From Clostridia bacterium (lineage in GTDB: Bacteria; Bacillota; Clostridia; Oscillospirales; CAG-382), in assembly GCA_017447445.1 (NCBI GenBank), contig JAFSNK010000019.1, positions 10,079-74,078 of the forward strand: 64,000 bases of DNA. The letters run 5' to 3'. Position numbers and translations under genes: made by a program. Each line of letters starts with the position of its first letter. Positions within the stretch are counted from its first letter, which is position 1. The notes below the pieces were generated by a model. The model was not told the origin of the DNA. It made no database searches and saw only the letters and a list, made by a program, of their open reading frames with translations. Shown here piece by piece: positions 1-64,000 of this stretch.

Positions 1-1131
1 GGCAAAGCGGATCTTCGGTTCCAGTATCCTCCAGCCGCTTTTGCGTGACATAAACAGCCCGCAGTCTTTAAGAACGTCCGCGATGTATTCGCCTATCGCG
101 GGGGCGGACGTGAGGCCCGGCGATTTGATGCCCGCCACGTTTATGAACCTGCGGCAGACCGGCGATTCGCCTATTATAAAATCCTTGTGCTCGGTGTTCG
201 CGCGCAAGCCGGCGAACGAGCGTATGTTTTCGCGGTAGTTTATCTTTCCGGTGGTCCTTCCCGCTTCCGCCGCGACGTAATTCAGCCCGTCGCGCGTGGT
301 GGAGCAATCGTCCCGCGCGGAGCCGCTTTCGGCGTTCGGACCGACGATAACGTTCCCGTCCGCCGTGGGGGCGACAAGCACGCCCTTTCCGCGCTCGGTC
401 GGGCACTGGAACACCACGCTGTTCACCAGCCCCGCCTGAGTCTTGTCCAGCAGGTAATACTGCCCCTTGGAGGGCGAGACGGTGAAATCGTATTCACCCA
501 CCATATTGGCTATTTTATCGGAATACACGCCGGCGGCGTTTATAACGTACGCCGATTCGTATTTCTTCCCGCCGGCGGTTATTTCAAAACCGCCCATCGT
601 TTTTTCTATGTTCGTGACTTCGCTGCCGAGGAAGAACTCCACGCCGTTTTCCGCCGCCGTCTCCGCCATCGCGATGCAGAGCCGCCAGGGGTTCACCACT
701 CCGGCGCTCGGAGCGTAAAGGGCGCCCTTCACCTCCGGGTTCAGGTTCGGCTCGCGCTCCAGAAGGTCTTCGCGGTTAAGAAGCTTCATCCCGCGCACGC
801 CGTTGGCGATCCCGCGTTCGTAAAGTCTGCCGATATGCTCTATATCCTTGTTGTCGAAAGCCAGCACCAGCGAACCGACCTTGCGGAACGGCACGCCCAT
901 CTGGGCGCAAAGCTCCGCGGTGATCTCGCATCCGCGCACGTTCAGCCGCGCCATAAGCGTGCCCGGCTCCGGGTCGTAGCCCGCGTGCACGATGCCGCTG
1001 TTCGCCTTGGTGGTGCCCATCGCAATATCGTTTTCCTTTTCGAAAAGACAGCACTTCAGCTCGTATTTGGAAAGATACATAGCTATCGCCGCGCCGCATA
1101 CGCCGCCGCCGATTATCGCCGCATCGTACAT
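1..1131 (-). CDS. FAD-dependent oxidoreductase, glycerol-3-phosphate-dehydrogenase-like (3' end runs off the window)
   Basis: My own minus-strand translation from the ATG (complement of 1129-1131) reads MYDAAIIGGGVCGAAIAMYLSK...GIVHAGYDPEPG...VINAAGVYSD, a GxGxxG FAD fold. The frame stays open to position 1. A GAGGTGG ribosome-binding site lies upstream. The ORF is missing from the track because it has no stop inside the window. Confidence 0.8.
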   Translation of the reverse strand, partial: MYDAAIIGGGVCGAAIAMYLSKYELKCCLFEKENDIAMGTTKANSGIVHAGYDPEPGTLMARLNVRGCEITAELCAQMGVPFRKVGSLVLAFDNKDIEHIGRLYERGIANGVRGMKLLNREDLLEREPNLNPEVKGALYAPSAGVVNPWRLCIAMAETAAENGVEFFLGSEVTNIEKTMGGFEITAGGKKYESAYVINAAGVYSDKIANMVGEYDFTVSPSKGQYYLLDKTQAGLVNSVVFQCPTERGKGVLVAPTADGNVIVGPNAESGSARDDCSTTRDGLNYVAAEAGRTTGKINYRENIRSFAGLRANTEHKDFIIGESPVCRRFINVAGIKSPGLTSAPAIGEYIADVLKDCGLFMSRKSGWRILEPKIRFA

Positions 1132-1264
1132 ATATCCACCTCTTCCGGAAGCCGCGCTCGCCGCGGTCTCCAAACGTTTTTCGCGCTTTATCTATCAAAC
1201 GCGCCATAATATTATACTATATTTTTACAAAATTGCAACCCCAAAGTTGTTTTTGCATAGAATG

Positions 1265-1801
1265 TTACTGTTCCTTGTATTCCGGCACCGGCTCGCCGCC
1301 GCCCGCGTTTCCGCCGCCGCCGCGGGCCTTGTCGATCTGGTCGCGCAGGATCTTCACGAACGCCTCGTTCGGCTCGAACTCCACCATCGTGCGCCTGCCG
1401 TTGAAATCGCACAGGAAAACATAGGAATCCGCGCGCATATTCTGGCACAGCGAATATTTGATTATCGCGCGTTCGGAGGCGGGCAGCTCGCGGTATTCTT
1501 TAACAGGCAGCAGCTTTTCGGCGGTGGCGAGCGACAGACTGCACACCACCGTGCGCCTTCGCCCGGTGATGCGCGTCACGGAAAAGCTTTCGCCGTCGAC
1601 CGCGTATTCGTATTCGCTGAGCGAATAGCGCACCATAAGCATAATGGTTATGCATATGATAAAGAACGCCGCCAGCCGCACTATCGAGCCGAACGCGGGC
1701 AGAGCGCCGGAAACGAACAGCATAACAGCCGGGATCCCGAGCCCCAGCCAGAAAATGAGCCGCGTCTGCGCGACGCTGCGCTCGGGTTTGCATTTATACA
1801 T
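1265..1801 (-). CDS. hypothetical membrane protein
   Basis: ORF 1265..1825(-). It has two hydrophobic helices (LIFWLGLGIPAVMLFVSG and LAAFFIICITIMLMV) followed by a soluble tail ending in a G-rich stretch. I prefer the ATG at 1801 over the TTG at 1825. No family recognised. Confidence 0.6.
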   Translation of the reverse strand: MYKCKPERSVAQTRLIFWLGLGIPAVMLFVSGALPAFGSIVRLAAFFIICITIMLMVRYSLSEYEYAVDGESFSVTRITGRRRTVVCSLSLATAEKLLPVKEYRELPASERAIIKYSLCQNMRADSYVFLCDFNGRRTMVEFEPNEAFVKILRDQIDKARGGGGNAGGGEPVPEYKEQ

Positions 1802-1871
1802 CGGAAACACCGTCTCCCAAAACAAGATAGCATGATTTATATTATTCTTTTACAAAACGGAGGTTTTTATT

Positions 1872-2132
1872 ATGAACGTTGACCGCGGATCCATCGACCG
1901 CATACTCGCGCTCGACGACGAAACTTTAAGGTCGCTCGCGCAGAGCATAGCGCAGGCGTCGGGCGCGGACGGAAGGCGCGCCCGCAAACTGGCGAACGAC
2001 GTGGGCTTTCTTCGCGAAAAGCTCGCGCGATTGACTCCGGAAGACGCCCGGCGGCTTGTCGAAGCGGCGGGCGAGGAAAAAAGCGCCGAGATAGCGAGAC
2101 TGCTGCGCGAACGGGGTGTGGATATTGGATAA
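1872..2132 (+). CDS. hypothetical small protein (86 aa)
   Basis: The ATG is preceded by GGAGG. Composition is protein-like, helical and charged. No family recognised. Confidence 0.55.
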   Translation: MNVDRGSIDRILALDDETLRSLAQSIAQASGADGRRARKLANDVGFLREKLARLTPEDARRLVEAAGEEKSAEIARLLRERGVDIG

Positions 2133-2457
2133 CGAGCTTTCGCAAAAGCTGCACGACCTGCTTTCCGACCCGGACGCGGCTGCCCGCATCGCGTCGGCGG
2201 CGGGGGCGCTCGCCTCCTCGGGAGTTTTGCCGCGCGGCGACCCCGTTTCTTCCTCCGCGGACGCGGGTGAGATCCCGGCGGAAGCAAAGCCCGCGCCTGC
2301 GCCCGCCGTGCAGACCGCCGCCGGGCGGGACCCGCGCGTGGCGCTGCTCTATTCGCTCAAACCCCTGCTGCGCGAGGAAAGGCGGGGCAGGATCGACGAC
2401 CTCGCCCGGGCGCTTTCGGTAATATCGCTTCTCGACGAAGCGCGGAAAAAGAGGTGA
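2116..2457 (+). CDS. hypothetical protein (113 aa)
   Basis: GTG-start ORF that overlaps the previous gene by 17 nt. It has an A/P-rich middle and a conserved-looking C-terminus (LLYSLKPLLREERRGRIDDLARAL). The start codon is uncertain. Confidence 0.5.
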   Translation: MWILDNELSQKLHDLLSDPDAAARIASAAGALASSGVLPRGDPVSSSADAGEIPAEAKPAPAPAVQTAAGRDPRVALLYSLKPLLREERRGRIDDLARALSVISLLDEARKKR

Positions 2458-2461
2458 TCGA

Positions 2462-2740
2462 ATGTATTCCCGAGATTTCGGAAACATACGCAGCGAAGGG
2501 ACTCTTTATAATCTGGAACACGGGCTTTATGAAGACCGCGGCGCGCCGGAGCCGGACCGTGCGGAGGGATACGCCGCGGAAGCCCCGCGCAAGCCGCTTG
2601 CGGGCGGAATCGTCGATACCCTGCGCGGTTTGAAGCTGGACGACCTGCTTATCATCGCCATAGGCGTGCTGCTCCTGCTCGATTCCGAGCCCGGCAACGA
2701 TATGATAATACTGCTTGTCGCCGCGCTGCTGCTGTTTTAA
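2462..2740 (+). CDS. hypothetical small membrane protein (92 aa)
   Basis: The ATG lies 4 nt after the previous stop. The C-terminus is a hydrophobic hairpin (LLIIAIGVLLLLD...MIILLVAALLLF). Confidence 0.55.
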   Translation: MYSRDFGNIRSEGTLYNLEHGLYEDRGAPEPDRAEGYAAEAPRKPLAGGIVDTLRGLKLDDLLIIAIGVLLLLDSEPGNDMIILLVAALLLF

Positions 2741-2752
2741 CGCTTTTGCCGC

Positions 2753-3142
2753 CTACTGCCCGTTTTTCGCCGTTTCCGATTCCCCGTAAAGGAAATCTAT
2801 GAACCTGTCCGCCGCGCGTCTGTCACGCGGGGAGAGGGCGCGGTATTTTTCCGCCGCGCTCGGCGCGTTCGTACCCTGCGGGCGGCGGGGCTTCAGCTCG
2901 GGCGCTTTTACGCCCGCGGCAAACATAAAATCGGCAAGGTCTATATCTCCGAACGCCTGCGCCGCCACCTTGCGTATAAGCTTGGGGCGGGGCGGGTTTT
3001 CCTGTTCGCACATCGCCAGCTTGCGCATCTGCACGTAGCTTATCCCGCTTTCCGCGGCGAACTGCCGCCACGAGCGCACGCCCTTCGCCTCGTTAAGCAG
3101 AAGGGCGAATATTTTTTTGTTCCAACGGGTGTTTTCAGCCAT
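2753..3142 (-). CDS. helix-turn-helix (XRE-like) DNA-binding protein, 129 aa
   Basis: Only the last 129 codons of track ORF 2753..3994(-) look protein-like (MAENTRWNKKIFALLLNEAKGVRSWRQFAAESGISYVQMRKLA...). The internal ATG at 3142 lies 14 nt downstream of the coaW stop. Confidence 0.7.
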   Translation of the reverse strand: MAENTRWNKKIFALLLNEAKGVRSWRQFAAESGISYVQMRKLAMCEQENPPRPKLIRKVAAQAFGDIDLADFMFAAGVKAPELKPRRPQGTNAPSAAEKYRALSPRDRRAADRFIDFLYGESETAKNGQ

Positions 3143-3156
3143 GGCAAACGCTCCTT

Positions 3157-3987
3157 TTATTTGTCCACGCGCTCCAGCGCGGCGCCGATAACGGTGCCGT
3201 AGGGCGCGCTTTCGGGGATCAGTATATTCACGCCGAACATATCCGCCAGCGTGCCGAGTATCCTGCCCGCCTGCGGTATCACCGGCAGATTGCCTATAAC
3301 GACGATATCGTTTATCCCGCGCATGCGCGCCGCGAAGACCGCCATCATACCCACTGTCTCGAACACCATATTTATAATGCCCAGCGCGATGTCTTCTTTG
3401 GAAGCGAGGTCCGAAATATTGCCGAAGTTCGAAGCCGTGGCGTTTTTGGAAAGCGTGGGGCTTATGTCGGTGTCGGTTATGTCGGAAATAAGCAGGTCGA
3501 TCTTCGAAAGGTCGCCTTTTAACGCCAGCTCCGAAATGCTCCGCGCCGAGCTCACGCCCAGCAACTTCCTGCCGAGCCCGACCAGCGTGCCGCCGCCCAC
3601 CCCGGTGCCGCCGAGGTGCAGGTATTCGCCCTTTTCGCCGTCGGCGTAGACGAACGCGGTGCCGGTGCCCATACTGACGATAACGGCTTTTTTTATGCCG
3701 CTTAAATAAAGCCCGCCGCGCCCGTTCGCGCGGAATTCGTTCACGTGCTCCGCCGGGAGGCCGTAGAGCTCGCTTCCGAGGAAGGTCGCGCCCACTCCGG
3801 TCACCATCACGCGCGAGATGGCGGAAAGCGGCACGCCGTGCTCGGCGGTGAATTTCCCGAACCCGCCGTAGACCGAGGCGATCGGGTCGTCCGCCTTCAC
3901 CATAAGCGGGTGCATAAGCCGGCCTTCGTCGAACCCCACTATTTTCGTCGTGCTTCCGCCGACATCTATTCCCACGATAATGCTCAT
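3157..3987 (-). CDS. coaW: type II pantothenate kinase
   Basis: MSIIVGIDVGGSTTKIVGF is an ASKHA phosphate-1 motif, and GTGTAFVY...LGGTGVGGGTL is also present. I use the internal ATG at 3987, which has a GGAGTG ribosome-binding site. Confidence 0.85.
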   Translation of the reverse strand: MSIIVGIDVGGSTTKIVGFDEGRLMHPLMVKADDPIASVYGGFGKFTAEHGVPLSAISRVMVTGVGATFLGSELYGLPAEHVNEFRANGRGGLYLSGIKKAVIVSMGTGTAFVYADGEKGEYLHLGGTGVGGGTLVGLGRKLLGVSSARSISELALKGDLSKIDLLISDITDTDISPTLSKNATASNFGNISDLASKEDIALGIINMVFETVGMMAVFAARMRGINDIVVIGNLPVIPQAGRILGTLADMFGVNILIPESAPYGTVIGAALERVDK

Positions 3988-4137
3988 ATAACACACTCCA
4001 AACGGTAAATTATTCCTTTCAATATACAACAGTTTAGCTTATTTATTGAAAAATGTCAAATTATTTTTTGAAAATGCTCTTTCAATCGCGGGAATTTTAT
4101 GTTATTATAGTAAAAAAGGCAGGGAAAGGCGGCGAAA

Positions 4138-5109
4138 GTGATGCTGAATACCGCGGAAAAGGCAAGATTTTCCGAAACGGCGCGCAAAGGGCTTTGCTCG
4201 CACGCGTATATCGTGGACGGCACGGCGGGTATCGGCAAATTCGAATTCGCGCTGTTCTGCGCTTCCGCACTGCTTTGCTCCGATTCGCGCATAAAGCCCT
4301 GCGGCGTCTGCCCCTCCTGCCTTAAAAACGCCCAACGGGAGCACCCGGACGTCGCGGTGATCGGCGGCGAAAAGGCGCCTTCGGTCGCCGACGTGCGCGA
4401 GCTTATACACCGCGCCTCGTTAAAGCCGAACGACGGCGAACGCCAGGTCTTCATCGTGCGGAACGCCGACAAAATGCTTGCCTCCGCGCAGAACGCGCTG
4501 TTAAAGCTTTTCGAGGAACCGCCGGAAAGCGTCGCCGTGTTCCTGCTCACCGAAAGCCGCTCCTCGCTGCTGCCCACCGTGCTCTCGCGCGGGCAGCGCA
4601 TCCATCTGGACGGTATGACGGAGCAGGAGCTTACAGCGCTGCTCAAAAACGAATTCCCCGCCAAAAGCGGACCGGAGATCGCGGAAGCCGTCGCGAAGGC
4701 GGAGGGCAATATCGGCGCCGCGCGCGGGTATCTTTCCAAAACGAGCGCCGACCTGCGCGCTTCCGCGCGGACCGTGGCGGAGCTTGCGCTTTCCCGCCGG
4801 CGCTACGAGCTGTTCGCCGCGCTGGTACAGCCCAAATACAAGCGCGAACAGCTTGCTTCGCTGCTCGGCGCGCTGCTGGAGCTTTCCGGGACCGAGCTTA
4901 AACGCAAAAGCGGCATTCCCGCCCGGGCGGAGTGCGAGCCGCTTCCCAACGCAACGAAAAAAGCGCTTGCCGCCATCGGCGAAGCGGCGCAGAACTGCCT
5001 TATGGCGCTTGAAACGAACGCAAATGTCACCGCCGCCGCGTCGAAGCTGGCGATAGAGCTTTCCGGCGTGACCGCGAGACAGACAACAGATATAAAAGGG
5101 AGAAAATAA
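4138..5109 (+). CDS. holB: DNA polymerase III delta' subunit
   Basis: HAYIVDGTAGIGK Walker-like loop, a CGVCPSC zinc module, and LLKLFEEPP...LLPTVLSRGQ. The GTG at 4138 is immediately followed by an ATG at 4141. Confidence 0.9.
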   Translation: MMLNTAEKARFSETARKGLCSHAYIVDGTAGIGKFEFALFCASALLCSDSRIKPCGVCPSCLKNAQREHPDVAVIGGEKAPSVADVRELIHRASLKPNDGERQVFIVRNADKMLASAQNALLKLFEEPPESVAVFLLTESRSSLLPTVLSRGQRIHLDGMTEQELTALLKNEFPAKSGPEIAEAVAKAEGNIGAARGYLSKTSADLRASARTVAELALSRRRYELFAALVQPKYKREQLASLLGALLELSGTELKRKSGIPARAECEPLPNATKKALAAIGEAAQNCLMALETNANVTAAASKLAIELSGVTARQTTDIKGRK

Positions 5110-6290
5110 TGGAAGAAAACAGGAACAACGATAACGCCCGCCCCGAAAACGGAAGCGGGAACGGCAATAACGGCGGCCGCAAGGGCGGCAAACCCTATTA
5201 CCACGGCGGGCACCGCAACAACCGCTACCGCGGCGGACGCGGGTTCGGGAACGACCGCAGGAACAGGCAGAACAAACCGGAGGGCGGCGCCCGCGGGGGC
5301 GCGCCGGACAAGCCGAACGGGCTTTGCGAGACGGAAACGGCTCCCGCCGCGGAGGAGATCCGTGCCGCGGAGCCCGAAGCAAAAGAGTTTTTCGCCCCGC
5401 TGCCCGGAACGGCGCCCGTGCCGGAGGAAAAAACGGTGGAGGTAATAGGCGTGCGCTTCCGCACCGGCGGCAAGGTATATTACTTCGCCCCGGGCGACAT
5501 TCAGTTCGTATCGGGCGACCACGCAATAGTGGAGACCGTGCGCGGAGTGGAATACGGCGAAGTCGCGCTGGGGAACAAGCAGGTGCGCGAATCGGAAGTC
5601 GTGTTCCCGCTTAAATCCGTTATCCGCAAGGCGACTCCGGAGGACGACCGCCGCGACGCGGAAAACCGCCGTCTGGAAGAGGAAGCCAAGCCGGTATGGT
5701 TCGAAAAGGTAGCCAAAAACGGGTTGGAAATGCAGCTCGTGGACGTTGAATACACCCACGACAACAGCAAGCTGTGCTTTTATTTCACCGCGGACGGCCG
5801 CGTGGACTTCCGCGAATTGGTAAAAGATCTTGCCGGCGTGTTCCATACCCGCATCGAGCTGCGGCAGATCGGCGTTCGCGACGAAGCAAAGCTGTTCGGC
5901 GGGCTGGGGAGCTGCGGCAGGCCCTTCTGCTGCAACACCTTCCTTCCGGATTTCGCGCAGGTCTCCATTAAAATGGCGAAGGAACAGAACCTTTCGCTCT
6001 CCTCGGCGAAAATAAGCGGCGCCTGCGGCAGACTTATGTGCTGCCTGCGCTTCGAGCAGGACACCTACGAGCGCGAATACGCCACCTTCCCCAAGGTGGA
6101 TACGATAGTCGAGACCCCCAAGGGCCGCGGCGTTATTGTGGAAAGCAGCTTTCTTACGGGCAGGATAAAAGTCCGTATGAACGACGACCAGACCGTTAAG
6201 ACCTTCGGCAAGGACGACCTTAAACCGCTCGGCGTCATCCGCGTAAAAGAAGAAGTAAGCGAAGACCTGAAGAAGCTGGAGGACAAATAG
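5109..6290 (+). CDS. ricT: PSP1-domain regulator RicT (YaaT) with an N-terminal R/G/N-rich extension
   Basis: The PSP1 core starts near aa 110 (VEVIGVRFRTGGKVYYF...). Conserved Cys clusters GSCGRPFCC and GACGRLMCCLRFE are present. The start forms a TAATG overlap with the holB stop. Confidence 0.9.
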   Translation: MEENRNNDNARPENGSGNGNNGGRKGGKPYYHGGHRNNRYRGGRGFGNDRRNRQNKPEGGARGGAPDKPNGLCETETAPAAEEIRAAEPEAKEFFAPLPGTAPVPEEKTVEVIGVRFRTGGKVYYFAPGDIQFVSGDHAIVETVRGVEYGEVALGNKQVRESEVVFPLKSVIRKATPEDDRRDAENRRLEEEAKPVWFEKVAKNGLEMQLVDVEYTHDNSKLCFYFTADGRVDFRELVKDLAGVFHTRIELRQIGVRDEAKLFGGLGSCGRPFCCNTFLPDFAQVSIKMAKEQNLSLSSAKISGACGRLMCCLRFEQDTYEREYATFPKVDTIVETPKGRGVIVESSFLTGRIKVRMNDDQTVKTFGKDDLKPLGVIRVKEEVSEDLKKLEDK

Positions 6291-6354
6291 GATGTTGCTT
6301 TTCCTGCGCGTAAAAAAGCATAATGAACACAAAAAGGTCGTCCCGGGAAATATA

Positions 6355-6383
6355 TTGACAGACTTATAAAGATGTTATATAAT
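6355..6383 (+). promoter_or_regulatory. consensus sigma-A promoter (TTGACA-17 nt-TATAAT)
   Basis: TTGACA at 6355-6360 and TATAAT at 6378-6383 with a 17-nt spacer, upstream of the low-GC lipoprotein gene. Confidence 0.65.
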
Positions 6384-6536
6384 TCTAGCGTAAAATATAA
6401 AATTAATTAAGAGGTAACGTTTATGCGCCAAAGAATATGTAGAGAACAATCCCGACGTGTATTCTACGTATTGGTGCAATAATTGCAAGGAAATTATTGC
6501 TGCCAACAAAAACAAATTTAATTGAGGTGCATAGTT

Positions 6537-8177
6537 ATGAAAAAGTATTATTATTTCCCGTTATTGTTGTGTATATTCATTTCAGCAACGTGCATATTAA
6601 ATGCATGCAGCAACGAAAAAAAGACAAATGACAATAGTACAGAAGAAATAAGTGTTGTTTCAACAAAGGATGATCCGCAAGCAAGCAGTTATATTGTTGA
6701 CAACCATAGCGAAGAGGATGACAAAAATGCATCTGACAGTTTTGAAACAGAGAATAGTGCAGAAGTAAAGGATCCGCAAGCAAGCAGTTATATTGTCGAC
6801 CACCTCAGCGAAGATGACAAGGATCCGGGAGACAGCTTTGCAATAGAAATAAAAAACGAAAACGCTATTTTTGAATACTCGCTGCAGGGTTTTATGGACA
6901 GGTTTTCTGATTTTGCGAAAGATAACGATAAAACCGCGGCATATAAGGATGTGTTTTTGTACGTCGCAAATAATAAAAACATGGATTTGATCGGCGCCCC
7001 GTTTTTTCATGTGACTTACGTACCTTCTATGACTGAATCGGGTGAAATGACCAAAGACAGCGCGTCGTTAGCATTTACATGGCGGCATAGGAATGATGAT
7101 TGCGAAATGTGTAAAAAATATTACGGTACACATTTTGGTCATGAAAGCATAAATCTTAAGATCGTTTTTAGGTTGAACGGAATAGATATAGATGGTGTAT
7201 TAACACGATCAGGGTTCGAAAAAACCGGGAAAAACGACTTGTACGTAAGTCATAAGCGGTCCGCGGACAGAGACTTGACATTCTATATATACATTTGCAG
7301 CAATCAGTACTATTTCATTTTCAGAGTAGAAGACAATATACCGAATAAACAACAAGCCGAAGAAATGTTTTATGCGCTTTGCCGTGATATCAGCGGATAT
7401 TTAAACAAATCGGATTACAGGTATATCAGCCGCGGAGACAAGCATTATATCGAGTTCGACGATTACGGCTATACCGCAAGCGGAAACGGTTCTTATGAAG
7501 CGTTCGATATGGCGGGGCTTCCTTTTAACAGCTTGTCGGAGCTGAAAGAAAAGGTTACCGGAAACGGTTTGACGGACGAAGAAAAGAATTTCATCAAAGA
7601 GCGAAAAGACCTTTTCACGGCGGACGAGAATGGAATTGCCGTATGTGATTTTGATAATCTACTGGAACCTGAAGTGCCGGAATCGCTTCTGCCGCTGGAG
7701 ATGGTCGGAGGCACGTGGGCGGGAGAACGCTATACCGCGGCATATGATTCGGGTAACGGCGTGCGCTTTTTGTTCGGATATTTTACGAAGGATATATTCG
7801 AAGCCCGCCTTGAATACGATACGCACGGCGTGATCGATTCGGCAAAGAACAGAGACGACTGCTCCGAAGTTACGTATGTCGACGGCGACGGGAATACGAC
7901 AACAACGGAATATTCGTTTGCCAAGGACGCCTCAAAGCAATACAAACACGTTGTGAAATCGGTTGCCGACGGTAAATACGACAGGACGATAGTTATAGAT
8001 TACGTCCGGGATATTGAAAAAAACGGTCGGGAAGCCGCGTATGAACCGACGCGCATGGAAATATTTATCACCGACGGCAGAAACTATATTTTTTATGAAT
8101 TCAGCGGAAAAGACGGTTTTGTTTTGCCCGGCGAATCAGAACTTCTTGATTATGGATTCAAAAAGTCCGATAATTGA
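6537..8177 (+). CDS. lipoprotein of unknown function (546 aa), low-GC gene
   Basis: The signal peptide plus lipobox reads MKKYYYFPLLLCIFISATCILNAC. A GAGGTG ribosome-binding site sits 7 nt before the ATG at 6537. An acidic tandem repeat follows the lipobox. No domain recognised. Confidence 0.8.
   Translation: MKKYYYFPLLLCIFISATCILNACSNEKKTNDNSTEEISVVSTKDDPQASSYIVDNHSEEDDKNASDSFETENSAEVKDPQASSYIVDHLSEDDKDPGDSFAIEIKNENAIFEYSLQGFMDRFSDFAKDNDKTAAYKDVFLYVANNKNMDLIGAPFFHVTYVPSMTESGEMTKDSASLAFTWRHRNDDCEMCKKYYGTHFGHESINLKIVFRLNGIDIDGVLTRSGFEKTGKNDLYVSHKRSADRDLTFYIYICSNQYYFIFRVEDNIPNKQQAEEMFYALCRDISGYLNKSDYRYISRGDKHYIEFDDYGYTASGNGSYEAFDMAGLPFNSLSELKEKVTGNGLTDEEKNFIKERKDLFTADENGIAVCDFDNLLEPEVPESLLPLEMVGGTWAGERYTAAYDSGNGVRFLFGYFTKDIFEARLEYDTHGVIDSAKNRDDCSEVTYVDGDGNTTTTEYSFAKDASKQYKHVVKSVADGKYDRTIVIDYVRDIEKNGREAAYEPTRMEIFITDGRNYIFYEFSGKDGFVLPGESELLDYGFKKSDN
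6672..6866 (+). repeat. tandem ~99-nt (33-codon) in-frame repeat inside the lipoprotein gene
   Basis: The 26-nt core gatccgcaagcaagcagttatattgt occurs at 6672-6697 and again at 6771-6796. At peptide level the units are DPQASSYIVDNHSEEDDKNASDSFE and DPQASSYIVDHLSEDDKDPGDSFA. Confidence 0.85.
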
Positions 8178-8187
8178 AAACAAACCG

Positions 8188-8216
8188 AAAAAAGCCCGCT
8201 CGCCGCGCGCTTTTTT
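8188..8216. terminator. bidirectional hairpin terminator between convergent genes
   Basis: AAAAAAGCCCGC-tcgcc-GCGCGCTTTTTT, with an A-run and a T-run flanking a GC stem that has one mismatch. Confidence 0.6.
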
Positions 8217-8242
8217 CGCGCATTCATTTCGCGCGGTCAAAT

Positions 8243-9403
8243 TCAAAAGTAAAACGCCGTCTCGGGCGGGCGGATGTCCGTAAGCGCGCCGGTATAGTGG
8301 CGCAGGGTGTGCGGCTGATAGGGGTGTTTAAGGCACTCCTCCTCGTTAAGCGTTATGCCCAACCCGGGCTTCGCGGGGATATCCAGCATGCCGTCGTGAT
8401 AGTTCAGTTTTTCGTCGGTAACGAGCGAACGGTAGGTAACGTCGCTGTACATTATCTCCAGAATACTGAAGTTCAGACAGCAGGCGGCAAGCTGCAGAGT
8501 CGCGGCGTTCGCCACCGGACCGGAGGGGTTGTGCGGCGCGAAGGGGATGTAGTTCGCCTCCGCCAGCGCGGCGATCTTTTTAAGCTCCATAATGCCGCCG
8601 GCGTGCGATACGTCGGGCTGTATATAGTCTACCGCGTCCATCCGCAGCAGTTCCTTGAAGGGGCGCATGCCGTAAAGCCGTTCCCCCGCGGAGATCGCCA
8701 CCGGGGAATTGTCGCGCACACGTTTCAGCGCCGCCAGATCGTCCGGCGGGGTGGGTTCTTCGAAGAACATCGGCTTGAACTGCGCCAGCTCTTTGGCGAT
8801 CTTTATGCCCGTCGGCACGTCGAACCTGCCGTGCCCTTCTATAAGCAGGTCGACCTGCGGCCCTACCGCTTTTCTCACCTCGTCCACACAGCGCAGGGCT
8901 TTTTCGAGGTCGGCGTTGGATATCTCCAGAAAACTCTTGCCGAACGGATCCCACTTCATTGCGGTAACTCCGCGTTTAACGGCTTCGGCGGCTTTCGCGC
9001 CGAACTCCTCCGGCGTTTTCGCACCGGAGAACCAGCCGTTCACGTATATCCGCACGCTTTCGCGCATACGGCCGCCCAGCAGCTCGTAAACCGGAACGCC
9101 CAGCGCCTTGCCCTTGATGTCCCACAGGGCGCATTCAATGCCGGAGAGCGCGGACATAAGCACCGCGCCGCCGCGCCAGTAGGCGTCGCGGTAAAGGTCG
9201 TGAGTAAGCTGCTCTATCCGGCCCGCGTCCTTGCCCACCAGCGCTTCTTTCGCGTGCTCCACCGCGCCGATAAGCGCTTTTTCTTTATATTCCAGCGTGG
9301 CTTCGCCAACGCCGTCTATACCTTCGTCGGTATAGACCTTTATAAACACCCAGTTGGTGCGGAAGCAGTCCACCACGAACGTTTTTATATCGGTGATCTT
9401 CAT
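8243..9403 (-). CDS. enolase-superfamily acid-sugar dehydratase (galactonate/mannonate dehydratase family)
   Basis: MKITDIKTFVV...NWVFIKVYTDEGIDGVGEATLEY...ECALWDIKGKALGVPVYELLGG is the N-terminal capping domain plus barrel typical of the mandelate racemase/muconate-lactonizing family. Confidence 0.85.
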   Translation of the reverse strand: MKITDIKTFVVDCFRTNWVFIKVYTDEGIDGVGEATLEYKEKALIGAVEHAKEALVGKDAGRIEQLTHDLYRDAYWRGGAVLMSALSGIECALWDIKGKALGVPVYELLGGRMRESVRIYVNGWFSGAKTPEEFGAKAAEAVKRGVTAMKWDPFGKSFLEISNADLEKALRCVDEVRKAVGPQVDLLIEGHGRFDVPTGIKIAKELAQFKPMFFEEPTPPDDLAALKRVRDNSPVAISAGERLYGMRPFKELLRMDAVDYIQPDVSHAGGIMELKKIAALAEANYIPFAPHNPSGPVANAATLQLAACCLNFSILEIMYSDVTYRSLVTDEKLNYHDGMLDIPAKPGLGITLNEEECLKHPYQPHTLRHYTGALTDIRPPETAFYF

Positions 9404-9413
9404 TTTTATTACC

Positions 9414-10091
9414 TCATATTTCGTATTCGGTATAGTCGTTCATAACTTTTTTTACGGGGGAAACGAAGCTTTGCGGCGAAATATCGTCCAGCAGACCGTA
9501 GTGCACCGGGACGGCGTGCTTCGCACGGCACGCCGACGCAAGCCTGGCCGCGTCCCCGGCGTTCATGTTGTTGCCGCGGCCGTTTATCGGCAGGAACACG
9601 TAATCCGCGTCCGACGGCGCGGTATCGTCCTTCAAAGCCGCGGGGTTGTAAAGCGTGTCTCCGGTGATATATACTTTTTTGCCGTCCGCTTCCAGCACGA
9701 ACCCGACTGCGTACGGATCGGAATGAAAAGCCGTTACGGTCTTAACGGTAACGCCGCCGCAGGTCCACTGCACCCCGGGCGAAACGAGCACGCAGTTGTT
9801 CCCGCCGCCCTGCAGCCGCGCCTTTTCCCAGACGCTGCGCGGCGCAAGCACGGTCGCCGCGGTTTTTTCGTTCACAAAGCGCGAAAAAGTTCCGGGATCG
9901 TAATGGTCTGTATGGTCGTGCGTAATAAGCACGATATCCGGCTTTATATCCCATACCCAGTCCGGCGCTTCGCTTTTGCGGTGAACGCCGGAAACGGCGA
10001 ACGCGCTGTCGGTAAAATACGGATCGACAAGTATTTTTGCGCTTCCTGCCGCGAACAGCAGCCCCGCCTGGCCGAGCCGTGTGACCTTCAT
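9414..10091 (-). CDS. MBL-fold metallo-hydrolase (candidate lactonase)
   Basis: HxHxDH motif ITHDHTDHYD and N-terminal MKVTRLGQAGLLF...ILVDPYF. The gene overlaps the upstream SDR gene by 4 nt. Confidence 0.75.
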   Translation of the reverse strand: MKVTRLGQAGLLFAAGSAKILVDPYFTDSAFAVSGVHRKSEAPDWVWDIKPDIVLITHDHTDHYDPGTFSRFVNEKTAATVLAPRSVWEKARLQGGGNNCVLVSPGVQWTCGGVTVKTVTAFHSDPYAVGFVLEADGKKVYITGDTLYNPAALKDDTAPSDADYVFLPINGRGNNMNAGDAARLASACRAKHAVPVHYGLLDDISPQSFVSPVKKVMNDYTEYEI

Positions 10092-10840
10092 CTGAAGTTG
10101 GCGCCGCCGTTTACGTCAAGCGTCGCGCCGGTTACGTATTTCGCCTCGTCGCTGGCGAGATATACCGCCGCCGCGCCCACGTCCGCGGGTTCGCCCAGAC
10201 CGAGCGGAATGTTCGCGCCCAGCTCCTTAACGCCTTCCTCGCCGTGAGTCTGCACCAGCAGTTCGGTGGCGATAAGCCCGGGGGCTATGGCGTTCACGGT
10301 TATGCCCAGAGGCGCCGCCGTGCGCGCCATGGATTTAACGATGCCGATCTGCCCGGCTTTGGTGGCGGCGTAATGAACGTGCCCGAACAGCGCGCCGCGT
10401 TCCGCCACGACCGAGGAGATGAATATTATCCTGCCGGATCTCTGATCGCGCATTATCTCCATCGCGCGTTTGCTGCAAAGCATACCGGAGGTGAGGTTGG
10501 TCTTTATTATCCTGTCCCAGTCCGCCTTGTCCATTTCGAAAATATTTTTATCCTGCGAGGTGCCCGCGCAGTTCACAAGGATATCCAGTCTGCCGAATTC
10601 CGCGATTATCTTTTCGAACATCGCGGCGACCTGATCCTCCTCGCTCACGTCTGCTTTGCACACCAGCACGCGGACTCCAAGGGCGCGCGCGTCGGCAGCC
10701 GTCTTTTCCGCCGCCGCCACGTTCCCGGCGCAGTTGATCACCACGTCGGCACCCTGCTTTGCAAAAGCCAGCGCTATCCCGCGGCCTATCCCGCGTGAAG
10801 AGCCCGTTACCAGCGCGATCTTACCCGTTAAATCAAACAT
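10088..10840 (-). CDS. SDR-family NAD(P)-dependent oxidoreductase (FabG-like)
   Basis: TGSSRGIGRGIA cofactor motif and a YAATKAG catalytic Y-x3-K. I use the internal ATG at 10840, which follows a GGAGG site. Confidence 0.85.
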   Translation of the reverse strand: MFDLTGKIALVTGSSRGIGRGIALAFAKQGADVVINCAGNVAAAEKTAADARALGVRVLVCKADVSEEDQVAAMFEKIIAEFGRLDILVNCAGTSQDKNIFEMDKADWDRIIKTNLTSGMLCSKRAMEIMRDQRSGRIIFISSVVAERGALFGHVHYAATKAGQIGIVKSMARTAAPLGITVNAIAPGLIATELLVQTHGEEGVKELGANIPLGLGEPADVGAAAVYLASDEAKYVTGATLDVNGGANFR

Positions 10841-12798
10841 GTCTGTACCTCCTGAGGCTTCATTGTTATTTCTTTTCCGCAAAGCGCAAAGCTCTGCTCG
10901 GTTTGCGTGTCGTTCCACAGCGTGTATATCTTTTCGTCCCCGTTAGCGAAACAGCCGCTTTTTACCCCTTCGGGTATCGTTTCCGGCCTGTCGTAAACGT
11001 AGCGCCCCTCATAGAAGAACCTGCGGTATTTTTCCTTTTCGGCAAGCAGGGCGCCTATCTTTTCGCCCAGATCGGGCAGCTCGCCGATATCCGTCCTGCC
11101 GCGCCAGGGCGAAACGTCCAGCCGGAAGCCGTGTATATAGGCGTTTTTAAGCGCTTCGTCGGTCCCGGGCTTGTCGTCGTGAACAAAACGGTCGGTCTGT
11201 ATTATCTCCGGGAAGGTGCGCATGAACATCTCCGGGAAACAGCCGGGCACGTATACCGCGCCGACCTGTATGCCGTGTATGTAGTGCACGTAGGGCAGGC
11301 ACATATCGTTCACCATCTCGGTGCCTATGGCTTTGCCCTTCGGGCAGTTGGCGTAAAGCTTTTTGAACGCTTCCACGCGCCAGATCTCGCATTCGTCGGG
11401 CCGCGCGCCGTGGAAGTGGTTTTCGTTGAAGCAGGGAAGCGGCGCCGCGCCGCCGATCTGGTCGAAGAACGCGGAATCCGCGCCGTAGGCGAACTTCATA
11501 TCCTCGTGCTCGACAAGTATTCTTTGCCATTCGTCGTTCGCCGGGCAAGCCGTTACGAATGATTTGTATCCGAACGCGCGCAGGGTGTTGCCGTCGTTGC
11601 CGAACCGATAGTGGTCGCGGTAATCGTTGCCGTCGATGTCTATGCGGCAGACGTCCTTTCCCACGGTCCGGTAGTAATCGGTGTTCACGTCTATAAGCTG
11701 GCCGTTGGTGTAAAGCGCTGTGTATCCGCCCATCGCCTGCACTTCGGCAATGGCTTTTTTAAGCGCCTCCGCGCCGCCCAGACCGTCGTCCGGCTCGTAA
11801 ACCGGATATCCGTTGTCGAACCTGCCCTTCCACCAGCCGAAGACCATTATCATATTCAGTCCGCGCTCCGCGCCGGCTTTATATATCTTCGGCAGGTCGG
11901 CATAGCCGTAGTTCTTTTCGCCGAACTGGTGGCGCAGTATCACGCGCTGCCAGCCGGTAACGTTTTTGACCCATTCCGGGACCTCCGGCGCTTTGAACCA
12001 GTGCGAGCGCGCGTAATTGCCGTAAATATCCGAACCCTTCGTCCAGTCGCCCTCGCACAACGCGGTGAAACAGGGCGAGACCTCCGCGCATTCGCCTTTT
12101 TTAACGAACGGGAAGTGCGATATCGTGAACATAAACCGCGGCGCGGCCTTGCGCGGGGAAACTCCCGCCGCCATAGCGCAGACTTTAAGCTTGTCGTCGT
12201 GCCTGCCCATATAAAAGAACTTTCCGCCCGTTTCCAGTCCGAACCAGCTCATCGCCGCATCGCCGGGATAGCGCATCGTGTTCCATATAACGTGATTGTC
12301 GGAGGCGATGTATTCGGTGTGGCACACCTGCTTTATGCGCTCCCACGGGTTCCTGGTCTTCCAGCCGAGCCCGTTCGCTTGGTAAAGCACGTCGTCTTCG
12401 CGGTTTTCTCCGCAGCCGTGCGCAAGGTCGACGAACGGAAGCTGCAGCTCGTTCACACGCGCGTCCCCGCGGTTTTCGATCTCCGCGCGGAATTCGAACC
12501 CCGGGTAAGTCGAAACGCGTTTCGCGACGGTCACGGTGAGCTTCACGTCGAAAACGCGGCCGTTAACGCCTTTCAACGAATCGTAAACGACGGTTATCAC
12601 GTCGCCTTCGAGCGTTGCTTTGCCGCGCTGGCCGGAGGAATCCACGCGCATCTCGCGCTCGTAGCCGTCGTCCAGATAGGCGCGCCAGAAATCCGCCCCG
12701 GGGCTGACTTCCAAAGCCGTCCCCTCCGCGATCCAGCGGTGCGCGCCCGCGTCCTCGCTTATTTCAAAAACAAGATTTCCCGATCTGAGTGAGAGCAT
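10828..12798 (-). CDS. uncharacterised 656-aa protein, possibly a glycoside-hydrolase-like TIM-barrel (DUF-type)
   Basis: The ATG at 12798 follows AAGGAG. Segments such as MIMVFGWWKGRFDNGYPVYEPDDGLGG and GADSAFFDQIGG recall GH-like barrels. I cannot assign the family with certainty. Confidence 0.6.
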   Translation of the reverse strand: MLSLRSGNLVFEISEDAGAHRWIAEGTALEVSPGADFWRAYLDDGYEREMRVDSSGQRGKATLEGDVITVVYDSLKGVNGRVFDVKLTVTVAKRVSTYPGFEFRAEIENRGDARVNELQLPFVDLAHGCGENREDDVLYQANGLGWKTRNPWERIKQVCHTEYIASDNHVIWNTMRYPGDAAMSWFGLETGGKFFYMGRHDDKLKVCAMAAGVSPRKAAPRFMFTISHFPFVKKGECAEVSPCFTALCEGDWTKGSDIYGNYARSHWFKAPEVPEWVKNVTGWQRVILRHQFGEKNYGYADLPKIYKAGAERGLNMIMVFGWWKGRFDNGYPVYEPDDGLGGAEALKKAIAEVQAMGGYTALYTNGQLIDVNTDYYRTVGKDVCRIDIDGNDYRDHYRFGNDGNTLRAFGYKSFVTACPANDEWQRILVEHEDMKFAYGADSAFFDQIGGAAPLPCFNENHFHGARPDECEIWRVEAFKKLYANCPKGKAIGTEMVNDMCLPYVHYIHGIQVGAVYVPGCFPEMFMRTFPEIIQTDRFVHDDKPGTDEALKNAYIHGFRLDVSPWRGRTDIGELPDLGEKIGALLAEKEKYRRFFYEGRYVYDRPETIPEGVKSGCFANGDEKIYTLWNDTQTEQSFALCGKEITMKPQEVQTCLI

Positions 12799-12883
12799 AT
12801 CATTCTCCTTTAGGAAATTATGGTTCTTTTGTGATTCTACCACGAAAAAACGGCTTTTTCAACTTTTTTATAAAAAGATGTTG

Positions 12884-12912
12884 TTGACACGGAATAACTT
12901 TTGTGCGATAAT
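12884..12912 (+). promoter_or_regulatory. sigma-A promoter (TTGACA-17-GATAAT, extended -10 TG)
   Basis: TTGACA at 12884-12889 and TGcGATAAT ending at 12912, about 30 nt before the ribosome-binding site of gene 12944. Confidence 0.55.
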
Positions 12913-12943
12913 CGGCTCATAAGTATCAAAAAGGAGCGATTTT

Positions 12944-13969
12944 ATGAACTTTGAAAACAAATTCGCGCGGTTTATGCGCAATTCCGGTCCGGCGAGGTTC
13001 TTCGTCCCCGCGGGGCTCGTGTTTATTCTGGCGGGCGTACTGCTTTTATGCTTCGCCAGCGGCGATTATCTGGAGACCTCCGGCGTAGTCACCAAGGTCA
13101 CGGAGTCGGAAGGTTACGATACCGAGGGTCATCCGGAGACACTGTACGATATCGAGTTCACCTACAAGACCGCCGACGGCAGCGAATATTCCTCCTCGTT
13201 CCCGGGGATGAACGAAAAGAGATCGGTCGGCGACAAGATAAAGGTGTTTTACGATTCGAAAGAGCCCGAAAAGACCTCGAACACCAAATCCGGCAAGATC
13301 GTCGCCATAGCGGCGTTCGCGCTCGGCGCGGCGGCGCTCGCCTACGGCGTTTACGCCACGGTAAAGGCGTTCAAAAAGAGCAAGTCGCTCGGCAGCGCGT
13401 CTTTCCCCTCCGCCGCGTTCGATAACTACCGCGAAAACCCCGGGGTGAAGGAATACTACGTCCGCTTCGACGGACACGGGTTAAAGCCGGGGTATATAAT
13501 CGAGGACGCCGAAAGGAATGTACTCTTCGAGGGCAAGATGCTTAAAAACGCGCTCGTCGGCGCCCGCACCTACGAATTCAACGACCATCTCAACGGCAAG
13601 GTGACGCGGCACGAAGTCGGGCACACCGTTACGCAGAGGTATAACGACGAATTCTTCTCCGCCAAATCGTGGTTCAAGTTCGACGGCAAAAACGTCTGGG
13701 ACCTCCTGCACGAAAAGGGCTTCCGCATAAATAACAACGCCCGCAGCAAGTTCCCCTATATGGTCTACGAGATAGCCAAAGACGGTACGGCGTTCGCCCT
13801 GCTTGAATCAAGCGGGATGTACGTCCACGAGGACGAGGCGGAGCAGCACAAGTTCAACGTCCCCACCGGAAGCCATTTTTACCGCGTCTGGACGGCGACG
13901 GGCGACCTGCATTCGCTGTTCCTTAATATATTCGCGATCTCGGAAACCGAGCAGACTTTTGTGGAATAA
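12944..13969 (+). CDS. DUF3592-like membrane protein with a C-terminal beta-rich domain
   Basis: Layout is a TM helix (FFVPAGLVFILAGVLLLCF), a beta segment (GVVTKV...YDIEFTYKTADG...GDKIKVFYD) and a second TM helix (IVAIAAFALGAAALAYGVYA), typical of DUF3592. An unknown domain of about 190 aa follows. Confidence 0.7.
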   Translation: MNFENKFARFMRNSGPARFFVPAGLVFILAGVLLLCFASGDYLETSGVVTKVTESEGYDTEGHPETLYDIEFTYKTADGSEYSSSFPGMNEKRSVGDKIKVFYDSKEPEKTSNTKSGKIVAIAAFALGAAALAYGVYATVKAFKKSKSLGSASFPSAAFDNYRENPGVKEYYVRFDGHGLKPGYIIEDAERNVLFEGKMLKNALVGARTYEFNDHLNGKVTRHEVGHTVTQRYNDEFFSAKSWFKFDGKNVWDLLHEKGFRINNNARSKFPYMVYEIAKDGTAFALLESSGMYVHEDEAEQHKFNVPTGSHFYRVWTATGDLHSLFLNIFAISETEQTFVE

Positions 13970-14006
13970 ACCGAAAAAGCGGCGCGTAAAATAATACGCG
14001 ATCCTA

Positions 14007-14035
14007 TTGACAAACCGAAAAATCCGTGATATAAT
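14007..14035 (+). promoter_or_regulatory. consensus sigma-A promoter (TTGACA-17-TATAAT)
   Basis: TTGACA at 14007-14012 and TATAAT at 14030-14035, with TG two nt upstream of the -10. It drives the T-box leader. Confidence 0.7.
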
Positions 14036-14048
14036 CACGCACGATAAA

Positions 14049-14288
14049 GGCTTTGACAAGGACAAGGGGCAAAGCATAACCGGTTCCAGAGAGCCGCCGG
14101 GCGGTGCGAGGCGGTATCGGCGCTGCGCCTTATCACCTTCGAGCCGCGCGCCCGAAACGGGTTTTCGGATTAAGGCGCGCCGGAGTTTCCGCCGTAATAA
14201 AGGGAAGTGCGTCGCGTGCGCTGCAAATGAGTGGTATAATGAACGCTTTTGCGCTTCATCTCGTTGCGAGGTGAAGCGCTTGCTTTTT
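14049..14288 (+). promoter_or_regulatory. T-box riboswitch leader (apparent AUC/Ile specifier) with terminator/antiterminator
   Basis: - Stem I: AGAGAG bulge at 14088-14093 and a CCGCC/GGCGG distal hairpin with a GGUGCGA loop.
- Specifier: AUC-A at 14132-14135.
- Antiterminator: AAUGAG[UGGUAUA]AUGAACGC-UUUU-GCGCUUCAU-CUCGUU at 14226-14265.
- Competing terminator: 13-bp stem at 14251-14279 followed by UUGCUUUUU. Confidence 0.75.
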
Positions 14289-14335
14289 CAGGCGCCGCGG
14301 TTTCTGTTCCGGACAATCCGGGGAAAGGGCAAAAT

Positions 14336-16636
14336 ATGGATCAGCAGGTACAATTGATCGCCGCGCGTCTGCGCTGGGCGCGCGAGAATCTGGAGATCTC
14401 TCCGGCGGTAATGGCGGAGGCGAACGGAATAAGCGTGGAGGAATATCTGCGGCTGGAACGCGGCGAGGATGATTTTTCGTTCTCGTTCCTGTTCAAGTGC
14501 GCGAACACGCTGGGAATGGATATTTCCGAGCTCGTCTCCGGCGCGGATCCCAAACTGAACTTCTATAATTTAACGCGCGCGGGCGGCGGTATGCTTATAA
14601 AGCGCGACAAGGAGTTCGATTACCGCCACGTCGCTCCGCTTTTGAAAAACCGCAAGAGCGAGCCGTTTATCGTTACCGCCAAATACGATAAAGACATTCA
14701 GGACAAGCCGATGCACCTCGCCACCCACCGCGGGCAGGAGTTCGATATGATCCTTTCCGGGCGGCTCAAAGTGCAGTTAGGCGAACATACTTATACGATG
14801 TACCCTGGCGACACGGTTTATTACGACAGCTCGCATCCGCACGGTATGATCGCCGTCGGCGGCGAGGACTGCACCTTCCTTGCCGTGGTCTACAAGGAGG
14901 GGGACGACGATCCGACGGGCGAACCGCTGGACCATTCCGCCGCGCCGACTCTCCCCGTGAGCGCGGACGATTACTCCGGCAGGATATACAAGAATTTCGT
15001 AAGCGAGACGACCGACGAAAACGGGCGGCTTGCCGGGATAAGCTTCCGCTGCGCGGACAACTTCAATTTCGCCTACGACGTGGTGGACGCGCTTGCCGAA
15101 AAATGCCCGGACAAACGCGCGCTTCTGTGGGTGGGCAACAACGGCGAGGAACGCGAGTTCACCTTTAAGGATATGGCGCGTATGTCCAACAAGGCGGCGA
15201 ACTACCTTGCGATGCTCGGCATAAAGCGGGGCGACAAGGTGATGCTCGTGCTTAAACGCCACTGGCAGTTCTGGGTTTGCATACTCGCGCTGCATAAGCT
15301 CGGCGCGATAGCAGTCCCGGCGACGAACCAGCTTGTGGAGCACGATTTCGAATACCGCTTCAACGTGGGCGAGATAAGCGCGATAATCTGCACCGGGGAC
15401 GGCAGCACCGCCGCGGAGGCGGAGCGCGCCGCCGCGCGCTGTCCTTCGTTGAAATACAAGATAATGGCGCACGGGATGCGTACCGGATGGGCGGATTTCG
15501 ACGGCTCGTTCGACAGGTTCTCCTCCAAGCTGGAGCGCGTGAAGACGCATAAGAACGATCCTTCGGTCATGTTTTTCACCTCCGGCACGACGGGATATCC
15601 CAAGCTCGCGATGCACAGCTTTACCTACCCGCTGGGGCATATCGTCACCGCGCGCTGGTGGCACTGCGCCGATCCGGAGGGGCTTCACCTCACCGTGGCG
15701 GACACCGGATGGGGCAAGGCGCTGTGGGGCAAGCTTTACGGGCAGTGGATGTGCGAAGGCGCGGTGTTCGTCTATGACTTCGACCGCTTCGACGCCGAAA
15801 AGCTGCTCCCGATGTTCTCGCGCTACAACATAACCACCTTCTGCGCGCCGCCCACGGTCTACCGCTTCCTTATAAGGCAGGACCTTTCGCGGTTCGACCT
15901 TTCTTCCGTGAAATACGCCACAATAGCGGGCGAAGCGCTTAACCCGGAGGTGTTCAACAAGTTCTACGAGGCGACGGGAGTCAAGCTTATGGAATCCTTC
16001 GGCCAGACCGAAACCACGCTCGCCGTCGGCAACCTCTACGGCACCGACCCGAAGCCGGGTTCGATGGGCAAGCCCAGCCCCGCCTTCGACGTGGATATAG
16101 TGCGTGAGGACGGCACGCCCGTCGACATAGGCGAGACCGGAGAGATAGTTATTCGCTACGATCCCGAAAACCCGCCCGTCGGGCTGTTTATCGGGTACTA
16201 CAAGAACGAGGAAGCCACGCGCGAGGTCATGCACGACGGCTTCTACCACACCGGCGACACCGCCTGGCGCGACGAGGACGGGCATTTCTGGTACGTCGGC
16301 AGGGTGGACGACGTTATCAAGTCCAGCGGCTACCGCATAGGCCCGTTCGAGATCGAAAGCGTTATCATGGAGCTGCCCTACGTGCTTGAATGCGCGATAA
16401 CCGGCGTTCCGGACGAAACGCGCGGGCAGGTCGTGAAAGCGACGGTCGTGCTCACGAAGGGCAAGGAGCCGTCCGAGGAGCTTGTGAAAGAGATACAGAA
16501 CTACGTAAAAACGCACACCGCGCCCTATAAATACCCGCGCCGCGTTGAGTTCGTCGAAAGCCTGCCGAAGACTATCTCGGGCAAGATCCGCCGCGCGGAG
16601 ATACGCAAAACCGATTATTCGCGCGGAAATAATTGA
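14336..16636 (+). CDS. fusion protein: XRE-type HTH + cupin + medium-chain (ACSM/MACS-type) AMP-forming acyl-CoA synthetase, 766 aa
   Basis: - HTH: ISPAVMAEANGISVEEYLRLERGE.
- Cupin: GQEFDMILSGRLKVQLGEHTYTMYPGDTVYYDSSHPHGM.
- Adenylation motifs: FFTSGTTGYPK, FGQTETT, SSGYRIGPFEIES and SGKIRR.
- Start: ATG at 14336, because the track start at 14249 lies inside the terminator. Confidence 0.85.
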   Translation: MDQQVQLIAARLRWARENLEISPAVMAEANGISVEEYLRLERGEDDFSFSFLFKCANTLGMDISELVSGADPKLNFYNLTRAGGGMLIKRDKEFDYRHVAPLLKNRKSEPFIVTAKYDKDIQDKPMHLATHRGQEFDMILSGRLKVQLGEHTYTMYPGDTVYYDSSHPHGMIAVGGEDCTFLAVVYKEGDDDPTGEPLDHSAAPTLPVSADDYSGRIYKNFVSETTDENGRLAGISFRCADNFNFAYDVVDALAEKCPDKRALLWVGNNGEEREFTFKDMARMSNKAANYLAMLGIKRGDKVMLVLKRHWQFWVCILALHKLGAIAVPATNQLVEHDFEYRFNVGEISAIICTGDGSTAAEAERAAARCPSLKYKIMAHGMRTGWADFDGSFDRFSSKLERVKTHKNDPSVMFFTSGTTGYPKLAMHSFTYPLGHIVTARWWHCADPEGLHLTVADTGWGKALWGKLYGQWMCEGAVFVYDFDRFDAEKLLPMFSRYNITTFCAPPTVYRFLIRQDLSRFDLSSVKYATIAGEALNPEVFNKFYEATGVKLMESFGQTETTLAVGNLYGTDPKPGSMGKPSPAFDVDIVREDGTPVDIGETGEIVIRYDPENPPVGLFIGYYKNEEATREVMHDGFYHTGDTAWRDEDGHFWYVGRVDDVIKSSGYRIGPFEIESVIMELPYVLECAITGVPDETRGQVVKATVVLTKGKEPSEELVKEIQNYVKTHTAPYKYPRRVEFVESLPKTISGKIRRAEIRKTDYSRGNN

Positions 16637-16655
16637 AATTTTTTAAAAATTGCTC

Positions 16656-16684
16656 TTGATTTTTGGAATTTCGTGTGTTATAAT
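16656..16684 (+). promoter_or_regulatory. sigma-A promoter for rplS (TTGATT-17-TATAAT, extended -10)
   Basis: TTGATT at 16656-16661 and TGtTATAAT ending at 16684. It leaves a 5' UTR of about 70 nt, the position where L19 autoregulatory leaders occur in Firmicutes. I did not verify such a leader here. Confidence 0.65.
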
Positions 16685-16755
16685 AAACCGCTAAATATCG
16701 GGCGGTCCTCTGCGGCTCAGCAAGAACGCTACGAAGAAAACGGAGGTAAACAGCT

Positions 16756-17097
16756 TTGGATATGTTAAAAGCTTTTACAGATGAGCAGCTTAAAAAAGAG
16801 GTTCCCGCGTTCAACATCGGCGATACCGTTAAAGTTCACCAGAGAATAGTCGAAGGAACCAGAGTCAGAACACAGATCTTTGAAGGGACGGTCATCGCCA
16901 AGAAAAACGGCGGGATCTCCGAGACTTTCACAGTAAGAAGAGTTTCCTACGGCGTCGGTACCGAAAAGACCTTCCCGCTTCACTCTCCGAACGTGCAGGC
17001 TGTCGAGGTTGTCAGAGCCGGTAAGGTCCGCCGCGCAAAGCTTTATTATCTGCGCGAGAGAGTCGGCAAATACGCCAAAGTCAAAGAAAAAATCTAA
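16756..17097 (+). CDS. rplS: 50S ribosomal protein L19
   Basis: [60 protein letters not shown]...[10 protein letters not shown]. The start is either TTG at 16756 or ATG at 16762. Confidence 0.95.
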
Positions 17098-17187
17098 CAG
17101 ACTCACGGGTGCCTGCTTTACGCGGGCACTTTTGCTATTTTGCATATTATTGCATATTATTCTGAAGTACGTTTTACAGAGGTCATT

Positions 17188-17931
17188 ATGTCGGACGAAA
17201 TGAATCACAGCGGCGCTTCACGCGGCGCGGAAACAGAAAACGCATCCTACGAGCCCGCGTTCACCGCCGCGGAAATAACGCCGGTGCGCGCGGAAGAAGC
17301 GCCGGATTGCGCCGCCGCGGTACCCGGCGAGGGCGCGGAAGAAAGCGAAAAAAAGGAAAAACGCGGGGCGCTCCAAACGGTCTTCGATTATTTCGAGACC
17401 TTCTGTTTCGCCGTCGCGCTTATGATGGTGCTTTTGCTTTTCGTGTTCCGCTACGTTTCGGTGGACGGCAGCTCCATGCGCGAAACGCTGCACGACAGGG
17501 ACAAGCTTATAATCTCCAACCTGTTCTACACCCCCAAGACCGGAGATATCGTGGTGGTGAACCCCGAAAATCACTCCCCGTCCGATAATCCTATAATAAA
17601 GCGCGTCATCGCCACCGGGGGGCAGAAGGTATATATCGATTACGCCAACTGGGAAGTATACGTCGACGGCGTTAAGCTCGACGAGCCGTATATCAACGCC
17701 ATGCGCGAGGAAGAACGGCGGCGCTACGGCGAGGGAGTCGGTATGTCGAAGGGCGACGTGCCGCGTTTCCAGCGCGAATTCACGGTGGAAGACGGCAAGG
17801 TTTTCGTGATGGGCGACAACCGCAACAACTCGCACGACAGCCGCTACGCCGATTACGGCGAGATCGGGGTGAACCGCATACTCGGCAGGGTGCTTTTCCG
17901 CGTGTTCCCCGACTTCGGCGCGGTGGAGTAA
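17188..17931 (+). CDS. lepB: signal peptidase I
   Basis: Catalytic boxes VDGSSMRETL, IIKRVIATGG and VMGDNRNNSHDSRY, with a TM helix FCFAVALMMVLLLFVF. I use the internal ATG at 17188. Confidence 0.9.
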   Translation: MSDEMNHSGASRGAETENASYEPAFTAAEITPVRAEEAPDCAAAVPGEGAEESEKKEKRGALQTVFDYFETFCFAVALMMVLLLFVFRYVSVDGSSMRETLHDRDKLIISNLFYTPKTGDIVVVNPENHSPSDNPIIKRVIATGGQKVYIDYANWEVYVDGVKLDEPYINAMREEERRRYGEGVGMSKGDVPRFQREFTVEDGKVFVMGDNRNNSHDSRYADYGEIGVNRILGRVLFRVFPDFGAVE

Positions 17932-17937
17932 ACAAAG

Positions 17938-18804
17938 ATGAACGAGCTTACTCAGGACATACACTGGTATCCCGGGCATATGGCGAAGGCGAAGCGCAGA
18001 ATAATCGAAGCGCTTCCGAACATCGACATGGTGATAGAACTGCTCGACGCGCGCGCGCCGCTTTCCAGCCGCAACCCGGATTTTAAGGAAATATTCAAAA
18101 ACAAACCCGTGCTCACGCTGCTTACCAAAAGCAATCTTGCGGACAGGAACGCCACGGCGGGGTTCCTGCGCGCCCTTTCGGGCGAAAACGCGCGCGCGCG
18201 CGCCATCGACTGCAAGACCGGGTACGGGATAAAGGACATTTCCGCAAGCATAAACGAGCTTATGGCGGAAAAACTCGCCCGGGACGCGGCGAGAGGGATA
18301 AAACGCCCGGTCCGCGCCATGGTCGCGGGGATAACCAACGTGGGCAAATCCACGTTTATAAACACGCTCTGCGGGCAGAAAAAAGCCGCCGCGGCGGACA
18401 AACCCGGCGTCACGCGGCAGAACGCCCGCGTTTCTGTCCCTTCGCTCGGGATCGAATTGACCGACACGCCGGGGCTTTTGTGGCACAAATTCGACGACCG
18501 CGAGGTGGGGATAAAGCTCGCCTGCCTCGGCTCGATAAACGACGATATTTTAGACGTATGGGGGCTCGCGCTGGAGCTTTTGAACATTCTAAAAGCGCGC
18601 TACCCGCAGTGCGTAACGGCAAGGTACGGCGTCCCGGCTTCACCGGAGGACGACGTGAACGCGCTGTTTGAAAGCATCGCCAAAAAGCGCGGCTTCATCC
18701 GCGCGGGCGGCGTTATCGACGAGGAACGCGCCGCGAGCGTGATCCTGGACGAGTTCCGCGCCGGAAAAATCGGACAAATAACTTTGGACAGAATCACTCA
18801 ATAA
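17938..18804 (+). CDS. rbgA: ribosome biogenesis GTPase A (YlqF/RbgA)
   Basis: IHWYPGHMAKAKR and a circularly permuted GTPase layout (LLTKSNL ... GITNVGKST ... LTDTPG). Confidence 0.9.
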   Translation: MNELTQDIHWYPGHMAKAKRRIIEALPNIDMVIELLDARAPLSSRNPDFKEIFKNKPVLTLLTKSNLADRNATAGFLRALSGENARARAIDCKTGYGIKDISASINELMAEKLARDAARGIKRPVRAMVAGITNVGKSTFINTLCGQKKAAAADKPGVTRQNARVSVPSLGIELTDTPGLLWHKFDDREVGIKLACLGSINDDILDVWGLALELLNILKARYPQCVTARYGVPASPEDDVNALFESIAKKRGFIRAGGVIDEERAASVILDEFRAGKIGQITLDRITQ

Positions 18805-18956
18805 CGGATAATTACGGTTGAAAAAGCGAATAGTTATTTCTTCCAAACGTTTTTTCGATATACTCAAACGTTTTTTTGTTGAAGGCGGGAGCTCGCGGCG
18901 AAAACCGCGGAAATATCCGCCCGGGGGCGCGTGCCCCGGAGACGACGGAGGTGTTT

Positions 18957-19589
18957 ATGGCAACTCAATTAAGCTGGGAAACCGAATTTTCGTTCCGCAC
19001 GGACGGCGCGGCGATAGTCTGCGGCTGCGACGAAGCAGGGCGCGGTCCGCTTGCCGGGCCGGTGTTCGCCGCGGCGGTCATACTGCCGGACGGAATGGTG
19101 ATCGAAGGATTGAACGATTCCAAAAAGCTAAGCGAAAAAAAGCGCGAGGAGCTTTACGACGAGATACGCGCCAAGTGTATCGACTGCGCCGTCGCCCACG
19201 CGGAGGTGTACGAGATAGAGGCGATAAACATCCTTAACGCCTCGATGCTCGCGATGCGCCGCGCCATCGCGCTGCTGCGGGTAAAGCCGGAGCTCGCGCT
19301 TATCGACGGCAACGTTGCGCGCGATTTCACCATACCCGCCAAACCCGTTATAAAAGGGGACGGAAAATGCCCCTCCATAGCCGCCGCCTCCATTCTGGCA
19401 AAGGTGGAAAGGGACAGATTCTGCCGCGAGCTGGACGGCTTTTACCCCGAATACGGCTTTGCGGCGCACAAGGGCTACGCCACAAAGGCGCATATCGCGG
19501 CGATAAGGAAATACGGCCCCTGTCCCGCGCACAGGATAAGCTTTTTAAGAAAAGTGCTTAAAGATGCCGAACAACAAAACCTTATATAA
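18957..19589 (+). CDS. rnhB: ribonuclease HII
   Basis: CGCDEAGRGPLAGPVFAAAVIL, DSKKLSEKKRE and SIAAASILAKV. The ATG at 18957 follows GGAGG. Confidence 0.9.
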   Translation: MATQLSWETEFSFRTDGAAIVCGCDEAGRGPLAGPVFAAAVILPDGMVIEGLNDSKKLSEKKREELYDEIRAKCIDCAVAHAEVYEIEAINILNASMLAMRRAIALLRVKPELALIDGNVARDFTIPAKPVIKGDGKCPSIAAASILAKVERDRFCRELDGFYPEYGFAAHKGYATKAHIAAIRKYGPCPAHRISFLRKVLKDAEQQNLI

Positions 19590-20031
19590 AGCGCCCCGCG
19601 CAGCAGGCATGCGCGGCGGTTTCAGCGCGAAAAAGTTCGGCGCCGCGGGCGAGGATATCGCCGCCGCGTACCTGAAAAAACACGGCTGGCGCGTGGTCGC
19701 GCGGAACTACGCCGAAAACGGCGGGGAAATAGATATTATCGGCTATAAGCGCGGGAAATTAACGTTTTTCGAGGTGAAAACGCGCTCCAACGAAACGTTC
19801 GGCAGGCCCGCCGACGCGGTCGGCGCGGAAAAGACGGCGCGCATAAAAAAAGCGGCGCGCTCCTTCCGCGCGGAATGTATGCGCGGCGGAAAAGTCCCCG
19901 TGCCGTTCTTTTTCGGGAAAACACTATACCGCCGGGTATATAAAAAATCGGTGGATATAATAGAAATAATGCTTACGCACGGCGGGGAACTGCTGGAACT
20001 GAATCACATCAAGGACGTCGAAGAATTATGA
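19564..20031 (+). CDS. yraN: YraN-family (UPF0102) endonuclease-like protein
   Basis: GEDIAAAYLKKHGWRVVARNY...GEIDIIGYKRGKLTFFEVKTR. The start is ambiguous between the ATG at 19564 and the ATG at 19609. Confidence 0.8.
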   Translation: MPNNKTLYKAPRAAGMRGGFSAKKFGAAGEDIAAAYLKKHGWRVVARNYAENGGEIDIIGYKRGKLTFFEVKTRSNETFGRPADAVGAEKTARIKKAARSFRAECMRGGKVPVPFFFGKTLYRRVYKKSVDIIEIMLTHGGELLELNHIKDVEEL

Positions 20032-21545
20032 AACCGGATATCAAAGAATTATACCGACTGCACCGCCTTGCCCTTGACGTTCGTTACGTCAGCACCCGCG
20101 GGGAAGGCAAAAAGCATTCCGCCGCGGAGGTAATAAAAAAAGGGCTCGCCGACGACGGCGGGCTTTTCGTGCCGGAACGCTTTTTCCCTCTTCTTACCGA
20201 AGACCTTTTAGAAGAGCTTTGCGGTTTCGATTACGCCGACCGCGCGGCGTTCATACTTTCGCGCTTCCTGCCGGATTATAAGTTTGCGGATCTGCTCGAC
20301 GCGGCGCGCGCCGCGTATTCCGCGGAAAAATTCGGCGGTCCCGCCGCGCCTATCGCGCGGGTGGGGAGCGACTATCTTCTGGAGCTGTGGCACGGACCGA
20401 CGAGCGCTTTTAAGGATATGGCGCTGCAGATAATGCCGCGCCTGCTCTCGCTCGCGCTGGATATCACCGGAGAATGCCGGGACGCGTATATACTCGTCGC
20501 CACCAGCGGCGACACCGGGAAAGCCGCCCTGGAGGGCTACAGGGACGTTCCGCGCGTAAAAATAAAGGTGTTCTACCCGGTAAACGGCGTTTCGAACATT
20601 CAGAAAAAGCAGATGAGCTCGCAGACCGGCGAAAACGTCGACGTGGTGGCGATAAACGGCAACTTCGACGACGCGCAGACCGGAGTGAAGCGCATTTTCT
20701 CGGACGAAAACTGCCGCTTCGAGCTCGCGCAGAAGGGCTGGTTCTTCTCCAGCGCGAACTCCATAAACTGGGGCAGGCTCGTCCCGCAGATCGTCTATTA
20801 TATCTCCGCCTACTGCGACCTGCTCAAAGAAAAACAGATAAAGCCCGGCGAGAAGATAGATATAGTCGTCCCGACCGGCAACTTCGGCAATATATTCGCC
20901 GCCTACGCCGCAAAGCAGATGCTGCTGCCCGTGGGCCGGCTGGTGTGCGCCTCCAACCGCAACGACGTGCTCGCCGATTTCATAAACACCGGCGTTTACG
21001 ATAAACGGCGCGAGTTCTTCACCACCGTTTCGCCCTCGATGGACATTCTTGTTTCCAGCAACCTGGAACGCCTGCTGTATTGGAAGTTCGGCGCGCCCGC
21101 AGCCGCCGGGTTTATGAAAGAGCTTGCCCAAAACGGTTTTTATAAGCTGAACGGAGATCAGCTCGCCGCCGTGCAAAGCGATTTTTCGGGCTTTTCCTGC
21201 ACCGAGGAGGAGACGAAAGCCGTTATCGCCGCGACGTTCAAAAAATACGGCTATCTTTGCGATACTCACACCGCCGTCGCGCTCGGCTGCGCGGAAAAAT
21301 ACCGCGCGTCGGCTGAATATACCGGAGGCAAGCTGCTTATCGCCTCCACCGCGTCGCCCTATAAGTTCGCGCCCGCGGTGCTTTCCGCGCTGGGCGAACC
21401 CGTCCCGGCGGACGACTTCGCGGCGCTCGACAAGCTGCACGAGGTAACCAAGGTCCCCGTGCCGGGCAATCTCGCCGGCTTAAAAGATGCCCCCGTGCGC
21501 TTTACCGAGACGGTCGGTCCCGCGGATATGCAAAAAACGCTTTAG
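20028..21545 (+). CDS. thrC: threonine synthase (long form)
   Basis: The PLP-lysine motif LWHGPTSAFKDMALQ and VATSGDTGKAA are present. The start forms an ATGA overlap with the yraN stop. Confidence 0.9.
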   Translation: MKPDIKELYRLHRLALDVRYVSTRGEGKKHSAAEVIKKGLADDGGLFVPERFFPLLTEDLLEELCGFDYADRAAFILSRFLPDYKFADLLDAARAAYSAEKFGGPAAPIARVGSDYLLELWHGPTSAFKDMALQIMPRLLSLALDITGECRDAYILVATSGDTGKAALEGYRDVPRVKIKVFYPVNGVSNIQKKQMSSQTGENVDVVAINGNFDDAQTGVKRIFSDENCRFELAQKGWFFSSANSINWGRLVPQIVYYISAYCDLLKEKQIKPGEKIDIVVPTGNFGNIFAAYAAKQMLLPVGRLVCASNRNDVLADFINTGVYDKRREFFTTVSPSMDILVSSNLERLLYWKFGAPAAAGFMKELAQNGFYKLNGDQLAAVQSDFSGFSCTEEETKAVIAATFKKYGYLCDTHTAVALGCAEKYRASAEYTGGKLLIASTASPYKFAPAVLSALGEPVPADDFAALDKLHEVTKVPVPGNLAGLKDAPVRFTETVGPADMQKTL

Positions 21546-21553
21546 AAAAGGAA

Positions 21554-21643
21554 TTGCCGGGGCGCAAACACCGGCAAAACGCTTTGATTTTTGTTTTTAA
21601 AGTTTTTCGGGGTTCCGGACCGTTTTTTCAAAAAAGGTCCGGA
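21554..21643. terminator. two hairpins between convergent thrC and the DUF1540 gene
   Basis: TTGCCGG-N10-CCGGCAA at 21554-21577, and TCCGGACC-gttttttcaaaaaa-GGTCCGGA at 21614-21643. Confidence 0.55.
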
Positions 21644-21682
21644 CGGAGCGCGAGGCGGAGCCTCGCATAATAACCCGAATAA

Positions 21683-21874
21683 TCAAAAACTTTTCGGCTT
21701 GAACGTCGCGCAGACGGTCTGCGTGCTGTTCGTCGCGGCGGCGGGGCCGACGGCGATCTTTTCCGCCGTGCAGTAGTGAACTCCGTCGTGGTAGGCGCAG
21801 TTCTTAACGCTGCAGCTTATGCCGCGGTTGTGCTTCGGCGCGCGGTTAAAGGATATCGCGTCCGTAAAAAACAC
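21683..21874 (-). CDS. DUF1540-domain small Cys-rich protein
   Basis: ISCSVKNCAYHDGVHYCTAEKIAVGP...CATFKPK, the Cys pattern typical of DUF1540. Confidence 0.75.
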   Translation of the reverse strand: MFFTDAISFNRAPKHNRGISCSVKNCAYHDGVHYCTAEKIAVGPAAATNSTQTVCATFKPKSF

Positions 21875-21938
21875 CTCTTTCCGTTTTTGTTTTTATTATT
21901 TGCACAAAACGGGAAAAATATTTGCAAAGGAACTTCAA

Positions 21939-22667
21939 ATGGCTCTTTACACTATCGCGGACCTGCATCTTTCCTATACGTCCAACAAGCCGATGGATAT
22001 ATTCGGCCCGAAGTGGGAAAACCACGCCGAGCGCCTGCGCGCGAACTGGCAATCCGTCGTTTCGCCCGGGGATACGGTTGTTATCGCGGGGGACGTTTCG
22101 TGGGGGATGCGCATCGGCGACGCTTCGGCGGATCTGCAGTTCATAGAATCGCTGAACGGCAAAAAAATAATCGCCAAGGGCAACCACGATTTCTGGTGGG
22201 GCACCATGAAAAAGCTTTACGAGCTGCGCGATTCGATCGGCGCGCAAAGCATAGATTTTCTGTTCAACAACGCCTATTACGAGCAGGGCTTTATCATCTG
22301 CGGCACGCGCGGCTGGTTCCCGGAATCGGCATACGGCCCGGAGGACGAAAAAATAGTGAACCGCGAAGCGGAACGGCTGCGCGCCTCGATACTCGCGGGG
22401 CTTAAAATAAAAGAAGAACACCCGGAAGCGGAGCTTCTGGCGTTCCTGCACTACCCGCCCGCCTACGGCGGAGTAAAATGCGGGCGTATCTGCGAAGTCC
22501 TGCGCGAATACGGGATAAAGCGCGTGTTCTACGGGCACATCCACAACGCGCAGAGATCTATGCTCGTGCACCAGACCGCGGGGGCGAAGCTCGTTCTTAC
22601 CGCGGCGGACAAGCTGGATTTCACACCGATGAGGATAGAGAGGGAAGGGATATGCACGATATCGTGA
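21939..22667 (+). CDS. metallophosphoesterase (calcineurin-like)
   Basis: MALYTIADLHLSY, VIAGDVSWG, AKGNHDFWW and FLHYPP match the DxH / GD / GNHD / H motifs. I use the internal ATG at 21939. Confidence 0.8.
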   Translation: MALYTIADLHLSYTSNKPMDIFGPKWENHAERLRANWQSVVSPGDTVVIAGDVSWGMRIGDASADLQFIESLNGKKIIAKGNHDFWWGTMKKLYELRDSIGAQSIDFLFNNAYYEQGFIICGTRGWFPESAYGPEDEKIVNREAERLRASILAGLKIKEEHPEAELLAFLHYPPAYGGVKCGRICEVLREYGIKRVFYGHIHNAQRSMLVHQTAGAKLVLTAADKLDFTPMRIEREGICTIS

Positions 22668-23557
22668 TAATCGGCGCGGGGCCCGCGGGGCTCACCGCGG
22701 CGATCTATGCCCGCCGCGCCGGGAAAAGCGTGCTTGTGCTGGAGGCGAAAAGCTTCGGCGGGCAGATAATAAACGCGCCGGATATCGAAAACTACCCCGC
22801 CGCGCCGCATATCTCGGGCTTCGATTTCGCTTCGAATATCTATTCGCAGGCGACGGAGCTCGGCGCGGAGATTAAGTTCGAAAAGGCGCTGGAAATATCC
22901 GCGGAGGGCAAAACGAAAACCGTCCGCACCGCAAAGAACGAATACCCCTGCCGCGCCGTGATAATCGCCGCCGGGTCGGAAACGCGCAAGCTGGGGCTTG
23001 CGGGGGAGGATTTGCTTTTAGGCAAGGGCGTGTCCTACTGCGCCACCTGCGACGGCAATTTTTTCCGCGGGAAGCGGGTGATAGTCGTCGGCGGCGGGAA
23101 TACCGCGCTGGAGGACGCGCTGTATCTTTCCGACCTGTGCGAAACGGTTGTCCTGGTGCACCGCCGCGATTCCTTCCGGGGCGAGGAAACCACTGTCGAA
23201 AAACTCAAAAAACGCAAAAATATCGTTTTCGCGCTTAACGCGCGGGTAACAAAGCTGCTATATTCCGAACGGCTGGAGGGCGCGGAGCTGACGTACGCTT
23301 CCGGCGGGACCGAAACCGTCGCGGCAAGCGGGCTGTTCGTCGCCATTGGCAGAGTGCCGGAGAGCCGGTACTTCGCTTCGCTGTTCGATACGGACGCCGC
23401 GGGCTACGCCGTATCCGGCGAGGACTGCCGCACGAAAACGCCCGGCGTGTTCGTCGCCGGGGACCTGCGCTCCAAATCCCTGCGCCAGCTCGTTACCGCC
23501 GTCGCGGACGGCGCCGCCGCCGCGACCAACGCGGCGGAATACCTGAACGATCTGTAA
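22652..23557 (+). CDS. trxB: thioredoxin-disulfide reductase
   Basis: DIVIIGAGPAGLTAAIY, the redox CATCDG motif, VVGGGNTALEDA and GVFVAGD. The gene overlaps the previous gene by 16 nt. Confidence 0.9.
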   Translation: MHDIVIIGAGPAGLTAAIYARRAGKSVLVLEAKSFGGQIINAPDIENYPAAPHISGFDFASNIYSQATELGAEIKFEKALEISAEGKTKTVRTAKNEYPCRAVIIAAGSETRKLGLAGEDLLLGKGVSYCATCDGNFFRGKRVIVVGGGNTALEDALYLSDLCETVVLVHRRDSFRGEETTVEKLKKRKNIVFALNARVTKLLYSERLEGAELTYASGGTETVAASGLFVAIGRVPESRYFASLFDTDAAGYAVSGEDCRTKTPGVFVAGDLRSKSLRQLVTAVADGAAAATNAAEYLNDL

Positions 23558-23578
23558 AACGCAAGTTTCGATCCGTCT

Positions 23579-23605
23579 GAAAACGCACCGCAAGGGTGCG
23601 TTTTC
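23579..23605. terminator. bidirectional hairpin terminator
   Basis: GAAAACGCACC-gcaa-GGTGCGTTTTC between convergent trxB and the ABC exporter gene. Confidence 0.65.
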
Positions 23606-23668
23606 TTTCGTTTTTCGCGGCAAATCAAAAAACGCTCACCTTCCGGGGAGCGTTTTCGGGGGAATATT

Positions 23669-25420
23669 CTACTCGAACTGGCTGTTATATAGTTTTGCGT
23701 AGAAGCCGCCCTTTGCAAGCAGGTCGGCGTGCCTGCCCTGCTCGATCACCCTGCCGTCGCGCATAACAAGAATAAGGTCGGCGTCGCGGACGGTGGAAAG
23801 GCGGTGGGCGACGATAAAGCTCGTCCTGCCGCGCATCATGCGCAAGAACGCGTCCTGAATTTTAAGCTCCGTGCGGGTGTCGATGGAGGAGGTCGCCTCG
23901 TCGAGTATCAGCATCGGCGGCAGGCGCAGCATCACCCGCGCTATGCAAAGAAGCTGCCTTTGCCCCTGCGAAAGCCCGCCGGAATCGGATATAACGGTAT
24001 CGTACCCCCGCGGCAGACGGCGTATAAACGCGTCCGCGTGGGAATCCCGCGCCGCGGCGTATATTTCCGCGTCCGTCGCGTCCGGCTTGCCGAGGGCGAT
24101 ATTCTCGCGCACGGTAGCTTCCTTTATCCAGGTGTCCTGCAGGACCATACCGAAGTTCGCGCGGAGCGAAGCGCGGGTGTACGCGAGCACGTCGGTGCCG
24201 TCGATCTCTATCGAGCCGCCGTCCGGCTCGTAGAACCGCATAAGCAGGTTTATAAGCGTGGTCTTGCCGCATCCGGTGGGACCGACAATCGCCACGCGGT
24301 TGCCCGGAGCCACGGAGAGCGAGAGGTCTTTTATAAGCGTTTTTGATTTGTCGTAGGAAAAATCTATTTCTTTAAGCGCGGCTTCGCCTTTCGCGGGGGG
24401 CATCTGCGGTTCGCCATCCGGCTCTTCCTCGCCGGGCTCGTCCAGCAGTTCGTATACGCGCGCGGCGCAGACCAGCGAGTTCTGTAGCTCCGTCACCACG
24501 CCGGATATCTCGTTAAAAGGTTTGGTGTATTGGTTCGCGTAGCTCAAAAACGCCGTCAGTCCGCCTACGGTAAGCCCCGCGCCCGCGCTCCCGGTAACGA
24601 AAAGCGCGCCCGCCAAAGCCACCGCGGCGTAGATAAGGCAGTTTATGAACCGCGTCACCGGGTTCGTTAGCGACGAGAAGAACACCGCCCGAACAGTCGC
24701 CTTCGTCAACCGCCCGTTTATTTCGCGGAATGCCGCCATATCCGCTTCCTCCCGCCCGAAGGCGCGCACGACCTTCTGGCCGCTCACCGTTTCGTCGATA
24801 AACGCCGTCTGCTCGCCGCGGATCGCCGCCTGCTTTGTAAACATGGCGTGCGTGCGCCGCGCGATGAACCTTGCGGTGAACAGCGAGGCGGGCGTTAACA
24901 CCGCCGCCAGCAGCGCGAGCTTCCAGTCGACGCGGAACATAAACGCAAGCGTGCAGATTATGGTGACAATTCCGGAGAAAAGCTGCGAAAAGCCGAGCAA
25001 AAGCCCGTCCGCAAGCGCTTCCGAATCGGTTATAACGCGCCCGAGCGTATCGCCCAACGGGTGGGAATCGAGGTAGGAAAGCGGCAGTTTCTGCAGCTTT
25101 TTCATCGCCCGGAGGCGCAGCGAGCGCACCGTTTCGCAGCAGACACGGTTGTTTATGGCTCCTGCCCCCCAGCGGCACAAAGCCGAAGCGGCGGCGAATA
25201 CGAGAACGCGCAGCAGCAGCGGAGTCACGGCGGAAATATTCACTTCGCCTTTTGCGATTATTAAATCGAGCGCGCGTCCGATGAGTATGGGGATGTAAAG
25301 CGCGCAGACCACGCCGCCCGCCGCCAGCAGGAACGAAAGTACCGCGAGCGCGGAATAGGGGCGGAGCAGGCGCGCCGTGCGCCGCAGAGCCGCGCCGGAG
25401 CCGGAAGAAAGCTTTTTCAT
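23669..25420 (-). CDS. ABC exporter, fused permease/ATPase subunit
   Basis: A six-helix TMD, then Walker A GPTGCGKTT, signature LSQGQRQ and Walker B LILDEATS. Confidence 0.9.
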   Translation of the reverse strand: MKKLSSGSGAALRRTARLLRPYSALAVLSFLLAAGGVVCALYIPILIGRALDLIIAKGEVNISAVTPLLLRVLVFAAASALCRWGAGAINNRVCCETVRSLRLRAMKKLQKLPLSYLDSHPLGDTLGRVITDSEALADGLLLGFSQLFSGIVTIICTLAFMFRVDWKLALLAAVLTPASLFTARFIARRTHAMFTKQAAIRGEQTAFIDETVSGQKVVRAFGREEADMAAFREINGRLTKATVRAVFFSSLTNPVTRFINCLIYAAVALAGALFVTGSAGAGLTVGGLTAFLSYANQYTKPFNEISGVVTELQNSLVCAARVYELLDEPGEEEPDGEPQMPPAKGEAALKEIDFSYDKSKTLIKDLSLSVAPGNRVAIVGPTGCGKTTLINLLMRFYEPDGGSIEIDGTDVLAYTRASLRANFGMVLQDTWIKEATVRENIALGKPDATDAEIYAAARDSHADAFIRRLPRGYDTVISDSGGLSQGQRQLLCIARVMLRLPPMLILDEATSSIDTRTELKIQDAFLRMMRGRTSFIVAHRLSTVRDADLILVMRDGRVIEQGRHADLLAKGGFYAKLYNSQFE

Positions 25421-27147
25421 GCCCTTGCCGCCTCCTTCCTGAACTGCGAATCGTAGATCTCGCGGTAGACGGCGCAGGACTTCAAAAGCTCGCCGTGACT
25501 GCCCAGCCCGACGGGTATCCCGTCGTCGAGCACAAGTATTTTGTCCGCGTGGGCGATCGAAGCCGTGCGCTGCGAAATTATCACCGTCGCCCGCCCGGCG
25601 GCGTCTTTTTTAAGCGCTTTTCGCAAAGCCGATTCGGTTGCGAAGTCGAGCGCGGAGGCGCTGTCGTCGAGCACGAGTATCTCGGGGCTTCCGACCAGAG
25701 CGCGCGCCACAGTAAGCCGCTGGCGCTGTCCGCCGGAAAAGTTCCCGCCGCCCTGCTCCACTTCGGCGTCCAGGCCGCCTTTTGCCGCCGCAGTCTCCGC
25801 CGCCTGCGCCGTTTCCAGCGCGGCGAGCAGTTCTTCGTCCGTCGCGTTTTCGTCGCGCCAGCACAGGTTGCTTCGCAGACTGCCGCGGAACAGAAGCGCC
25901 TTCTGCGGCACGAATCCTATGCGGCGGCGAAGCTCGCTTTCCGGCAGGGAATCCAGGTTCGCGCCGTCTAAAAGTATCTCGCCCTCCGTCGCGCGGTAAA
26001 AGCGGGGGATAAGCTCCGCCACGGTGGATTTGCCGCTTCCGGTGCCGCCGATTATCCCAAGCGTTTCGCCCCTGCAAAGCGTGAACGAAACGCCGCTTAT
26101 CGCGTCCGCCGCCGCGTTCTCATAGCGGAACGAAACGCCGCGGAACTCCAGCAAAGGCGCGCCCGGAACGGGTTTTTCCGGCAAGGGCGCGCGCTCCGGC
26201 TCGCCGCTTTCTTCAACAAGCACCGAATTTATGCGTTTCGCGCAGGAAACGCCTTTGGAAACGGTTATAATAAGGTTGGCGAGCTTTATAAGCTCCACCA
26301 GTATCTGCGTCATATAATTATAAAGCGCCACAAGCTCGCCGCGCGTCATATCGCCGGAATCGACGTTTACCGCGCCGAGCCGGATAAGCGCGAATATGCC
26401 GAGGTTCACAAGAAGGAACGCCGCCGGGTCCATTATCGCGCCGATACGCCCCGTCCTGCGCTGTATCGACGTGAGCAGGGCGTGCTCCCGGGAGAACTCC
26501 TCCGATTCGGCTTCCTCAGTGCCGAAGGCGCGCACCACGCGCACGCCGGCCAGCCCCCCGCGCGCCTTCGCCGTTACTTTGTCGAGCGCTTTGCGCACGC
26601 GGCCGTAAAGCGGTATGCAGGCAAGCATTATTCCGAACACCACGACGGCGAGCAGCGGTATGAGCACCGCGAAAACAAGCGCCGCGCGGGCGTTCACGGT
26701 AAAAGCCATCACCGCCGCGCCGAACACCACGAAAGGCGAGCGCAGCAAAAGCCGCAGCGTTAAATTAAGCGCCGTCTGCACCTGGTTCACGTCGCCGGTG
26801 ATGCGGGTGATAAGCGCCGGAACGCCCAGTGAATCGAGCTTTGCGTAGGTAAAGCTCTGTATCTTCGCATAGAGCGATTCGCGCAGCCCCCCGGCGAACC
26901 CCGCCGCCGCCCGCGCCGAAAAATACTGCGCCGTGACCGAAAGCAAAAGCCCCGAAAGCCCGAGCGCCGCCATTATAAGCGCCGTGCGGATAATATATCC
27001 GTTGTCGTTCTTCATAATGCCTTCGTCGATCATCGCGGCGACCAGAAGCGGCACGAAAAGCTCCAGCACCGCCTCGCTCAGTTTAAGCAGCGGCGCCAGC
27101 ACGCATTCGCGGCGGAATTTTTTAAGTCGTTTGAAAAGCTCTTTCAT
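25417..27147 (-). CDS. ABC exporter, fused permease/ATPase subunit (partner of 23669..25420)
   Basis: Walker A GGTGSGKST, signature FSGGQRQR and Walker B LVLDDSAS. It overlaps the downstream partner by 4 nt, which suggests a heterodimer. Confidence 0.9.
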   Translation of the reverse strand: MKELFKRLKKFRRECVLAPLLKLSEAVLELFVPLLVAAMIDEGIMKNDNGYIIRTALIMAALGLSGLLLSVTAQYFSARAAAGFAGGLRESLYAKIQSFTYAKLDSLGVPALITRITGDVNQVQTALNLTLRLLLRSPFVVFGAAVMAFTVNARAALVFAVLIPLLAVVVFGIMLACIPLYGRVRKALDKVTAKARGGLAGVRVVRAFGTEEAESEEFSREHALLTSIQRRTGRIGAIMDPAAFLLVNLGIFALIRLGAVNVDSGDMTRGELVALYNYMTQILVELIKLANLIITVSKGVSCAKRINSVLVEESGEPERAPLPEKPVPGAPLLEFRGVSFRYENAAADAISGVSFTLCRGETLGIIGGTGSGKSTVAELIPRFYRATEGEILLDGANLDSLPESELRRRIGFVPQKALLFRGSLRSNLCWRDENATDEELLAALETAQAAETAAAKGGLDAEVEQGGGNFSGGQRQRLTVARALVGSPEILVLDDSASALDFATESALRKALKKDAAGRATVIISQRTASIAHADKILVLDDGIPVGLGSHGELLKSCAVYREIYDSQFRKEAARA

Positions 27148-27232
27148 TTTTTCCTCTGACTTGCGTTTCTTGCAATACGATTATAACCCTTTTGAGCCGC
27201 CGTGTCAACAATATGAAAAAGCGTTTTTCGGG

Positions 27233-27261
27233 TTGACTTTCGCGCACGCGCGTGATACAAT
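27233..27261 (+). promoter_or_regulatory. sigma-A promoter for polA (TTGACT-17-TACAAT, extended -10)
   Basis: TTGACT at 27233-27238 and TGaTACAAT ending at 27261. Confidence 0.55.
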
Positions 27262-27303
27262 AACTGTGTATGTAATTTATTCAACGGGAAGGATCGCCGC
27301 AAA

Positions 27304-29778
27304 ATGGGAATCGCCCTGATATTCGACGGAAACAGCATACTCAACCGCGCCTTTTACGGGGTGCGTCCGCTTACCTCGCCCGAAGGACTTCCGACGAACG
27401 CGCTTTTCGGCATCGTCGGAATGGTAAACAAGGCGTTTGCGCAGATCGGCGTAAAGCCCGACTACGCGGCGGCGGCGTTTGATCTTAAAGAAAAAACGTT
27501 CAGGCACAAAGCGTGCGATACCTATAAGGCGACGCGAAAGCCCATGCCGGAGGATCTTGCACGCCAGCTCCCCTACGCTCGCGAGCTGCTTTCGGCGCTC
27601 GGTATAACCGTGGTGGACTGCCCCGGCTATGAAGCGGACGACATCCTGGGCACATACGCGCGCCAGTGCGCCGAAAACGGCGACAACGCTTATCTCGTTA
27701 CCGGCGACCGCGACAGTTTTCAGCTTATTTCCGACAAGGTCACGGTGCTTTTGGCGGCGAACGACGACACGAAGGTGATGACTCCCGCCGAGATAAACGA
27801 AAAATACGGCGTAACTCCCAAACAGCTCATAGACGTTAAGTCGATAATGGGCGATTCCTCGGACAACATCGCGGGAGTCCCCGGCATCGGCGAAAAGGGA
27901 GCGTTGAAACTCATCGCGCAGTACGGCACGCTGGACGGCGTTTACGAGCATATCGACGAGATCGCCGGTTCGGCGAACGCAAAGCTTAAAGAGGGGAAGG
28001 ACAGCGCCTATACCTCGCGCTTCCTCGCCGAGATAAACACGCACGCGCCCGTTGAAAAAACGGTGTTCGACTGCGCCTATTCCGGCGCGGATATAAACGC
28101 GCTGCGCGCGCTTTACACGCGCTTCGGGTTCAAGCAGTTTTTGGACAAGCTCGAAGCCGACGCGCCGGAGGCGGAAAAGGAGGAATACCTTCCGCTTGCG
28201 GAAGCGAAAGCCGAAGGGACCGCGTATATCTGCCTGGAGGGCGACGAATTCTTTGCCTGCGCGGGCGGAAAATGCTTTTCCGGCGCGAAAGAAGAAGCAA
28301 AAGCGCTGCTTTCCGGCGCTTCCGGGCTGGTCTGCTGGTCCTGCAAGGAGATATTCGTGCTGGCGGATTCGCTCGGCGCGGAATTGACCGACGATATCGA
28401 GGACGTTTCGCTTATGGCTTACGTCTGCTCCCCCGCGGACAACGGCGTGAGCTTCGGCAGGTCGGCGCTCGACCTTCTGGGCGTGCACTGCTCCGGCATA
28501 AATATCTCGCTGCTGCCGCGTATGTACGAAAAGCTGCGTGAAAAGCTCACTCCGGAGATGGAAAAGCTATACCGCGAGGTGGAGCTTCCGCTAGCGGGAG
28601 TGCTCTGCCGTATGGAGCGCCGCGGCTTCCGCGTGGACCGCGCCGCTTTGGAGCGTTTCGGCGAGGAGATAACCCGTTCCGCCGCCGAAGAGGAGCAGGA
28701 GATATATTTCCTCGCGGGCGGAGAGTTCAATATTAATTCGCCGAAGCAGCTCGGCGCGGTGCTGTTCGAAAAGCTTATGCTGCCGCATTACCGCAAGACG
28801 AAAAGCGGCTATTCCACCGACGCGGAGGTGCTGGAACGGCTTTTGCCCTACCACCCGATAATAGAGCTTATACTTGATTACCGCAAGGATTCGAAACTGA
28901 AAAGCACCTATTGCGACGGTCTGGCGAAGCAGATAACCGCCGACGGACGCATACACACCACCTTCAAGCAGACTCAGACGCTCACCGGGCGGCTCTCCTC
29001 CGCGGAGCCGAACCTGCAGAACATCCCGGTGCGGGGCGACAAGGGGCGGGAGCTGCGGCGCTTCTTCGTGGCGGACGAGGGCTGCGTGCTCATCGACGCC
29101 GACTATTCGCAGATCGAGCTGCGCGTTATGGCGCACGTCTCCGGCGACGAAACGCTTATAAACGCCTTTATGAACGGCGAGGACATACACACCGTTACGG
29201 CTTCGCAGGTGTTCCGCGTCCCGCGGGGATCGGTCACGCCGGAAATGCGCAAGCGCGCCAAGGCGGTGAACTTCGGGATAATCTACGGCATCGGCGACTA
29301 TTCGCTTTCGCAGGACCTGCATATCTCACGCCGCACCGCCGCGGAATATATTCAAAGCTATCTGGACAACTATCCGCGCGTTAAGGATTATCTCGAATCC
29401 GCAAAGGCGAACGCCAAGCGCGACGGGTTCGTTACCACGATGTTCGGCAGGCGCAGGAACCTGCCGGAAATAAACGCCTCCAACGCCAACGTGCGCGCCT
29501 TCGGCGAACGCGTGGCGATGAACACGCCCATCCAGGGCGCCGCCGCCGATCTTATAAAGATCGCGATGGTGCGCACCGAGCGTATGCTTGAAGCGGCGGG
29601 GTTGAAGGCGCGGCTGATCTTGCAGATACACGACGAGCTTATCGTTGAATCGCCGCTGGAGGAAGCGGAGGAGGCGAAACGCATCCTGCGCGAGGCGATG
29701 CAGGGCGCCGCGGAGCTGAAAGTGCCGCTTTCGGTCGATATCGGCGTCGGAAAAAGCTGGTACGACGCGAAAAATTAA
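27304..29778 (+). CDS. polA: DNA polymerase I (5' nuclease + vestigial 3'-5' exo + polymerase), 824 aa
   Basis: The 5' nuclease begins LIFDGNSILNRAFYG. Polymerase motif A is DYSQIELRVMAH, motif B is RRAKAVNFGIIYG and motif C is QIHDELIVE. I saw no DxE Exo I motif in the middle domain. Confidence 0.95.
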   Translation: MGIALIFDGNSILNRAFYGVRPLTSPEGLPTNALFGIVGMVNKAFAQIGVKPDYAAAAFDLKEKTFRHKACDTYKATRKPMPEDLARQLPYARELLSALGITVVDCPGYEADDILGTYARQCAENGDNAYLVTGDRDSFQLISDKVTVLLAANDDTKVMTPAEINEKYGVTPKQLIDVKSIMGDSSDNIAGVPGIGEKGALKLIAQYGTLDGVYEHIDEIAGSANAKLKEGKDSAYTSRFLAEINTHAPVEKTVFDCAYSGADINALRALYTRFGFKQFLDKLEADAPEAEKEEYLPLAEAKAEGTAYICLEGDEFFACAGGKCFSGAKEEAKALLSGASGLVCWSCKEIFVLADSLGAELTDDIEDVSLMAYVCSPADNGVSFGRSALDLLGVHCSGINISLLPRMYEKLREKLTPEMEKLYREVELPLAGVLCRMERRGFRVDRAALERFGEEITRSAAEEEQEIYFLAGGEFNINSPKQLGAVLFEKLMLPHYRKTKSGYSTDAEVLERLLPYHPIIELILDYRKDSKLKSTYCDGLAKQITADGRIHTTFKQTQTLTGRLSSAEPNLQNIPVRGDKGRELRRFFVADEGCVLIDADYSQIELRVMAHVSGDETLINAFMNGEDIHTVTASQVFRVPRGSVTPEMRKRAKAVNFGIIYGIGDYSLSQDLHISRRTAAEYIQSYLDNYPRVKDYLESAKANAKRDGFVTTMFGRRRNLPEINASNANVRAFGERVAMNTPIQGAAADLIKIAMVRTERMLEAAGLKARLILQIHDELIVESPLEEAEEAKRILREAMQGAAELKVPLSVDIGVGKSWYDAKN

Positions 29779-29812
29779 CTATTATTTCTCCCGATTGAGA
29801 GGTACCGTATAA

Positions 29813-31363
29813 ATGGAAGGACTTAAAAACTTACACGGGCGCAAGGTGCGCGAGCTGCTTGTTTATCCCGATTATACCGACAGGATAATGTCCGGCAAAC
29901 TAACGGGCGGCAACTACAGCGAAGGGCTGGCTTCGATCTCCGCGGTGCTCAAACAGGCGGGGCACGAGGTAAAGCTTATGCACCTGCTGTTCCTGCACAC
30001 CGAACAGGAATACAAGGAAAAGCTGCGCGAGCTGGGCGAATTCGACATAATCGGCTTCTCCATGCGCACCACGGCTTACACCGACTGCGTGCAGTATATA
30101 AAATGGACCAAGGAGGAGCGCCCGGACGTGTTCATAACCTGCGGGAGCTACCATCCCACGCTCGCGCCGGAGGAGGTAATAGAAATACCCGGCGTGGACG
30201 CGCTCACCATAGGCGACGGCGAATACGCCGAGCTGGAGCTTGCGGATATGATGTCCGCCGGCGAGGATTACACGAATATCGAAAGCAAGTGGTTCCGCCT
30301 GCCGGACGGCAGCGTTAAGCGCAACCCGGTACGCCCGCTGTTCGCCGATCTGGACCGGCTCCCCATCCCGGATTTCGAGCTGTTCGATTACGATAATCTC
30401 GACAGCGTAAAGGTCGGCACCGCCATAGTTATGATGAGCCGCGGCTGCCGTTACAACTGCACCTACTGCGGCAATTCGCAGTTCCGCAACGTATATCCGA
30501 ACAAAAAGATATATTCCCGCTTCCGTTCGCCGCAGAACGGCATACTCTACCTCAAAACCCTGCTCGCCAAGCACCCGCAGATAAAAGTAATAAACTTCCG
30601 CGACGCGATATTCAATATGATCCCCGAATGGTTCGACGAGTTCATCGAGCTTTACAAGCGGGAGATCCACCTCCCGTTCACCGGGAACATCCGATTCGAC
30701 ATACTCACCGAGGACACGGTGCGCCGTATGAAGGAGGCGGGCTGCTATACGATAGATATGGGGCTTGAAAGCGGCGATCAGGAGATGCGGTTCAAATACC
30801 TTAAACGCTTTATGACCGACGAAATGATGATAAACTGCTCGCAGTGGTTCCACAAATACGGCATCGCGCAGCTTACCTACAACATAATCGGGCTCCCCTA
30901 CGAGGATATCCACAAGGCGCTTAAAACGATAAAGCTCAACGCGCGTATGCGCGCCGACAGAGTCATCCCCAACATCTTCTATCCCTATCCGGGCACCGAG
31001 CTTTACGAAACGGCGAAGAAGGCGGGCTTTATGCCGGACGTCATCTCGCCGGACGTGCGCGTCCCGCTTATCCAGGAGCAGTTCCCGGAGCACGAGGTGC
31101 TGTTTATCGAGGCGTACTTCCAGCACTTTATGAAAAAATACCGCCGCGCGTTCAGAATGCCGAAATGGATAGGGAAGCCGTATGAAAATTGGCTCGACCG
31201 CCGCGTTACCAAACGGCACGCGTGGTCCTATAAGTTCCTTGTAAAGGTGCACGATATCTACGCGCATATCCGCAGCAAGGTAAAGGATTTCGTCATCGAC
31301 CACCTGCCGAAGGTCTATATGAAGCTGCGTATGATAAAACACCATAAGAGGCCGGAAGGGTAA
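29813..31363 (+). CDS. B12-binding-domain radical SAM protein
   Basis: The N-terminus has a Rossmann-like B12 region (DIIGFSMRT...). The CxxxCxxC motif is SRGCRYNCTYCGN. Confidence 0.8.
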   Translation: MEGLKNLHGRKVRELLVYPDYTDRIMSGKLTGGNYSEGLASISAVLKQAGHEVKLMHLLFLHTEQEYKEKLRELGEFDIIGFSMRTTAYTDCVQYIKWTKEERPDVFITCGSYHPTLAPEEVIEIPGVDALTIGDGEYAELELADMMSAGEDYTNIESKWFRLPDGSVKRNPVRPLFADLDRLPIPDFELFDYDNLDSVKVGTAIVMMSRGCRYNCTYCGNSQFRNVYPNKKIYSRFRSPQNGILYLKTLLAKHPQIKVINFRDAIFNMIPEWFDEFIELYKREIHLPFTGNIRFDILTEDTVRRMKEAGCYTIDMGLESGDQEMRFKYLKRFMTDEMMINCSQWFHKYGIAQLTYNIIGLPYEDIHKALKTIKLNARMRADRVIPNIFYPYPGTELYETAKKAGFMPDVISPDVRVPLIQEQFPEHEVLFIEAYFQHFMKKYRRAFRMPKWIGKPYENWLDRRVTKRHAWSYKFLVKVHDIYAHIRSKVKDFVIDHLPKVYMKLRMIKHHKRPEG

Positions 31364-31471
31364 AAACTCAGACGGAAAACGAACAGCGAAAACATCCGCG
31401 CCGACGCGCGAATGAAAAAACAAAAAAGAAAACGCGGAAGGCGTTTCAGACAACGATCATTCATATACATT

Positions 31472-32293
31472 ATGCTTTACATTGTGCCCACTCCAATAGG
31501 AAATATGTCCGACATTACGCCGCGAGCAAGGGAAACGCTGGAAAACTGCGATTTCGTCGCGGCGGAGGATACGCGCGTCGGCGGCAAGCTTTTGATGCTT
31601 CTCGGCATAAAAAAGCAGCTTGTGAGCTTTCACGAGCATTCGCCCCGCCGCGTGATCGATTCGATAACCGCGCGGATCGCGGGCGGCGAATCCTGCGCGC
31701 TCATAACCGACGCCGGCACCCCCGCGATAAGCGACCCGGGCGAAAAGCTCGTCGCCGCCTGCGCGGAAGCGGGCGTTCCGGTCTGCGCGCTTCCCGGCGC
31801 CTGCGCCGTGGTCACCGCGCTTTCGGCTTCCGGGCTGCCCTGCAAGCGGTTCTGCTTCGAAGGGTTCCTGCCCGAAAAGGCGTCCGAGCGCGCCGAAAGG
31901 ATATCGGAGCTCACGCGCGAAAAACGCATTTTTGTCGTCTATATCGCCCCGCACGATATAAAACAGACGCTTGCGGAGCTCGCCTCCGCGATGCGCTCCC
32001 GCCGCGCCGTGCTGGCAAAGGAGCTTACCAAGCTGCACGAGCGCTATTTCCGCGGGACTCTGGGCGATATAAGCGAAGCCGTGCTTGCGCTCCCGCCGGA
32101 GGAGCTTCGCGGCGAATACGTTTTAACCGTGGAGGGAATGCCCGAAAGCGACGAGTTCTGGAAGGAAATGTCCGTTCCGGAGCACGTGGAGCATTATATT
32201 TCTTTGGGGCTTTCGAAAATGGACGCCTGCAAGCAAGCCGCGCGCGACAGAGGCGTGGGCAAGGGCGAGATATACGCGGAGATCAACAAATAA
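31472..32293 (+). CDS. rsmI: 16S rRNA (cytidine1402-2'-O)-methyltransferase
   Basis: MLYIVPTPIGNMSDITPRARETL...VAAEDTRV...SDPG. I use the internal ATG at 31472. Confidence 0.9.
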   Translation: MLYIVPTPIGNMSDITPRARETLENCDFVAAEDTRVGGKLLMLLGIKKQLVSFHEHSPRRVIDSITARIAGGESCALITDAGTPAISDPGEKLVAACAEAGVPVCALPGACAVVTALSASGLPCKRFCFEGFLPEKASERAERISELTREKRIFVVYIAPHDIKQTLAELASAMRSRRAVLAKELTKLHERYFRGTLGDISEAVLALPPEELRGEYVLTVEGMPESDEFWKEMSVPEHVEHYISLGLSKMDACKQAARDRGVGKGEIYAEINK

Positions 32294-32331
32294 CGAAAGT
32301 TTTTTCGGAAGCCGGGGAAAGGAGCGCGAAA

Positions 32332-33753
32332 ATGAGAACGATAAAGAATATCGCGGCGATACTGCTGGCGTTCATCGCGGCTTTCGCGGCTCTCCCCTCG
32401 CTTCCGGCGGGAGCCGGCGGAAGCGTTGTGGCGATAAAAGCCGAATGCCCCGGCGGCGCGCGCGTGGGCGGCACGGCTTGCGTAAGATTGACAGTCGGTG
32501 CGCCGGCTCAGCCGCTCGCGGCGATAGAATTCACGCTTTCCTACGACCCGGAGCTGGTTTCGCCGCAGATAAAAGACGGCTTCGGGACCGAAACGCCGCA
32601 GTTTATAAAAAAACTGCCGCAGGGCTGGGAACAGCTTTGCTCGCTGGATGAAAAAGAGGGGATATACACCCTGCGCTTCGCCGCCCCGCAGGACGGCAAG
32701 CCGGCGCTCGATTCCGGCTCGCAGATAGTGCTCGAAATACCGTTTCTGTTCAAAAAAGCCGGCGGCGCGGCTTTCGTCTGCGACAGCGCGGACATAGTCG
32801 CCGTTCCGGTTTCGGACCCGCTCGGCGTGCTCGGCGGCTCCGGGGCGGAGATCACGGTCGCCGTTTCGAGCGAGACCGAAAAGGTCTTTGCGGCGCTTTC
32901 CGGCGCGGACGAAGCGGTTTCCGGCGGGAAATATTCGCTTCAAATAACCTTTACCAACCTTGCCGAGGGCACCGGGATAATCGCCGCGGAGTTCGTGCTG
33001 AAATACGACAAAAGCTGTTTTTCCCCGGTTATAAAAAGCAACGCCGGAAGCGAAATGGACGTTTTTCTTGCCGAAGCGGACCGCGCCTCTTGGGAGCAGA
33101 TGTGTACTCCGGACCCCGCCGCCTCCCGCATCGTAATGCGCTTCGCCGCGCTTTCGCTCGGGGACGATAAAACGCAGGTCATCCCGGAGGGCGGCAGTAT
33201 GGTTTTCACCGTGGAGTTCGAAGTGACAGGAAGCGAAGGCGCCACCCCGGCGTTCGAGATCCCGTCCGAAGGGCTTATCGGGCTCAACTGCGCGATGGGC
33301 GAGGTTTCAGGCGGCGGAAGCAAAAAGCCGGTCGCCGTTAAAGGCGGCGGTCAGACGCCGTACGTCCCCCCGGTATATACCTTTGCGGACGGATATATTC
33401 TCGGCGTGCGCGAAAACACGCGCGTTTCCGCTTTCGTTTCCGATATCGGCGCGCAAAGCGTCTGCGGCGCGGACGGCGCGGAGATCACTGAAGGCGTGGT
33501 CTGCACCGGATACAAAGCGTTCGCCGACGGCGCGGAATACACCGTGATAGTGCGCGGCGACGCGAACGGAAACGGAAAGATCGACGCCGCGGACTACGCT
33601 ATGGCAAAGCGCACCTACCTTAACACCTTCGACGCTTCGGAAGCGCAGAAACGCGCGATCTGCATACGCGGCGGTACGAAGCCGTCCGCGGCGGACTACG
33701 CAATGATAAAAAGGCACTATTTAAGGACCTTCGACCTGAACACCGTTGAATAA
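32332..33753 (+). CDS. secreted protein with two cohesin-like modules and a C-terminal dockerin
   Basis: A signal peptide is followed by AIEFTLSYDPELVSP and AAEFVLKYDKSCFSP, both cohesin-like. The dockerin segment is GDANGNGKIDAADYAMAKRTYL ... PSAADYAMIKRHYL (about 33553-33750). Confidence 0.75.
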   Translation: MRTIKNIAAILLAFIAAFAALPSLPAGAGGSVVAIKAECPGGARVGGTACVRLTVGAPAQPLAAIEFTLSYDPELVSPQIKDGFGTETPQFIKKLPQGWEQLCSLDEKEGIYTLRFAAPQDGKPALDSGSQIVLEIPFLFKKAGGAAFVCDSADIVAVPVSDPLGVLGGSGAEITVAVSSETEKVFAALSGADEAVSGGKYSLQITFTNLAEGTGIIAAEFVLKYDKSCFSPVIKSNAGSEMDVFLAEADRASWEQMCTPDPAASRIVMRFAALSLGDDKTQVIPEGGSMVFTVEFEVTGSEGATPAFEIPSEGLIGLNCAMGEVSGGGSKKPVAVKGGGQTPYVPPVYTFADGYILGVRENTRVSAFVSDIGAQSVCGADGAEITEGVVCTGYKAFADGAEYTVIVRGDANGNGKIDAADYAMAKRTYLNTFDASEAQKRAICIRGGTKPSAADYAMIKRHYLRTFDLNTVE

Positions 33754-33772
33754 AACCTTTTAAGGAGTATTT

Positions 33773-34645
33773 ATGAAAAGACCTACCGCGGTGCAGTTGC
33801 TGAAAAAATACGCCGTGATAACCATCGGGAGTCTGATCTACGCCGCAAGCGTGGCGCTGTTTCTGGACCCGAACAACATCGCGCCCGGAGGCGTTTCGGG
33901 TATCGCGATAATCATAAGCAGCTTTACCGAAAGCATCCCCACCGGGACCTGGATAATCATACTGAACGTCCCCATACTGCTCGCGGGGGCGTTCCTGCTC
34001 GGCGCGCGGTTCTTGATATCCACCGTGTATTCCGTCGCGGTGTCTTCGCTGGCGATGAACCTTATGACGAGATATATCAAGCCGGTCACGGACGATCTGC
34101 TGCTCGCCGCCGTCGCCGGAGGTCTGCTTATGGCCGTCGGGCTGGGGCTGGTCTTCCGCGAGAGGGCGACAACGGGCGGTTCGGACGTTATCGTGCGTAT
34201 GCTGAAATTAAAATTCAAGCACCTTTCCACCGGGGCGGTGTTCCTTATAACCGACGGACTCATCGTCGCCGCCACGTTTTTCGCGTTCGGCAGGTTCGAC
34301 ATCACGATGTACGCCGCGATAAGTCTTATGATCCAGAGCTTTCTTATAAACCGCATACTCTACGGCTTCGACGAAGCGCGTATAGTCTATATAATCAGCG
34401 ATAAGGACCGCGTTATCGGCGGGCGCCTGCTCGCGGAGCTGGACGTCGGCGCGACCTACCTTTCCGGCGAGGGCGCCTATACCGAGAACGACAAAGAGGT
34501 GCTTATGTGCGTGGTGAAGATGCGCGCGCTGCCGGAGGTGCGCGAGCTGGTACGCCAGGAGGACAAGGCGGCGTTTATGTTCGTCACCAAGGCGACAAGC
34601 GTGTTCGGCGAAGGGTTCAAGGACCACAACGACGCCGATCTTTAA
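33773..34645 (+). CDS. YitT-family membrane protein (DUF2179 C-terminal domain)
   Basis: YAVITIGSLIYAASVALFLDPNNIAPGGVSGIAIII, and the C-terminus reads VGATYLSGEGAYT...VVKMRALPEV. Confidence 0.85.
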   Translation: MKRPTAVQLLKKYAVITIGSLIYAASVALFLDPNNIAPGGVSGIAIIISSFTESIPTGTWIIILNVPILLAGAFLLGARFLISTVYSVAVSSLAMNLMTRYIKPVTDDLLLAAVAGGLLMAVGLGLVFRERATTGGSDVIVRMLKLKFKHLSTGAVFLITDGLIVAATFFAFGRFDITMYAAISLMIQSFLINRILYGFDEARIVYIISDKDRVIGGRLLAELDVGATYLSGEGAYTENDKEVLMCVVKMRALPEVRELVRQEDKAAFMFVTKATSVFGEGFKDHNDADL

Positions 34646-34648
34646 GCT

Positions 34649-35743
34649 ATGATAAACGAGCTGCTGGAGTTGACGCCGTTCCCCGAAAGGGTAAAAAACA
34701 CCCGCCTGCCCGTGCTGCTTTACGGCACCGGCGACGGCGCGGAAAAAGCAAACGCCTATCTCGCTTCGTTCGGGATAAAGCCCGCGGGCGTCGTCGCCTC
34801 GGACGGGTTCGTGCGCGGGCAGAACTTTTTGGGGCGCCGCGTCGCGCGTGTATCCGAAGCGGAGGAAGAGTTCGGGCGGTTCTGCGCCGTTATCTGCTTC
34901 GGCATGGGCGGAGAATACGGGGAGCTCGTCGCCGCGCTGCGCGCGCGGGGGCATTCGGTCTTCGCGCCGGGGCTGCCGCTGTTCGGCGAGGAGATCTGCG
35001 ACGCGGAGTTTTTGCGCGGGCACGCCGCCGAGGCGGAGCGCGTTTTTTCTCTGCTTGCCGACGATATCTCGCGCGGAGTATTCAAAGCGGTGCTCGCGTA
35101 CTGCCTGACCGGGGAACCGGATATGCTTGAAGTGCCCGGCGCGGACAGTGAAGTCGCCGGGTTCTTCGCCCGCGGCGGAAGGCATATCGACGTCGGCGCC
35201 TACGACGGCGACACCGCCATAGAGTTCGCCCGGGAAAGCGGCGGGAACTACACCGAGATCATCGCCTTCGAGCCGGACAGGATAAACTTCCGCAAGCTCA
35301 AAAGCAACCCACGGCTGCCGCCGCGGGTAGTCGCCGTGAATATGCTTTGCGGCGACAAATGCGGAAAGGTCCCTTTCCGGCAGGGCGAAGGGCGCGGCTC
35401 CCGCGCGGAGGACGAACCGAACGGTTTTGCGGAATGCGTTACGGTAGACGCCTTCTGCGGATTTACGCACGTCGATTCGAAAGCGCCGCCCGTCGGCAGC
35501 ATAAAGATCGACGCGGAGGGTATGGACGCCCGGGTGCTCTACGGCGCGGCGAACACGCTGTGGTGCTGTAAAAGCAACGTCCGGGCCGCCGTGTACCACC
35601 GCGCGGGCGATATTTTTTCGATCCCGCTGCTCCTGCACAGATACGATTTCAGATATAAGTTATATTTAAGAAAAAAGCCCTGCCTGCCCGCCTGGGACGT
35701 GTTCCTTTACGCGGTGCGGGAGGATATTCAAAGCGGTTTTTGA
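34649..35743 (+). CDS. FkbM-family methyltransferase
   Basis: HIDVGAYDGDTAIEFA...IIAFEPDRINFRKL...IKIDAEGMD. Confidence 0.75.
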   Translation: MINELLELTPFPERVKNTRLPVLLYGTGDGAEKANAYLASFGIKPAGVVASDGFVRGQNFLGRRVARVSEAEEEFGRFCAVICFGMGGEYGELVAALRARGHSVFAPGLPLFGEEICDAEFLRGHAAEAERVFSLLADDISRGVFKAVLAYCLTGEPDMLEVPGADSEVAGFFARGGRHIDVGAYDGDTAIEFARESGGNYTEIIAFEPDRINFRKLKSNPRLPPRVVAVNMLCGDKCGKVPFRQGEGRGSRAEDEPNGFAECVTVDAFCGFTHVDSKAPPVGSIKIDAEGMDARVLYGAANTLWCCKSNVRAAVYHRAGDIFSIPLLLHRYDFRYKLYLRKKPCLPAWDVFLYAVREDIQSGF

Positions 35744-35794
35744 TTTTTTGTCCGCTTTTCGGTTTTTTAAAAGTATATACATACGGAGGATAAC

Positions 35795-37078
35795 ATGCTT
35801 GTTTCTGCAATACTCGGAAGAATGGAAAACGGCGCTTACGATAAAACGCTGGAACGGCTTTACGGCGCCGCCGCCGTTCCCGCCCGCCGCGCGCGCTGGG
35901 CGAGGGTGATAAAGGAGTTCGCCTCGCTTTACGGCGAAAAGGACGCGGTGCTGTTTTCGGTGCCGGGCCGCACGGAGCTTTCGGGCAACCATACCGACCA
36001 CAACAACGGCACGGTGCTGGCGGCTTCAGTCGATCTGGATATTATCGCCGTGGCGGCAAAGCAGAACGGCAGCGTGGTAAAAATGAAAAGCGAGGGCTAC
36101 CGCGAGGACACGGTGGACCTTTCGGCTTCGGACAAAAACAGCGTGCGGTGCGGTTCCTCCGGCGCGATAATCGCCGGCGTCGCCGACTGGTTCAAAAAGC
36201 ACGGCTATGAGTGCGGCGGGTTCTGCGCCTGCACCGCCAGCGACGTTATAAGCGGTTCGGGGCTTTCCAGCTCCGCCGCCTTCGAGGTGATGTGCGGGCG
36301 TATCTTTTCGCAGTTTTACAACGGCGGGCGCGTTTCGATGATGGAGCTTGCGATGGCGGGCAAATACGCCGAAAACGAGTTTTTCGGCAAGCCCTGCGGG
36401 CTTATGGACCAGGCGGCTTGCGCCAACGGCGGCTGTCTGTGGCTCGATTTTGCGGACCCGGATTCGCCGAAATACGAAAAGATCGGGCTCGACCTCGAAA
36501 AGCAGGGATTCGTGCTTTGCATAGTGAACACCGGAGGCAATCACGCCGACCTCACCTCCGATTACGCCGCCGTCCCCGCGGAGATGCGCGCGGTCGCGGA
36601 AAAGCTCGGCGCGAGTTCGCTTCGCTTCTGCGACGAAAAGGCGTTTTACGAAAACATCCCGCGGCTTCGCGCGGAATGCGGCGACAGGGCGGTGCTCCGC
36701 GCCTTGCACTTCTTTAACGAAAACAAGCGCGTTTCCGAACAGCGCGAAGCGCTCGGATCCGGCGATTTCAGCAGATATCTGGAGCTGGTGACCGAATCCG
36801 GCGATTCCTCTTTCAAATACCTGCAAAACGTTTATTCCCCCCACGCGCCGGAGGAGCAGGGCATATCGCTCGCGCTGGCGTTGAGCGAATCCGCGGGCGC
36901 GGCGGCGTGCAGGGTGCACGGCGGCGGCTTTGCCGGAACGATACAGGCGTACGTCCCCGCGGAAAAAGCCGCGGCATACAAAAAAACGCTCGAATCGGTG
37001 TTCGGGGAAAAGTGCTGTTACGTCTGCCGCGTACGCGGCTGCGGAGCTTCCGTCGTTACCGAAAACGGGGCGGAATGA
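35795..37078 (+). CDS. galactokinase-family GHMP sugar kinase
   Basis: VPGRTELSGNHTDHNNG (galactokinase-signature variant), the GHMP motif GSGLSSSAA, and RVHGGGFAGT. Confidence 0.75.
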   Translation: MLVSAILGRMENGAYDKTLERLYGAAAVPARRARWARVIKEFASLYGEKDAVLFSVPGRTELSGNHTDHNNGTVLAASVDLDIIAVAAKQNGSVVKMKSEGYREDTVDLSASDKNSVRCGSSGAIIAGVADWFKKHGYECGGFCACTASDVISGSGLSSSAAFEVMCGRIFSQFYNGGRVSMMELAMAGKYAENEFFGKPCGLMDQAACANGGCLWLDFADPDSPKYEKIGLDLEKQGFVLCIVNTGGNHADLTSDYAAVPAEMRAVAEKLGASSLRFCDEKAFYENIPRLRAECGDRAVLRALHFFNENKRVSEQREALGSGDFSRYLELVTESGDSSFKYLQNVYSPHAPEEQGISLALALSESAGAAACRVHGGGFAGTIQAYVPAEKAAAYKKTLESVFGEKCCYVCRVRGCGASVVTENGAE

Positions 37079-37111
37079 TCCCGTACGTTTATAAATGAAA
37101 GGAGCGTTTTT

Positions 37112-38050
37112 ATGAAGCATCTCGCTGAAAAGCTTATCGCGCTGACGCTTTGCGCGTTCTTTGCGCTTTCGCTATTTGCCTGCGGGCAAACTGAAACGCC
37201 GGATTCGAAATCCACAGCCGGATCATCCGCCGCCATTGGATCATCCGGCGCTGAATCGGGCGCGGCGGAGATTTCCGCAGCCGCGAGCGTACCCGATGAA
37301 GACGCGAGCCTTACCATCTATACGCTGCACGCTTTCCGGCTTGACGTCAGCCCTAAGACCATAAAGGGCAGCGTCGCCGCGGAGCTCGCCGGGGCGCTTG
37401 CCGGGGCGGACGAAACCGGTAAAACGCTGCCCGCGCTTGCCGACGAAGAGCCCGAAGAAGGCGCGTGGAATATCGATTATATGTATTTCGCCGACTCTTT
37501 GAATTACGACGTCAAAGAGCTGGAATGGACGATATGGGTGGAGACGGACGGAAAGCTGTACCGTTGGGACCTTAACGGGGTCTCGCTTGTCGAACGTCCG
37601 CTCGGCGAAGGGCGCGAACTCACCCTCGGCGGCGAGGTGAAGAAAATGATCTCCGACGCGCGTAACTACTGGCCGTACGATACCTACCTCGTGGATTACG
37701 ACGTTTCGACCGGCGCGATGACCGACACCCGCGTTTATGAAGCCGAAAGCGGCGTTGCCGTAACGGTAAGATCGGTGCGCATAAAAGAAGGGACCGAAGA
37801 GTCTTACGACAAGGCCGGGATACTTACGTTCACCGTTACGTCCGAAACCGCCGGGGAAATCGAATGTCTGCTGGTCTGCAATCAGAGCGAAGACAATCTC
37901 GGGAGCGAAAAAAGCGTGTCGATCGAACTCGCCGCCGGGGAAACGCGGGAGGTCGAAATGGAGTTCGAGCCGTACGGGAGAGGATTTGCTCCGGTGCTCA
38001 CGGCAGGCAACACACGGGTGTTTATTAATCTTAAAGGAACGGAAAACTAA
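37112..38050 (+). CDS. lipoprotein of unknown function
   Basis: Signal peptide plus lipobox LCAFFALSLFAC, then an S/A/G-rich linker. No domain recognised. Confidence 0.7.
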   Translation: MKHLAEKLIALTLCAFFALSLFACGQTETPDSKSTAGSSAAIGSSGAESGAAEISAAASVPDEDASLTIYTLHAFRLDVSPKTIKGSVAAELAGALAGADETGKTLPALADEEPEEGAWNIDYMYFADSLNYDVKELEWTIWVETDGKLYRWDLNGVSLVERPLGEGRELTLGGEVKKMISDARNYWPYDTYLVDYDVSTGAMTDTRVYEAESGVAVTVRSVRIKEGTEESYDKAGILTFTVTSETAGEIECLLVCNQSEDNLGSEKSVSIELAAGETREVEMEFEPYGRGFAPVLTAGNTRVFINLKGTEN

Positions 38051-38059
38051 GGGCTGTTT

Positions 38060-38905
38060 ATGGAACAGGCACGGTTCGTTACGCTGTTTTCCTCCTCCAA
38101 AGGGAACGCGGCATACATAAAATACGGACGCGACGAAATACTTATCGACTGCGGCGTTTCGGCAAGAATGCTGGAACGCGCGCTTAATCTGCAGGGCAGC
38201 TCGCTCACCTCGATATCGGCGCTGTTCATCACTCACGAGCACGGCGACCATATCCGCGGGCTGGAATCGATCTGCGCCCGCATAGGGTTCCCGGTCTACG
38301 CGCCTAAGAACTGCTGCGCATATCTGGAACCGAGCGTCGCGGGGGCGCAGACGCGGCTGCATCCGCTGGAGCCGCTGGAGCCGGTGGAGCTCTTCGACCT
38401 CGTCATATGCCCTATAAAAACCCCGCACGATTCGCTCGATTCCTGCGGCTTCCGCATAAACGCGGGCGGCGAAAAGCTGGGATATTTTACGGATATCGGC
38501 TGCCTTTCGGAATCGGTGCTGCGCGGCGTTTCGGGCTGCAGACGGGTCGTGTTCGAATCGAATCACGATATCGGAATGCTTAAAAACGGCAACTATCCGC
38601 CGTTTTTGAAAAAGCGCATACTCGGCGACAGAGGGCACCTTTCGAACGATCTTTGCTCCCGGCTGCTTCCGCACCTCGTTTCCCACGGGACGGAATCGAT
38701 ATCGCTCGCCCACCTCAGCGAGCAGAACAACCGCCCCCTCCTGGCGCTTTCGGCGGCGGAATATTCGCTTTCGGCGGCTGGCGTGGCGGCTTTCGGGGCG
38801 GACGGCGGGCTTGTCGCCGCCGCGCTCGGCAGGGAGGCGCCGGAAAAATGCGAAGCGAAAGTCAAACTTCAGGTCTCGCCGGTGTGCGGCGCGGCCGAAC
38901 TGTGA
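38060..38905 (+). CDS. MBL-fold metallo-hydrolase (YycJ/WalJ-like)
   Basis: LFSSSKGNAAYI...ILIDCG...LFITHEHGDHIRG...GHLSN. Confidence 0.8.
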   Translation: MEQARFVTLFSSSKGNAAYIKYGRDEILIDCGVSARMLERALNLQGSSLTSISALFITHEHGDHIRGLESICARIGFPVYAPKNCCAYLEPSVAGAQTRLHPLEPLEPVELFDLVICPIKTPHDSLDSCGFRINAGGEKLGYFTDIGCLSESVLRGVSGCRRVVFESNHDIGMLKNGNYPPFLKKRILGDRGHLSNDLCSRLLPHLVSHGTESISLAHLSEQNNRPLLALSAAEYSLSAAGVAAFGADGGLVAAALGREAPEKCEAKVKLQVSPVCGAAEL

Positions 38906-38911
38906 AATAAC

Positions 38912-38938
38912 AAAAACCCGGGCGCGCCCGGGTTTTTT
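38912..38938. terminator. bidirectional hairpin terminator
   Basis: AAAAACCCGGGCGCGCCCGGGTTTTTT between convergent genes. Confidence 0.7.
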
Positions 38939-38965
38939 GTAAATATCCGTTTTTTCTTCGCGGGA

Positions 38966-39880
38966 TCAGGGAATGTCCTCGTAGACCTTGTCCGGCGGGT
39001 TATCCAGCACCTCGGGGTGCCGGTAGATGCCGCGCATGTATTTAAGCGCCGTGGCGTAGGTGTATCCGTCGGCAATGCGTTCGTCGCAGGTGATGCGGTA
39101 ATCCACGCAATGCAGCGTTTTTACGCTGCCGTCGCTCTGCAGCTCGTTCTTGCGGTACTTCACGCCGAAGGCGAGGAAGATGGGCAGGTTGCCGAAATTA
39201 TACAGATGGTGATATATCGGCGGGATACCGAGCGAGCCCATGGAGGTTATGGCAAAACTGCCGTGGAACGGCGAAAGCTTTGTGAGCCACCGCGGAAGCA
39301 GGCCGTAGTAATCGAAGAAATAAAGACAGCCGATGGCGAAGCGCAGAAGCGGACGGGGGACGTAATTAAAAGCTTTTGCGGTGGAATCGAAATCGTTTTC
39401 CGCGGCGGAACGCGCTTTGTCGATCTCCTCGTTGGTAATGCGGTAAACGTCTTCCGCCGTGGCGTCGACCGGGAAGATCATTTTAACAACGGTGTCCGGC
39501 GATTCAACTGTCATTTCGCGCTTTACGGTTATCATGACTTCGATGCAGTTGCGCGCGTAAACGCGCTGACCGCGCACAAAGCGGTTCATCGCGGGGTAAC
39601 GCGCTATCGCGCGGACGAACGTCGCCAGGAATATGTGCATAAGACTGAATTCTTTCAGCCCTTCCTCGCGCTTTTTCTTAATGTAAGCTTCGCAGGGGCC
39701 GATATCCAGCGTGGCGGAAATATAGTTCGTCGCATCGGTACGGTAACGCATGACAAACGGCTCGAAACGGCTCATCGGAGTCATCGTTTTAATGCGGCGT
39801 CCCTCTTTTTTATCTTTTTTCTTTGCGGCTTTGGCGGCTTTGCGCGCCTCTTTTTCCTTTATTTTTTCCTCGGCTGTCAT
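38966..39880 (-). CDS. 2-oxoacid-dehydrogenase-acyltransferase (E2 catalytic-domain) family protein without a lipoyl domain
   Basis: A K/E-rich N-terminus is followed by an E2-like core, whose C-terminus reads DYRITCDERIADGYTYATAL at the place of the DHRxxDG motif. The ATG at 39880 follows GGAGG. Confidence 0.7.
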   Translation of the reverse strand: MTAEEKIKEKEARKAAKAAKKKDKKEGRRIKTMTPMSRFEPFVMRYRTDATNYISATLDIGPCEAYIKKKREEGLKEFSLMHIFLATFVRAIARYPAMNRFVRGQRVYARNCIEVMITVKREMTVESPDTVVKMIFPVDATAEDVYRITNEEIDKARSAAENDFDSTAKAFNYVPRPLLRFAIGCLYFFDYYGLLPRWLTKLSPFHGSFAITSMGSLGIPPIYHHLYNFGNLPIFLAFGVKYRKNELQSDGSVKTLHCVDYRITCDERIADGYTYATALKYMRGIYRHPEVLDNPPDKVYEDIP

Positions 39881-40103
39881 AATAAACTCCTCCGAACGTT
39901 CGAAAAACTGCGCCGTGAACGAATAAACATACCTAAATATATCACGAAACCGACGAAAAAGCAACACAAAAATGCCCCCGTGCGATATATTTTTTCGTTT
40001 GCGGCGGCGCAAAGGGAAGAATAAGGCATTTCAATCTTGCAAAACGCGAAATAATGTGATATTATATAAAAAAGCAATAAATACGAATGATTCGGAGGTA
40101 TTT

Positions 40104-41666
40104 ATGAAACTCAACAAGCTTTTGTGCCTCGCGCTGGTGCTGGCCTTGGTATGTATGCCGCTGCTTTCCGCGTGCGGCGATACCAAAACGGAATCTTCCG
40201 CCGCCGCGTCCGGCGGGACGGAGGAATCCACGCTCGAGACCGAGTATACCGACAAGGAAGGTAAATACAAATGGAAGACCTCGGGCAAGGACTGGTCCGA
40301 CATCGGCGAGATCACCTTCCTCACCTGCGGCGTGAACGACAAGGAGAATTCCGAGATCGTTTATACCGTTATCGAAAAGGAATCCAAAACCAATTATCCC
40401 GAGATCATCAACAGCGATATCGGCGAACGCGCCAACCAGGTGGAGCAGATACTCGGCGTTAAGGTCAAAGAGGAATATATTTATGACGGCGCGCGTATGA
40501 ACGCGCTTATGTGCGAACGCATCCGCACCGGCAACCTCACCGCGACGGAGGATTATCAGGTGGTCGTTCCCTGTCTGTACGACGGCGCCAACCTCGCCGT
40601 GGGCGGCGAACTGCTCGACCTGCGCGCGTTAAAGGACCAGGGTCTGCAGATCGACGCTCCGTGGTGGAGCCAGGAATTCAACAAGACCATGGAAATGGGC
40701 GGTCAGCTCTATTTCACCGTCGGCGATATAGGGCTTGTGAACAAGTCCGCCACCTCCGCGCTTTATTTCAACCTCGACCTCTGGAACCGGCTCGGGCTTT
40801 CCGAAAAGTTCGGCGGCAACCCCTACGAGCTCGTCCGCGCGGGCAAATGGACGGTCGACAGGGTGTTCGAAGCGGTGAAGAGCGTCGGCCGCGACTTAAA
40901 CCACGATAACGTGATCGACTACAGCGATGAATTCGGCTGGGGCGGTCAGCTCGACGATATGTGGAGCGTGTTCTTCGCCTCCGGCGCGCGCATCGCCAGC
41001 GCCGACCCGGGCGAATACCCCAAGCTCACCATGTATTCCGAAAAGAGCGACGCGCTTATGAAAAAGTTGCAGGAGCTCGTTCAGGATAAAGAGCACTACA
41101 TCTCCGGCAACGATTATTTCGGCGTTGCGAAGTGGCCGATGGAGCTTATCCGCAACGGATTCATCGAAGGCCGCGCTCTGTTCTATAACGCCGAGATAGC
41201 GGACGTTGTCGCGCTCGGACCGATGGAAGAGCATTTCGGCATCGTTCCCGTGCCGAAGGCGGACGACGGGCAGGAGATCTATTACAGTCTCACCAACCCA
41301 TGGTCCTCCACCTGCTTTGCCATCCCCTCCTGCGTGAACGGCGACAAGCTCGCCATGACGATAGACGTTCTTAACGTTATGGGCGCTATCAGCGCGAACA
41401 CCGTTGCGAAGGACTACGACCAGATCGTGCTTTCCTACCAGAAAACGCGCGACGACGAGACCGTGGAAATGATATTCGATTACATCTTCCCGGGCCGCGC
41501 CTGCGATATCGGTATGGTCTATAAATGGGGCAAGCTGGACGATCTGCTCCACGATATGGCGAAACAGCCCGTCGGCTCCTTCGCGTCCAACTACGAAGCG
41601 CGCGCCACCGCCGCGCAGACCGCGCTCGACGAGACCGTAGACCAAATGAAGAAGAACGCGAAATAA
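40104..41666 (+). CDS. ABC-transporter extracellular solute-binding lipoprotein (large family-1 type)
   Basis: Lipobox LVCMPLLSAC. Size and composition fit sugar-binding SBPs. The ATG at 40104 follows GGAGG. Confidence 0.75.
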   Translation: MKLNKLLCLALVLALVCMPLLSACGDTKTESSAAASGGTEESTLETEYTDKEGKYKWKTSGKDWSDIGEITFLTCGVNDKENSEIVYTVIEKESKTNYPEIINSDIGERANQVEQILGVKVKEEYIYDGARMNALMCERIRTGNLTATEDYQVVVPCLYDGANLAVGGELLDLRALKDQGLQIDAPWWSQEFNKTMEMGGQLYFTVGDIGLVNKSATSALYFNLDLWNRLGLSEKFGGNPYELVRAGKWTVDRVFEAVKSVGRDLNHDNVIDYSDEFGWGGQLDDMWSVFFASGARIASADPGEYPKLTMYSEKSDALMKKLQELVQDKEHYISGNDYFGVAKWPMELIRNGFIEGRALFYNAEIADVVALGPMEEHFGIVPVPKADDGQEIYYSLTNPWSSTCFAIPSCVNGDKLAMTIDVLNVMGAISANTVAKDYDQIVLSYQKTRDDETVEMIFDYIFPGRACDIGMVYKWGKLDDLLHDMAKQPVGSFASNYEARATAAQTALDETVDQMKKNAK

Positions 41667-41683
41667 CAAACGAAACGAATGGA

Positions 41684-41711
41684 AAAACGGGGCGAGCTTT
41701 CGCCCCGTTTT
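41684..41711 (+). terminator. rho-independent terminator after the SBP gene
   Basis: AAAACGGGGCGA-gctt-TCGCCCCGTTTT. Confidence 0.7.
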
Positions 41712-41723
41712 CGGGTGATAAAT

Positions 41724-42575
41724 ATGAAGATAATCGCTTTCGGCGAAATATTATGGGACGTTTTCGGCGACGAAAAGACCATCGGCGGCGCGCCTTTTAA
41801 TTTCGCGGCGCATATCGCGCGGCTCGGCGCGGAAACATATATGATCTCCGCGGTAGGCAACGACGAACTCGGCAAAGAGGCGCTCGCCCGCGCAAAGGAG
41901 CTGGGAATAAAGACCGATCACGTGGCGATCGACCGGGCGCATAGGACCGGGGTGTGCAACGTTACTTTGAACAACGGCGTTCCGAGCTACGACCTCGTGC
42001 GCGACATCGCCTACGACCATATCCCCGCCTGCGTCCCGCGCGGGGAGTTCGACGCGCTCTATATGGGTACGCTGGCGCTTCGCGGCGCGGATTCCCGCCG
42101 GGCGTTCGAATCGGCGCTGAAATACGTTTCTCACCGCGAGGTGTTCTTCGACGTGAACTTCCGCGGCAGCTTCTACACGCGCGAGCTTGTCGAATCGCTC
42201 CTGCGCTCCACCACGGTTTTGAAGGTAAGCGACGAGGAGCTTCCCTTCTTCGGCAGGAGCGCGCTGCCGGAGACCTGCCTGCGCCTGGCGGAAAAATACC
42301 GCGCGCTCAAATATATCTGCGTAACGCTTGGCAAGGAAGGCGCCGCCGTCTACGATTGCCGCAACAGCACGCTTATGTATTCCGAAGTCCCTCAAAGCAA
42401 GCCGGTATCCACCGTGGGCGCCGGCGACAGCTTTTCCGCCTGCTTCCTTTATAATCTGCTCGCGGGCGAGCCGGTCACCGTCTGCCTCGACCGCGCGGTC
42501 AAATTAAGCGATTTCGTTGTTACGCAGCTCGGCGCCGTGCCGGATTACGATCCGAAGGAACTGTTTAACGAATGA
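41724..42575 (+). CDS. PfkB-family carbohydrate kinase (fructokinase-like)
   Basis: MKIIAFGEILWDVF...IGGAPFNFA, and the C-terminus has VSTVGAGDSFSACF, the PfkB DTxGAGD-type motif. Confidence 0.85.
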   Translation: MKIIAFGEILWDVFGDEKTIGGAPFNFAAHIARLGAETYMISAVGNDELGKEALARAKELGIKTDHVAIDRAHRTGVCNVTLNNGVPSYDLVRDIAYDHIPACVPRGEFDALYMGTLALRGADSRRAFESALKYVSHREVFFDVNFRGSFYTRELVESLLRSTTVLKVSDEELPFFGRSALPETCLRLAEKYRALKYICVTLGKEGAAVYDCRNSTLMYSEVPQSKPVSTVGAGDSFSACFLYNLLAGEPVTVCLDRAVKLSDFVVTQLGAVPDYDPKELFNE

Positions 42576-42602
42576 TCCCGGAAGAAAACGCCTGCGGCAA
42601 AT

Positions 42603-42736
42603 ATAGAGCGCTACGCTTTCGCCCGAAAACCGTGTTTTCGGGCGGCTGCGAGCGCTCTATCGCCGCCGGACGTTCCGTTGTGAACGTCCGGCTCCCCTCG
42701 GCGCGCGGACTCGCGCAGCTCGTCGGGGAGTTTTTT
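42603..42736 (+). other. three consecutive strong stem-loops (possible structured RNA or stacked terminators)
   Basis: - 42603-42660: ATAGAGCGCT...GCCCGAAAAC-cgt-GTTTTCGGGC...AGCGCTCTAT.
- 42666-42691: CCGGACGTTC-cgttgt-GAACGTCCGG.
- 42692-42736: CTCCCC...GGGGAG followed by TTTTTT. Confidence 0.6.
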
Positions 42737-42813
42737 CCGCGGCGAAGCTACGAAAAAACGGAATTTAATTTATACATTATTGGAAGAAAACGCCGGGGGC
42801 GTTTTCAACCATA

Positions 42814-42858
42814 ACTATTCACTATTCACTATTCACTATTCGTTTTTCACTATTAACT
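42814..42858. repeat. tandem heptamer repeat (ACTATTC)x4 plus degenerate copies
   Basis: Four perfect ACTATTC units at 42814-42841, then GTTTTTC, ACTATTA and ACTA. The repeat is flanked by hairpins at 42786-42806 and 42866-42892. Confidence 0.9.
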
Positions 42859-42911
42859 AAACCTTAAAAAGCCCGTTCCCGCGGGCTTTTTTATTTTTCT
42901 TTATATTCGTG

Positions 42912-42940
42912 TTGATTTATTATCTTATTTGAGTTATAAT
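42912..42940 (+). promoter_or_regulatory. orphan near-consensus promoter pointing into the 3' end of pdaA (antisense)
   Basis: TTGATT at 42912-42917, a 17-nt spacer, and TATAAT at 42935-42940. No plus-strand ORF lies downstream. It could be chance in AT-rich DNA. Confidence 0.35.
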
Positions 42941-42967
42941 ATAATAAATTAATATGCGCGCGCGGGA

Positions 42968-43750
42968 TCAGCCGGTTTTCGCCTTCAATTCGTCAAGCGT
43001 ACCGAAGGTGTAGCCCTGTTTTTCCCATTCGGTCAGAAGCGGATCGAGTATGGCGGCGTTGGTGGCGGAGTTGGGGTGCAGAAGCAGTACCATCCCGTCG
43101 TGCGCGGCGTCCAGCAGCGCGGCTTTGGACTTTTCCGGGTCCGGCTGCTTCGCGTTGTCCCAGTCGGCGTAGGCGTAGGACCAGAACACCGGGGAATAGC
43201 CGAGCTCTTTAAGCATTTGAAGCGTTTTTACCGAAAAAGCGCCCTCCGGCGGGCGGAAATAGCGGGCGAGCTCGCGCCCGAACGCCTCGCGGTAGGCGGT
43301 CTCCACGCCTTCAAGTTCGGCTTTCAGCGCGTTTATATCGGTTATCTTCGAAACGTCGCCGTGGTGCGTCGAATGGTTGCAGACGGTGTGTCCGCCGTCG
43401 ATCATTCGCTGAACCGTGCTTTTGCTGTTTTTGATAATGCCGGGCAGTATGAAGAACGCCGCCTTCGCGCGGTGCTTTTCCAGCACGTCGAGTACCTTTT
43501 CCAGGTTTTCGTTGGCGTAGCCGGCGTCGAAGGTAAGATATATCTTCTTCTCGCCCTCCGGCCCCAAATACAGCGCGCCGTAGGATTCGGGTTCGTATTT
43601 GCCGTCCAGAACGGTGGGGCGCGCGTTTCCGCCCGGTTTTGAAAAATACCAGTTTATGCGCCCGTCCTGCGCCGCGGGAGCCAGCGCGAATGCCGCCGCC
43701 AGAAGCAGCGCCGCGTTCCGCGCAAGTTTTAACTTTTTGAAAATTCGCAT
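42968..43750 (-). CDS. pdaA: polysaccharide deacetylase, delta-lactam-biosynthetic de-N-acetylase-like
   Basis: A signal peptide is followed by INWYFSKPGGNARP, YLTFDAGY and HTVCNHSTHH, which are NodB-domain motifs. Confidence 0.75.
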   Translation of the reverse strand: MRIFKKLKLARNAALLLAAAFALAPAAQDGRINWYFSKPGGNARPTVLDGKYEPESYGALYLGPEGEKKIYLTFDAGYANENLEKVLDVLEKHRAKAAFFILPGIIKNSKSTVQRMIDGGHTVCNHSTHHGDVSKITDINALKAELEGVETAYREAFGRELARYFRPPEGAFSVKTLQMLKELGYSPVFWSYAYADWDNAKQPDPEKSKAALLDAAHDGMVLLLHPNSATNAAILDPLLTEWEKQGYTFGTLDELKAKTG

Positions 43751-43826
43751 AACGTCACTCCTTTTTGGTTAGTTTTTGATTTCGGCGGTTTTTTATCCGC
43801 ACCAATTTTTTACGAGGTGATTTTTA

Positions 43827-44591
43827 ATGGTCGTTTGCCTCCCGAGCGCGACTCTTTATTCCGAACCGCAGCTTTTTTCGGAACAGACCGACGAAATGCT
43901 TTACGGCGACGAAGTTGAAATACTTGAGGAACAGGGCGGGTTCTGCCGCGTACGTACCGATTACGGCTACGAGGGTTGGTGCGTCCGTCAGGCGGTGTTC
44001 GAGCTGCTTCACAAGCCGGAATACTATATAACCGTTCCGTTCGCCGACCTGCTTTTCGAGGGGAAGAACTACTACCACGCACCTATAAGTCTGCCAATGG
44101 GAGCGCGGCTGGATTACGGCCCCGGGCACGACGGGCGCTACGGGCTCGCGGTGCTTCCGAGCAAGCGTATATATTTCATCCACCGGAACCACGTCGCGCC
44201 GCTTTCCGCGGTAAAAACGCTTACCCGCGCGGAACTGCGCGAATCGGTCGCGCGGGTGGCGCTTTCCTACCTGGGCGTTCAGTACCGCTGGGGCGGTAGG
44301 ACGCACGCGGGGGTGGATTGCTCCGGGCTGTGCTTCAACGCCTGCCGCTTCAACGGAGTGGATATCTGGCGCGACGCCGACGTTGAAAAAACGAAAAACC
44401 TTAAAAAAATACCGCTTGAAGAGGCGCAGAAGGGCGACCTGCTGTTCTTCGAGGGGCATATGGCGCTTTATCTGGGCGAAGGGAAGTTCGTGCACGCCTC
44501 CGCTTCGGCGGGGAAGGTAATAGTTTCCGAAGTCGCGCAGTGCGGCGAGCTTTTTAACAGGTTCATAACCGCGGGGGACGTGATAAGGTGA
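43827..44591 (+). CDS. NlpC/P60 (C40) peptidase with an N-terminal SH3-like domain
   Basis: YLGVQYRWGGRTHAGVDCSGLCF holds the catalytic Cys, and GDLLFFEGHMALYLGEGKFVHAS holds the His. A GAGGTGA ribosome-binding site is present. Confidence 0.85.
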   Translation: MVVCLPSATLYSEPQLFSEQTDEMLYGDEVEILEEQGGFCRVRTDYGYEGWCVRQAVFELLHKPEYYITVPFADLLFEGKNYYHAPISLPMGARLDYGPGHDGRYGLAVLPSKRIYFIHRNHVAPLSAVKTLTRAELRESVARVALSYLGVQYRWGGRTHAGVDCSGLCFNACRFNGVDIWRDADVEKTKNLKKIPLEEAQKGDLLFFEGHMALYLGEGKFVHASASAGKVIVSEVAQCGELFNRFITAGDVIR

Positions 44592-45976
44592 GCGGCTGCG
44601 TTGTGCCGGAAAGCGAGATCGCCCGGCAGTATTCGATAGCGGAATCGGTGCGCCCCATGGTCGCCGGAACAAAGGCGTGCATAATAACCTTCGGCTGTCA
44701 GCAGAACGAGGCGGACAGCGAGCGCATCGCCGGAGCCCTGCGGCTGTGCGGCTACGAAATGACCGAATCGCCCGACGAAGCGAAGCTGATTATAATAAAC
44801 ACCTGCGCCGTGCGCGAGCACGCGGAGATACGCGCGCTTTCGGAGGCGGGGCAGTTCAAGAACCGCAAGGAGCGCGAGCGCGATTTAAAAATCGGGCTAT
44901 GCGGCTGTATGGCTCAGCAGGCGCACCGGCGGGAGCAGATCTACAAAAGCTATCCCTACGTCGATTTCGTGTTCGGGACGGATATGCACCACCGCGTTCC
45001 GGAAATAATAAAAACGATGCTCGGCGCGAAAAAGCGGTTTTCGTTCATAAGCGAAAAGCCGCACGGCGAATTCGGAGTCGTAAGCGAGGGGATGCCCGTC
45101 CTGCGCGAAAGCGGCTACCGCGCCTGGGTAAGCGCGATGTACGGCTGCGACAACTTCTGCACCTACTGCGTCGTCCCGCACGCGCGGGGGCACGAGCGTT
45201 CCCGTGCGAAGGAAGACGTGCTTTACGAGGCGAAAAGTCTTGTCGAAAGCGGATATAAGGACATAACCCTGCTCGGGCAGAACGTGAATTCCTACAAAGG
45301 CGGCTGCAGCTTTGCCGAACTGCTTGACGCGGCGGCTTCATTCGGCGGGGAATACCGCGTGCGGTTCATGACGAGCCACCCGAAGGATGCTTCCTCCGAG
45401 CTGGTGGACGTCATCGCGCACAACCCCAACGTCGCGCACCATTTCCACCTCCCGGTGCAGTCAGGTGCGGACCGGGTATTAAAGCTGATGAACCGCCGCT
45501 ACACGCGCGCGCAGTATGTCGAAAAAGCGCGGGAAATAAAAGAAAAGATAAAAGACGTTTCGCTGACGACGGATATAATCTGCGGCTTCCCCGGCGAAAC
45601 GGACGCGGATTTCGAACAGACGCTCTCGCTCGTGCGCGAGATCGGTTTCGATATGATATTCACCTTTATCTATTCGCCGCGCCCCGGAACCGCCGCCGCG
45701 AAAATGGAAGGGCAGACCCCGCGCGCCGTATCCAACGCGCGCTTCGCCGCGCTTTCCGAAGCCGAAAACGCCATAGCGCAGAGCATAAACGACAAATACC
45801 TCGGCAAAACGCTGCGCGTGCTTTCCGACGGTATGAACAAAAACGGCGTTTACGCCGGGCGCAGCACTCAGAACAAGATAGTGACCTTCGATAAACCCGT
45901 CCCCGCGGGGGAATTCACCAACGTAAAAATAATTACCGCCGGCGGCTACGCGCTTTCCGGCGAAGTCACCGAATAA
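44588..45976 (+). CDS. miaB: tRNA (N6-isopentenyl-A37-C2)-methylthiotransferase
   Basis: ITFGCQQNEADSE (UPF0004 domain), the radical SAM motif GCDNFCTYCVVP, and a TRAM C-terminus. GTG start that overlaps the previous stop. Confidence 0.9.
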   Translation: MSGCVVPESEIARQYSIAESVRPMVAGTKACIITFGCQQNEADSERIAGALRLCGYEMTESPDEAKLIIINTCAVREHAEIRALSEAGQFKNRKERERDLKIGLCGCMAQQAHRREQIYKSYPYVDFVFGTDMHHRVPEIIKTMLGAKKRFSFISEKPHGEFGVVSEGMPVLRESGYRAWVSAMYGCDNFCTYCVVPHARGHERSRAKEDVLYEAKSLVESGYKDITLLGQNVNSYKGGCSFAELLDAAASFGGEYRVRFMTSHPKDASSELVDVIAHNPNVAHHFHLPVQSGADRVLKLMNRRYTRAQYVEKAREIKEKIKDVSLTTDIICGFPGETDADFEQTLSLVREIGFDMIFTFIYSPRPGTAAAKMEGQTPRAVSNARFAALSEAENAIAQSINDKYLGKTLRVLSDGMNKNGVYAGRSTQNKIVTFDKPVPAGEFTNVKIITAGGYALSGEVTE

Positions 45977-45992
45977 AAAGGAGTAAAAACAA

Positions 45993-46391
45993 ATGAGCGA
46001 AAGACTTACCAACGCGATAGCGGAGCTCGTGAACGCGCTTAAAGAAAGCGACGAGCTTAAAAACTACCTCGCCGCAAAGAAAAACTACGAATCGGACGCC
46101 GAGCTCACCACGCTTATAAACGAATACAACATACAGGCGTCGCTGCTGGAGACCGAGGGCAGGAAGCCCGAATCGGAAAAGGACGCGCAGCTTATCGAAA
46201 GCATTTCGCAACGCCTGCAAAGCGTTTATTCCGACCTGGAAAAGAACCCCCACCTTGCCGAGATGCGCAAGGCGGAGGAAGGGCTTTCCGAGGTGATAAA
46301 CGAGCTGAACGACGCCGTCCGCTTCACCATCGATCCGGATTCCGCGAACTGCACGCACGATTGCTCCGCCTGCGGCGGCCACTGCCATTGA
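45993..46391 (+). CDS. ricA: YmcA/YlbF-family protein (RicA-like) with a four-Cys C-terminus
   Basis: The helical YmcA-like body is LKNYLAAKKNYESDAELTTLINEYN. The position between miaB and mutS matches B. subtilis ymcA. The C-terminus reads NCTHDCSACGGHCH. Confidence 0.8.
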   Translation: MSERLTNAIAELVNALKESDELKNYLAAKKNYESDAELTTLINEYNIQASLLETEGRKPESEKDAQLIESISQRLQSVYSDLEKNPHLAEMRKAEEGLSEVINELNDAVRFTIDPDSANCTHDCSACGGHCH

Positions 46392-46451
46392 TCCAAAGCC
46401 GCAAACCGCCCGAAAACTCGGTTTTCGTGTGAAAAAAACCGGAGGTTATTT

Positions 46452-49019
46452 ATGCCTATTTCACCCTTGATGAAACAATACCTCGAAATAAAGCAGGAGC
46501 ATCCCGACTGCATACTGATGTGCCGTATAGGCGACTTTTACGAGATGTTCTACGAGGACGCCGAGACCGCCTCGCGCGAGCTTGATCTGGTGCTCACGGG
46601 GAAGGACTGCGGGCTGGAAAAGCGCGCGCCGATGTGCGGCGTGCCCTTCCACGCGGCGGAATCCTACATAGCAAAGCTCGTATCGCGCGGGTACCGCGTC
46701 GCCATCTGCGAGCAGATGGAGGATCCGGCGCTTGCCAAAGGGCTGGTAAAGCGCGAGGTGATAAGAATAATCACTCCCGGCACCGTTACGGAGGGCGGAT
46801 ATCTGGACGAGGGCAGGAACAACTACCTCGCCTCGCTGTGGATGTCCTCCGGCGCGGCGGGCATCGCGTTTGCCGACGTTTCCACGGGAGAGGTGCGCGC
46901 CACCGACGTTACCGGGGACGATATACTTCACCGTCTGCTTTCGGAATCGGCGGCGTTCGCCCCGAGCGAGCTCGTCTGCCCGGAGGGCACGGACGGGGAG
47001 GTTACCGCGGCGTTCACCGCGCGGTTCGGCACGCTTATTTCGCCGATGGCGAAGGAGGATTTTTCCAAATCCTCCGCTTTGGAAGCGTTAAAGCGCGTCT
47101 ACGGCGAAGCGCCTGCCGAGGGCAGCGATTTTTCGGTCTGCGCCGCGGGGGCGCTCATCGCGTATATCGAGCGCACGCAGAAGCGCGACCTTTCGTATCT
47201 GCAGCCGGTCGCATATTATACCTGCGACGAATTTATGGGCATCGACAGCGCCTCGCGCAGGAATCTGGAAATAACCGAATCGATGCGTACCAAGCAAAAA
47301 AAGGGAAGTCTGCTTTGGGCGGTAGACAGAACGCGCACCGGCGCGGGAGCGCGTCTGCTGCGCGCGCGGCTGGAAAAGCCGCTTGTGAACGAAACGGCGA
47401 TCCGCACCCGGCTCGACGGGGTGAAGGAGCTTTTTTCGGACGGAGTCATGCGCGAGGAGCTGCGCGAAGCGCTTAAAGGCGTTACCGACGTGGAGCGTAT
47501 CATGACGCGCCTCGTTTACGGCACCGCCAACGCGCGCGACCTTAACGCCATCGCGAAGACCGCCAAACTGCTTCCGGAAATAAAGGAGCTCGTCTCCGGC
47601 GCGAAAAGCGCCTGCTTAAAGCATATTTGCGCGAATATCGACGTGCTCGAGGACGTCTGCGACGCGATAACCAAGACCATCGACGACGAACCCTCGATGC
47701 TTTTGAAGGAGGGCGGGATGATCCGTCCGGGGTGCAACGCCGCCGTCGACGAACTGCGCGATATGGTGAAGAACGGCAAGCAGTGGATAGCGCGGATAGA
47801 GGAATACGAAAAAGAAAAGACCGGGATAAAAACGCTTAAGATCGGCTATAACCGCGTTTTCGGATATTACATAGAGGTGTCGAAAAGCTTTATCGACAAG
47901 GTCCCGCCGGAATACATCCGCCGCCAGACGCTCGCCAACGGCGAAAGGTACGTCACGCAGGAATTAAAGGATACCGAAAGCCGCGTACTCGGCGCGAGGG
48001 ACAGACTTTGCGCGCTGGAATACGAGCTGTTCTGCTCGCTTCGGGGGTTCGTGCTTAAAGCCGCCGACCGCATACATACCACCGCGGAGGCGCTTGCCGA
48101 GCTGGACGTCTGCTGTTCGAACGCCGCCGTTGCCGCCGAGCAGGGATATACCTGCCCGGAGATCGACCGGTCGGACGTTATAAAGATCAAAAACTGCCGC
48201 CACCCGGTGGTGGAGCGCTTTCTGGAGGGCGGGTATTTCGTGCCGAACGACTGCGACCTCGACTGCGGCGCGAACCGCATAATGCTTATAACCGGACCGA
48301 ATATGGCCGGCAAATCGACCTATATGCGCCAGATCGCGCTGTGCGTGATACTCGCGCAGGCGGGGTGCTTCGTCCCCGCGACGGAGGCGCGCATCGGCAT
48401 TGTGGACAGGGTGTTCACACGCGTCGGCGCGTCGGACGACCTTGCTTCCGGGAACTCCACCTTTATGCTGGAAATGACAGAGGTGGCGGACATACTTAAA
48501 AACGCCACGCGCAAAAGTCTGGTCATCTACGACGAGATAGGGCGCGGCACCTCCACCTACGACGGGATGTCCATTGCCCGCGCGGTGGTGGAATACACCT
48601 CTTCGAAGATCGGCGCGAAAACGCTGTTCGCGACGCATTATCACGAGCTTACCGAGCTGGAGGGCGAGACCGACGGCGTGGTGAACTACAACATCGCCGC
48701 CAAAAAGCGCGGGAACGACGTGGTCTTCCTGCGTAAGATCGTGCGCGGGTCGGCGGACGACAGCTACGGTATCGAAGTCGCCCACCTCGCGGGGGTGCCG
48801 GACGCGGTGGTGAAGCGCGCGAAGCAGATACTGCAGACGCTTTCGGAGCAGGGGCGTATCCCGCCCGCCGCTTCAAGGCGCGAACCGGAAAGCGACAATA
48901 TAAGCTTCGAAGCGCTTGGAGAACAGCGCGTTATCGAACGCATTAAAGGGCTGGATATAAACACGCTTACGCCCTACGAGGCGATAAGCGTCCTTTACGA
49001 GCTTAAAAAGGAGCTGTAA
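46452..49019 (+). CDS. mutS: DNA mismatch repair protein MutS
   Basis: SPLMKQYLEIKQEHPDCILMCRIGDFYEMF, Walker A GPNMAGKSTYMRQ, and YDEIGRGTSTYDG. Confidence 0.95.
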   Translation: MPISPLMKQYLEIKQEHPDCILMCRIGDFYEMFYEDAETASRELDLVLTGKDCGLEKRAPMCGVPFHAAESYIAKLVSRGYRVAICEQMEDPALAKGLVKREVIRIITPGTVTEGGYLDEGRNNYLASLWMSSGAAGIAFADVSTGEVRATDVTGDDILHRLLSESAAFAPSELVCPEGTDGEVTAAFTARFGTLISPMAKEDFSKSSALEALKRVYGEAPAEGSDFSVCAAGALIAYIERTQKRDLSYLQPVAYYTCDEFMGIDSASRRNLEITESMRTKQKKGSLLWAVDRTRTGAGARLLRARLEKPLVNETAIRTRLDGVKELFSDGVMREELREALKGVTDVERIMTRLVYGTANARDLNAIAKTAKLLPEIKELVSGAKSACLKHICANIDVLEDVCDAITKTIDDEPSMLLKEGGMIRPGCNAAVDELRDMVKNGKQWIARIEEYEKEKTGIKTLKIGYNRVFGYYIEVSKSFIDKVPPEYIRRQTLANGERYVTQELKDTESRVLGARDRLCALEYELFCSLRGFVLKAADRIHTTAEALAELDVCCSNAAVAAEQGYTCPEIDRSDVIKIKNCRHPVVERFLEGGYFVPNDCDLDCGANRIMLITGPNMAGKSTYMRQIALCVILAQAGCFVPATEARIGIVDRVFTRVGASDDLASGNSTFMLEMTEVADILKNATRKSLVIYDEIGRGTSTYDGMSIARAVVEYTSSKIGAKTLFATHYHELTELEGETDGVVNYNIAAKKRGNDVVFLRKIVRGSADDSYGIEVAHLAGVPDAVVKRAKQILQTLSEQGRIPPAASRREPESDNISFEALGEQRVIERIKGLDINTLTPYEAISVLYELKKEL

Positions 49020-49022
49020 AAA

Positions 49023-50894
49023 TTGGGCTTGATAAACATTCTTGACGAGCAGACCGCCAACCTTATCGCTGCGGGCGAGGTGGTGGAACGCCCCTCCTCG
49101 GCCGTTAAGGAGCTGCTGGAAAACTCCGTCGACGCCGGCGCGAAGAATATCACGCTGGAGATCAAAAACGGCGGGCGCGGGCTTATTCGCGTCACCGACG
49201 ACGGCTGCGGCTTCCTGCGGGAGGATATCCCGAAGGCGCTGCTTCGCCACGCGACAAGCAAGATCGCCTGCGGCGACGACATAAACGGGATACGCACTCT
49301 GGGCTTCCGCGGCGAGGCGCTCGCCGCCATAAGCTCCGTCGCCCGGACGGAAATAATCACCAAACACCGTTCGGAGCCCGCGGGCACCCGCCTTACCGCC
49401 GACGAAAACGGGATAGTTATGTGCGACACCGGATGCCCGGACGGCACCACCGTTATCCTGCGCGATATTTTCTACAACACCCCGGCGCGGCAGAAGTTTC
49501 TTAAACGCGACGCGACGGAGGGCGCAAGCTGTATCGCCGTCGCCGAAAAGCTGGCGCTTTCGCACCCGGATATCTCATTTACCGTCGCCGTCGACGGCGA
49601 GCGCAGGTTTGCCACCGCGGGGGACGGAAAGGTCTACGCGGCTATCTACGCCGTCTACGGCAGGGAATTCGCAAAATCGCTGGTCGAATGCGACTATACT
49701 TACGAGACGGTCACGGCGAAAGGGTTCGTAACCAAGCCGTACGGCGCGCGCGGCTCCCGCGCGATGCAGACCGTGTTCGTGAACGGTCGCTGCGTTAAAA
49801 GCCGCACCGTTCAGGCGGCGCTGGAGGAAGCGTTCAGGTCCTTCGTCCCGCGCGGGAAATATCCCGGTTGCGTGCTGTTCGTTACGCTTTCGCCGCGGCT
49901 CACCGACGTTAACGTCCACCCCGCGAAGACCGAAATAAAGTTCGCTTCCGAAGGCGACGTGTTCCGCGCCGTATATTACGCCGCGCGCAACGCGATCTCG
50001 CAGGACGAAAGCGGTTCCCCCTTCGCCGCGCAGCCGCGGCAAGCCGAAACGGCTCCCGCAGTAGAGCAAACCGAAGCAAAGACGGCGAAAACGCAGGCGG
50101 GACCGGATCCTTTCGCGGATATAACGGATATGATCGCCCCGCCGGGCGAAAGGGTTTTCCCGCGGGAGTATAAAACTTCCGCGCAGACCGCGGAGTTCCG
50201 CCCAGACATAGGCGAAGAGGACCTGCCGTTTTCGGGGCAGAGCGAATATATCCTGCGCGACAGCGCGCCGCGGACGGAAAAAGCCGAAAGCGCGCAAACG
50301 CCCGAGCAGACGGTCTTCGTGCCGGAGCCGCCCGCTTGGCGCTTCGTCGGGCAGATATACGATTCCTATCTGCTTGCCGAGACGCCGGAATACCTGCTTA
50401 TTATCGACAAGCACGCCGCGCACGAGCGCATACTTTACGAAAAGCTCGCAAAGCAAAAGGAGCTTCACGTGCAGGAGCTTCTTTCCGGCGTTCCGGTAAA
50501 CGTCGGACGGGAGCAGGCGGCGATCCTTATCGAAAACGCCGCGTTTCTGGAGGACAAGGGCTTCCGCGTGGAAGAATTCGGCGAGGATACCGTTATAGTC
50601 CGCAGCGTGCCCGCCACGCTTTCGAACGTAAAGGGGCTGCAGAGCATACTGGAGGATTTCGCCAAAGGAATCTCCGAAGGCAACGGGCTCGGGTTCGAGG
50701 AACGCTGCGACAGGGCGCTTTACACCGTCGCCTGCAAGGCGGCGCTTAAAGCGGGAATAAAAAATTCCCCGGCGGACGACGAAAACGTGGTGCGGATGCT
50801 CGCGGAGCAGCCCTCGCTGCGCTTCTGCCCGCACGGCAGGCCGTTTATAAAGCAGATACCCAAGCGCGAAATAGAAAAGTATTTTGACAGGTGA
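49023..50894 (+). CDS. mutL: DNA mismatch repair protein MutL
   Basis: IAAGEVVERPSSAVKELLENSVDAGA, GFRGEAL, and the C-terminal motif CPHGRP. TTG start. Confidence 0.95.
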   Translation: MGLINILDEQTANLIAAGEVVERPSSAVKELLENSVDAGAKNITLEIKNGGRGLIRVTDDGCGFLREDIPKALLRHATSKIACGDDINGIRTLGFRGEALAAISSVARTEIITKHRSEPAGTRLTADENGIVMCDTGCPDGTTVILRDIFYNTPARQKFLKRDATEGASCIAVAEKLALSHPDISFTVAVDGERRFATAGDGKVYAAIYAVYGREFAKSLVECDYTYETVTAKGFVTKPYGARGSRAMQTVFVNGRCVKSRTVQAALEEAFRSFVPRGKYPGCVLFVTLSPRLTDVNVHPAKTEIKFASEGDVFRAVYYAARNAISQDESGSPFAAQPRQAETAPAVEQTEAKTAKTQAGPDPFADITDMIAPPGERVFPREYKTSAQTAEFRPDIGEEDLPFSGQSEYILRDSAPRTEKAESAQTPEQTVFVPEPPAWRFVGQIYDSYLLAETPEYLLIIDKHAAHERILYEKLAKQKELHVQELLSGVPVNVGREQAAILIENAAFLEDKGFRVEEFGEDTVIVRSVPATLSNVKGLQSILEDFAKGISEGNGLGFEERCDRALYTVACKAALKAGIKNSPADDENVVRMLAEQPSLRFCPHGRPFIKQIPKREIEKYFDR

Positions 50895-50898
50895 TTTT

Positions 50899-52032
50899 AT
50901 GAGATTTACCGTTACCCATACCTGCGGCGCGGCGCGGCGCGGCGTGTTCCGCACCGTTCACGGCGATATACAGACTCCGGTCTTTATGAACGTCGGCACC
51001 AGCGCGGCGATAAAAGGCGGCGTTTCCACCGGCGACCTTAAACGGATCGGATGCCAGGTGGAGCTTTCGAATACATATCACCTGCACGTGCGCCCGGGCG
51101 AGGACGTGGTATACAAGCTCGGCGGCATACATAAATTCTTCAACTGGGACCGCCCGGTGCTCACCGACAGCGGCGGGTTCCAGGTATTCTCGCTCGCGGC
51201 GCTGCGGAATATCAAAGAAGAAGGCGTCGCATTCCAGTCGCATATGGACGGCGCGCCGATATTCATGAGCCCCGAAACGAGTATGCAGATACAGTCGAAG
51301 CTCGCCTCCACCATAGCGATGGCGTTCGACGAATGCCCCTCCTCCGTGGCGGAACACGCGTATATCGATAAATCCATCGAGCGCACCACCCGCTGGCTTT
51401 ACCGCTGCAAGGAGGAGATGGACCGGCTGAATTCGCTGCCGGAAACGATAAACCGCGAACAGCTTCTGTTCGGGATAGGGCAGGGCGGCGTTTACGACGA
51501 TCTGCGCATAAGGCACTTAAAAGAAATAACCCCGCTCGACCTGGACGGCTACGCGCTGGGAGGGCTCGCCGTGGGGGAAACGGCGGAGGAGATGTACCGC
51601 GTGATAGAGGTCTGCGAACCCTATCTGCCGCAGACGAAGCCGCGCTATTTAATGGGCGTCGGCACCCCGGTGAACATTCTGGAATGCGTCGACCGGGGCA
51701 TAGATTTCTTCGATTGCGTAATGCCCTCGCGAAATGCGCGCCACGGGAACCTTTTCACCTCGGAGGGGCTTCTTAACCTTAACAACAACAAATATCTGCT
51801 TGACGAAAAGCCCATAGACGAGCGTTGTGAATGCCCGGTGTGCAAAAGCTATACGCGCGCGTATATCCGCCACCTGTTCAAAGCGCGCGAGCTTCTGGCG
51901 ATGCGGCTTTGCGTACTGCACAATCTGTGGTTCTATAACAAGCTGATGGAAAACATACGCCGCGCCATCGAGGACGGAAGCTGGAAGCAGTTCAAGGAAG
52001 AACAGGTATATATGCTCGGCAAACGGGCGTGA
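50899..52032 (+). CDS. tgt: tRNA-guanine(34) transglycosylase
   Basis: TPVFMNVGT, LTDSGGFQVFSL, and the zinc site CECPVCKSYTRAYIRHL. Confidence 0.95.
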   Translation: MRFTVTHTCGAARRGVFRTVHGDIQTPVFMNVGTSAAIKGGVSTGDLKRIGCQVELSNTYHLHVRPGEDVVYKLGGIHKFFNWDRPVLTDSGGFQVFSLAALRNIKEEGVAFQSHMDGAPIFMSPETSMQIQSKLASTIAMAFDECPSSVAEHAYIDKSIERTTRWLYRCKEEMDRLNSLPETINREQLLFGIGQGGVYDDLRIRHLKEITPLDLDGYALGGLAVGETAEEMYRVIEVCEPYLPQTKPRYLMGVGTPVNILECVDRGIDFFDCVMPSRNARHGNLFTSEGLLNLNNNKYLLDEKPIDERCECPVCKSYTRAYIRHLFKARELLAMRLCVLHNLWFYNKLMENIRRAIEDGSWKQFKEEQVYMLGKRA

Positions 52033-53741
52033 ATAAGATCTTTCGGAAAGGGGGGAATACCGCGGTGGAAGTGATTAAAAAGCCGGATTTTGCGGCGACT
52101 GTAACGCTGTTTTCGCTTGTGCTGGCGGGCGCGTTCCACGAATATCTCGCCTGCGCGGCGGGCGCGGCGCTTGCCGTTTGGCTGTTTATCAAGACGCGGC
52201 GCGGCGGAAAAGCAAAACTCCCCGCCGGACTCACCGGGATATCCCTGCTGTGCGTCTGCGCGTTCTATTTCCTTTGCGCCATCTGGGCTGTCGACGGCGG
52301 AATGGCGCTGTTCGGCGGGTTCAAATTCCTGCCGGTGCTGCTTTTCGCGCTGGTGCTGGTGCGCCGCGGCGAATGCGAAAGTCTTATCGCGGCTTTGCCT
52401 TACGCTTCGGCGGCGATAACGCTGGTTTCCGCGATAGGGATGTATATCCCGTTCACGGCGCCGGTATTCGCGGTGAACGGCCGTCTGGGCGGCAGTTTTC
52501 AGTACCCGAACACCTTCGCGATGCTGCTGCTTTTGTCCGTGATCGTTTCGATGTCCCGCGCGAAGCACGGAGTTTTCGACCTTGCCGTTCTGGCGGTGCT
52601 GTTCGCCGGGCTGTTTTTAACCGGGAGCCGTGCGGTTTTCGTGCTCGCGCTCGTCTGCGTGGTGATAATGCTTTTCATCACCCGGGATAAAAAATTAAAG
52701 ATCGGCGTACCCGCGCTCGCCGCCGCGGCGGGGCTGGCGCTGCTCGTCTACGTGCTCGTCTCCGGCGACAAATCGGTCGTCGAAAGGATAACCTCCATTT
52801 CCTTCGGCGAAAGCACGTTCGTCGGGCGGCTGCTCTATTGGCGGGACGCGCTCCCCACGCTTGCAAAGCATCCGTTCGGCATCGGGTATATGGGCTATTA
52901 CTATATCCAGCAGACGATACAGACCGGGCTTTATTCGGTCCGCTACGCGCACAACGACCTGCTTCAGCTCGCGCTGGACGTCGGCTGGGCGCCCTGCCTG
53001 CTGTTCATCGCGGCGTTTATAAAACGCATTTTCTCCAAAAAAACCGAAGCGTATAAAAAAGTCGCGCTGAGCGCGGCTTTGCTGCACGCCGCGTTCGATT
53101 TCGACCTGCAGTTTATCGGATATTTCTTCGTTATACTGCTGTTCTTGGACCCCTGCGCGGAAAAAACGCGGGAGTTCGGCGGATCCCGAACGGCGCGCGC
53201 CGCCGCCGCGGCCGTCTGCGCGGCGCTGTTTCTTTATTTCGGCGTCGCTTCCGCGCTGGAACGCTTCGGCGCAAGCGCGGCGGCATTGAAAGCGTACCCC
53301 GGCAACACTCAGGCGAGGGTGGAGCTACTGGTGGCGGAAAAGGACCCGCGGCGTATGGACGAGATCGCGCGGGAGATAATCGAGCGCAACGAATACGTAT
53401 CCGCGGCGTACAGCGCAAGAGCGCGCTGCGCTTATTCGCAGGGCGACGTGGAAACGATGATAAAATACAAGCGCGCGGTGTTCGAATACGCGCCCTACGC
53501 CTATGAGGAATACGAGGAATACTGCCGGATGCTGATACACGCCAGGTCGCTTTACCTGCGCGCGGGCGACGAAAAGAGCGCGAAGTATTGTCTTAACGAG
53601 ATGAAATTTGCGCAAAACGCGCTTGCAAAGCTGGAGGAACGCACAAGCGGGCTCGGCAAACGGATAAAGGATCAGGTCCGCACGGTGCTGCCGGACGAGA
53701 TAACCGATTATATTAAACGCGCGGAGGCGGAAAATGGCTAA
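52029..53741 (+). CDS. O-antigen-ligase-family (Wzy_C) polytopic membrane protein with a C-terminal TPR-like domain
   Basis: More than 10 TM helices. GSRAVFVLAL and YAHNDLLQLALDVGW are Wzy_C-like. The soluble helical tail contains YSARARCAYSQGD...YEEYCRML. GTG start that overlaps the tgt stop. Confidence 0.75.
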   Translation: MNKIFRKGGNTAVEVIKKPDFAATVTLFSLVLAGAFHEYLACAAGAALAVWLFIKTRRGGKAKLPAGLTGISLLCVCAFYFLCAIWAVDGGMALFGGFKFLPVLLFALVLVRRGECESLIAALPYASAAITLVSAIGMYIPFTAPVFAVNGRLGGSFQYPNTFAMLLLLSVIVSMSRAKHGVFDLAVLAVLFAGLFLTGSRAVFVLALVCVVIMLFITRDKKLKIGVPALAAAAGLALLVYVLVSGDKSVVERITSISFGESTFVGRLLYWRDALPTLAKHPFGIGYMGYYYIQQTIQTGLYSVRYAHNDLLQLALDVGWAPCLLFIAAFIKRIFSKKTEAYKKVALSAALLHAAFDFDLQFIGYFFVILLFLDPCAEKTREFGGSRTARAAAAAVCAALFLYFGVASALERFGASAAALKAYPGNTQARVELLVAEKDPRRMDEIAREIIERNEYVSAAYSARARCAYSQGDVETMIKYKRAVFEYAPYAYEEYEEYCRMLIHARSLYLRAGDEKSAKYCLNEMKFAQNALAKLEERTSGLGKRIKDQVRTVLPDEITDYIKRAEAENG

Positions 53742-55056
53742 AAAATTCGTTATCGCGCTGCTGATCGCCTGCTGTCTGCCGCTTGCCGCGTGCTCCGGCG
53801 GCGAGACCAGGCCGAATGAGAAAAAGCTTGTCGTCAACGATTCCGCGGGGAACGCGCTCGCGGTGTTCGTGACCGGCAAGGAGAGCGTCGGAAAATACTC
53901 CTCCTACGTGGGGCGCGCCGTTTCGGAATCCGCGGAAATAATCGTTTCCGCCGGGCTCTGCAAAAAAGAAGACGCGGCGGCCGAGCTGCTTTCCGGCGGA
54001 TACGTTATCGAAACGGCGCTCGTGCCGCAGGTCGCGGAAGCAATAACGCAAGCGGCTTCGCAACTGGAGCCCGGAGCCGCGTTCGGCGCCGCGGCGACCG
54101 ACCTGCAGGGGCGGCTCATCGCCGCCTGCGATTCCGGCGGCGACACGGCCTTTATGCGCACGGCGCCCTATTCCTCTTTCAAGCCGTTAAGCGTCTATGC
54201 CCAGGCGATCGAGCGCGGCGTGGCCGTCTGGTCGACTTCTTATCCGGATTCCCCGGTAAAGCAGATCACCCGCGACAACGGGCGCGTTACGGATTGGCCC
54301 GCCAACGCGGACGGCAAATACAGCCGCGAAAACGTCGCCCTGCCGAAGGCGCTTATGCGCTCGCTCAACACCGTGGCGGTGCGCTGTATGCGGGACGTGG
54401 GCGTGCTTAACTCGCTGGATTTTATACGCGATTCGTTCGGAAGGGATCTCGCTTCGGAGCGCGCCCGCGCGGAAACGTACGGCGAGGAAGAGGTTTTGGG
54501 GAATTGCGCGCTCGGATATCTTTACGAAGGCGTTTCACCCGCGGAAATGGCGGGTTATTACCAGATATTCGCGAACGGCGGAACGTATTACGCGCCGAAA
54601 GCGGTCATGCGCGTTACCAAAAACGGCGAGGAGATATATAAATACTCGCCGCGTGGCAAGCGCGTTATAAAAGAAAGCACCGCCTTTATAATGAACCGTT
54701 TGCTGCGCGAACCGGTCATGCCCGGCGGCACCGGAAGCGCCGCGCGGCTGGACGAAATCGAGGTCTGCGGAAAGACCGGCTCCGGCGACGACGGATACTG
54801 GTTCGTCGGCTGTACCCCTGATCATACCTGCGCCGTCTGGCACGATACGGTCCCGGGGCGGTCCCTTTCCCCCGCGATATTCGCTTCCGCGGTAAGCGCG
54901 TTCCCGGTATCCGGCTTTGGGTATCCCGAATGCGCCGACGTAAAACCAATGCTTTACTGTACCGATACCGGGCTTCTGTCCTACGGCAGATGCCCGCACA
55001 CCGACGTCGGGTATTTCGAAAACTCGCATCTGCCGGAATACTGCGACAAGCATTGA
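53734..55056 (+). CDS. penicillin-binding transpeptidase lipoprotein lacking a glycosyltransferase domain
   Basis: Lipobox LPLAAC. The three PBP boxes are SSFKP (SxxK), SLN (SxN) and KTGSG (KTG). The C-terminus is Cys-rich. The gene overlaps the upstream gene by 8 nt. Confidence 0.8.
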   Translation: MAKKFVIALLIACCLPLAACSGGETRPNEKKLVVNDSAGNALAVFVTGKESVGKYSSYVGRAVSESAEIIVSAGLCKKEDAAAELLSGGYVIETALVPQVAEAITQAASQLEPGAAFGAAATDLQGRLIAACDSGGDTAFMRTAPYSSFKPLSVYAQAIERGVAVWSTSYPDSPVKQITRDNGRVTDWPANADGKYSRENVALPKALMRSLNTVAVRCMRDVGVLNSLDFIRDSFGRDLASERARAETYGEEEVLGNCALGYLYEGVSPAEMAGYYQIFANGGTYYAPKAVMRVTKNGEEIYKYSPRGKRVIKESTAFIMNRLLREPVMPGGTGSAARLDEIEVCGKTGSGDDGYWFVGCTPDHTCAVWHDTVPGRSLSPAIFASAVSAFPVSGFGYPECADVKPMLYCTDTGLLSYGRCPHTDVGYFENSHLPEYCDKH

Positions 55057-55076
55057 GATCACGGGAGGAAAAAGAA

Positions 55077-55532
55077 ATGTTTCGGAAGAAAAAGAAAGAC
55101 AATAATAACGAAAAAGAAGAGATCAAGATCGCCCGCCGCGAGGACTGGAAGACCGAGCCGATGCCCGAAAAGCACGAATCCTTTGTGCTTTGCCGTTCTT
55201 TCAGCGAAGCGGAAATGGAAGCGCTCCGCCGCGGGAACGTCCCGAAGGAAATGGAGGACAAGTGGTTCCTGTATATGGAGGGGACGACGCTTTACGCGCA
55301 CCGCAGTTGGACGGGCGTCTGCATCTACCGCATAGACTTCAAAGAAGACGGCAGGCATACCGTTACCGTAAACCGCGACCCGGAGCAGTACGGCTGCGAC
55401 GATATCGGGGAAGACACGGAAACGCTGAACCGGCTTTTGGATTTTTGGGCCGCGCCCGAATATGACCACCGCGGCGAATGGCTTTCGGAAACGTACAATG
55501 CTTTGAAGAAATCGAAAAAGCGCGGAAAATGA
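55077..55532 (+). CDS. hypothetical protein (151 aa)
   Basis: The ATG at 55077 follows GGGAGG. A K/E-rich N-terminus precedes a globular part (EMEDKWFLYMEGTTLYAHRSWTGVCIYRIDF). No family recognised. Confidence 0.6.
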   Translation: MFRKKKKDNNNEKEEIKIARREDWKTEPMPEKHESFVLCRSFSEAEMEALRRGNVPKEMEDKWFLYMEGTTLYAHRSWTGVCIYRIDFKEDGRHTVTVNRDPEQYGCDDIGEDTETLNRLLDFWAAPEYDHRGEWLSETYNALKKSKKRGK

Positions 55533-55560
55533 ACCGTATCACGGTTATAAGAGGTGGAAA

Positions 55561-56001
55561 ATGACTACCGCGATCGTATATTATTCGAAACACCACGGCA
55601 ACACGAAAAAACTGCTTGACGCGATCGCCGCCGAAGACGGTTCGGTCACGCTTATCGACGTTACCGGGCAGCCCGAAGCCGACCTTTCGCGGTATGACCG
55701 GGTCGGGTTTGCCTCCGGCGTCTATTTCAGCGCGTTCGCAAAGCAGATCGTCGCCTTTGTGGGATCTTGCCTGCCGGAGAACAAGGAAGTTTTTTATATC
55801 TACACGCACGGAGCGCCGTTCGTCGGTCTGCCGGGGGGAATACGCGCGGCAGTAAAGAAAAAGAACTGCCGCGAGATCGGCAGGTTCCATTGCCGCGGAT
55901 TCGATACCTTCGGTCCGTTCGGGAAGATAGGCGGCATCGCCAAAGGCCGCCCGAACGAAAAGGATATCGCGAAAGCGGTGGAGTTTTACCGGGCGCTGTA
56001 A
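55561..56001 (+). CDS. flavodoxin-family protein
   Basis: TTAIVYYSKHHGNTKKL is a flavodoxin-like phosphate loop, in a protein of 146 aa. Confidence 0.7.
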   Translation: MTTAIVYYSKHHGNTKKLLDAIAAEDGSVTLIDVTGQPEADLSRYDRVGFASGVYFSAFAKQIVAFVGSCLPENKEVFYIYTHGAPFVGLPGGIRAAVKKKNCREIGRFHCRGFDTFGPFGKIGGIAKGRPNEKDIAKAVEFYRAL

Positions 56002-56041
56002 ACGCGGCGCGGCAAAGCGGCAACAGAATAAAACAAAAAGA

Positions 56042-56076
56042 AAAAGCCCTGAAAACCCGGTGTTTTCAGGGCTTTT
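56042..56076. terminator. bidirectional hairpin terminator
   Basis: AAAAGCCCTGAAAAC-ccggt-GTTTTCAGGGCTTTT between convergent genes. Confidence 0.7.
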
Positions 56077-56119
56077 GCGCGGCGGTCAAAGCGTTTTTCG
56101 ACCGCAAAACCGGAATTTG

Positions 56120-57352
56120 TCAATCTGTCGCGGACGCCATTATCACCGCAAAGCGGTCGAGCGTTTTGTCGTACACGGTAAAGCACAGCGCGCCCCACCA
56201 TTCGTGACCGTCGTCGAAGAACTCCGACCAGTCGGTCGTCCATTCATAAACTTCCAGCCCGTCAGTCCCGTTCGGGAACAGGGCGGCGTTTACACGGTCG
56301 AAATCCGCGTTTCCGAACCAGCCGCCGTGCGGCGGATATAAGAACGCGCCGCGGTAATTCGATCCGCGTTTTTCGTTTGCGGCGGCAAATAACGCGTCGA
56401 CGGCGATCCGCTTTCCCTCCGCGCCTCTGCAGTCGTAGCGCCAGATCTGTTCCTCGCCGTCGAAGAACAACGCCCGGCTTGCCCACACAAGCGCGTACCA
56501 ATGCGCGTTTCGCCCGCTTGCGGCATGCTCGTTTTTAACAAGGAGATACTCCACGGCCGAATCCGGGTATTCGTTTATAACCGCGTACGCCGGATCGTCG
56601 GTTATTACGCGCTCCGCTTCGGGATGAAACGGCTCGCTCTTAAAATCCTCTTTTTCTTCATTCTTTTTTTCGGGCTTTTTCCGCTTCTTGCCGCAGCCGA
56701 GCGCGGCTTCCGCATCGTTTATGCCGATGTCCGACATACCGGCGGCGTATTCGACTATCCTGCAAAAATCAAGCGCGCCGTATTCTCTTCCCGTGATCGA
56801 AGTTATCGTTTCGCCTCGGCTGAAAGCGTCCAGAACGTCGAACGGATCAAAGGCGTTGTGCACCGCCGTCTTGCAGCCGTTCTCGTCGGTTATATACAGG
56901 CACGGCTCGTACGGGTGGCAAGTCAGAGTAAATCTCTCGCCGTTTGCGATCAGATACGGCAGGCCGTTCTGCTGACCGAGCGTATAGCGCCCGTCCCGGT
57001 AAACGACAACGTCTTTATGGACGTCCCACGGCGGGATAAAGGGAGCTTTCATTCTTTCCATCAGATGCTCCCGATCATTCGGCGTCAATTCGCCCTGTTT
57101 TATCGCGCGGTCAAGGAGCTCGGCGTATTCGCTCCCGTCTATCTCGTAAAAAACCTGCGAGAACTTGTGCCAGTCGTACCGGTCTTGATTCGTCCAGACC
57201 ATCAGAAAAAGCTTGCCGTCGTCGGCTCTGCCGACCGCCTTTTCGACGCGGTAACGGATACTTCCGGCCTTCCACCCGCCCTCGAATTCTTCTTTATCTA
57301 CCCAGAACCACGCGTGCCAGCCGTAGCCGGAGTTTACTTTATACTCTTCCAT
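56120..57352 (-). CDS. hypothetical two-module protein (410 aa)
   Basis: The ATG at 57352 follows GAGGAGAGG. N-terminal and C-terminal globular halves are joined by a K/E-rich linker (GKKRKKPEKKNEEKEDFK). The Trp-rich C-terminus is EWTTDWSEFFDDGHEWWGALCF. No family assigned. Confidence 0.65.
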   Translation of the reverse strand: MEEYKVNSGYGWHAWFWVDKEEFEGGWKAGSIRYRVEKAVGRADDGKLFLMVWTNQDRYDWHKFSQVFYEIDGSEYAELLDRAIKQGELTPNDREHLMERMKAPFIPPWDVHKDVVVYRDGRYTLGQQNGLPYLIANGERFTLTCHPYEPCLYITDENGCKTAVHNAFDPFDVLDAFSRGETITSITGREYGALDFCRIVEYAAGMSDIGINDAEAALGCGKKRKKPEKKNEEKEDFKSEPFHPEAERVITDDPAYAVINEYPDSAVEYLLVKNEHAASGRNAHWYALVWASRALFFDGEEQIWRYDCRGAEGKRIAVDALFAAANEKRGSNYRGAFLYPPHGGWFGNADFDRVNAALFPNGTDGLEVYEWTTDWSEFFDDGHEWWGALCFTVYDKTLDRFAVIMASATD

Positions 57353-57761
57353 TTTCCTCTCCTCGCAGGATATCGTGAAGCCCGTCGGTGAAAACGCGGT
57401 AACGCGGAGGAAACCTCTGCGATCCGGTCGCATATATTTCTTCTCCTTCGTTTACCGTCGCTTTCAGAATAAAATTCGTGCCGTCTTTAATGCCCTTCGG
57501 GCGTTTTCCGTGAAATCCGTCCCACGAAAGCAGGCGGCATTTGTTCATCAGCTTCAACGCGCGTTTCGCAGAGATCGCGGCTCGTTTCTGAAGCTGACGC
57601 ACCTCTTCTCCGTCACAATATCCGACGGCATATTGAGAGATTTCCGCTTCGTCGCCTCTATTCACAATCTCATAATCGGTCACATGGCGCATCCCGCTTG
57701 TATGAAGCGTGACTTTTTCAAAGGATTTGATTTTTCCGAACAGTCCGATGATGCTTATCAT
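57339..57761 (-). CDS. hypothetical protein (140 aa)
   Basis: The ATG at 57761 follows GAGGTG. The gene overlaps the downstream gene by 14 nt. LLSWDGFHGKRPKGIKDGTNF looks like a conserved core. No family assigned. Confidence 0.6.
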   Translation of the reverse strand: MISIIGLFGKIKSFEKVTLHTSGMRHVTDYEIVNRGDEAEISQYAVGYCDGEEVRQLQKRAAISAKRALKLMNKCRLLSWDGFHGKRPKGIKDGTNFILKATVNEGEEIYATGSQRFPPRYRVFTDGLHDILRGEENGRV

Positions 57762-57798
57762 TCGTTCACCTCGCCAAACCGGGATCAGGTACCGTATT

Positions 57799-58412
57799 TT
57801 ATCTTTTTCTTAAACGGAAATGAAGAAACGAGAGTATTCCGACGGGCAGAAAATACGCGCACCAAGCAACCAGCGCAAGTCTTCCGCCGATCCCGTCGCC
57901 GCCGGAGGACATCCTTGCGAACATCCCCGTGATCGGCATAAACGTGCAGCTCAAGTAGAACGCCCCGTGTATCATCAGCAGCGCTTTGAGCCACTTATCC
58001 GCCCTGTTCTTCGGTCTCATCGAAAGCCCCGTGAAGAAGGTGGAAAGCGCCATTACGCCGTAGCCAGCAGGTCGTAGTTAAAGATAAGCCCGAACCTGCC
58101 GAATTCCAACAGATTTGCAGCTTGTTCGTTCAACTGTTCGTTGTTTACCGTGGTCAGTTGCGTAAAATAGACAAGCATAATCAACGTGGCATACACCGCC
58201 GCAAGGATCAAACCTATATTCGCGGCGACTTTGCGGTCGCCTTCGCACTCGTGGTGCAGACCTGCCGTCATCATAATAAACCCTATCGGCAGGATAAGGC
58301 AGACAAAATAGCTGCCCATAGAAAAATCGATCAGCAGAAATATTGCAAATAGAAACACCGTCGCCGTTACTATCGCTGAGCCAGCTTTGGATACTGTCTT
58401 GTTAAAATCCAT
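57799..58412 (-). pseudogene. polytopic membrane protein split into two ORFs (frameshift, or TAATG-coupled pair)
   Basis: ORF 58053..58412 ends ...GLIFNYDLLATA*. ORF 57799..58053 starts MALSTFFTGL. The second frame is open upstream as PAGYGV, so a 1-nt shift near 58060-58068 would restore one continuous TM helix. Confidence 0.5.
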
Positions 58413-58446
58413 ATTCTTTCTCCAAAAATCCCGGTTTGTCGGGATA

Positions 58447-58475
58447 ATTGTAACATAATTGTGTGAATAAATCAA
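58447..58475 (-). promoter_or_regulatory. sigma-A promoter (TTGATT-17-TACAAT) for the split membrane gene
   Basis: On the minus strand, TTGATT is at 58475-58470 and TACAAT at 58452-58447. Confidence 0.5.
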
Positions 58476-58627
58476 GGAGAAATGAGATAACGGGAGTTTA
58501 ATGAAGACGTCGGCACAGCCGGCTGATTAAGACGGGCTTGCGCCCCAACGAAGTCGCCCGCTTTGCTGCGAACCCCCGAAACGAGCAAGCCCGTTCCGGG
58601 GAACCCGGGTGCGGGGCGGCTTCATTG

Positions 58628-58728
58628 AAAAAGGACTTGCCTAAGCAAGTCCTTTGTTTGAGCAAAGATTGCTATTTCAACAAGAAAAACCGCATCGTTA
58701 CATTTCGTAACGCTGCGGGTTTTCTTTT
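58628..58728. terminator. two hairpin terminators downstream of the XRE operon
   Basis: AAAGGACTTGC-ctaa-GCAAGTCCTTT at 58630-58655, and CCGCATCGTTAC-atttc-GTAACGCTGCGG at 58690-58718 with flanking A and T runs. Confidence 0.6.
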
Positions 58729-58785
58729 GCTTCTCAATAGTAGTAAAGAAGTGTCTTTTGACGAGATTCACCGGGCATTCCAATT

Positions 58786-58992
58786 TCAGAAGTAGAATAG
58801 CTCTTCAAACTTCTTATCCAGAGCTATGCAGAGAATCAGCGCCAACTTGGCGGTAGGGTTGAACTGCCCGGTTTCGATGGAACTGATGGTATTTCTGGAA
58901 ACGCCGACCATCTTTGCCAATTCCGACTGTGACAGTCCTTTTTCTTTCCTTACTTCTGCGAGATTGTTACGTAGAATCAGCTCGTCTTCCAT
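58786..58992 (-). CDS. XRE-family helix-turn-helix transcriptional regulator (68 aa)
   Basis: LRNNLAEVRKEKGLSQSELAKMVGVSRNTISSIETGQFNPT is a canonical HTH_3 sequence. Confidence 0.9.
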   Translation of the reverse strand: MEDELILRNNLAEVRKEKGLSQSELAKMVGVSRNTISSIETGQFNPTAKLALILCIALDKKFEELFYF

Positions 58993-58993
58993 A

Positions 58994-59320
58994 TCAGATT
59001 ACCCCGCTCAACTGAAGAATCCACATGACCAGCATCGATAACGCAAGAACACCCCAGATGATTGCAGCGACCAGTTCATGGCGCCGCCGAAGCCTGAGGT
59101 ATTTAACCGTGAAAATGACGAACGGCATTGAAAACAGCGCGAAATCAGCGCCTCTGTTTACATAGTGAAGTACGAATCCGTTTACGGTATCTACAAGAAT
59201 TAACAGAATGACGCCGATTATATAAGCCAACCACACCCCGTTTTTTCTTGCCTCCTGTTCGGGGAGATCCTTTTCTTTTCCTTCTCTTTGGGCTTTTGCA
59301 AGGATTTCTTCTTTCTTCAT
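58994..59320 (-). CDS. small membrane protein (DUF6442-like), first gene of the XRE operon
   Basis: MKKEEILAKAQREGKEKD is followed by three TM helices. The ATG at 59320 follows GGAGG. The stop lies 1 nt before the XRE start. Confidence 0.7.
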   Translation of the reverse strand: MKKEEILAKAQREGKEKDLPEQEARKNGVWLAYIIGVILLILVDTVNGFVLHYVNRGADFALFSMPFVIFTVKYLRLRRRHELVAAIIWGVLALSMLVMWILQLSGVI

Positions 59321-59364
59321 GAAAACCGCCTCCTTTTTTTGCAAAGTTTTCTTTGCACATTGGC

Positions 59365-59393
59365 ATTATAGCATTGACAAGTTTACTTGTCAA
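59365..59393 (-). promoter_or_regulatory. consensus sigma-A promoter (TTGACA-17-TATAAT) overlapped by palindromic operator-like sites
   Basis: On the minus strand, TTGACA is at 59393-59388 and TATAAT at 59370-59365. A 20-bp palindrome TTGACAAGT-NN-ACTTGTCAA lies at 59374-59393. GCAAAG-N4-CTTTGC lies at 59341-59356, with a near copy at 59402-59417. Confidence 0.7.
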
Positions 59394-59480
59394 TAGTTTT
59401 TGCAAAGTTTTCTTGACATTTTTGCAATTTGAAAAAGAAACGCAGTTCAGATACGAAAGAGAATCATTCTTGATGCTGTG

Positions 59481-59521
59481 AAAAAAGGATTGCTACCTTT
59501 GTTAAGATAGCAATCCTTTTT
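59481..59521. terminator. hairpin terminator abutting the tRNA 3' end
   Basis: AAAAAAGGATTGCTA-N12-TAGCAATCCTTTTTT. Confidence 0.7.
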
Positions 59522-59610
59522 TGGCGGACAGGGTGGGATTCGAACCCACGTGCGCTTGCGCGCAAACTGATTTCGAGTCAGCCCCGTTATGACCGCTTCG
59601 ATACCTGTCC
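59522..59610 (-). tRNA. tRNA-Ser (anticodon CGA), class II with a long variable arm and encoded CCA
   Basis: Reverse complement: GGACAGG-TA-TCGAAGCGGTCATAACGG-GGCTGA-CT[CGA]AA-TCAGT-TTGCGCGCAAGCGCAC-GTGGG-TTCGAAT-CCCAC-CCTGTCC-G-CCA. All four arms fold by hand. Confidence 0.9.
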
Positions 59611-59687
59611 GTATAAAAAACAAATATTTGTTTTGGCTTATTTGCATCCTTACCGATAACGGGGCGCTTTTCTTTCGCCGCCCGACC

Positions 59688-59716
59688 ATTGTACCACGGA
59701 AAAAAGAATTTTGCAA
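59688..59716 (-). promoter_or_regulatory. sigma-A promoter upstream of tRNA-Ser (TTGCAA-17-TACAAT, extended -10)
   Basis: On the minus strand, TTGCAA is at 59716-59711 and TGgTACAAT ends at 59688. The promoter lies about 70 nt before the mature tRNA 5' end. Confidence 0.55.
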
Positions 59717-59744
59717 GAGGTTTTTTTATTTTATCGCAAAAACC

Positions 59745-60518
59745 TTATTCCGCGCCGAACCCCGCGTGTTCCGCGATGGTTTCGAAGATCGCCTGCGCGC
59801 AGATGCGCGAGCCGAGCGGAGAGGGGTGGCTGCCGTCCTGGGCGAAGACCTCTTCGCCGCCGCGGTACGCTTTGTGGAACCTTTCGCCGGCAAGGGCAAG
59901 CAGCGTGCCGTATTCCTCCGCCGCGGTCTCGTACGCTTCGCGCAGTTTTTCCTGCATTTCCTCGTGCGTCCAGCCGTTTGACGCAAGCGTTTCGCTCCCG
60001 TCGGCGCGCCCCCACGTCTCGTAAAGCACGGGAGTCGCGCCGTTTTCGGCTATCAGCGGCAAAAGCTCCCGCAGACTTTTGTAAAACGTTTCCGGGTTGG
60101 AGGCGGGGCGCACGCTCTGCTCCTGCAAAACGACGTAGTCGTATTTTTTGCTTTTAAGCAGTCCGCGCGCTTTTATTCCGTATTCGTTCGTTTCCGAAAC
60201 GAAGTGCGCCAGCGTATAGCCGCCCGCGGTGACCGAATCGACGAACGCAGTGATCCCCTTTTCGACGCACATCGTCTGAAATATCGACGGAAGGTCGTTG
60301 CAGTAGGTATAGCTGTTGCCAATGAACAGAACTCTGATCGTCTTTTTCATTTCTTTTTCCTCGCTTGCCTTCGTTTCTTCCGGTTCCGCCGCGTTGCTCC
60401 GCGCGGCGCTTTCGGTTTGCGCCGGGAGCTCGCTTCTGTTTTTCGGATCTCCCGCCGCGCAGCCGCAAAGCAGCGCGGAGAGAAGAAGGAATATCAACGT
60501 AACTGCGGATATTTTCAT
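59745..60518 (-). CDS. SGNH/GDSL-like hydrolase lipoprotein
   Basis: Lipobox LLSALLCGC. IRVLFIGNSYTY is a block-I GNS motif, and the C-terminus has QDGSHPS (block V D-x-x-H). Confidence 0.75.
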   Translation of the reverse strand: MKISAVTLIFLLLSALLCGCAAGDPKNRSELPAQTESAARSNAAEPEETKASEEKEMKKTIRVLFIGNSYTYCNDLPSIFQTMCVEKGITAFVDSVTAGGYTLAHFVSETNEYGIKARGLLKSKKYDYVVLQEQSVRPASNPETFYKSLRELLPLIAENGATPVLYETWGRADGSETLASNGWTHEEMQEKLREAYETAAEEYGTLLALAGERFHKAYRGGEEVFAQDGSHPSPLGSRICAQAIFETIAEHAGFGAE

Positions 60519-60522
60519 TTTA

Positions 60523-60963
60523 TCATTTCATAAACCGTTCCGCGGCGGCGACGGCGAGCGAATCGCAGCGCTCGTTATACTTGTGCCCGTCGTGCCCGCG
60601 CACCCAGACGAACTCTACCCGGTGCTTTTGAAGCTGTTCGCAAAGCTCCTTCCACAGGTCGTCGTTGAGCACCGGAGACCTGTCCGCCTTGCGCCAGCTC
60701 TTTTTTACCCAGTCGTCGAGCCAGCCCTTGTTTATCGCGTTCACCAGATACTGCGAATCGCTGTAGAGCGTGACCTCGCAGGGCTCTTTTAGCGCGCCGA
60801 GCCCCATTATCGCGGCGGTGAGCTCCATCCGGTTGTTGGTGGTGTTTTCTTCGCCGCCGGACAGTTCGCGTTCCACTCCGCGGTATTCGAGTATCGCCGC
60901 CCAGCCGCCGCATCCGGGGTTACCCTTGCAGGCGCCGTCGGTATAAACGTTCACCTTTTTCAA
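60523..60963 (-). CDS. rnhA: ribonuclease HI
   Basis: VYTDGACKGNPGCGGWAAIL, TTNNRMELTA, LYSDSQY and VRGHDGHKYNERCD align closely with E. coli RNase HI, including the DEDD catalytic residues and His. Confidence 0.9.
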   Translation of the reverse strand: MKKVNVYTDGACKGNPGCGGWAAILEYRGVERELSGGEENTTNNRMELTAAIMGLGALKEPCEVTLYSDSQYLVNAINKGWLDDWVKKSWRKADRSPVLNDDLWKELCEQLQKHRVEFVWVRGHDGHKYNERCDSLAVAAAERFMK

Positions 60964-61892
60964 TTCTTTTCACCCTTGATCTTTTTCATACGCACGTCGC
61001 TCCCCGTGAACTGCAAAACGCGGAATTCGCCCAGCAGGCGGGAAAAAACCCTGTCGCCGTAAGTCTTGCGCAAGGCGGGTAGCGTGAGGTTGGTGCTTAT
61101 AACGGTCTGCAGGCCGGTCACCATACGCAGGTCGATAAGATTTGCGATGGTCGCGACGCTGTAATTAGTCTGGCATTCCGCGCCGAGATCGTCGATGACC
61201 AGCAGCGCGCATTTTTCGTATTTATCCTTTTCCGCGCGGTCCAGCTTGTTGAAACGTACGCCGTCGATGGTGTCGAATATCTGCTGCGCCGCCTCGTAAA
61301 CGGTGCTGTACCCGCGTGCGGCGACGGCGTTCGCTATCGCGGCGGAAAGGTGAGTTTTGCCCAGCCCGGTGCCGCCGAACAGCAGCAGACCGCAATATTC
61401 CTTTACCGGGAACTGCGCGGCGTATTTTTCGCAGGCGGACTTTATCTCCGCGGTCTTGGCGCGCTCGGTATCGTTATCGCAGTAATCGAGCGTGAAGCTT
61501 TCGAAGGTTTTCCCCGCGAGCCCGCTTGCCAGCTTGCTTTCGGCAAATTTCGATTCGGCAAGCATTTTTTTAACGCAGGCGCAGAGCTTCAACCCTTCGG
61601 CATAGCCGCTGTCGCCGCATATCGGGCATTCGAAAACCGGATCGTCGTAGCCGGGCGCGAACCCGTGCGCGGCAAGCAGGCGGGCGCGCTCTTCGTTAAG
61701 CGTATCGGTCTGAGCGCGCAGCGCTTCCACGTTTTCGCCGTTCAGCGCGCGCAGCGGCATGGCGGAAATCTCCTTGTCTATCTGCGCGATGCGCGGCACG
61801 AGCGCGTGCAGCTCCGCGCGCTTTTCGTCGGCGAGAGTGATCGCGTTCATGCGCTTGTCGGTCTTTATCGCAAATGCTTCGTTAATTTGCAT
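60960..61892 (-). CDS. DnaC/DnaI-like helicase-loader AAA+ ATPase
   Basis: A zinc motif CPICGDSGY, Walker A GGTGLGKTHL and Walker B LLVIDDLGAE. The gene overlaps rnhA by 4 nt. Confidence 0.8.
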   Translation of the reverse strand: MQINEAFAIKTDKRMNAITLADEKRAELHALVPRIAQIDKEISAMPLRALNGENVEALRAQTDTLNEERARLLAAHGFAPGYDDPVFECPICGDSGYAEGLKLCACVKKMLAESKFAESKLASGLAGKTFESFTLDYCDNDTERAKTAEIKSACEKYAAQFPVKEYCGLLLFGGTGLGKTHLSAAIANAVAARGYSTVYEAAQQIFDTIDGVRFNKLDRAEKDKYEKCALLVIDDLGAECQTNYSVATIANLIDLRMVTGLQTVISTNLTLPALRKTYGDRVFSRLLGEFRVLQFTGSDVRMKKIKGEKN

Positions 61893-61905
61893 CGCCCTGC
61901 TCCTT

Positions 61906-62802
61906 TCAGTCTTCGAACCCGCGGTTCATCGCCGCTTCGATGAAATCGTCCCCCGCGAAGCTTGCGCTGCCGTTTTGCTTGCGCGAGGATTCGCCGTTCG
62001 CGACGTCCTTCACGCTCGTATATCCGCATTCGTACCAGCGGCGCAGGATGCTGTTCATATATCCGAACTTGACTTTCGCGGTGGCGTCGACGGTCTTTTC
62101 GTATGCGAGCCGCACCAGCTCGAAAGGCATATGCCATTCGCCGAACCAGGTGTCGAACATCGATTTTTCTTTGGCTGAAAGCTCGCGGTCGCCCAGCCCG
62201 CAAAGCTTGCGAAGCCTGCCGATCTCGGTATTCACCGCGGCGCGGCGGTTAAGGTAGGATTCGAATTTATCGTAGGTGTCGATCCCGTCGTCGTAAAGCC
62301 CCACGGCTTTTTTGAATATGTACTGCAGACTGTTTTTACCCTCGCTGCAGCAAAGCTCGATCACGCCGCAGACCACCGGGGCGGGCATCCCCACGAAGTC
62401 GTAAAGATAAAGAAGCGAGCTGTAATCGTTTTTGGTGAGTATTTTGCCCAGCTTTTCGCCCGCGCAGTCGCACACCATTTGGTAGCCCGCGTCTTTTTCG
62501 CGGCGGTCGGATATCGTCTCGCTGTCGTAATTGCGGTATATCGAAGGGTCCTTGGCGACCTGTTTTTTAACGCTTTCCTCCGCGAATATCCCCGCGCCGC
62601 GCCAGAACGAATAGGCGGATTCCGCCTGCGCGACGGTAATGCCCGTCTCACGCGCGGCGGAGCCGATATCCGATTCCGGGTTCGCGAACATATACAAAAG
62701 CATTCGCAGCTCCTCCGCGCTCGCGGTCTTGATATTATTAAGCGCTTCCCTCGGAACGGTAATAATGCCGTCGGCGGGGGTGGCTATTCTTTTGTCCGGC
62801 AT
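61906..62802 (-). CDS. DnaD-domain replication initiation/primosome protein
   Basis: It has two DnaD-like repeats (SSLLYLYDFVGMPAPVVCGVIELC and FELVRLAYEKTVDATAKVKFGYMNSILRRW) and sits immediately upstream of the loader gene. Confidence 0.75.
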   Translation of the reverse strand: MPDKRIATPADGIITVPREALNNIKTASAEELRMLLYMFANPESDIGSAARETGITVAQAESAYSFWRGAGIFAEESVKKQVAKDPSIYRNYDSETISDRREKDAGYQMVCDCAGEKLGKILTKNDYSSLLYLYDFVGMPAPVVCGVIELCCSEGKNSLQYIFKKAVGLYDDGIDTYDKFESYLNRRAAVNTEIGRLRKLCGLGDRELSAKEKSMFDTWFGEWHMPFELVRLAYEKTVDATAKVKFGYMNSILRRWYECGYTSVKDVANGESSRKQNGSASFAGDDFIEAAMNRGFED

Positions 62803-62815
62803 TTTTTTCGCTCCT

Positions 62816-63271
62816 TTACGACCTGATTATGCTTTTATCGGGCGAGACGGAAAAACGAAGTCTGTTCGTTTCCGCCAGGTTGCCCACTATTTCCACCGTG
62901 TAGTCGATATCCAGCTTGCCTCCCTGCATCGAAAGCGTGTTCGCCAGCTTTTTCGTCTTTATCCGCATCTGTATCGGCATATATTCGGTATCGCAGATGC
63001 AGACGTGCGTCTTGCCGTCGGCGAAAACCATATGAGAATGCAGTTGACCGCCGCGGTTCAAAGCCACCGTGTCGTCGGCGAAAGTGTCGATAGTGGTGGT
63101 CGCGCCGTCCTCTTTTTCGCGGAATTCTATACGGAATCCGTCGCGCGTTTTCCGCATGAACCCGCTTACAAGGTAATCGTCCTTCTGCGGTATCGGTTCC
63201 TTAAAGCCCATATGGGCGAGATCGTTGCAGAGCCGTTCGCTCTGAACGCGTATATCTATCGGTATTTTCAT
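62816..63271 (-). CDS. DUF1934-domain protein (YwiB-like)
   Basis: The beta-rich sequence MKIPIDIRVQS...GFRIEFREKEDG...LNRGGQLHSHMVF matches the usual DUF1934 pattern. I use the internal ATG at 63271. Confidence 0.7.
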   Translation of the reverse strand: MKIPIDIRVQSERLCNDLAHMGFKEPIPQKDDYLVSGFMRKTRDGFRIEFREKEDGATTTIDTFADDTVALNRGGQLHSHMVFADGKTHVCICDTEYMPIQMRIKTKKLANTLSMQGGKLDIDYTVEIVGNLAETNRLRFSVSPDKSIIRS

Positions 63272-63285
63272 TTTAGCAGTCCTTT

Positions 63286-64000
63286 TCAATACGTCTCTAT
63301 GTCCGCTTTCATCACCGGCCCGGCGATATCACGCCCCAGAAACCTCGCGGCGTTCTCGCGGAAAAGCTCCGGATCGTCGCTGGTGTAAAATCTTATTTTC
63401 CCTCCGCCGGCGCCGGCGAGCCCGCGTTCCAGCAGAAGCGCGCGCATCTCCCCGGCGGATTCGCTGCCGGAGCTTATAAGCTCGGAGCCCGGCAGGTGTT
63501 TTTGTATCACTCCGGAAAGCAGCGGATAGTGCGTGCAGCCGAGTATGACCGCCGCGGGCGCCGCCTTCGCCACGCCGCCTAAATATTCTTCGGCGACGGC
63601 GTTCGCCGCCGCGTCGTCCGCCGTGGGGTGCCAGCTTTCGGCAAGCGGGACGAACATCGGGCAGGCGCGGGAAACGACGTTTTCGCATCCGAGCCGTTTA
63701 AGCTCGCGCTCGTAGGCGCCGCTTCGCACCGTCGCCGCCGTGCCGAGCACAGCCACGGTGCCGTTCGCCCCCGCGATCTTCGCCGCCTTTTTCGCCGCGG
63801 CGTTTATAACTCCCACCACGGGGAGCCCGCTTTCCGCGCCGACTTCGGCAAGGCAGTTGGAGCTCACCGTCCCGCAGGCGACGAGTATCGCCTTCACGCC
63901 GAGCGAAAGCAGGAAGCGCGTGTCCTGCAGCGCGAATTTTTTAATTATTCCCGGCGATTTCGTGCCGTAGGGAATGCGCGCGTTGTCGCCGAAGTAAACT
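63286..64000 (-). CDS. murI: glutamate racemase (5' end beyond the window)
   Basis: Upstream of the track start, my own translation continues as VYFGDNARIPYGTKSPGIIKKFALQDTRFLLSLGVKAILVACGTVSS. Further on it reads ILGCTHYPLL. Confidence 0.9.
   Translation of the reverse strand, partial: VYFGDNARIPYGTKSPGIIKKFALQDTRFLLSLGVKAILVACGTVSSNCLAEVGAESGLPVVGVINAAAKKAAKIAGANGTVAVLGTAATVRSGAYERELKRLGCENVVSRACPMFVPLAESWHPTADDAAANAVAEEYLGGVAKAAPAAVILGCTHYPLLSGVIQKHLPGSELISSGSESAGEMRALLLERGLAGAGGGKIRFYTSDDPELFRENAARFLGRDIAGPVMKADIETY

Follow-up and report, generated by a model that had tools for sequence, protein, structure and literature searches.

Organization of the locus

The analysed stretch of Clostridia DNA (64 kb, referred to as the window) contains a gene for a 766-amino-acid fusion protein, which is preceded by a promoter and a T-box leader with a competing terminator. 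The features, all located on the forward strand, are:

14007..14035 (+), sigma-70-type promoter, TTGACA-17-TATAAT with an extended -10 TG; 12/12 consensus positions, kept in close relatives
14044..14266 (+), T-box leader with Stem I, putative Stem II, Stem IIA/B and Stem III, and antiterminator; RF00230 match
14049..14145 (+), Stem I with GGC/GCC base, K-turn UUUGAC // CGA, AAGG/CCUU helix, specifier loop, AG bulge and distal hairpin
14132..14135 (+), specifier AUC (Ile) and the next A; Rfam consensus-codon slot, conserved in orthologs
14226..14265 (+), antiterminator, T-box bulge of 7 nt (UGGUAUA) at 14232-14238; fold of -9.8 kcal/mol
14251..14289 (+), intrinsic terminator, 13-bp stem at 14251-14279 and U-rich tail; supported by fold, shuffles and relatives
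14336 (ATG)..16636 (stop) (+), regulated gene, 766 aa, XRE-HTH + cupin + MACS/MbcS-type AMP-forming acyl-CoA synthetase

The T-box leader and its competing structures

The promoter matches the consensus as originally predicted, and a TG stands ahead of the -10 hexamer. The Rfam model RF00230 aligned to 14044-14266 over model positions 1-219, which is its full length, and the match is significant (E 7.7e-16), though its score of 72.2 bits is below the Rfam 15 gathering cutoff for this family (93 bits). Because of this cutoff, a scan at the gathering threshold misses the T-box of the window: such a scan returned only a tRNA, the sole one in the 64 kb being a tRNA-Ser(CGA), and the T-box emerged when an E-value threshold was applied. 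At this gathering score, default annotation overlooks the window leader and roughly one in two of its relatives; orthologous leaders in a sample of 14 scored 82-118 bits with the same model. Rfam also aligned the regions of the putative Stem II S-turn, Stem IIA/B pseudoknot and Stem III, but the region 14146-14225 folded alone did no better than shuffled sequences (z = 0.01).

Stem I consists, on its 5' side, of GGC (14049-51), UUUGAC (14052-57), AAGG (14058-61) and the AGAGAG bulge (14088-93), and on its 3' side of AUC (14132-34), A (14135), CCUU (14136-39), CGA (14140-42) and GCC (14143-45). The base, the K-turn-like loop, the AAGG/CCUU helix and the bulge agree with the original prediction. 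The distal hairpin spans 14093-14115, and its loop, which had been read as GGUGCGA, has to be corrected to the 11 nt GGGCGGUGCGA (14099-14109). Since RNAalifold, applied to a MAFFT alignment of the leaders, recovered the distal hairpin and not the rest of Stem I, the structure was set by hand and then tested. Across 75 orthologous leaders the proposed pairs were formed in 90.5% of cases and 20 of the 21 showed compensatory changes, whereas none of 500 shuffles performed equally well and slid registers reached 28-53% pairing. Helix 2 was a criterion in the choice of seed sequences, and its 100% pairing is therefore partly circular. The window itself matched the purpose-built Stem I covariance model (R1) with 65.5 bits (E 4.5e-13).

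Further downstream, the T-box sequence AAAUGAGUGGUAUA is located at 14225-14238. The antiterminator folds precisely as had been proposed, with the UGGUAUA bulge and with UGGU complementary to a tRNA 3' end ACCA, which fits an A73 discriminator. Each of the 101 Stem I hits in the orthologous loci has the T-box motif downstream of it, and a UGGU bulge is dominant across the family; one close relative (L082) carries CGGU in place of UGGU. The outer helix of the antiterminator is 90.5% paired yet nearly invariant, and the seven close relatives gave no covariation signal for this element because the helix hardly varies. The alternative fold, a 13-bp competing terminator that had likewise been predicted, was also found: the stem followed by UUGCUUUUUC folds at -22.3 kcal/mol (z = -4.6), and 0/200 shuffles fold as well. 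The 3' half of the antiterminator doubles as the 5' arm of this stem, which makes the two structures mutually exclusive. In seven close relatives, 84% of the terminator pairs are formed and 6 of 13 show compensatory changes.

A decayed or chance T-box-like sequence without regulatory function might explain the score below the gathering threshold and the CGGU bulge of L082. Such an origin is highly improbable in view of the E-value obtained across the full RF00230 model, the intact promoter, antiterminator and terminator, and the conservation with compensatory changes in orthologous leaders that score well with the Rfam model. The Rfam alignment, the family-specific covariance model and the conservation upstream of orthologs agree with the T-box call of the original prediction, and the RNA in the window is a genuine T-box rather than a chance element.

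The specifier codon

The specifier context reads AUC-A-CCUU at 14132-14139, on the 3' side of the specifier loop and one base before the closing helix. The AUC register, declared to be the weakest link when it was proposed, has become the best-supported part of the prediction, as the Rfam model, the family model and sequence conservation all point to it. AUC does not vary in 58 orthologous leaders or in 6 close relatives, while the bases flanking it do (U, C, G or A on the 5' side and A, C or G on the 3' side); close relatives of the window leader retain AUCACCUUCGAG. Alignment of the orthologous leaders thus revealed a conserved specifier in addition to Stem I covariation. All specifier calls were taken from covariance-model alignments, a regex/pairing heuristic having misfired on about 15 leaders.

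The specifier loop of the window is compact and has no obvious S-turn, and about half of the Ile-class leaders have C, not a purine, directly after the specifier triplet. These atypical traits might point to a mis-registered specifier and a leader that senses another tRNA, for example through one of the overlapping triplets UCA (Ser), UAU (Tyr) and UUA (Leu). This possibility deserves very little credence: both neighbours of the invariant AUC are variable, the same register reads GUA/GUC and CUC/CUG in sister leaders, a shifted frame would yield UAG in the Val class, and the register agrees with the specifier rule of TBDB (PMC7778990). By its AUC specifier, the leader would be specific for isoleucine.

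The regulated protein

The original prediction described the target as an acyl-CoA synthetase. The synthetase was found, but the protein is not a plain enzyme, as an N-terminal HTH and a cupin domain had been overlooked. The 766-aa protein comprises an XRE-HTH domain (residues 12-66; HTH_3, 27.2 bits, cutoff 23), a cupin domain (130-185; Cupin_2, 45.7 bits, cutoff 27.2) and the acyl-CoA synthetase (254-762; AMP-binding, 210.7 bits, and AMP-binding_C, 81.5 bits), and this fusion is conserved in the family. Its HTH-cupin part showed weak similarity (E 0.002) to PDB 1Y9Q and PuuR. The best NCBIfam match of the protein is MbcS (NF047394), but its 457.4 bits do not reach the equivalog cutoff of 850, and it is therefore regarded as a relative of MbcS and not as an ortholog. 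The best match in the PDB is MacsMa (3ETC; residues 213-762, E 3e-198). The window protein has the Gly460 of the Ile class (see below) in the motif DTGWGK, and MacsMa also has Gly at this discriminating position (DSGWGK).

Orthologous loci and specifier classes

Scanning of 80 orthologous loci with the purpose-built Stem I model yielded 101 leaders, whose model-aligned specifiers are AUC (58), GUA/GUC for valine (34) and CUC/CUG for leucine (7); no specifier could be assigned to additional Stem I hits in L069 and in L056. In the sample of 14 leaders the Rfam model independently placed the same codons in the same slot. The GUA/GUC leaders precede a monophyletic paralog of the synthetase, which had escaped notice before, and the CUC/CUG leaders precede a neighbouring leuA-like gene.

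Specifier class and protein phylogeny coincide. Nearest-neighbour proteins share the specifier class in 84/84 cases, and in a neighbour-joining tree all 30 Val-class proteins form one clade that contains no Ile-class member. This tree resolved the class split, whereas UPGMA clustering gave no information, the window protein being an outlier. Within the neighbour-joining set, position 460 is Gly in 100% of the Ile-class and Ala in 100% of the Val-class proteins. As an absolute class marker this position was rejected, since the Ala-type homolog L081 has an AUC T-box. Four Ala-type homologs were found outside the 80-locus set, namely L081 and three that lack any T-box (L086-L088). A search upstream of the Gly-type family member L085 found no T-box.

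Gene context and alternative roles of the acyl-CoA

In 17 of the 80 loci the synthetase gene is followed by genes for a P-loop ATPase, a ferredoxin-like delta subunit, a VorB-type alpha subunit (NF005507; 550 bits, cutoff 399) and a beta subunit, the oxidoreductase being of the 2-ketoisovalerate:ferredoxin type (VOR). In one genome (L081) the AUC T-box and the synthetase head an ilv-leu operon (ilvBNCD-leuA-leuCDB), so that the family is not confined to branched-chain amino acid (BCAA) auxotrophs. The window gene and the genes of its closest relatives are monocistronic, and no VOR, ilvE or BCAA transporter was found among the approximately 48 ORFs of the 64-kb window. As a whole, the gene contexts support a salvage route that leads from an acid via its acyl-CoA and a 2-oxoacid to an amino acid. 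The idea of 2-methylbutyrate salvage put forward in the original prediction draws its support from this context, namely the VorB operons, the ilv-leu operon and the nearest enzymes.

The same Ile T-box could also control an enzyme whose acyl-CoA product primes anteiso branched-chain fatty acids and which, when induced as isoleucine becomes limiting, would spare this amino acid as the source of 2-methylbutyryl-CoA. MbcS, the best curated family match, has the supply of fatty-acid primers as its physiological role (PMC10026030), and the monocistronic gene without an oxidoreductase in its 64-kb surroundings would suit this role. We nevertheless regard it as unlikely. The protein scores far under the equivalog cutoff for MbcS, a VorB-type oxidoreductase is co-operonic in the 17 loci mentioned above, ilv-leu genes follow the synthetase in L081, and a leuA-like gene with a Leu T-box adjoins these genes. 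The direction of the oxidoreductase is taken to be biosynthetic because the switch would be starvation-induced, and under such a switch this enzyme makes sense in the biosynthetic direction only.

A reductive carboxylation route from propionyl-CoA to isoleucine exists in Clostridium sporogenes and in methanogens. The Ile-class enzyme might activate propionate, with propionyl-CoA being reductively carboxylated to 2-oxobutyrate and the latter converted, by IlvBNCD, to isoleucine. The Ile-T-box synthetase of L081 heads ilvB-ilvN-ilvC-ilvD, the very genes that 2-oxobutyrate requires, and MacsMa adenylates C3-C8 acids, but it completes the reaction with 2-methylbutyrate only (PMC10455477). The smaller Gly in the Ile class and the larger Ala in the Val class would moreover fit C5 versus C4 substrates and not C3 versus C4, and the Val paralog points to a series of branched acids, which leaves propionate a distinctly unlikely substrate.

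Proposed mechanism and significance

We consider it fairly probable that the locus combines a canonical transcription-attenuating tRNA-Ile T-box with an HTH-cupin-synthetase that activates 2-methylbutyrate for isoleucine synthesis. Directly observed are the anatomy of the RNA, the specifier and its conservation, the split of paralogs by specifier class, and the gene contexts. We infer how the leader responds to tRNA, which acid the enzyme takes, in which direction the oxidoreductase works and what the HTH-cupin module contributes. Transcription would begin at the consensus promoter, and Stem I would dock tRNA-Ile via the AUC specifier. An uncharged tRNA-Ile should pair through its free ACCA end with the UGGU bulge and stabilise the antiterminator, allowing readthrough into the gene; with a charged one, the 13-bp terminator should form and transcription halt. 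The fusion protein most likely turns exogenous 2-methylbutyrate into 2-methylbutyryl-CoA, from which a VorB-type 2-oxoacid:ferredoxin oxidoreductase would generate 2-oxo-3-methylvalerate by reductive carboxylation, and transamination would then yield isoleucine. The clade of Val-T-box paralogs may carry out the same chemistry on isobutyrate, with leucine presumably being covered by the leuA-like gene under its Leu T-box. By their gene contexts, the relatives in gut and rumen bacteria support a tie of the gene family to the use of branched short-chain acids for making isoleucine and valine, and the fusion protein of the window probably activates 2-methylbutyrate.

Fibre-degrading Firmicutes of the rumen and gut need or use isobutyrate and 2-methylbutyrate, as has been recognised since the 1960s, and ruminants are fed supplements of branched-chain volatile fatty acids (VFA). 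No account of how the branched-acid activation step is encoded and controlled turned up in the literature searchable here, nor any published link of T-boxes with acyl-CoA synthetases, VOR or reductive carboxylation. The RNA of the window belongs to a known T-box family with a target class, acyl-CoA synthetases, for which these searches gave no published description. It extends the T-box regulon to these enzymes and draws attention to a widespread, uncharacterised fusion of regulator and enzyme. The specifier offers a testable assignment (AUC for 2-methylbutyrate to isoleucine, GUA or GUC for isobutyrate to valine) and a marker for predicting which uncultured organisms are able to make essential amino acids from fermentation acids.

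Tentatively, and with somewhat less conviction than for the locus itself, a general scheme can be suggested in which uncultured gut and rumen Clostridia possess a T-box-gated salvage system, each paralog, induced by the uncharged form of its cognate tRNA (tRNA-Ile or tRNA-Val), making the matching amino acid from the corresponding branched short-chain acid together with the co-operonic P-loop ATPase and VOR. If this is true, the specifier codon would in itself indicate the substrate of each enzyme, the HTH-cupin module fused to it would add a second, transcriptional layer of control and unite enzyme and regulator in a BirA-like manner, and the classical branched-chain VFA requirement would for the first time be described at the level of genes and regulation.

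Comparison with known systems

The leader shares Stem I with its K-turn, specifier loop, AG bulge and distal loop, the UGGN bulge of the antiterminator, the competing terminator and, putatively, Stems II, IIA/B and III with the Ile-specific transcriptional T-boxes of ileS and ilv-leu genes in RF00230, and its AUC likewise obeys the 'C-rule' for specifiers. It differs from them in its compact specifier loop without a clear S-turn, in its score below the Rfam cutoff and in its target, an acyl-CoA synthetase fusion that falls outside the aminoacyl-tRNA synthetases, classical biosynthetic enzymes and transporters.

Residues 1-190 of the protein have the same order of two domains as the XRE-HTH + cupin regulators (PuuR-like; 1Y9Q), but in the window protein a covalent link joins this module to an enzyme, and DNA binding by the module is putative. 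The closest solved homolog of the enzyme part, MacsMa of Methanosarcina acetivorans, prefers 2-methylbutyrate (PMC10455477); it is archaeal and has neither the N-terminal HTH-cupin module nor a T-box. MbcS of Staphylococcus aureus prefers 2-methylbutyrate and also activates isobutyrate, but not isovalerate (PMC10026030), a substrate range that parallels the occurrence of Ile-class and Val-class synthetases in this family and the absence of Leu-class ones. In contrast to the role proposed here, MbcS feeds fatty-acid primers; it lacks an HTH-cupin module, and no T-box is known to control it. With respect to VOR and the reductive carboxylation by which rumen anaerobes turn branched-chain acids into BCAA, the window has no VOR gene and the direction of the reaction is presumed from the regulatory logic, whereas in 17 related loci the alpha, beta and delta subunits are encoded directly downstream of the synthetase, an arrangement that agrees with the scheme leading from an acid via its acyl-CoA to a 2-oxoacid.

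The leader RNA

The Rfam T-box model RF00230 matched positions 14044–14266 of the window over its full length (model positions 1–219; 72.2 bits, E = 7.7e-16) when an E-value threshold was applied. Default annotation misses this element because its score lies below the gathering score of 93 in Rfam 15; at the gathering threshold, a tRNA was the sole match in the entire window. This tRNA-Ser(CGA) (59522–59610, minus strand), the only tRNA of the window, has no relation to the T-box. The full-length match bears out the T-box leader of the original prediction, whose listed elements were recovered in place except for the distal loop, which had wrongly been read as GGUGCGA.

Features of the leader
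14007–14035: promoter TTGACA-17-TATAAT, 12 of 12 positions matching, extended −10 TG
Stem I base, located as predicted: GGC/GCC, UUUGAC//CGA K-turn, then AAGG/CCUU helix
14088–14093: AG bulge AGAGAG
Distal loop: 11 nt, GGGCGGUGCGA
14226–14265: antiterminator with UGGUAUA bulge, −9.8 kcal/mol
14251–14289: terminator, 13-bp stem and U-tract, −22.3 kcal/mol (z = −4.6)

Both alternative structures fold as described, and the anatomy of the leader points to standard transcriptional T-box action. Uncharged tRNA-Ile would bind via the AUC specifier and the Stem I platform, and pairing of its ACCA end with UGGU would hold the antiterminator, whereas without such pairing the stronger terminator would form (−22 vs. 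−10 kcal/mol).

Specifier identity and covariation

The AUC (Ile) specifier, regarded as the weakest link of the original prediction, turned out to be its most secure part because comparison fixes the codon and alternative registers fail. Scanning one genome per species yielded an ortholog set of 80 loci, which stem from MAGs of gut and rumen Clostridia (Oscillospiraceae, Acutalibacteraceae, Christensenellaceae, and Ruminococcus). Approximately 23 of the loci carry two full-length acyl-CoA synthetase (ACS) paralogs in tandem. Correctly spaced AGAGA and T-box motifs precede nearly all ACS copies in these loci. In an alignment of 75 Stem I regions, 90.5% of the cells were paired in the canonical architecture and 20 of 21 pairs displayed compensatory changes; the 100% pairing of helix 2 is partly circular since this helix served to select seeds, a role that the remaining four helices did not have. 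None of 500 shuffled controls matched the observed values, and pairing fell to 28–53% when the register was slid. The alignment was turned into a covariance model, which detected 101 Stem I elements among the 80 loci and exactly one in the window (14049–14145, E = 4.5e-13).

Specifiers of the 101 model-aligned leaders
AUC (Ile): 58
GUA (Val): 30
GUC (Val): 4
CUC (Leu): 4
CUG (Leu): 3
Not readable: 2

In a sample of 14 leaders the Rfam model independently recognized full-length T-boxes (82–118 bits) with identical codons in its consensus codon slot, and the register agrees with the TBDB rule (PMC7778990). Six closer relatives (73–82% protein identity) have kept AUCACCUUCGAG, with variable bases flanking it. 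Shifted registers were rejected, as the bases on both sides of AUC vary and a shifted frame reads UAG in the leaders of the Val class. As far as the sequence goes, both the T-box and its specificity for Ile are secure. The leader of an 82%-identical relative (L082:9940–9960) has a CGGU instead of a UGGU bulge and a shorter terminator, and may be decaying.

The regulated protein

The regulated ORF (ATG at 14336, end at 16636) encodes 766 amino acids. Its Pfam domains confirm the predicted acyl-CoA synthetase, but the protein is not a simple synthetase, as two further domains are fused N-terminally:

Residues 12–66: HTH_3
Residues 130–185: Cupin_2
Residues 254–609: AMP-binding
Same protein: AMP-binding_C

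Over 100 homologs of uncultured Clostridia share this fusion at full length. The N-terminal module resembles XRE-cupin regulators (1Y9Q, PuuR) only weakly. Its XRE-type HTH and cupin (residues 1–213, window 14336–14975) suggest that the protein, like BirA, may unite enzyme and regulator. Such a regulatory role remains as an explanation that would be additional to, rather than compete with, the enzymatic one.

The best curated family for the enzyme part was MbcS, the methylbutyryl-CoA synthetase of Staphylococcus aureus (457 bits, below the equivalog cutoff of 850), and the best solved structure was 3ETC, the medium-chain acyl-CoA synthetase MacsMa of Methanosarcina acetivorans (E = 3e-198). 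MacsMa prefers 2-methylbutyrate (PMC10455477); activation by MbcS covers isobutyrate as well as 2-methylbutyrate, but hardly extends to isovalerate (PMC10026030). One remaining alternative is that the ACS product supplies fatty-acid primers, as with MbcS.

Specifier class and protein class

When ACS proteins were classified by the specifier of their leader, the nearest neighbor belonged to the same class for all 84 labeled proteins. In a neighbor-joining tree all 30 Val-class proteins formed one clade devoid of Ile-class members, which additionally included two leaderless copies, each second in its operon. Tandem pairs carry the Ile leader on the upstream and the Val leader on the downstream gene. 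The top discriminating position lies within DTGW[G/A]K: every Ile-class protein has Gly there (Gly460 in the window), every Val-class protein has Ala, and MacsMa has Gly, like the Ile class. The smaller residue would thus go with the larger acid, a suggestive pattern should this position line the acyl pocket. Gly/Ala was rejected as an absolute class marker, as L081, an Ala-type homolog outside the ortholog set, has an AUC T-box. The protein search gave four such Ala-type homologs; the other three (L086–L088) had no recognizable T-box upstream of the ACS, nor did the Gly-type L085; T-box control is common in the family, not universal.

Gene neighborhoods

In at least 17 of the 80 loci, a lower bound given flanks of only 3 kb, a series of four genes begins directly or almost directly after the last ACS gene:

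Gene 1: ParA/Mrp-like P-loop ATPase
Gene 2: 70-aa 2×[4Fe-4S] protein
Gene 3: alpha subunit, passing the NCBIfam VorB cutoff (550 bits vs. 399; 3-methyl-2-oxobutanoate dehydrogenase, ferredoxin-dependent)
Gene 4: TPP-binding beta subunit

The gene directly ahead of this 2-ketoisovalerate:ferredoxin oxidoreductase (VOR) series is of the Ile class in some loci and of the Val class in others. The ParA/MinD/Mrp-like ATPase (~220 aa) always lies between the ACS and VOR genes (L033:5283–5954, L037:2715–3380, and 15 more loci); delivery of Fe-S clusters to VOR is one possibility. Two loci contain an extra complete T-box between ACS and the ATPase/VOR genes (L069:5339–5438 and L056:3010–3109, both plus strand), whose loop ...AUCUG[C/A]AU disagrees in the standard register (GCA vs. 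GAA), with CUG conserved in both.

In seven loci, Leu T-boxes (CUC/CUG, 111–118 Rfam bits) lie a short way upstream of the Ile gene and on the other strand, where they control a divergent LeuA-like gene (HMGL-like and LeuA_dimer domains):

L064:2305–2529, minus strand
L077:2327–2552, minus strand
L053:2286–2522, minus strand
Also in L080, L071, L038, and L047

Near its N-terminus the LeuA-like protein has a motif that looks degenerate, reading ISDMTMKQ where a DTTLRDGEQ-type motif would be expected.

On the 1.8-Mb contig of L081, ACS has an AUC T-box (99 bits) ahead of it, and a row of ilvB-ilvN-ilvC-ilvD, two leuA/cimA-like genes, and leuC-leuD-leuB begins 55 nt behind it. This operon (L081:9446–22283) is headed by the Ala-type ACS and has ~285 nt with a called 55-aa ORF between terminator and ACS start. 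A second remaining alternative is that ACS activates propionate, which would enter IlvBNCD as 2-oxobutyrate.

The ACS gene stands alone in the window and in its closest relatives, and no VOR, ilvE, or BCAA transporter gene was found within the 64 kb. The threonine synthase gene thrC (20028–21545, plus strand) lies ~3.4 kb downstream of ACS, and immediately downstream in L088 (5065–6552); the proximity may be coincidental or may loosely reflect the threonine/isoleucine branch. A protein with cohesin and type I dockerin domains (32332–33750, plus strand), similar to one encoded beside ACS in L086, hints at a cellulosome-bearing fiber degrader; dependence on branched-chain acids is a classical trait of this guild. 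Nine long ORFs within the first ~10 kb (187–10798) all lacked a Pfam match at E ≤ 1e-4; this stretch, followed by a DUF6259 protein gene (10828–12843, minus strand), could be poorly characterized or mobile, or the ORF choice could be wrong.

Proposed pathway

The salvage of 2-methylbutyrate to Ile, as originally proposed, is the best-supported reading, and we infer it on good grounds, mainly from the related genomes. Ile limitation would induce ACS, which would activate 2-methylbutyrate to its CoA ester, and a VOR-type enzyme would carboxylate the ester, giving the 2-oxoacid from which Ile is made; for a VOR operon induced by starvation, the biosynthetic direction would be the only sensible one. 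The Val paralog would serve the same route for isobutyrate. Leu would be supplied from 2-oxoisovalerate through the leuA-like gene, which fits both the lack of a Leu-class ACS and the poor use of isovalerate by MbcS.

Comparison with known T-box systems

Acyl-CoA synthetase targets are not mentioned in the text and some supplements of the T-box surveys (Wels 2008; Sun 2013) or in the TBDB paper (PMC7778990). Full-text searches of the literature covered turned up no link between T-boxes and any of acyl-CoA synthetases, VOR, and reductive carboxylation; an earlier listing may exist, for instance in the TBDB/RegPrecise tables, Vitreschak 2008, or Gutiérrez-Preciado 2009. As an RNA, this T-box belongs to a well-known family. 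The apparent novelty lies in the acyl-CoA synthetase target class and in the three-way pattern of Ile, Val, and Leu specifiers in a single gene neighborhood: an ordinary switch in an informative location.
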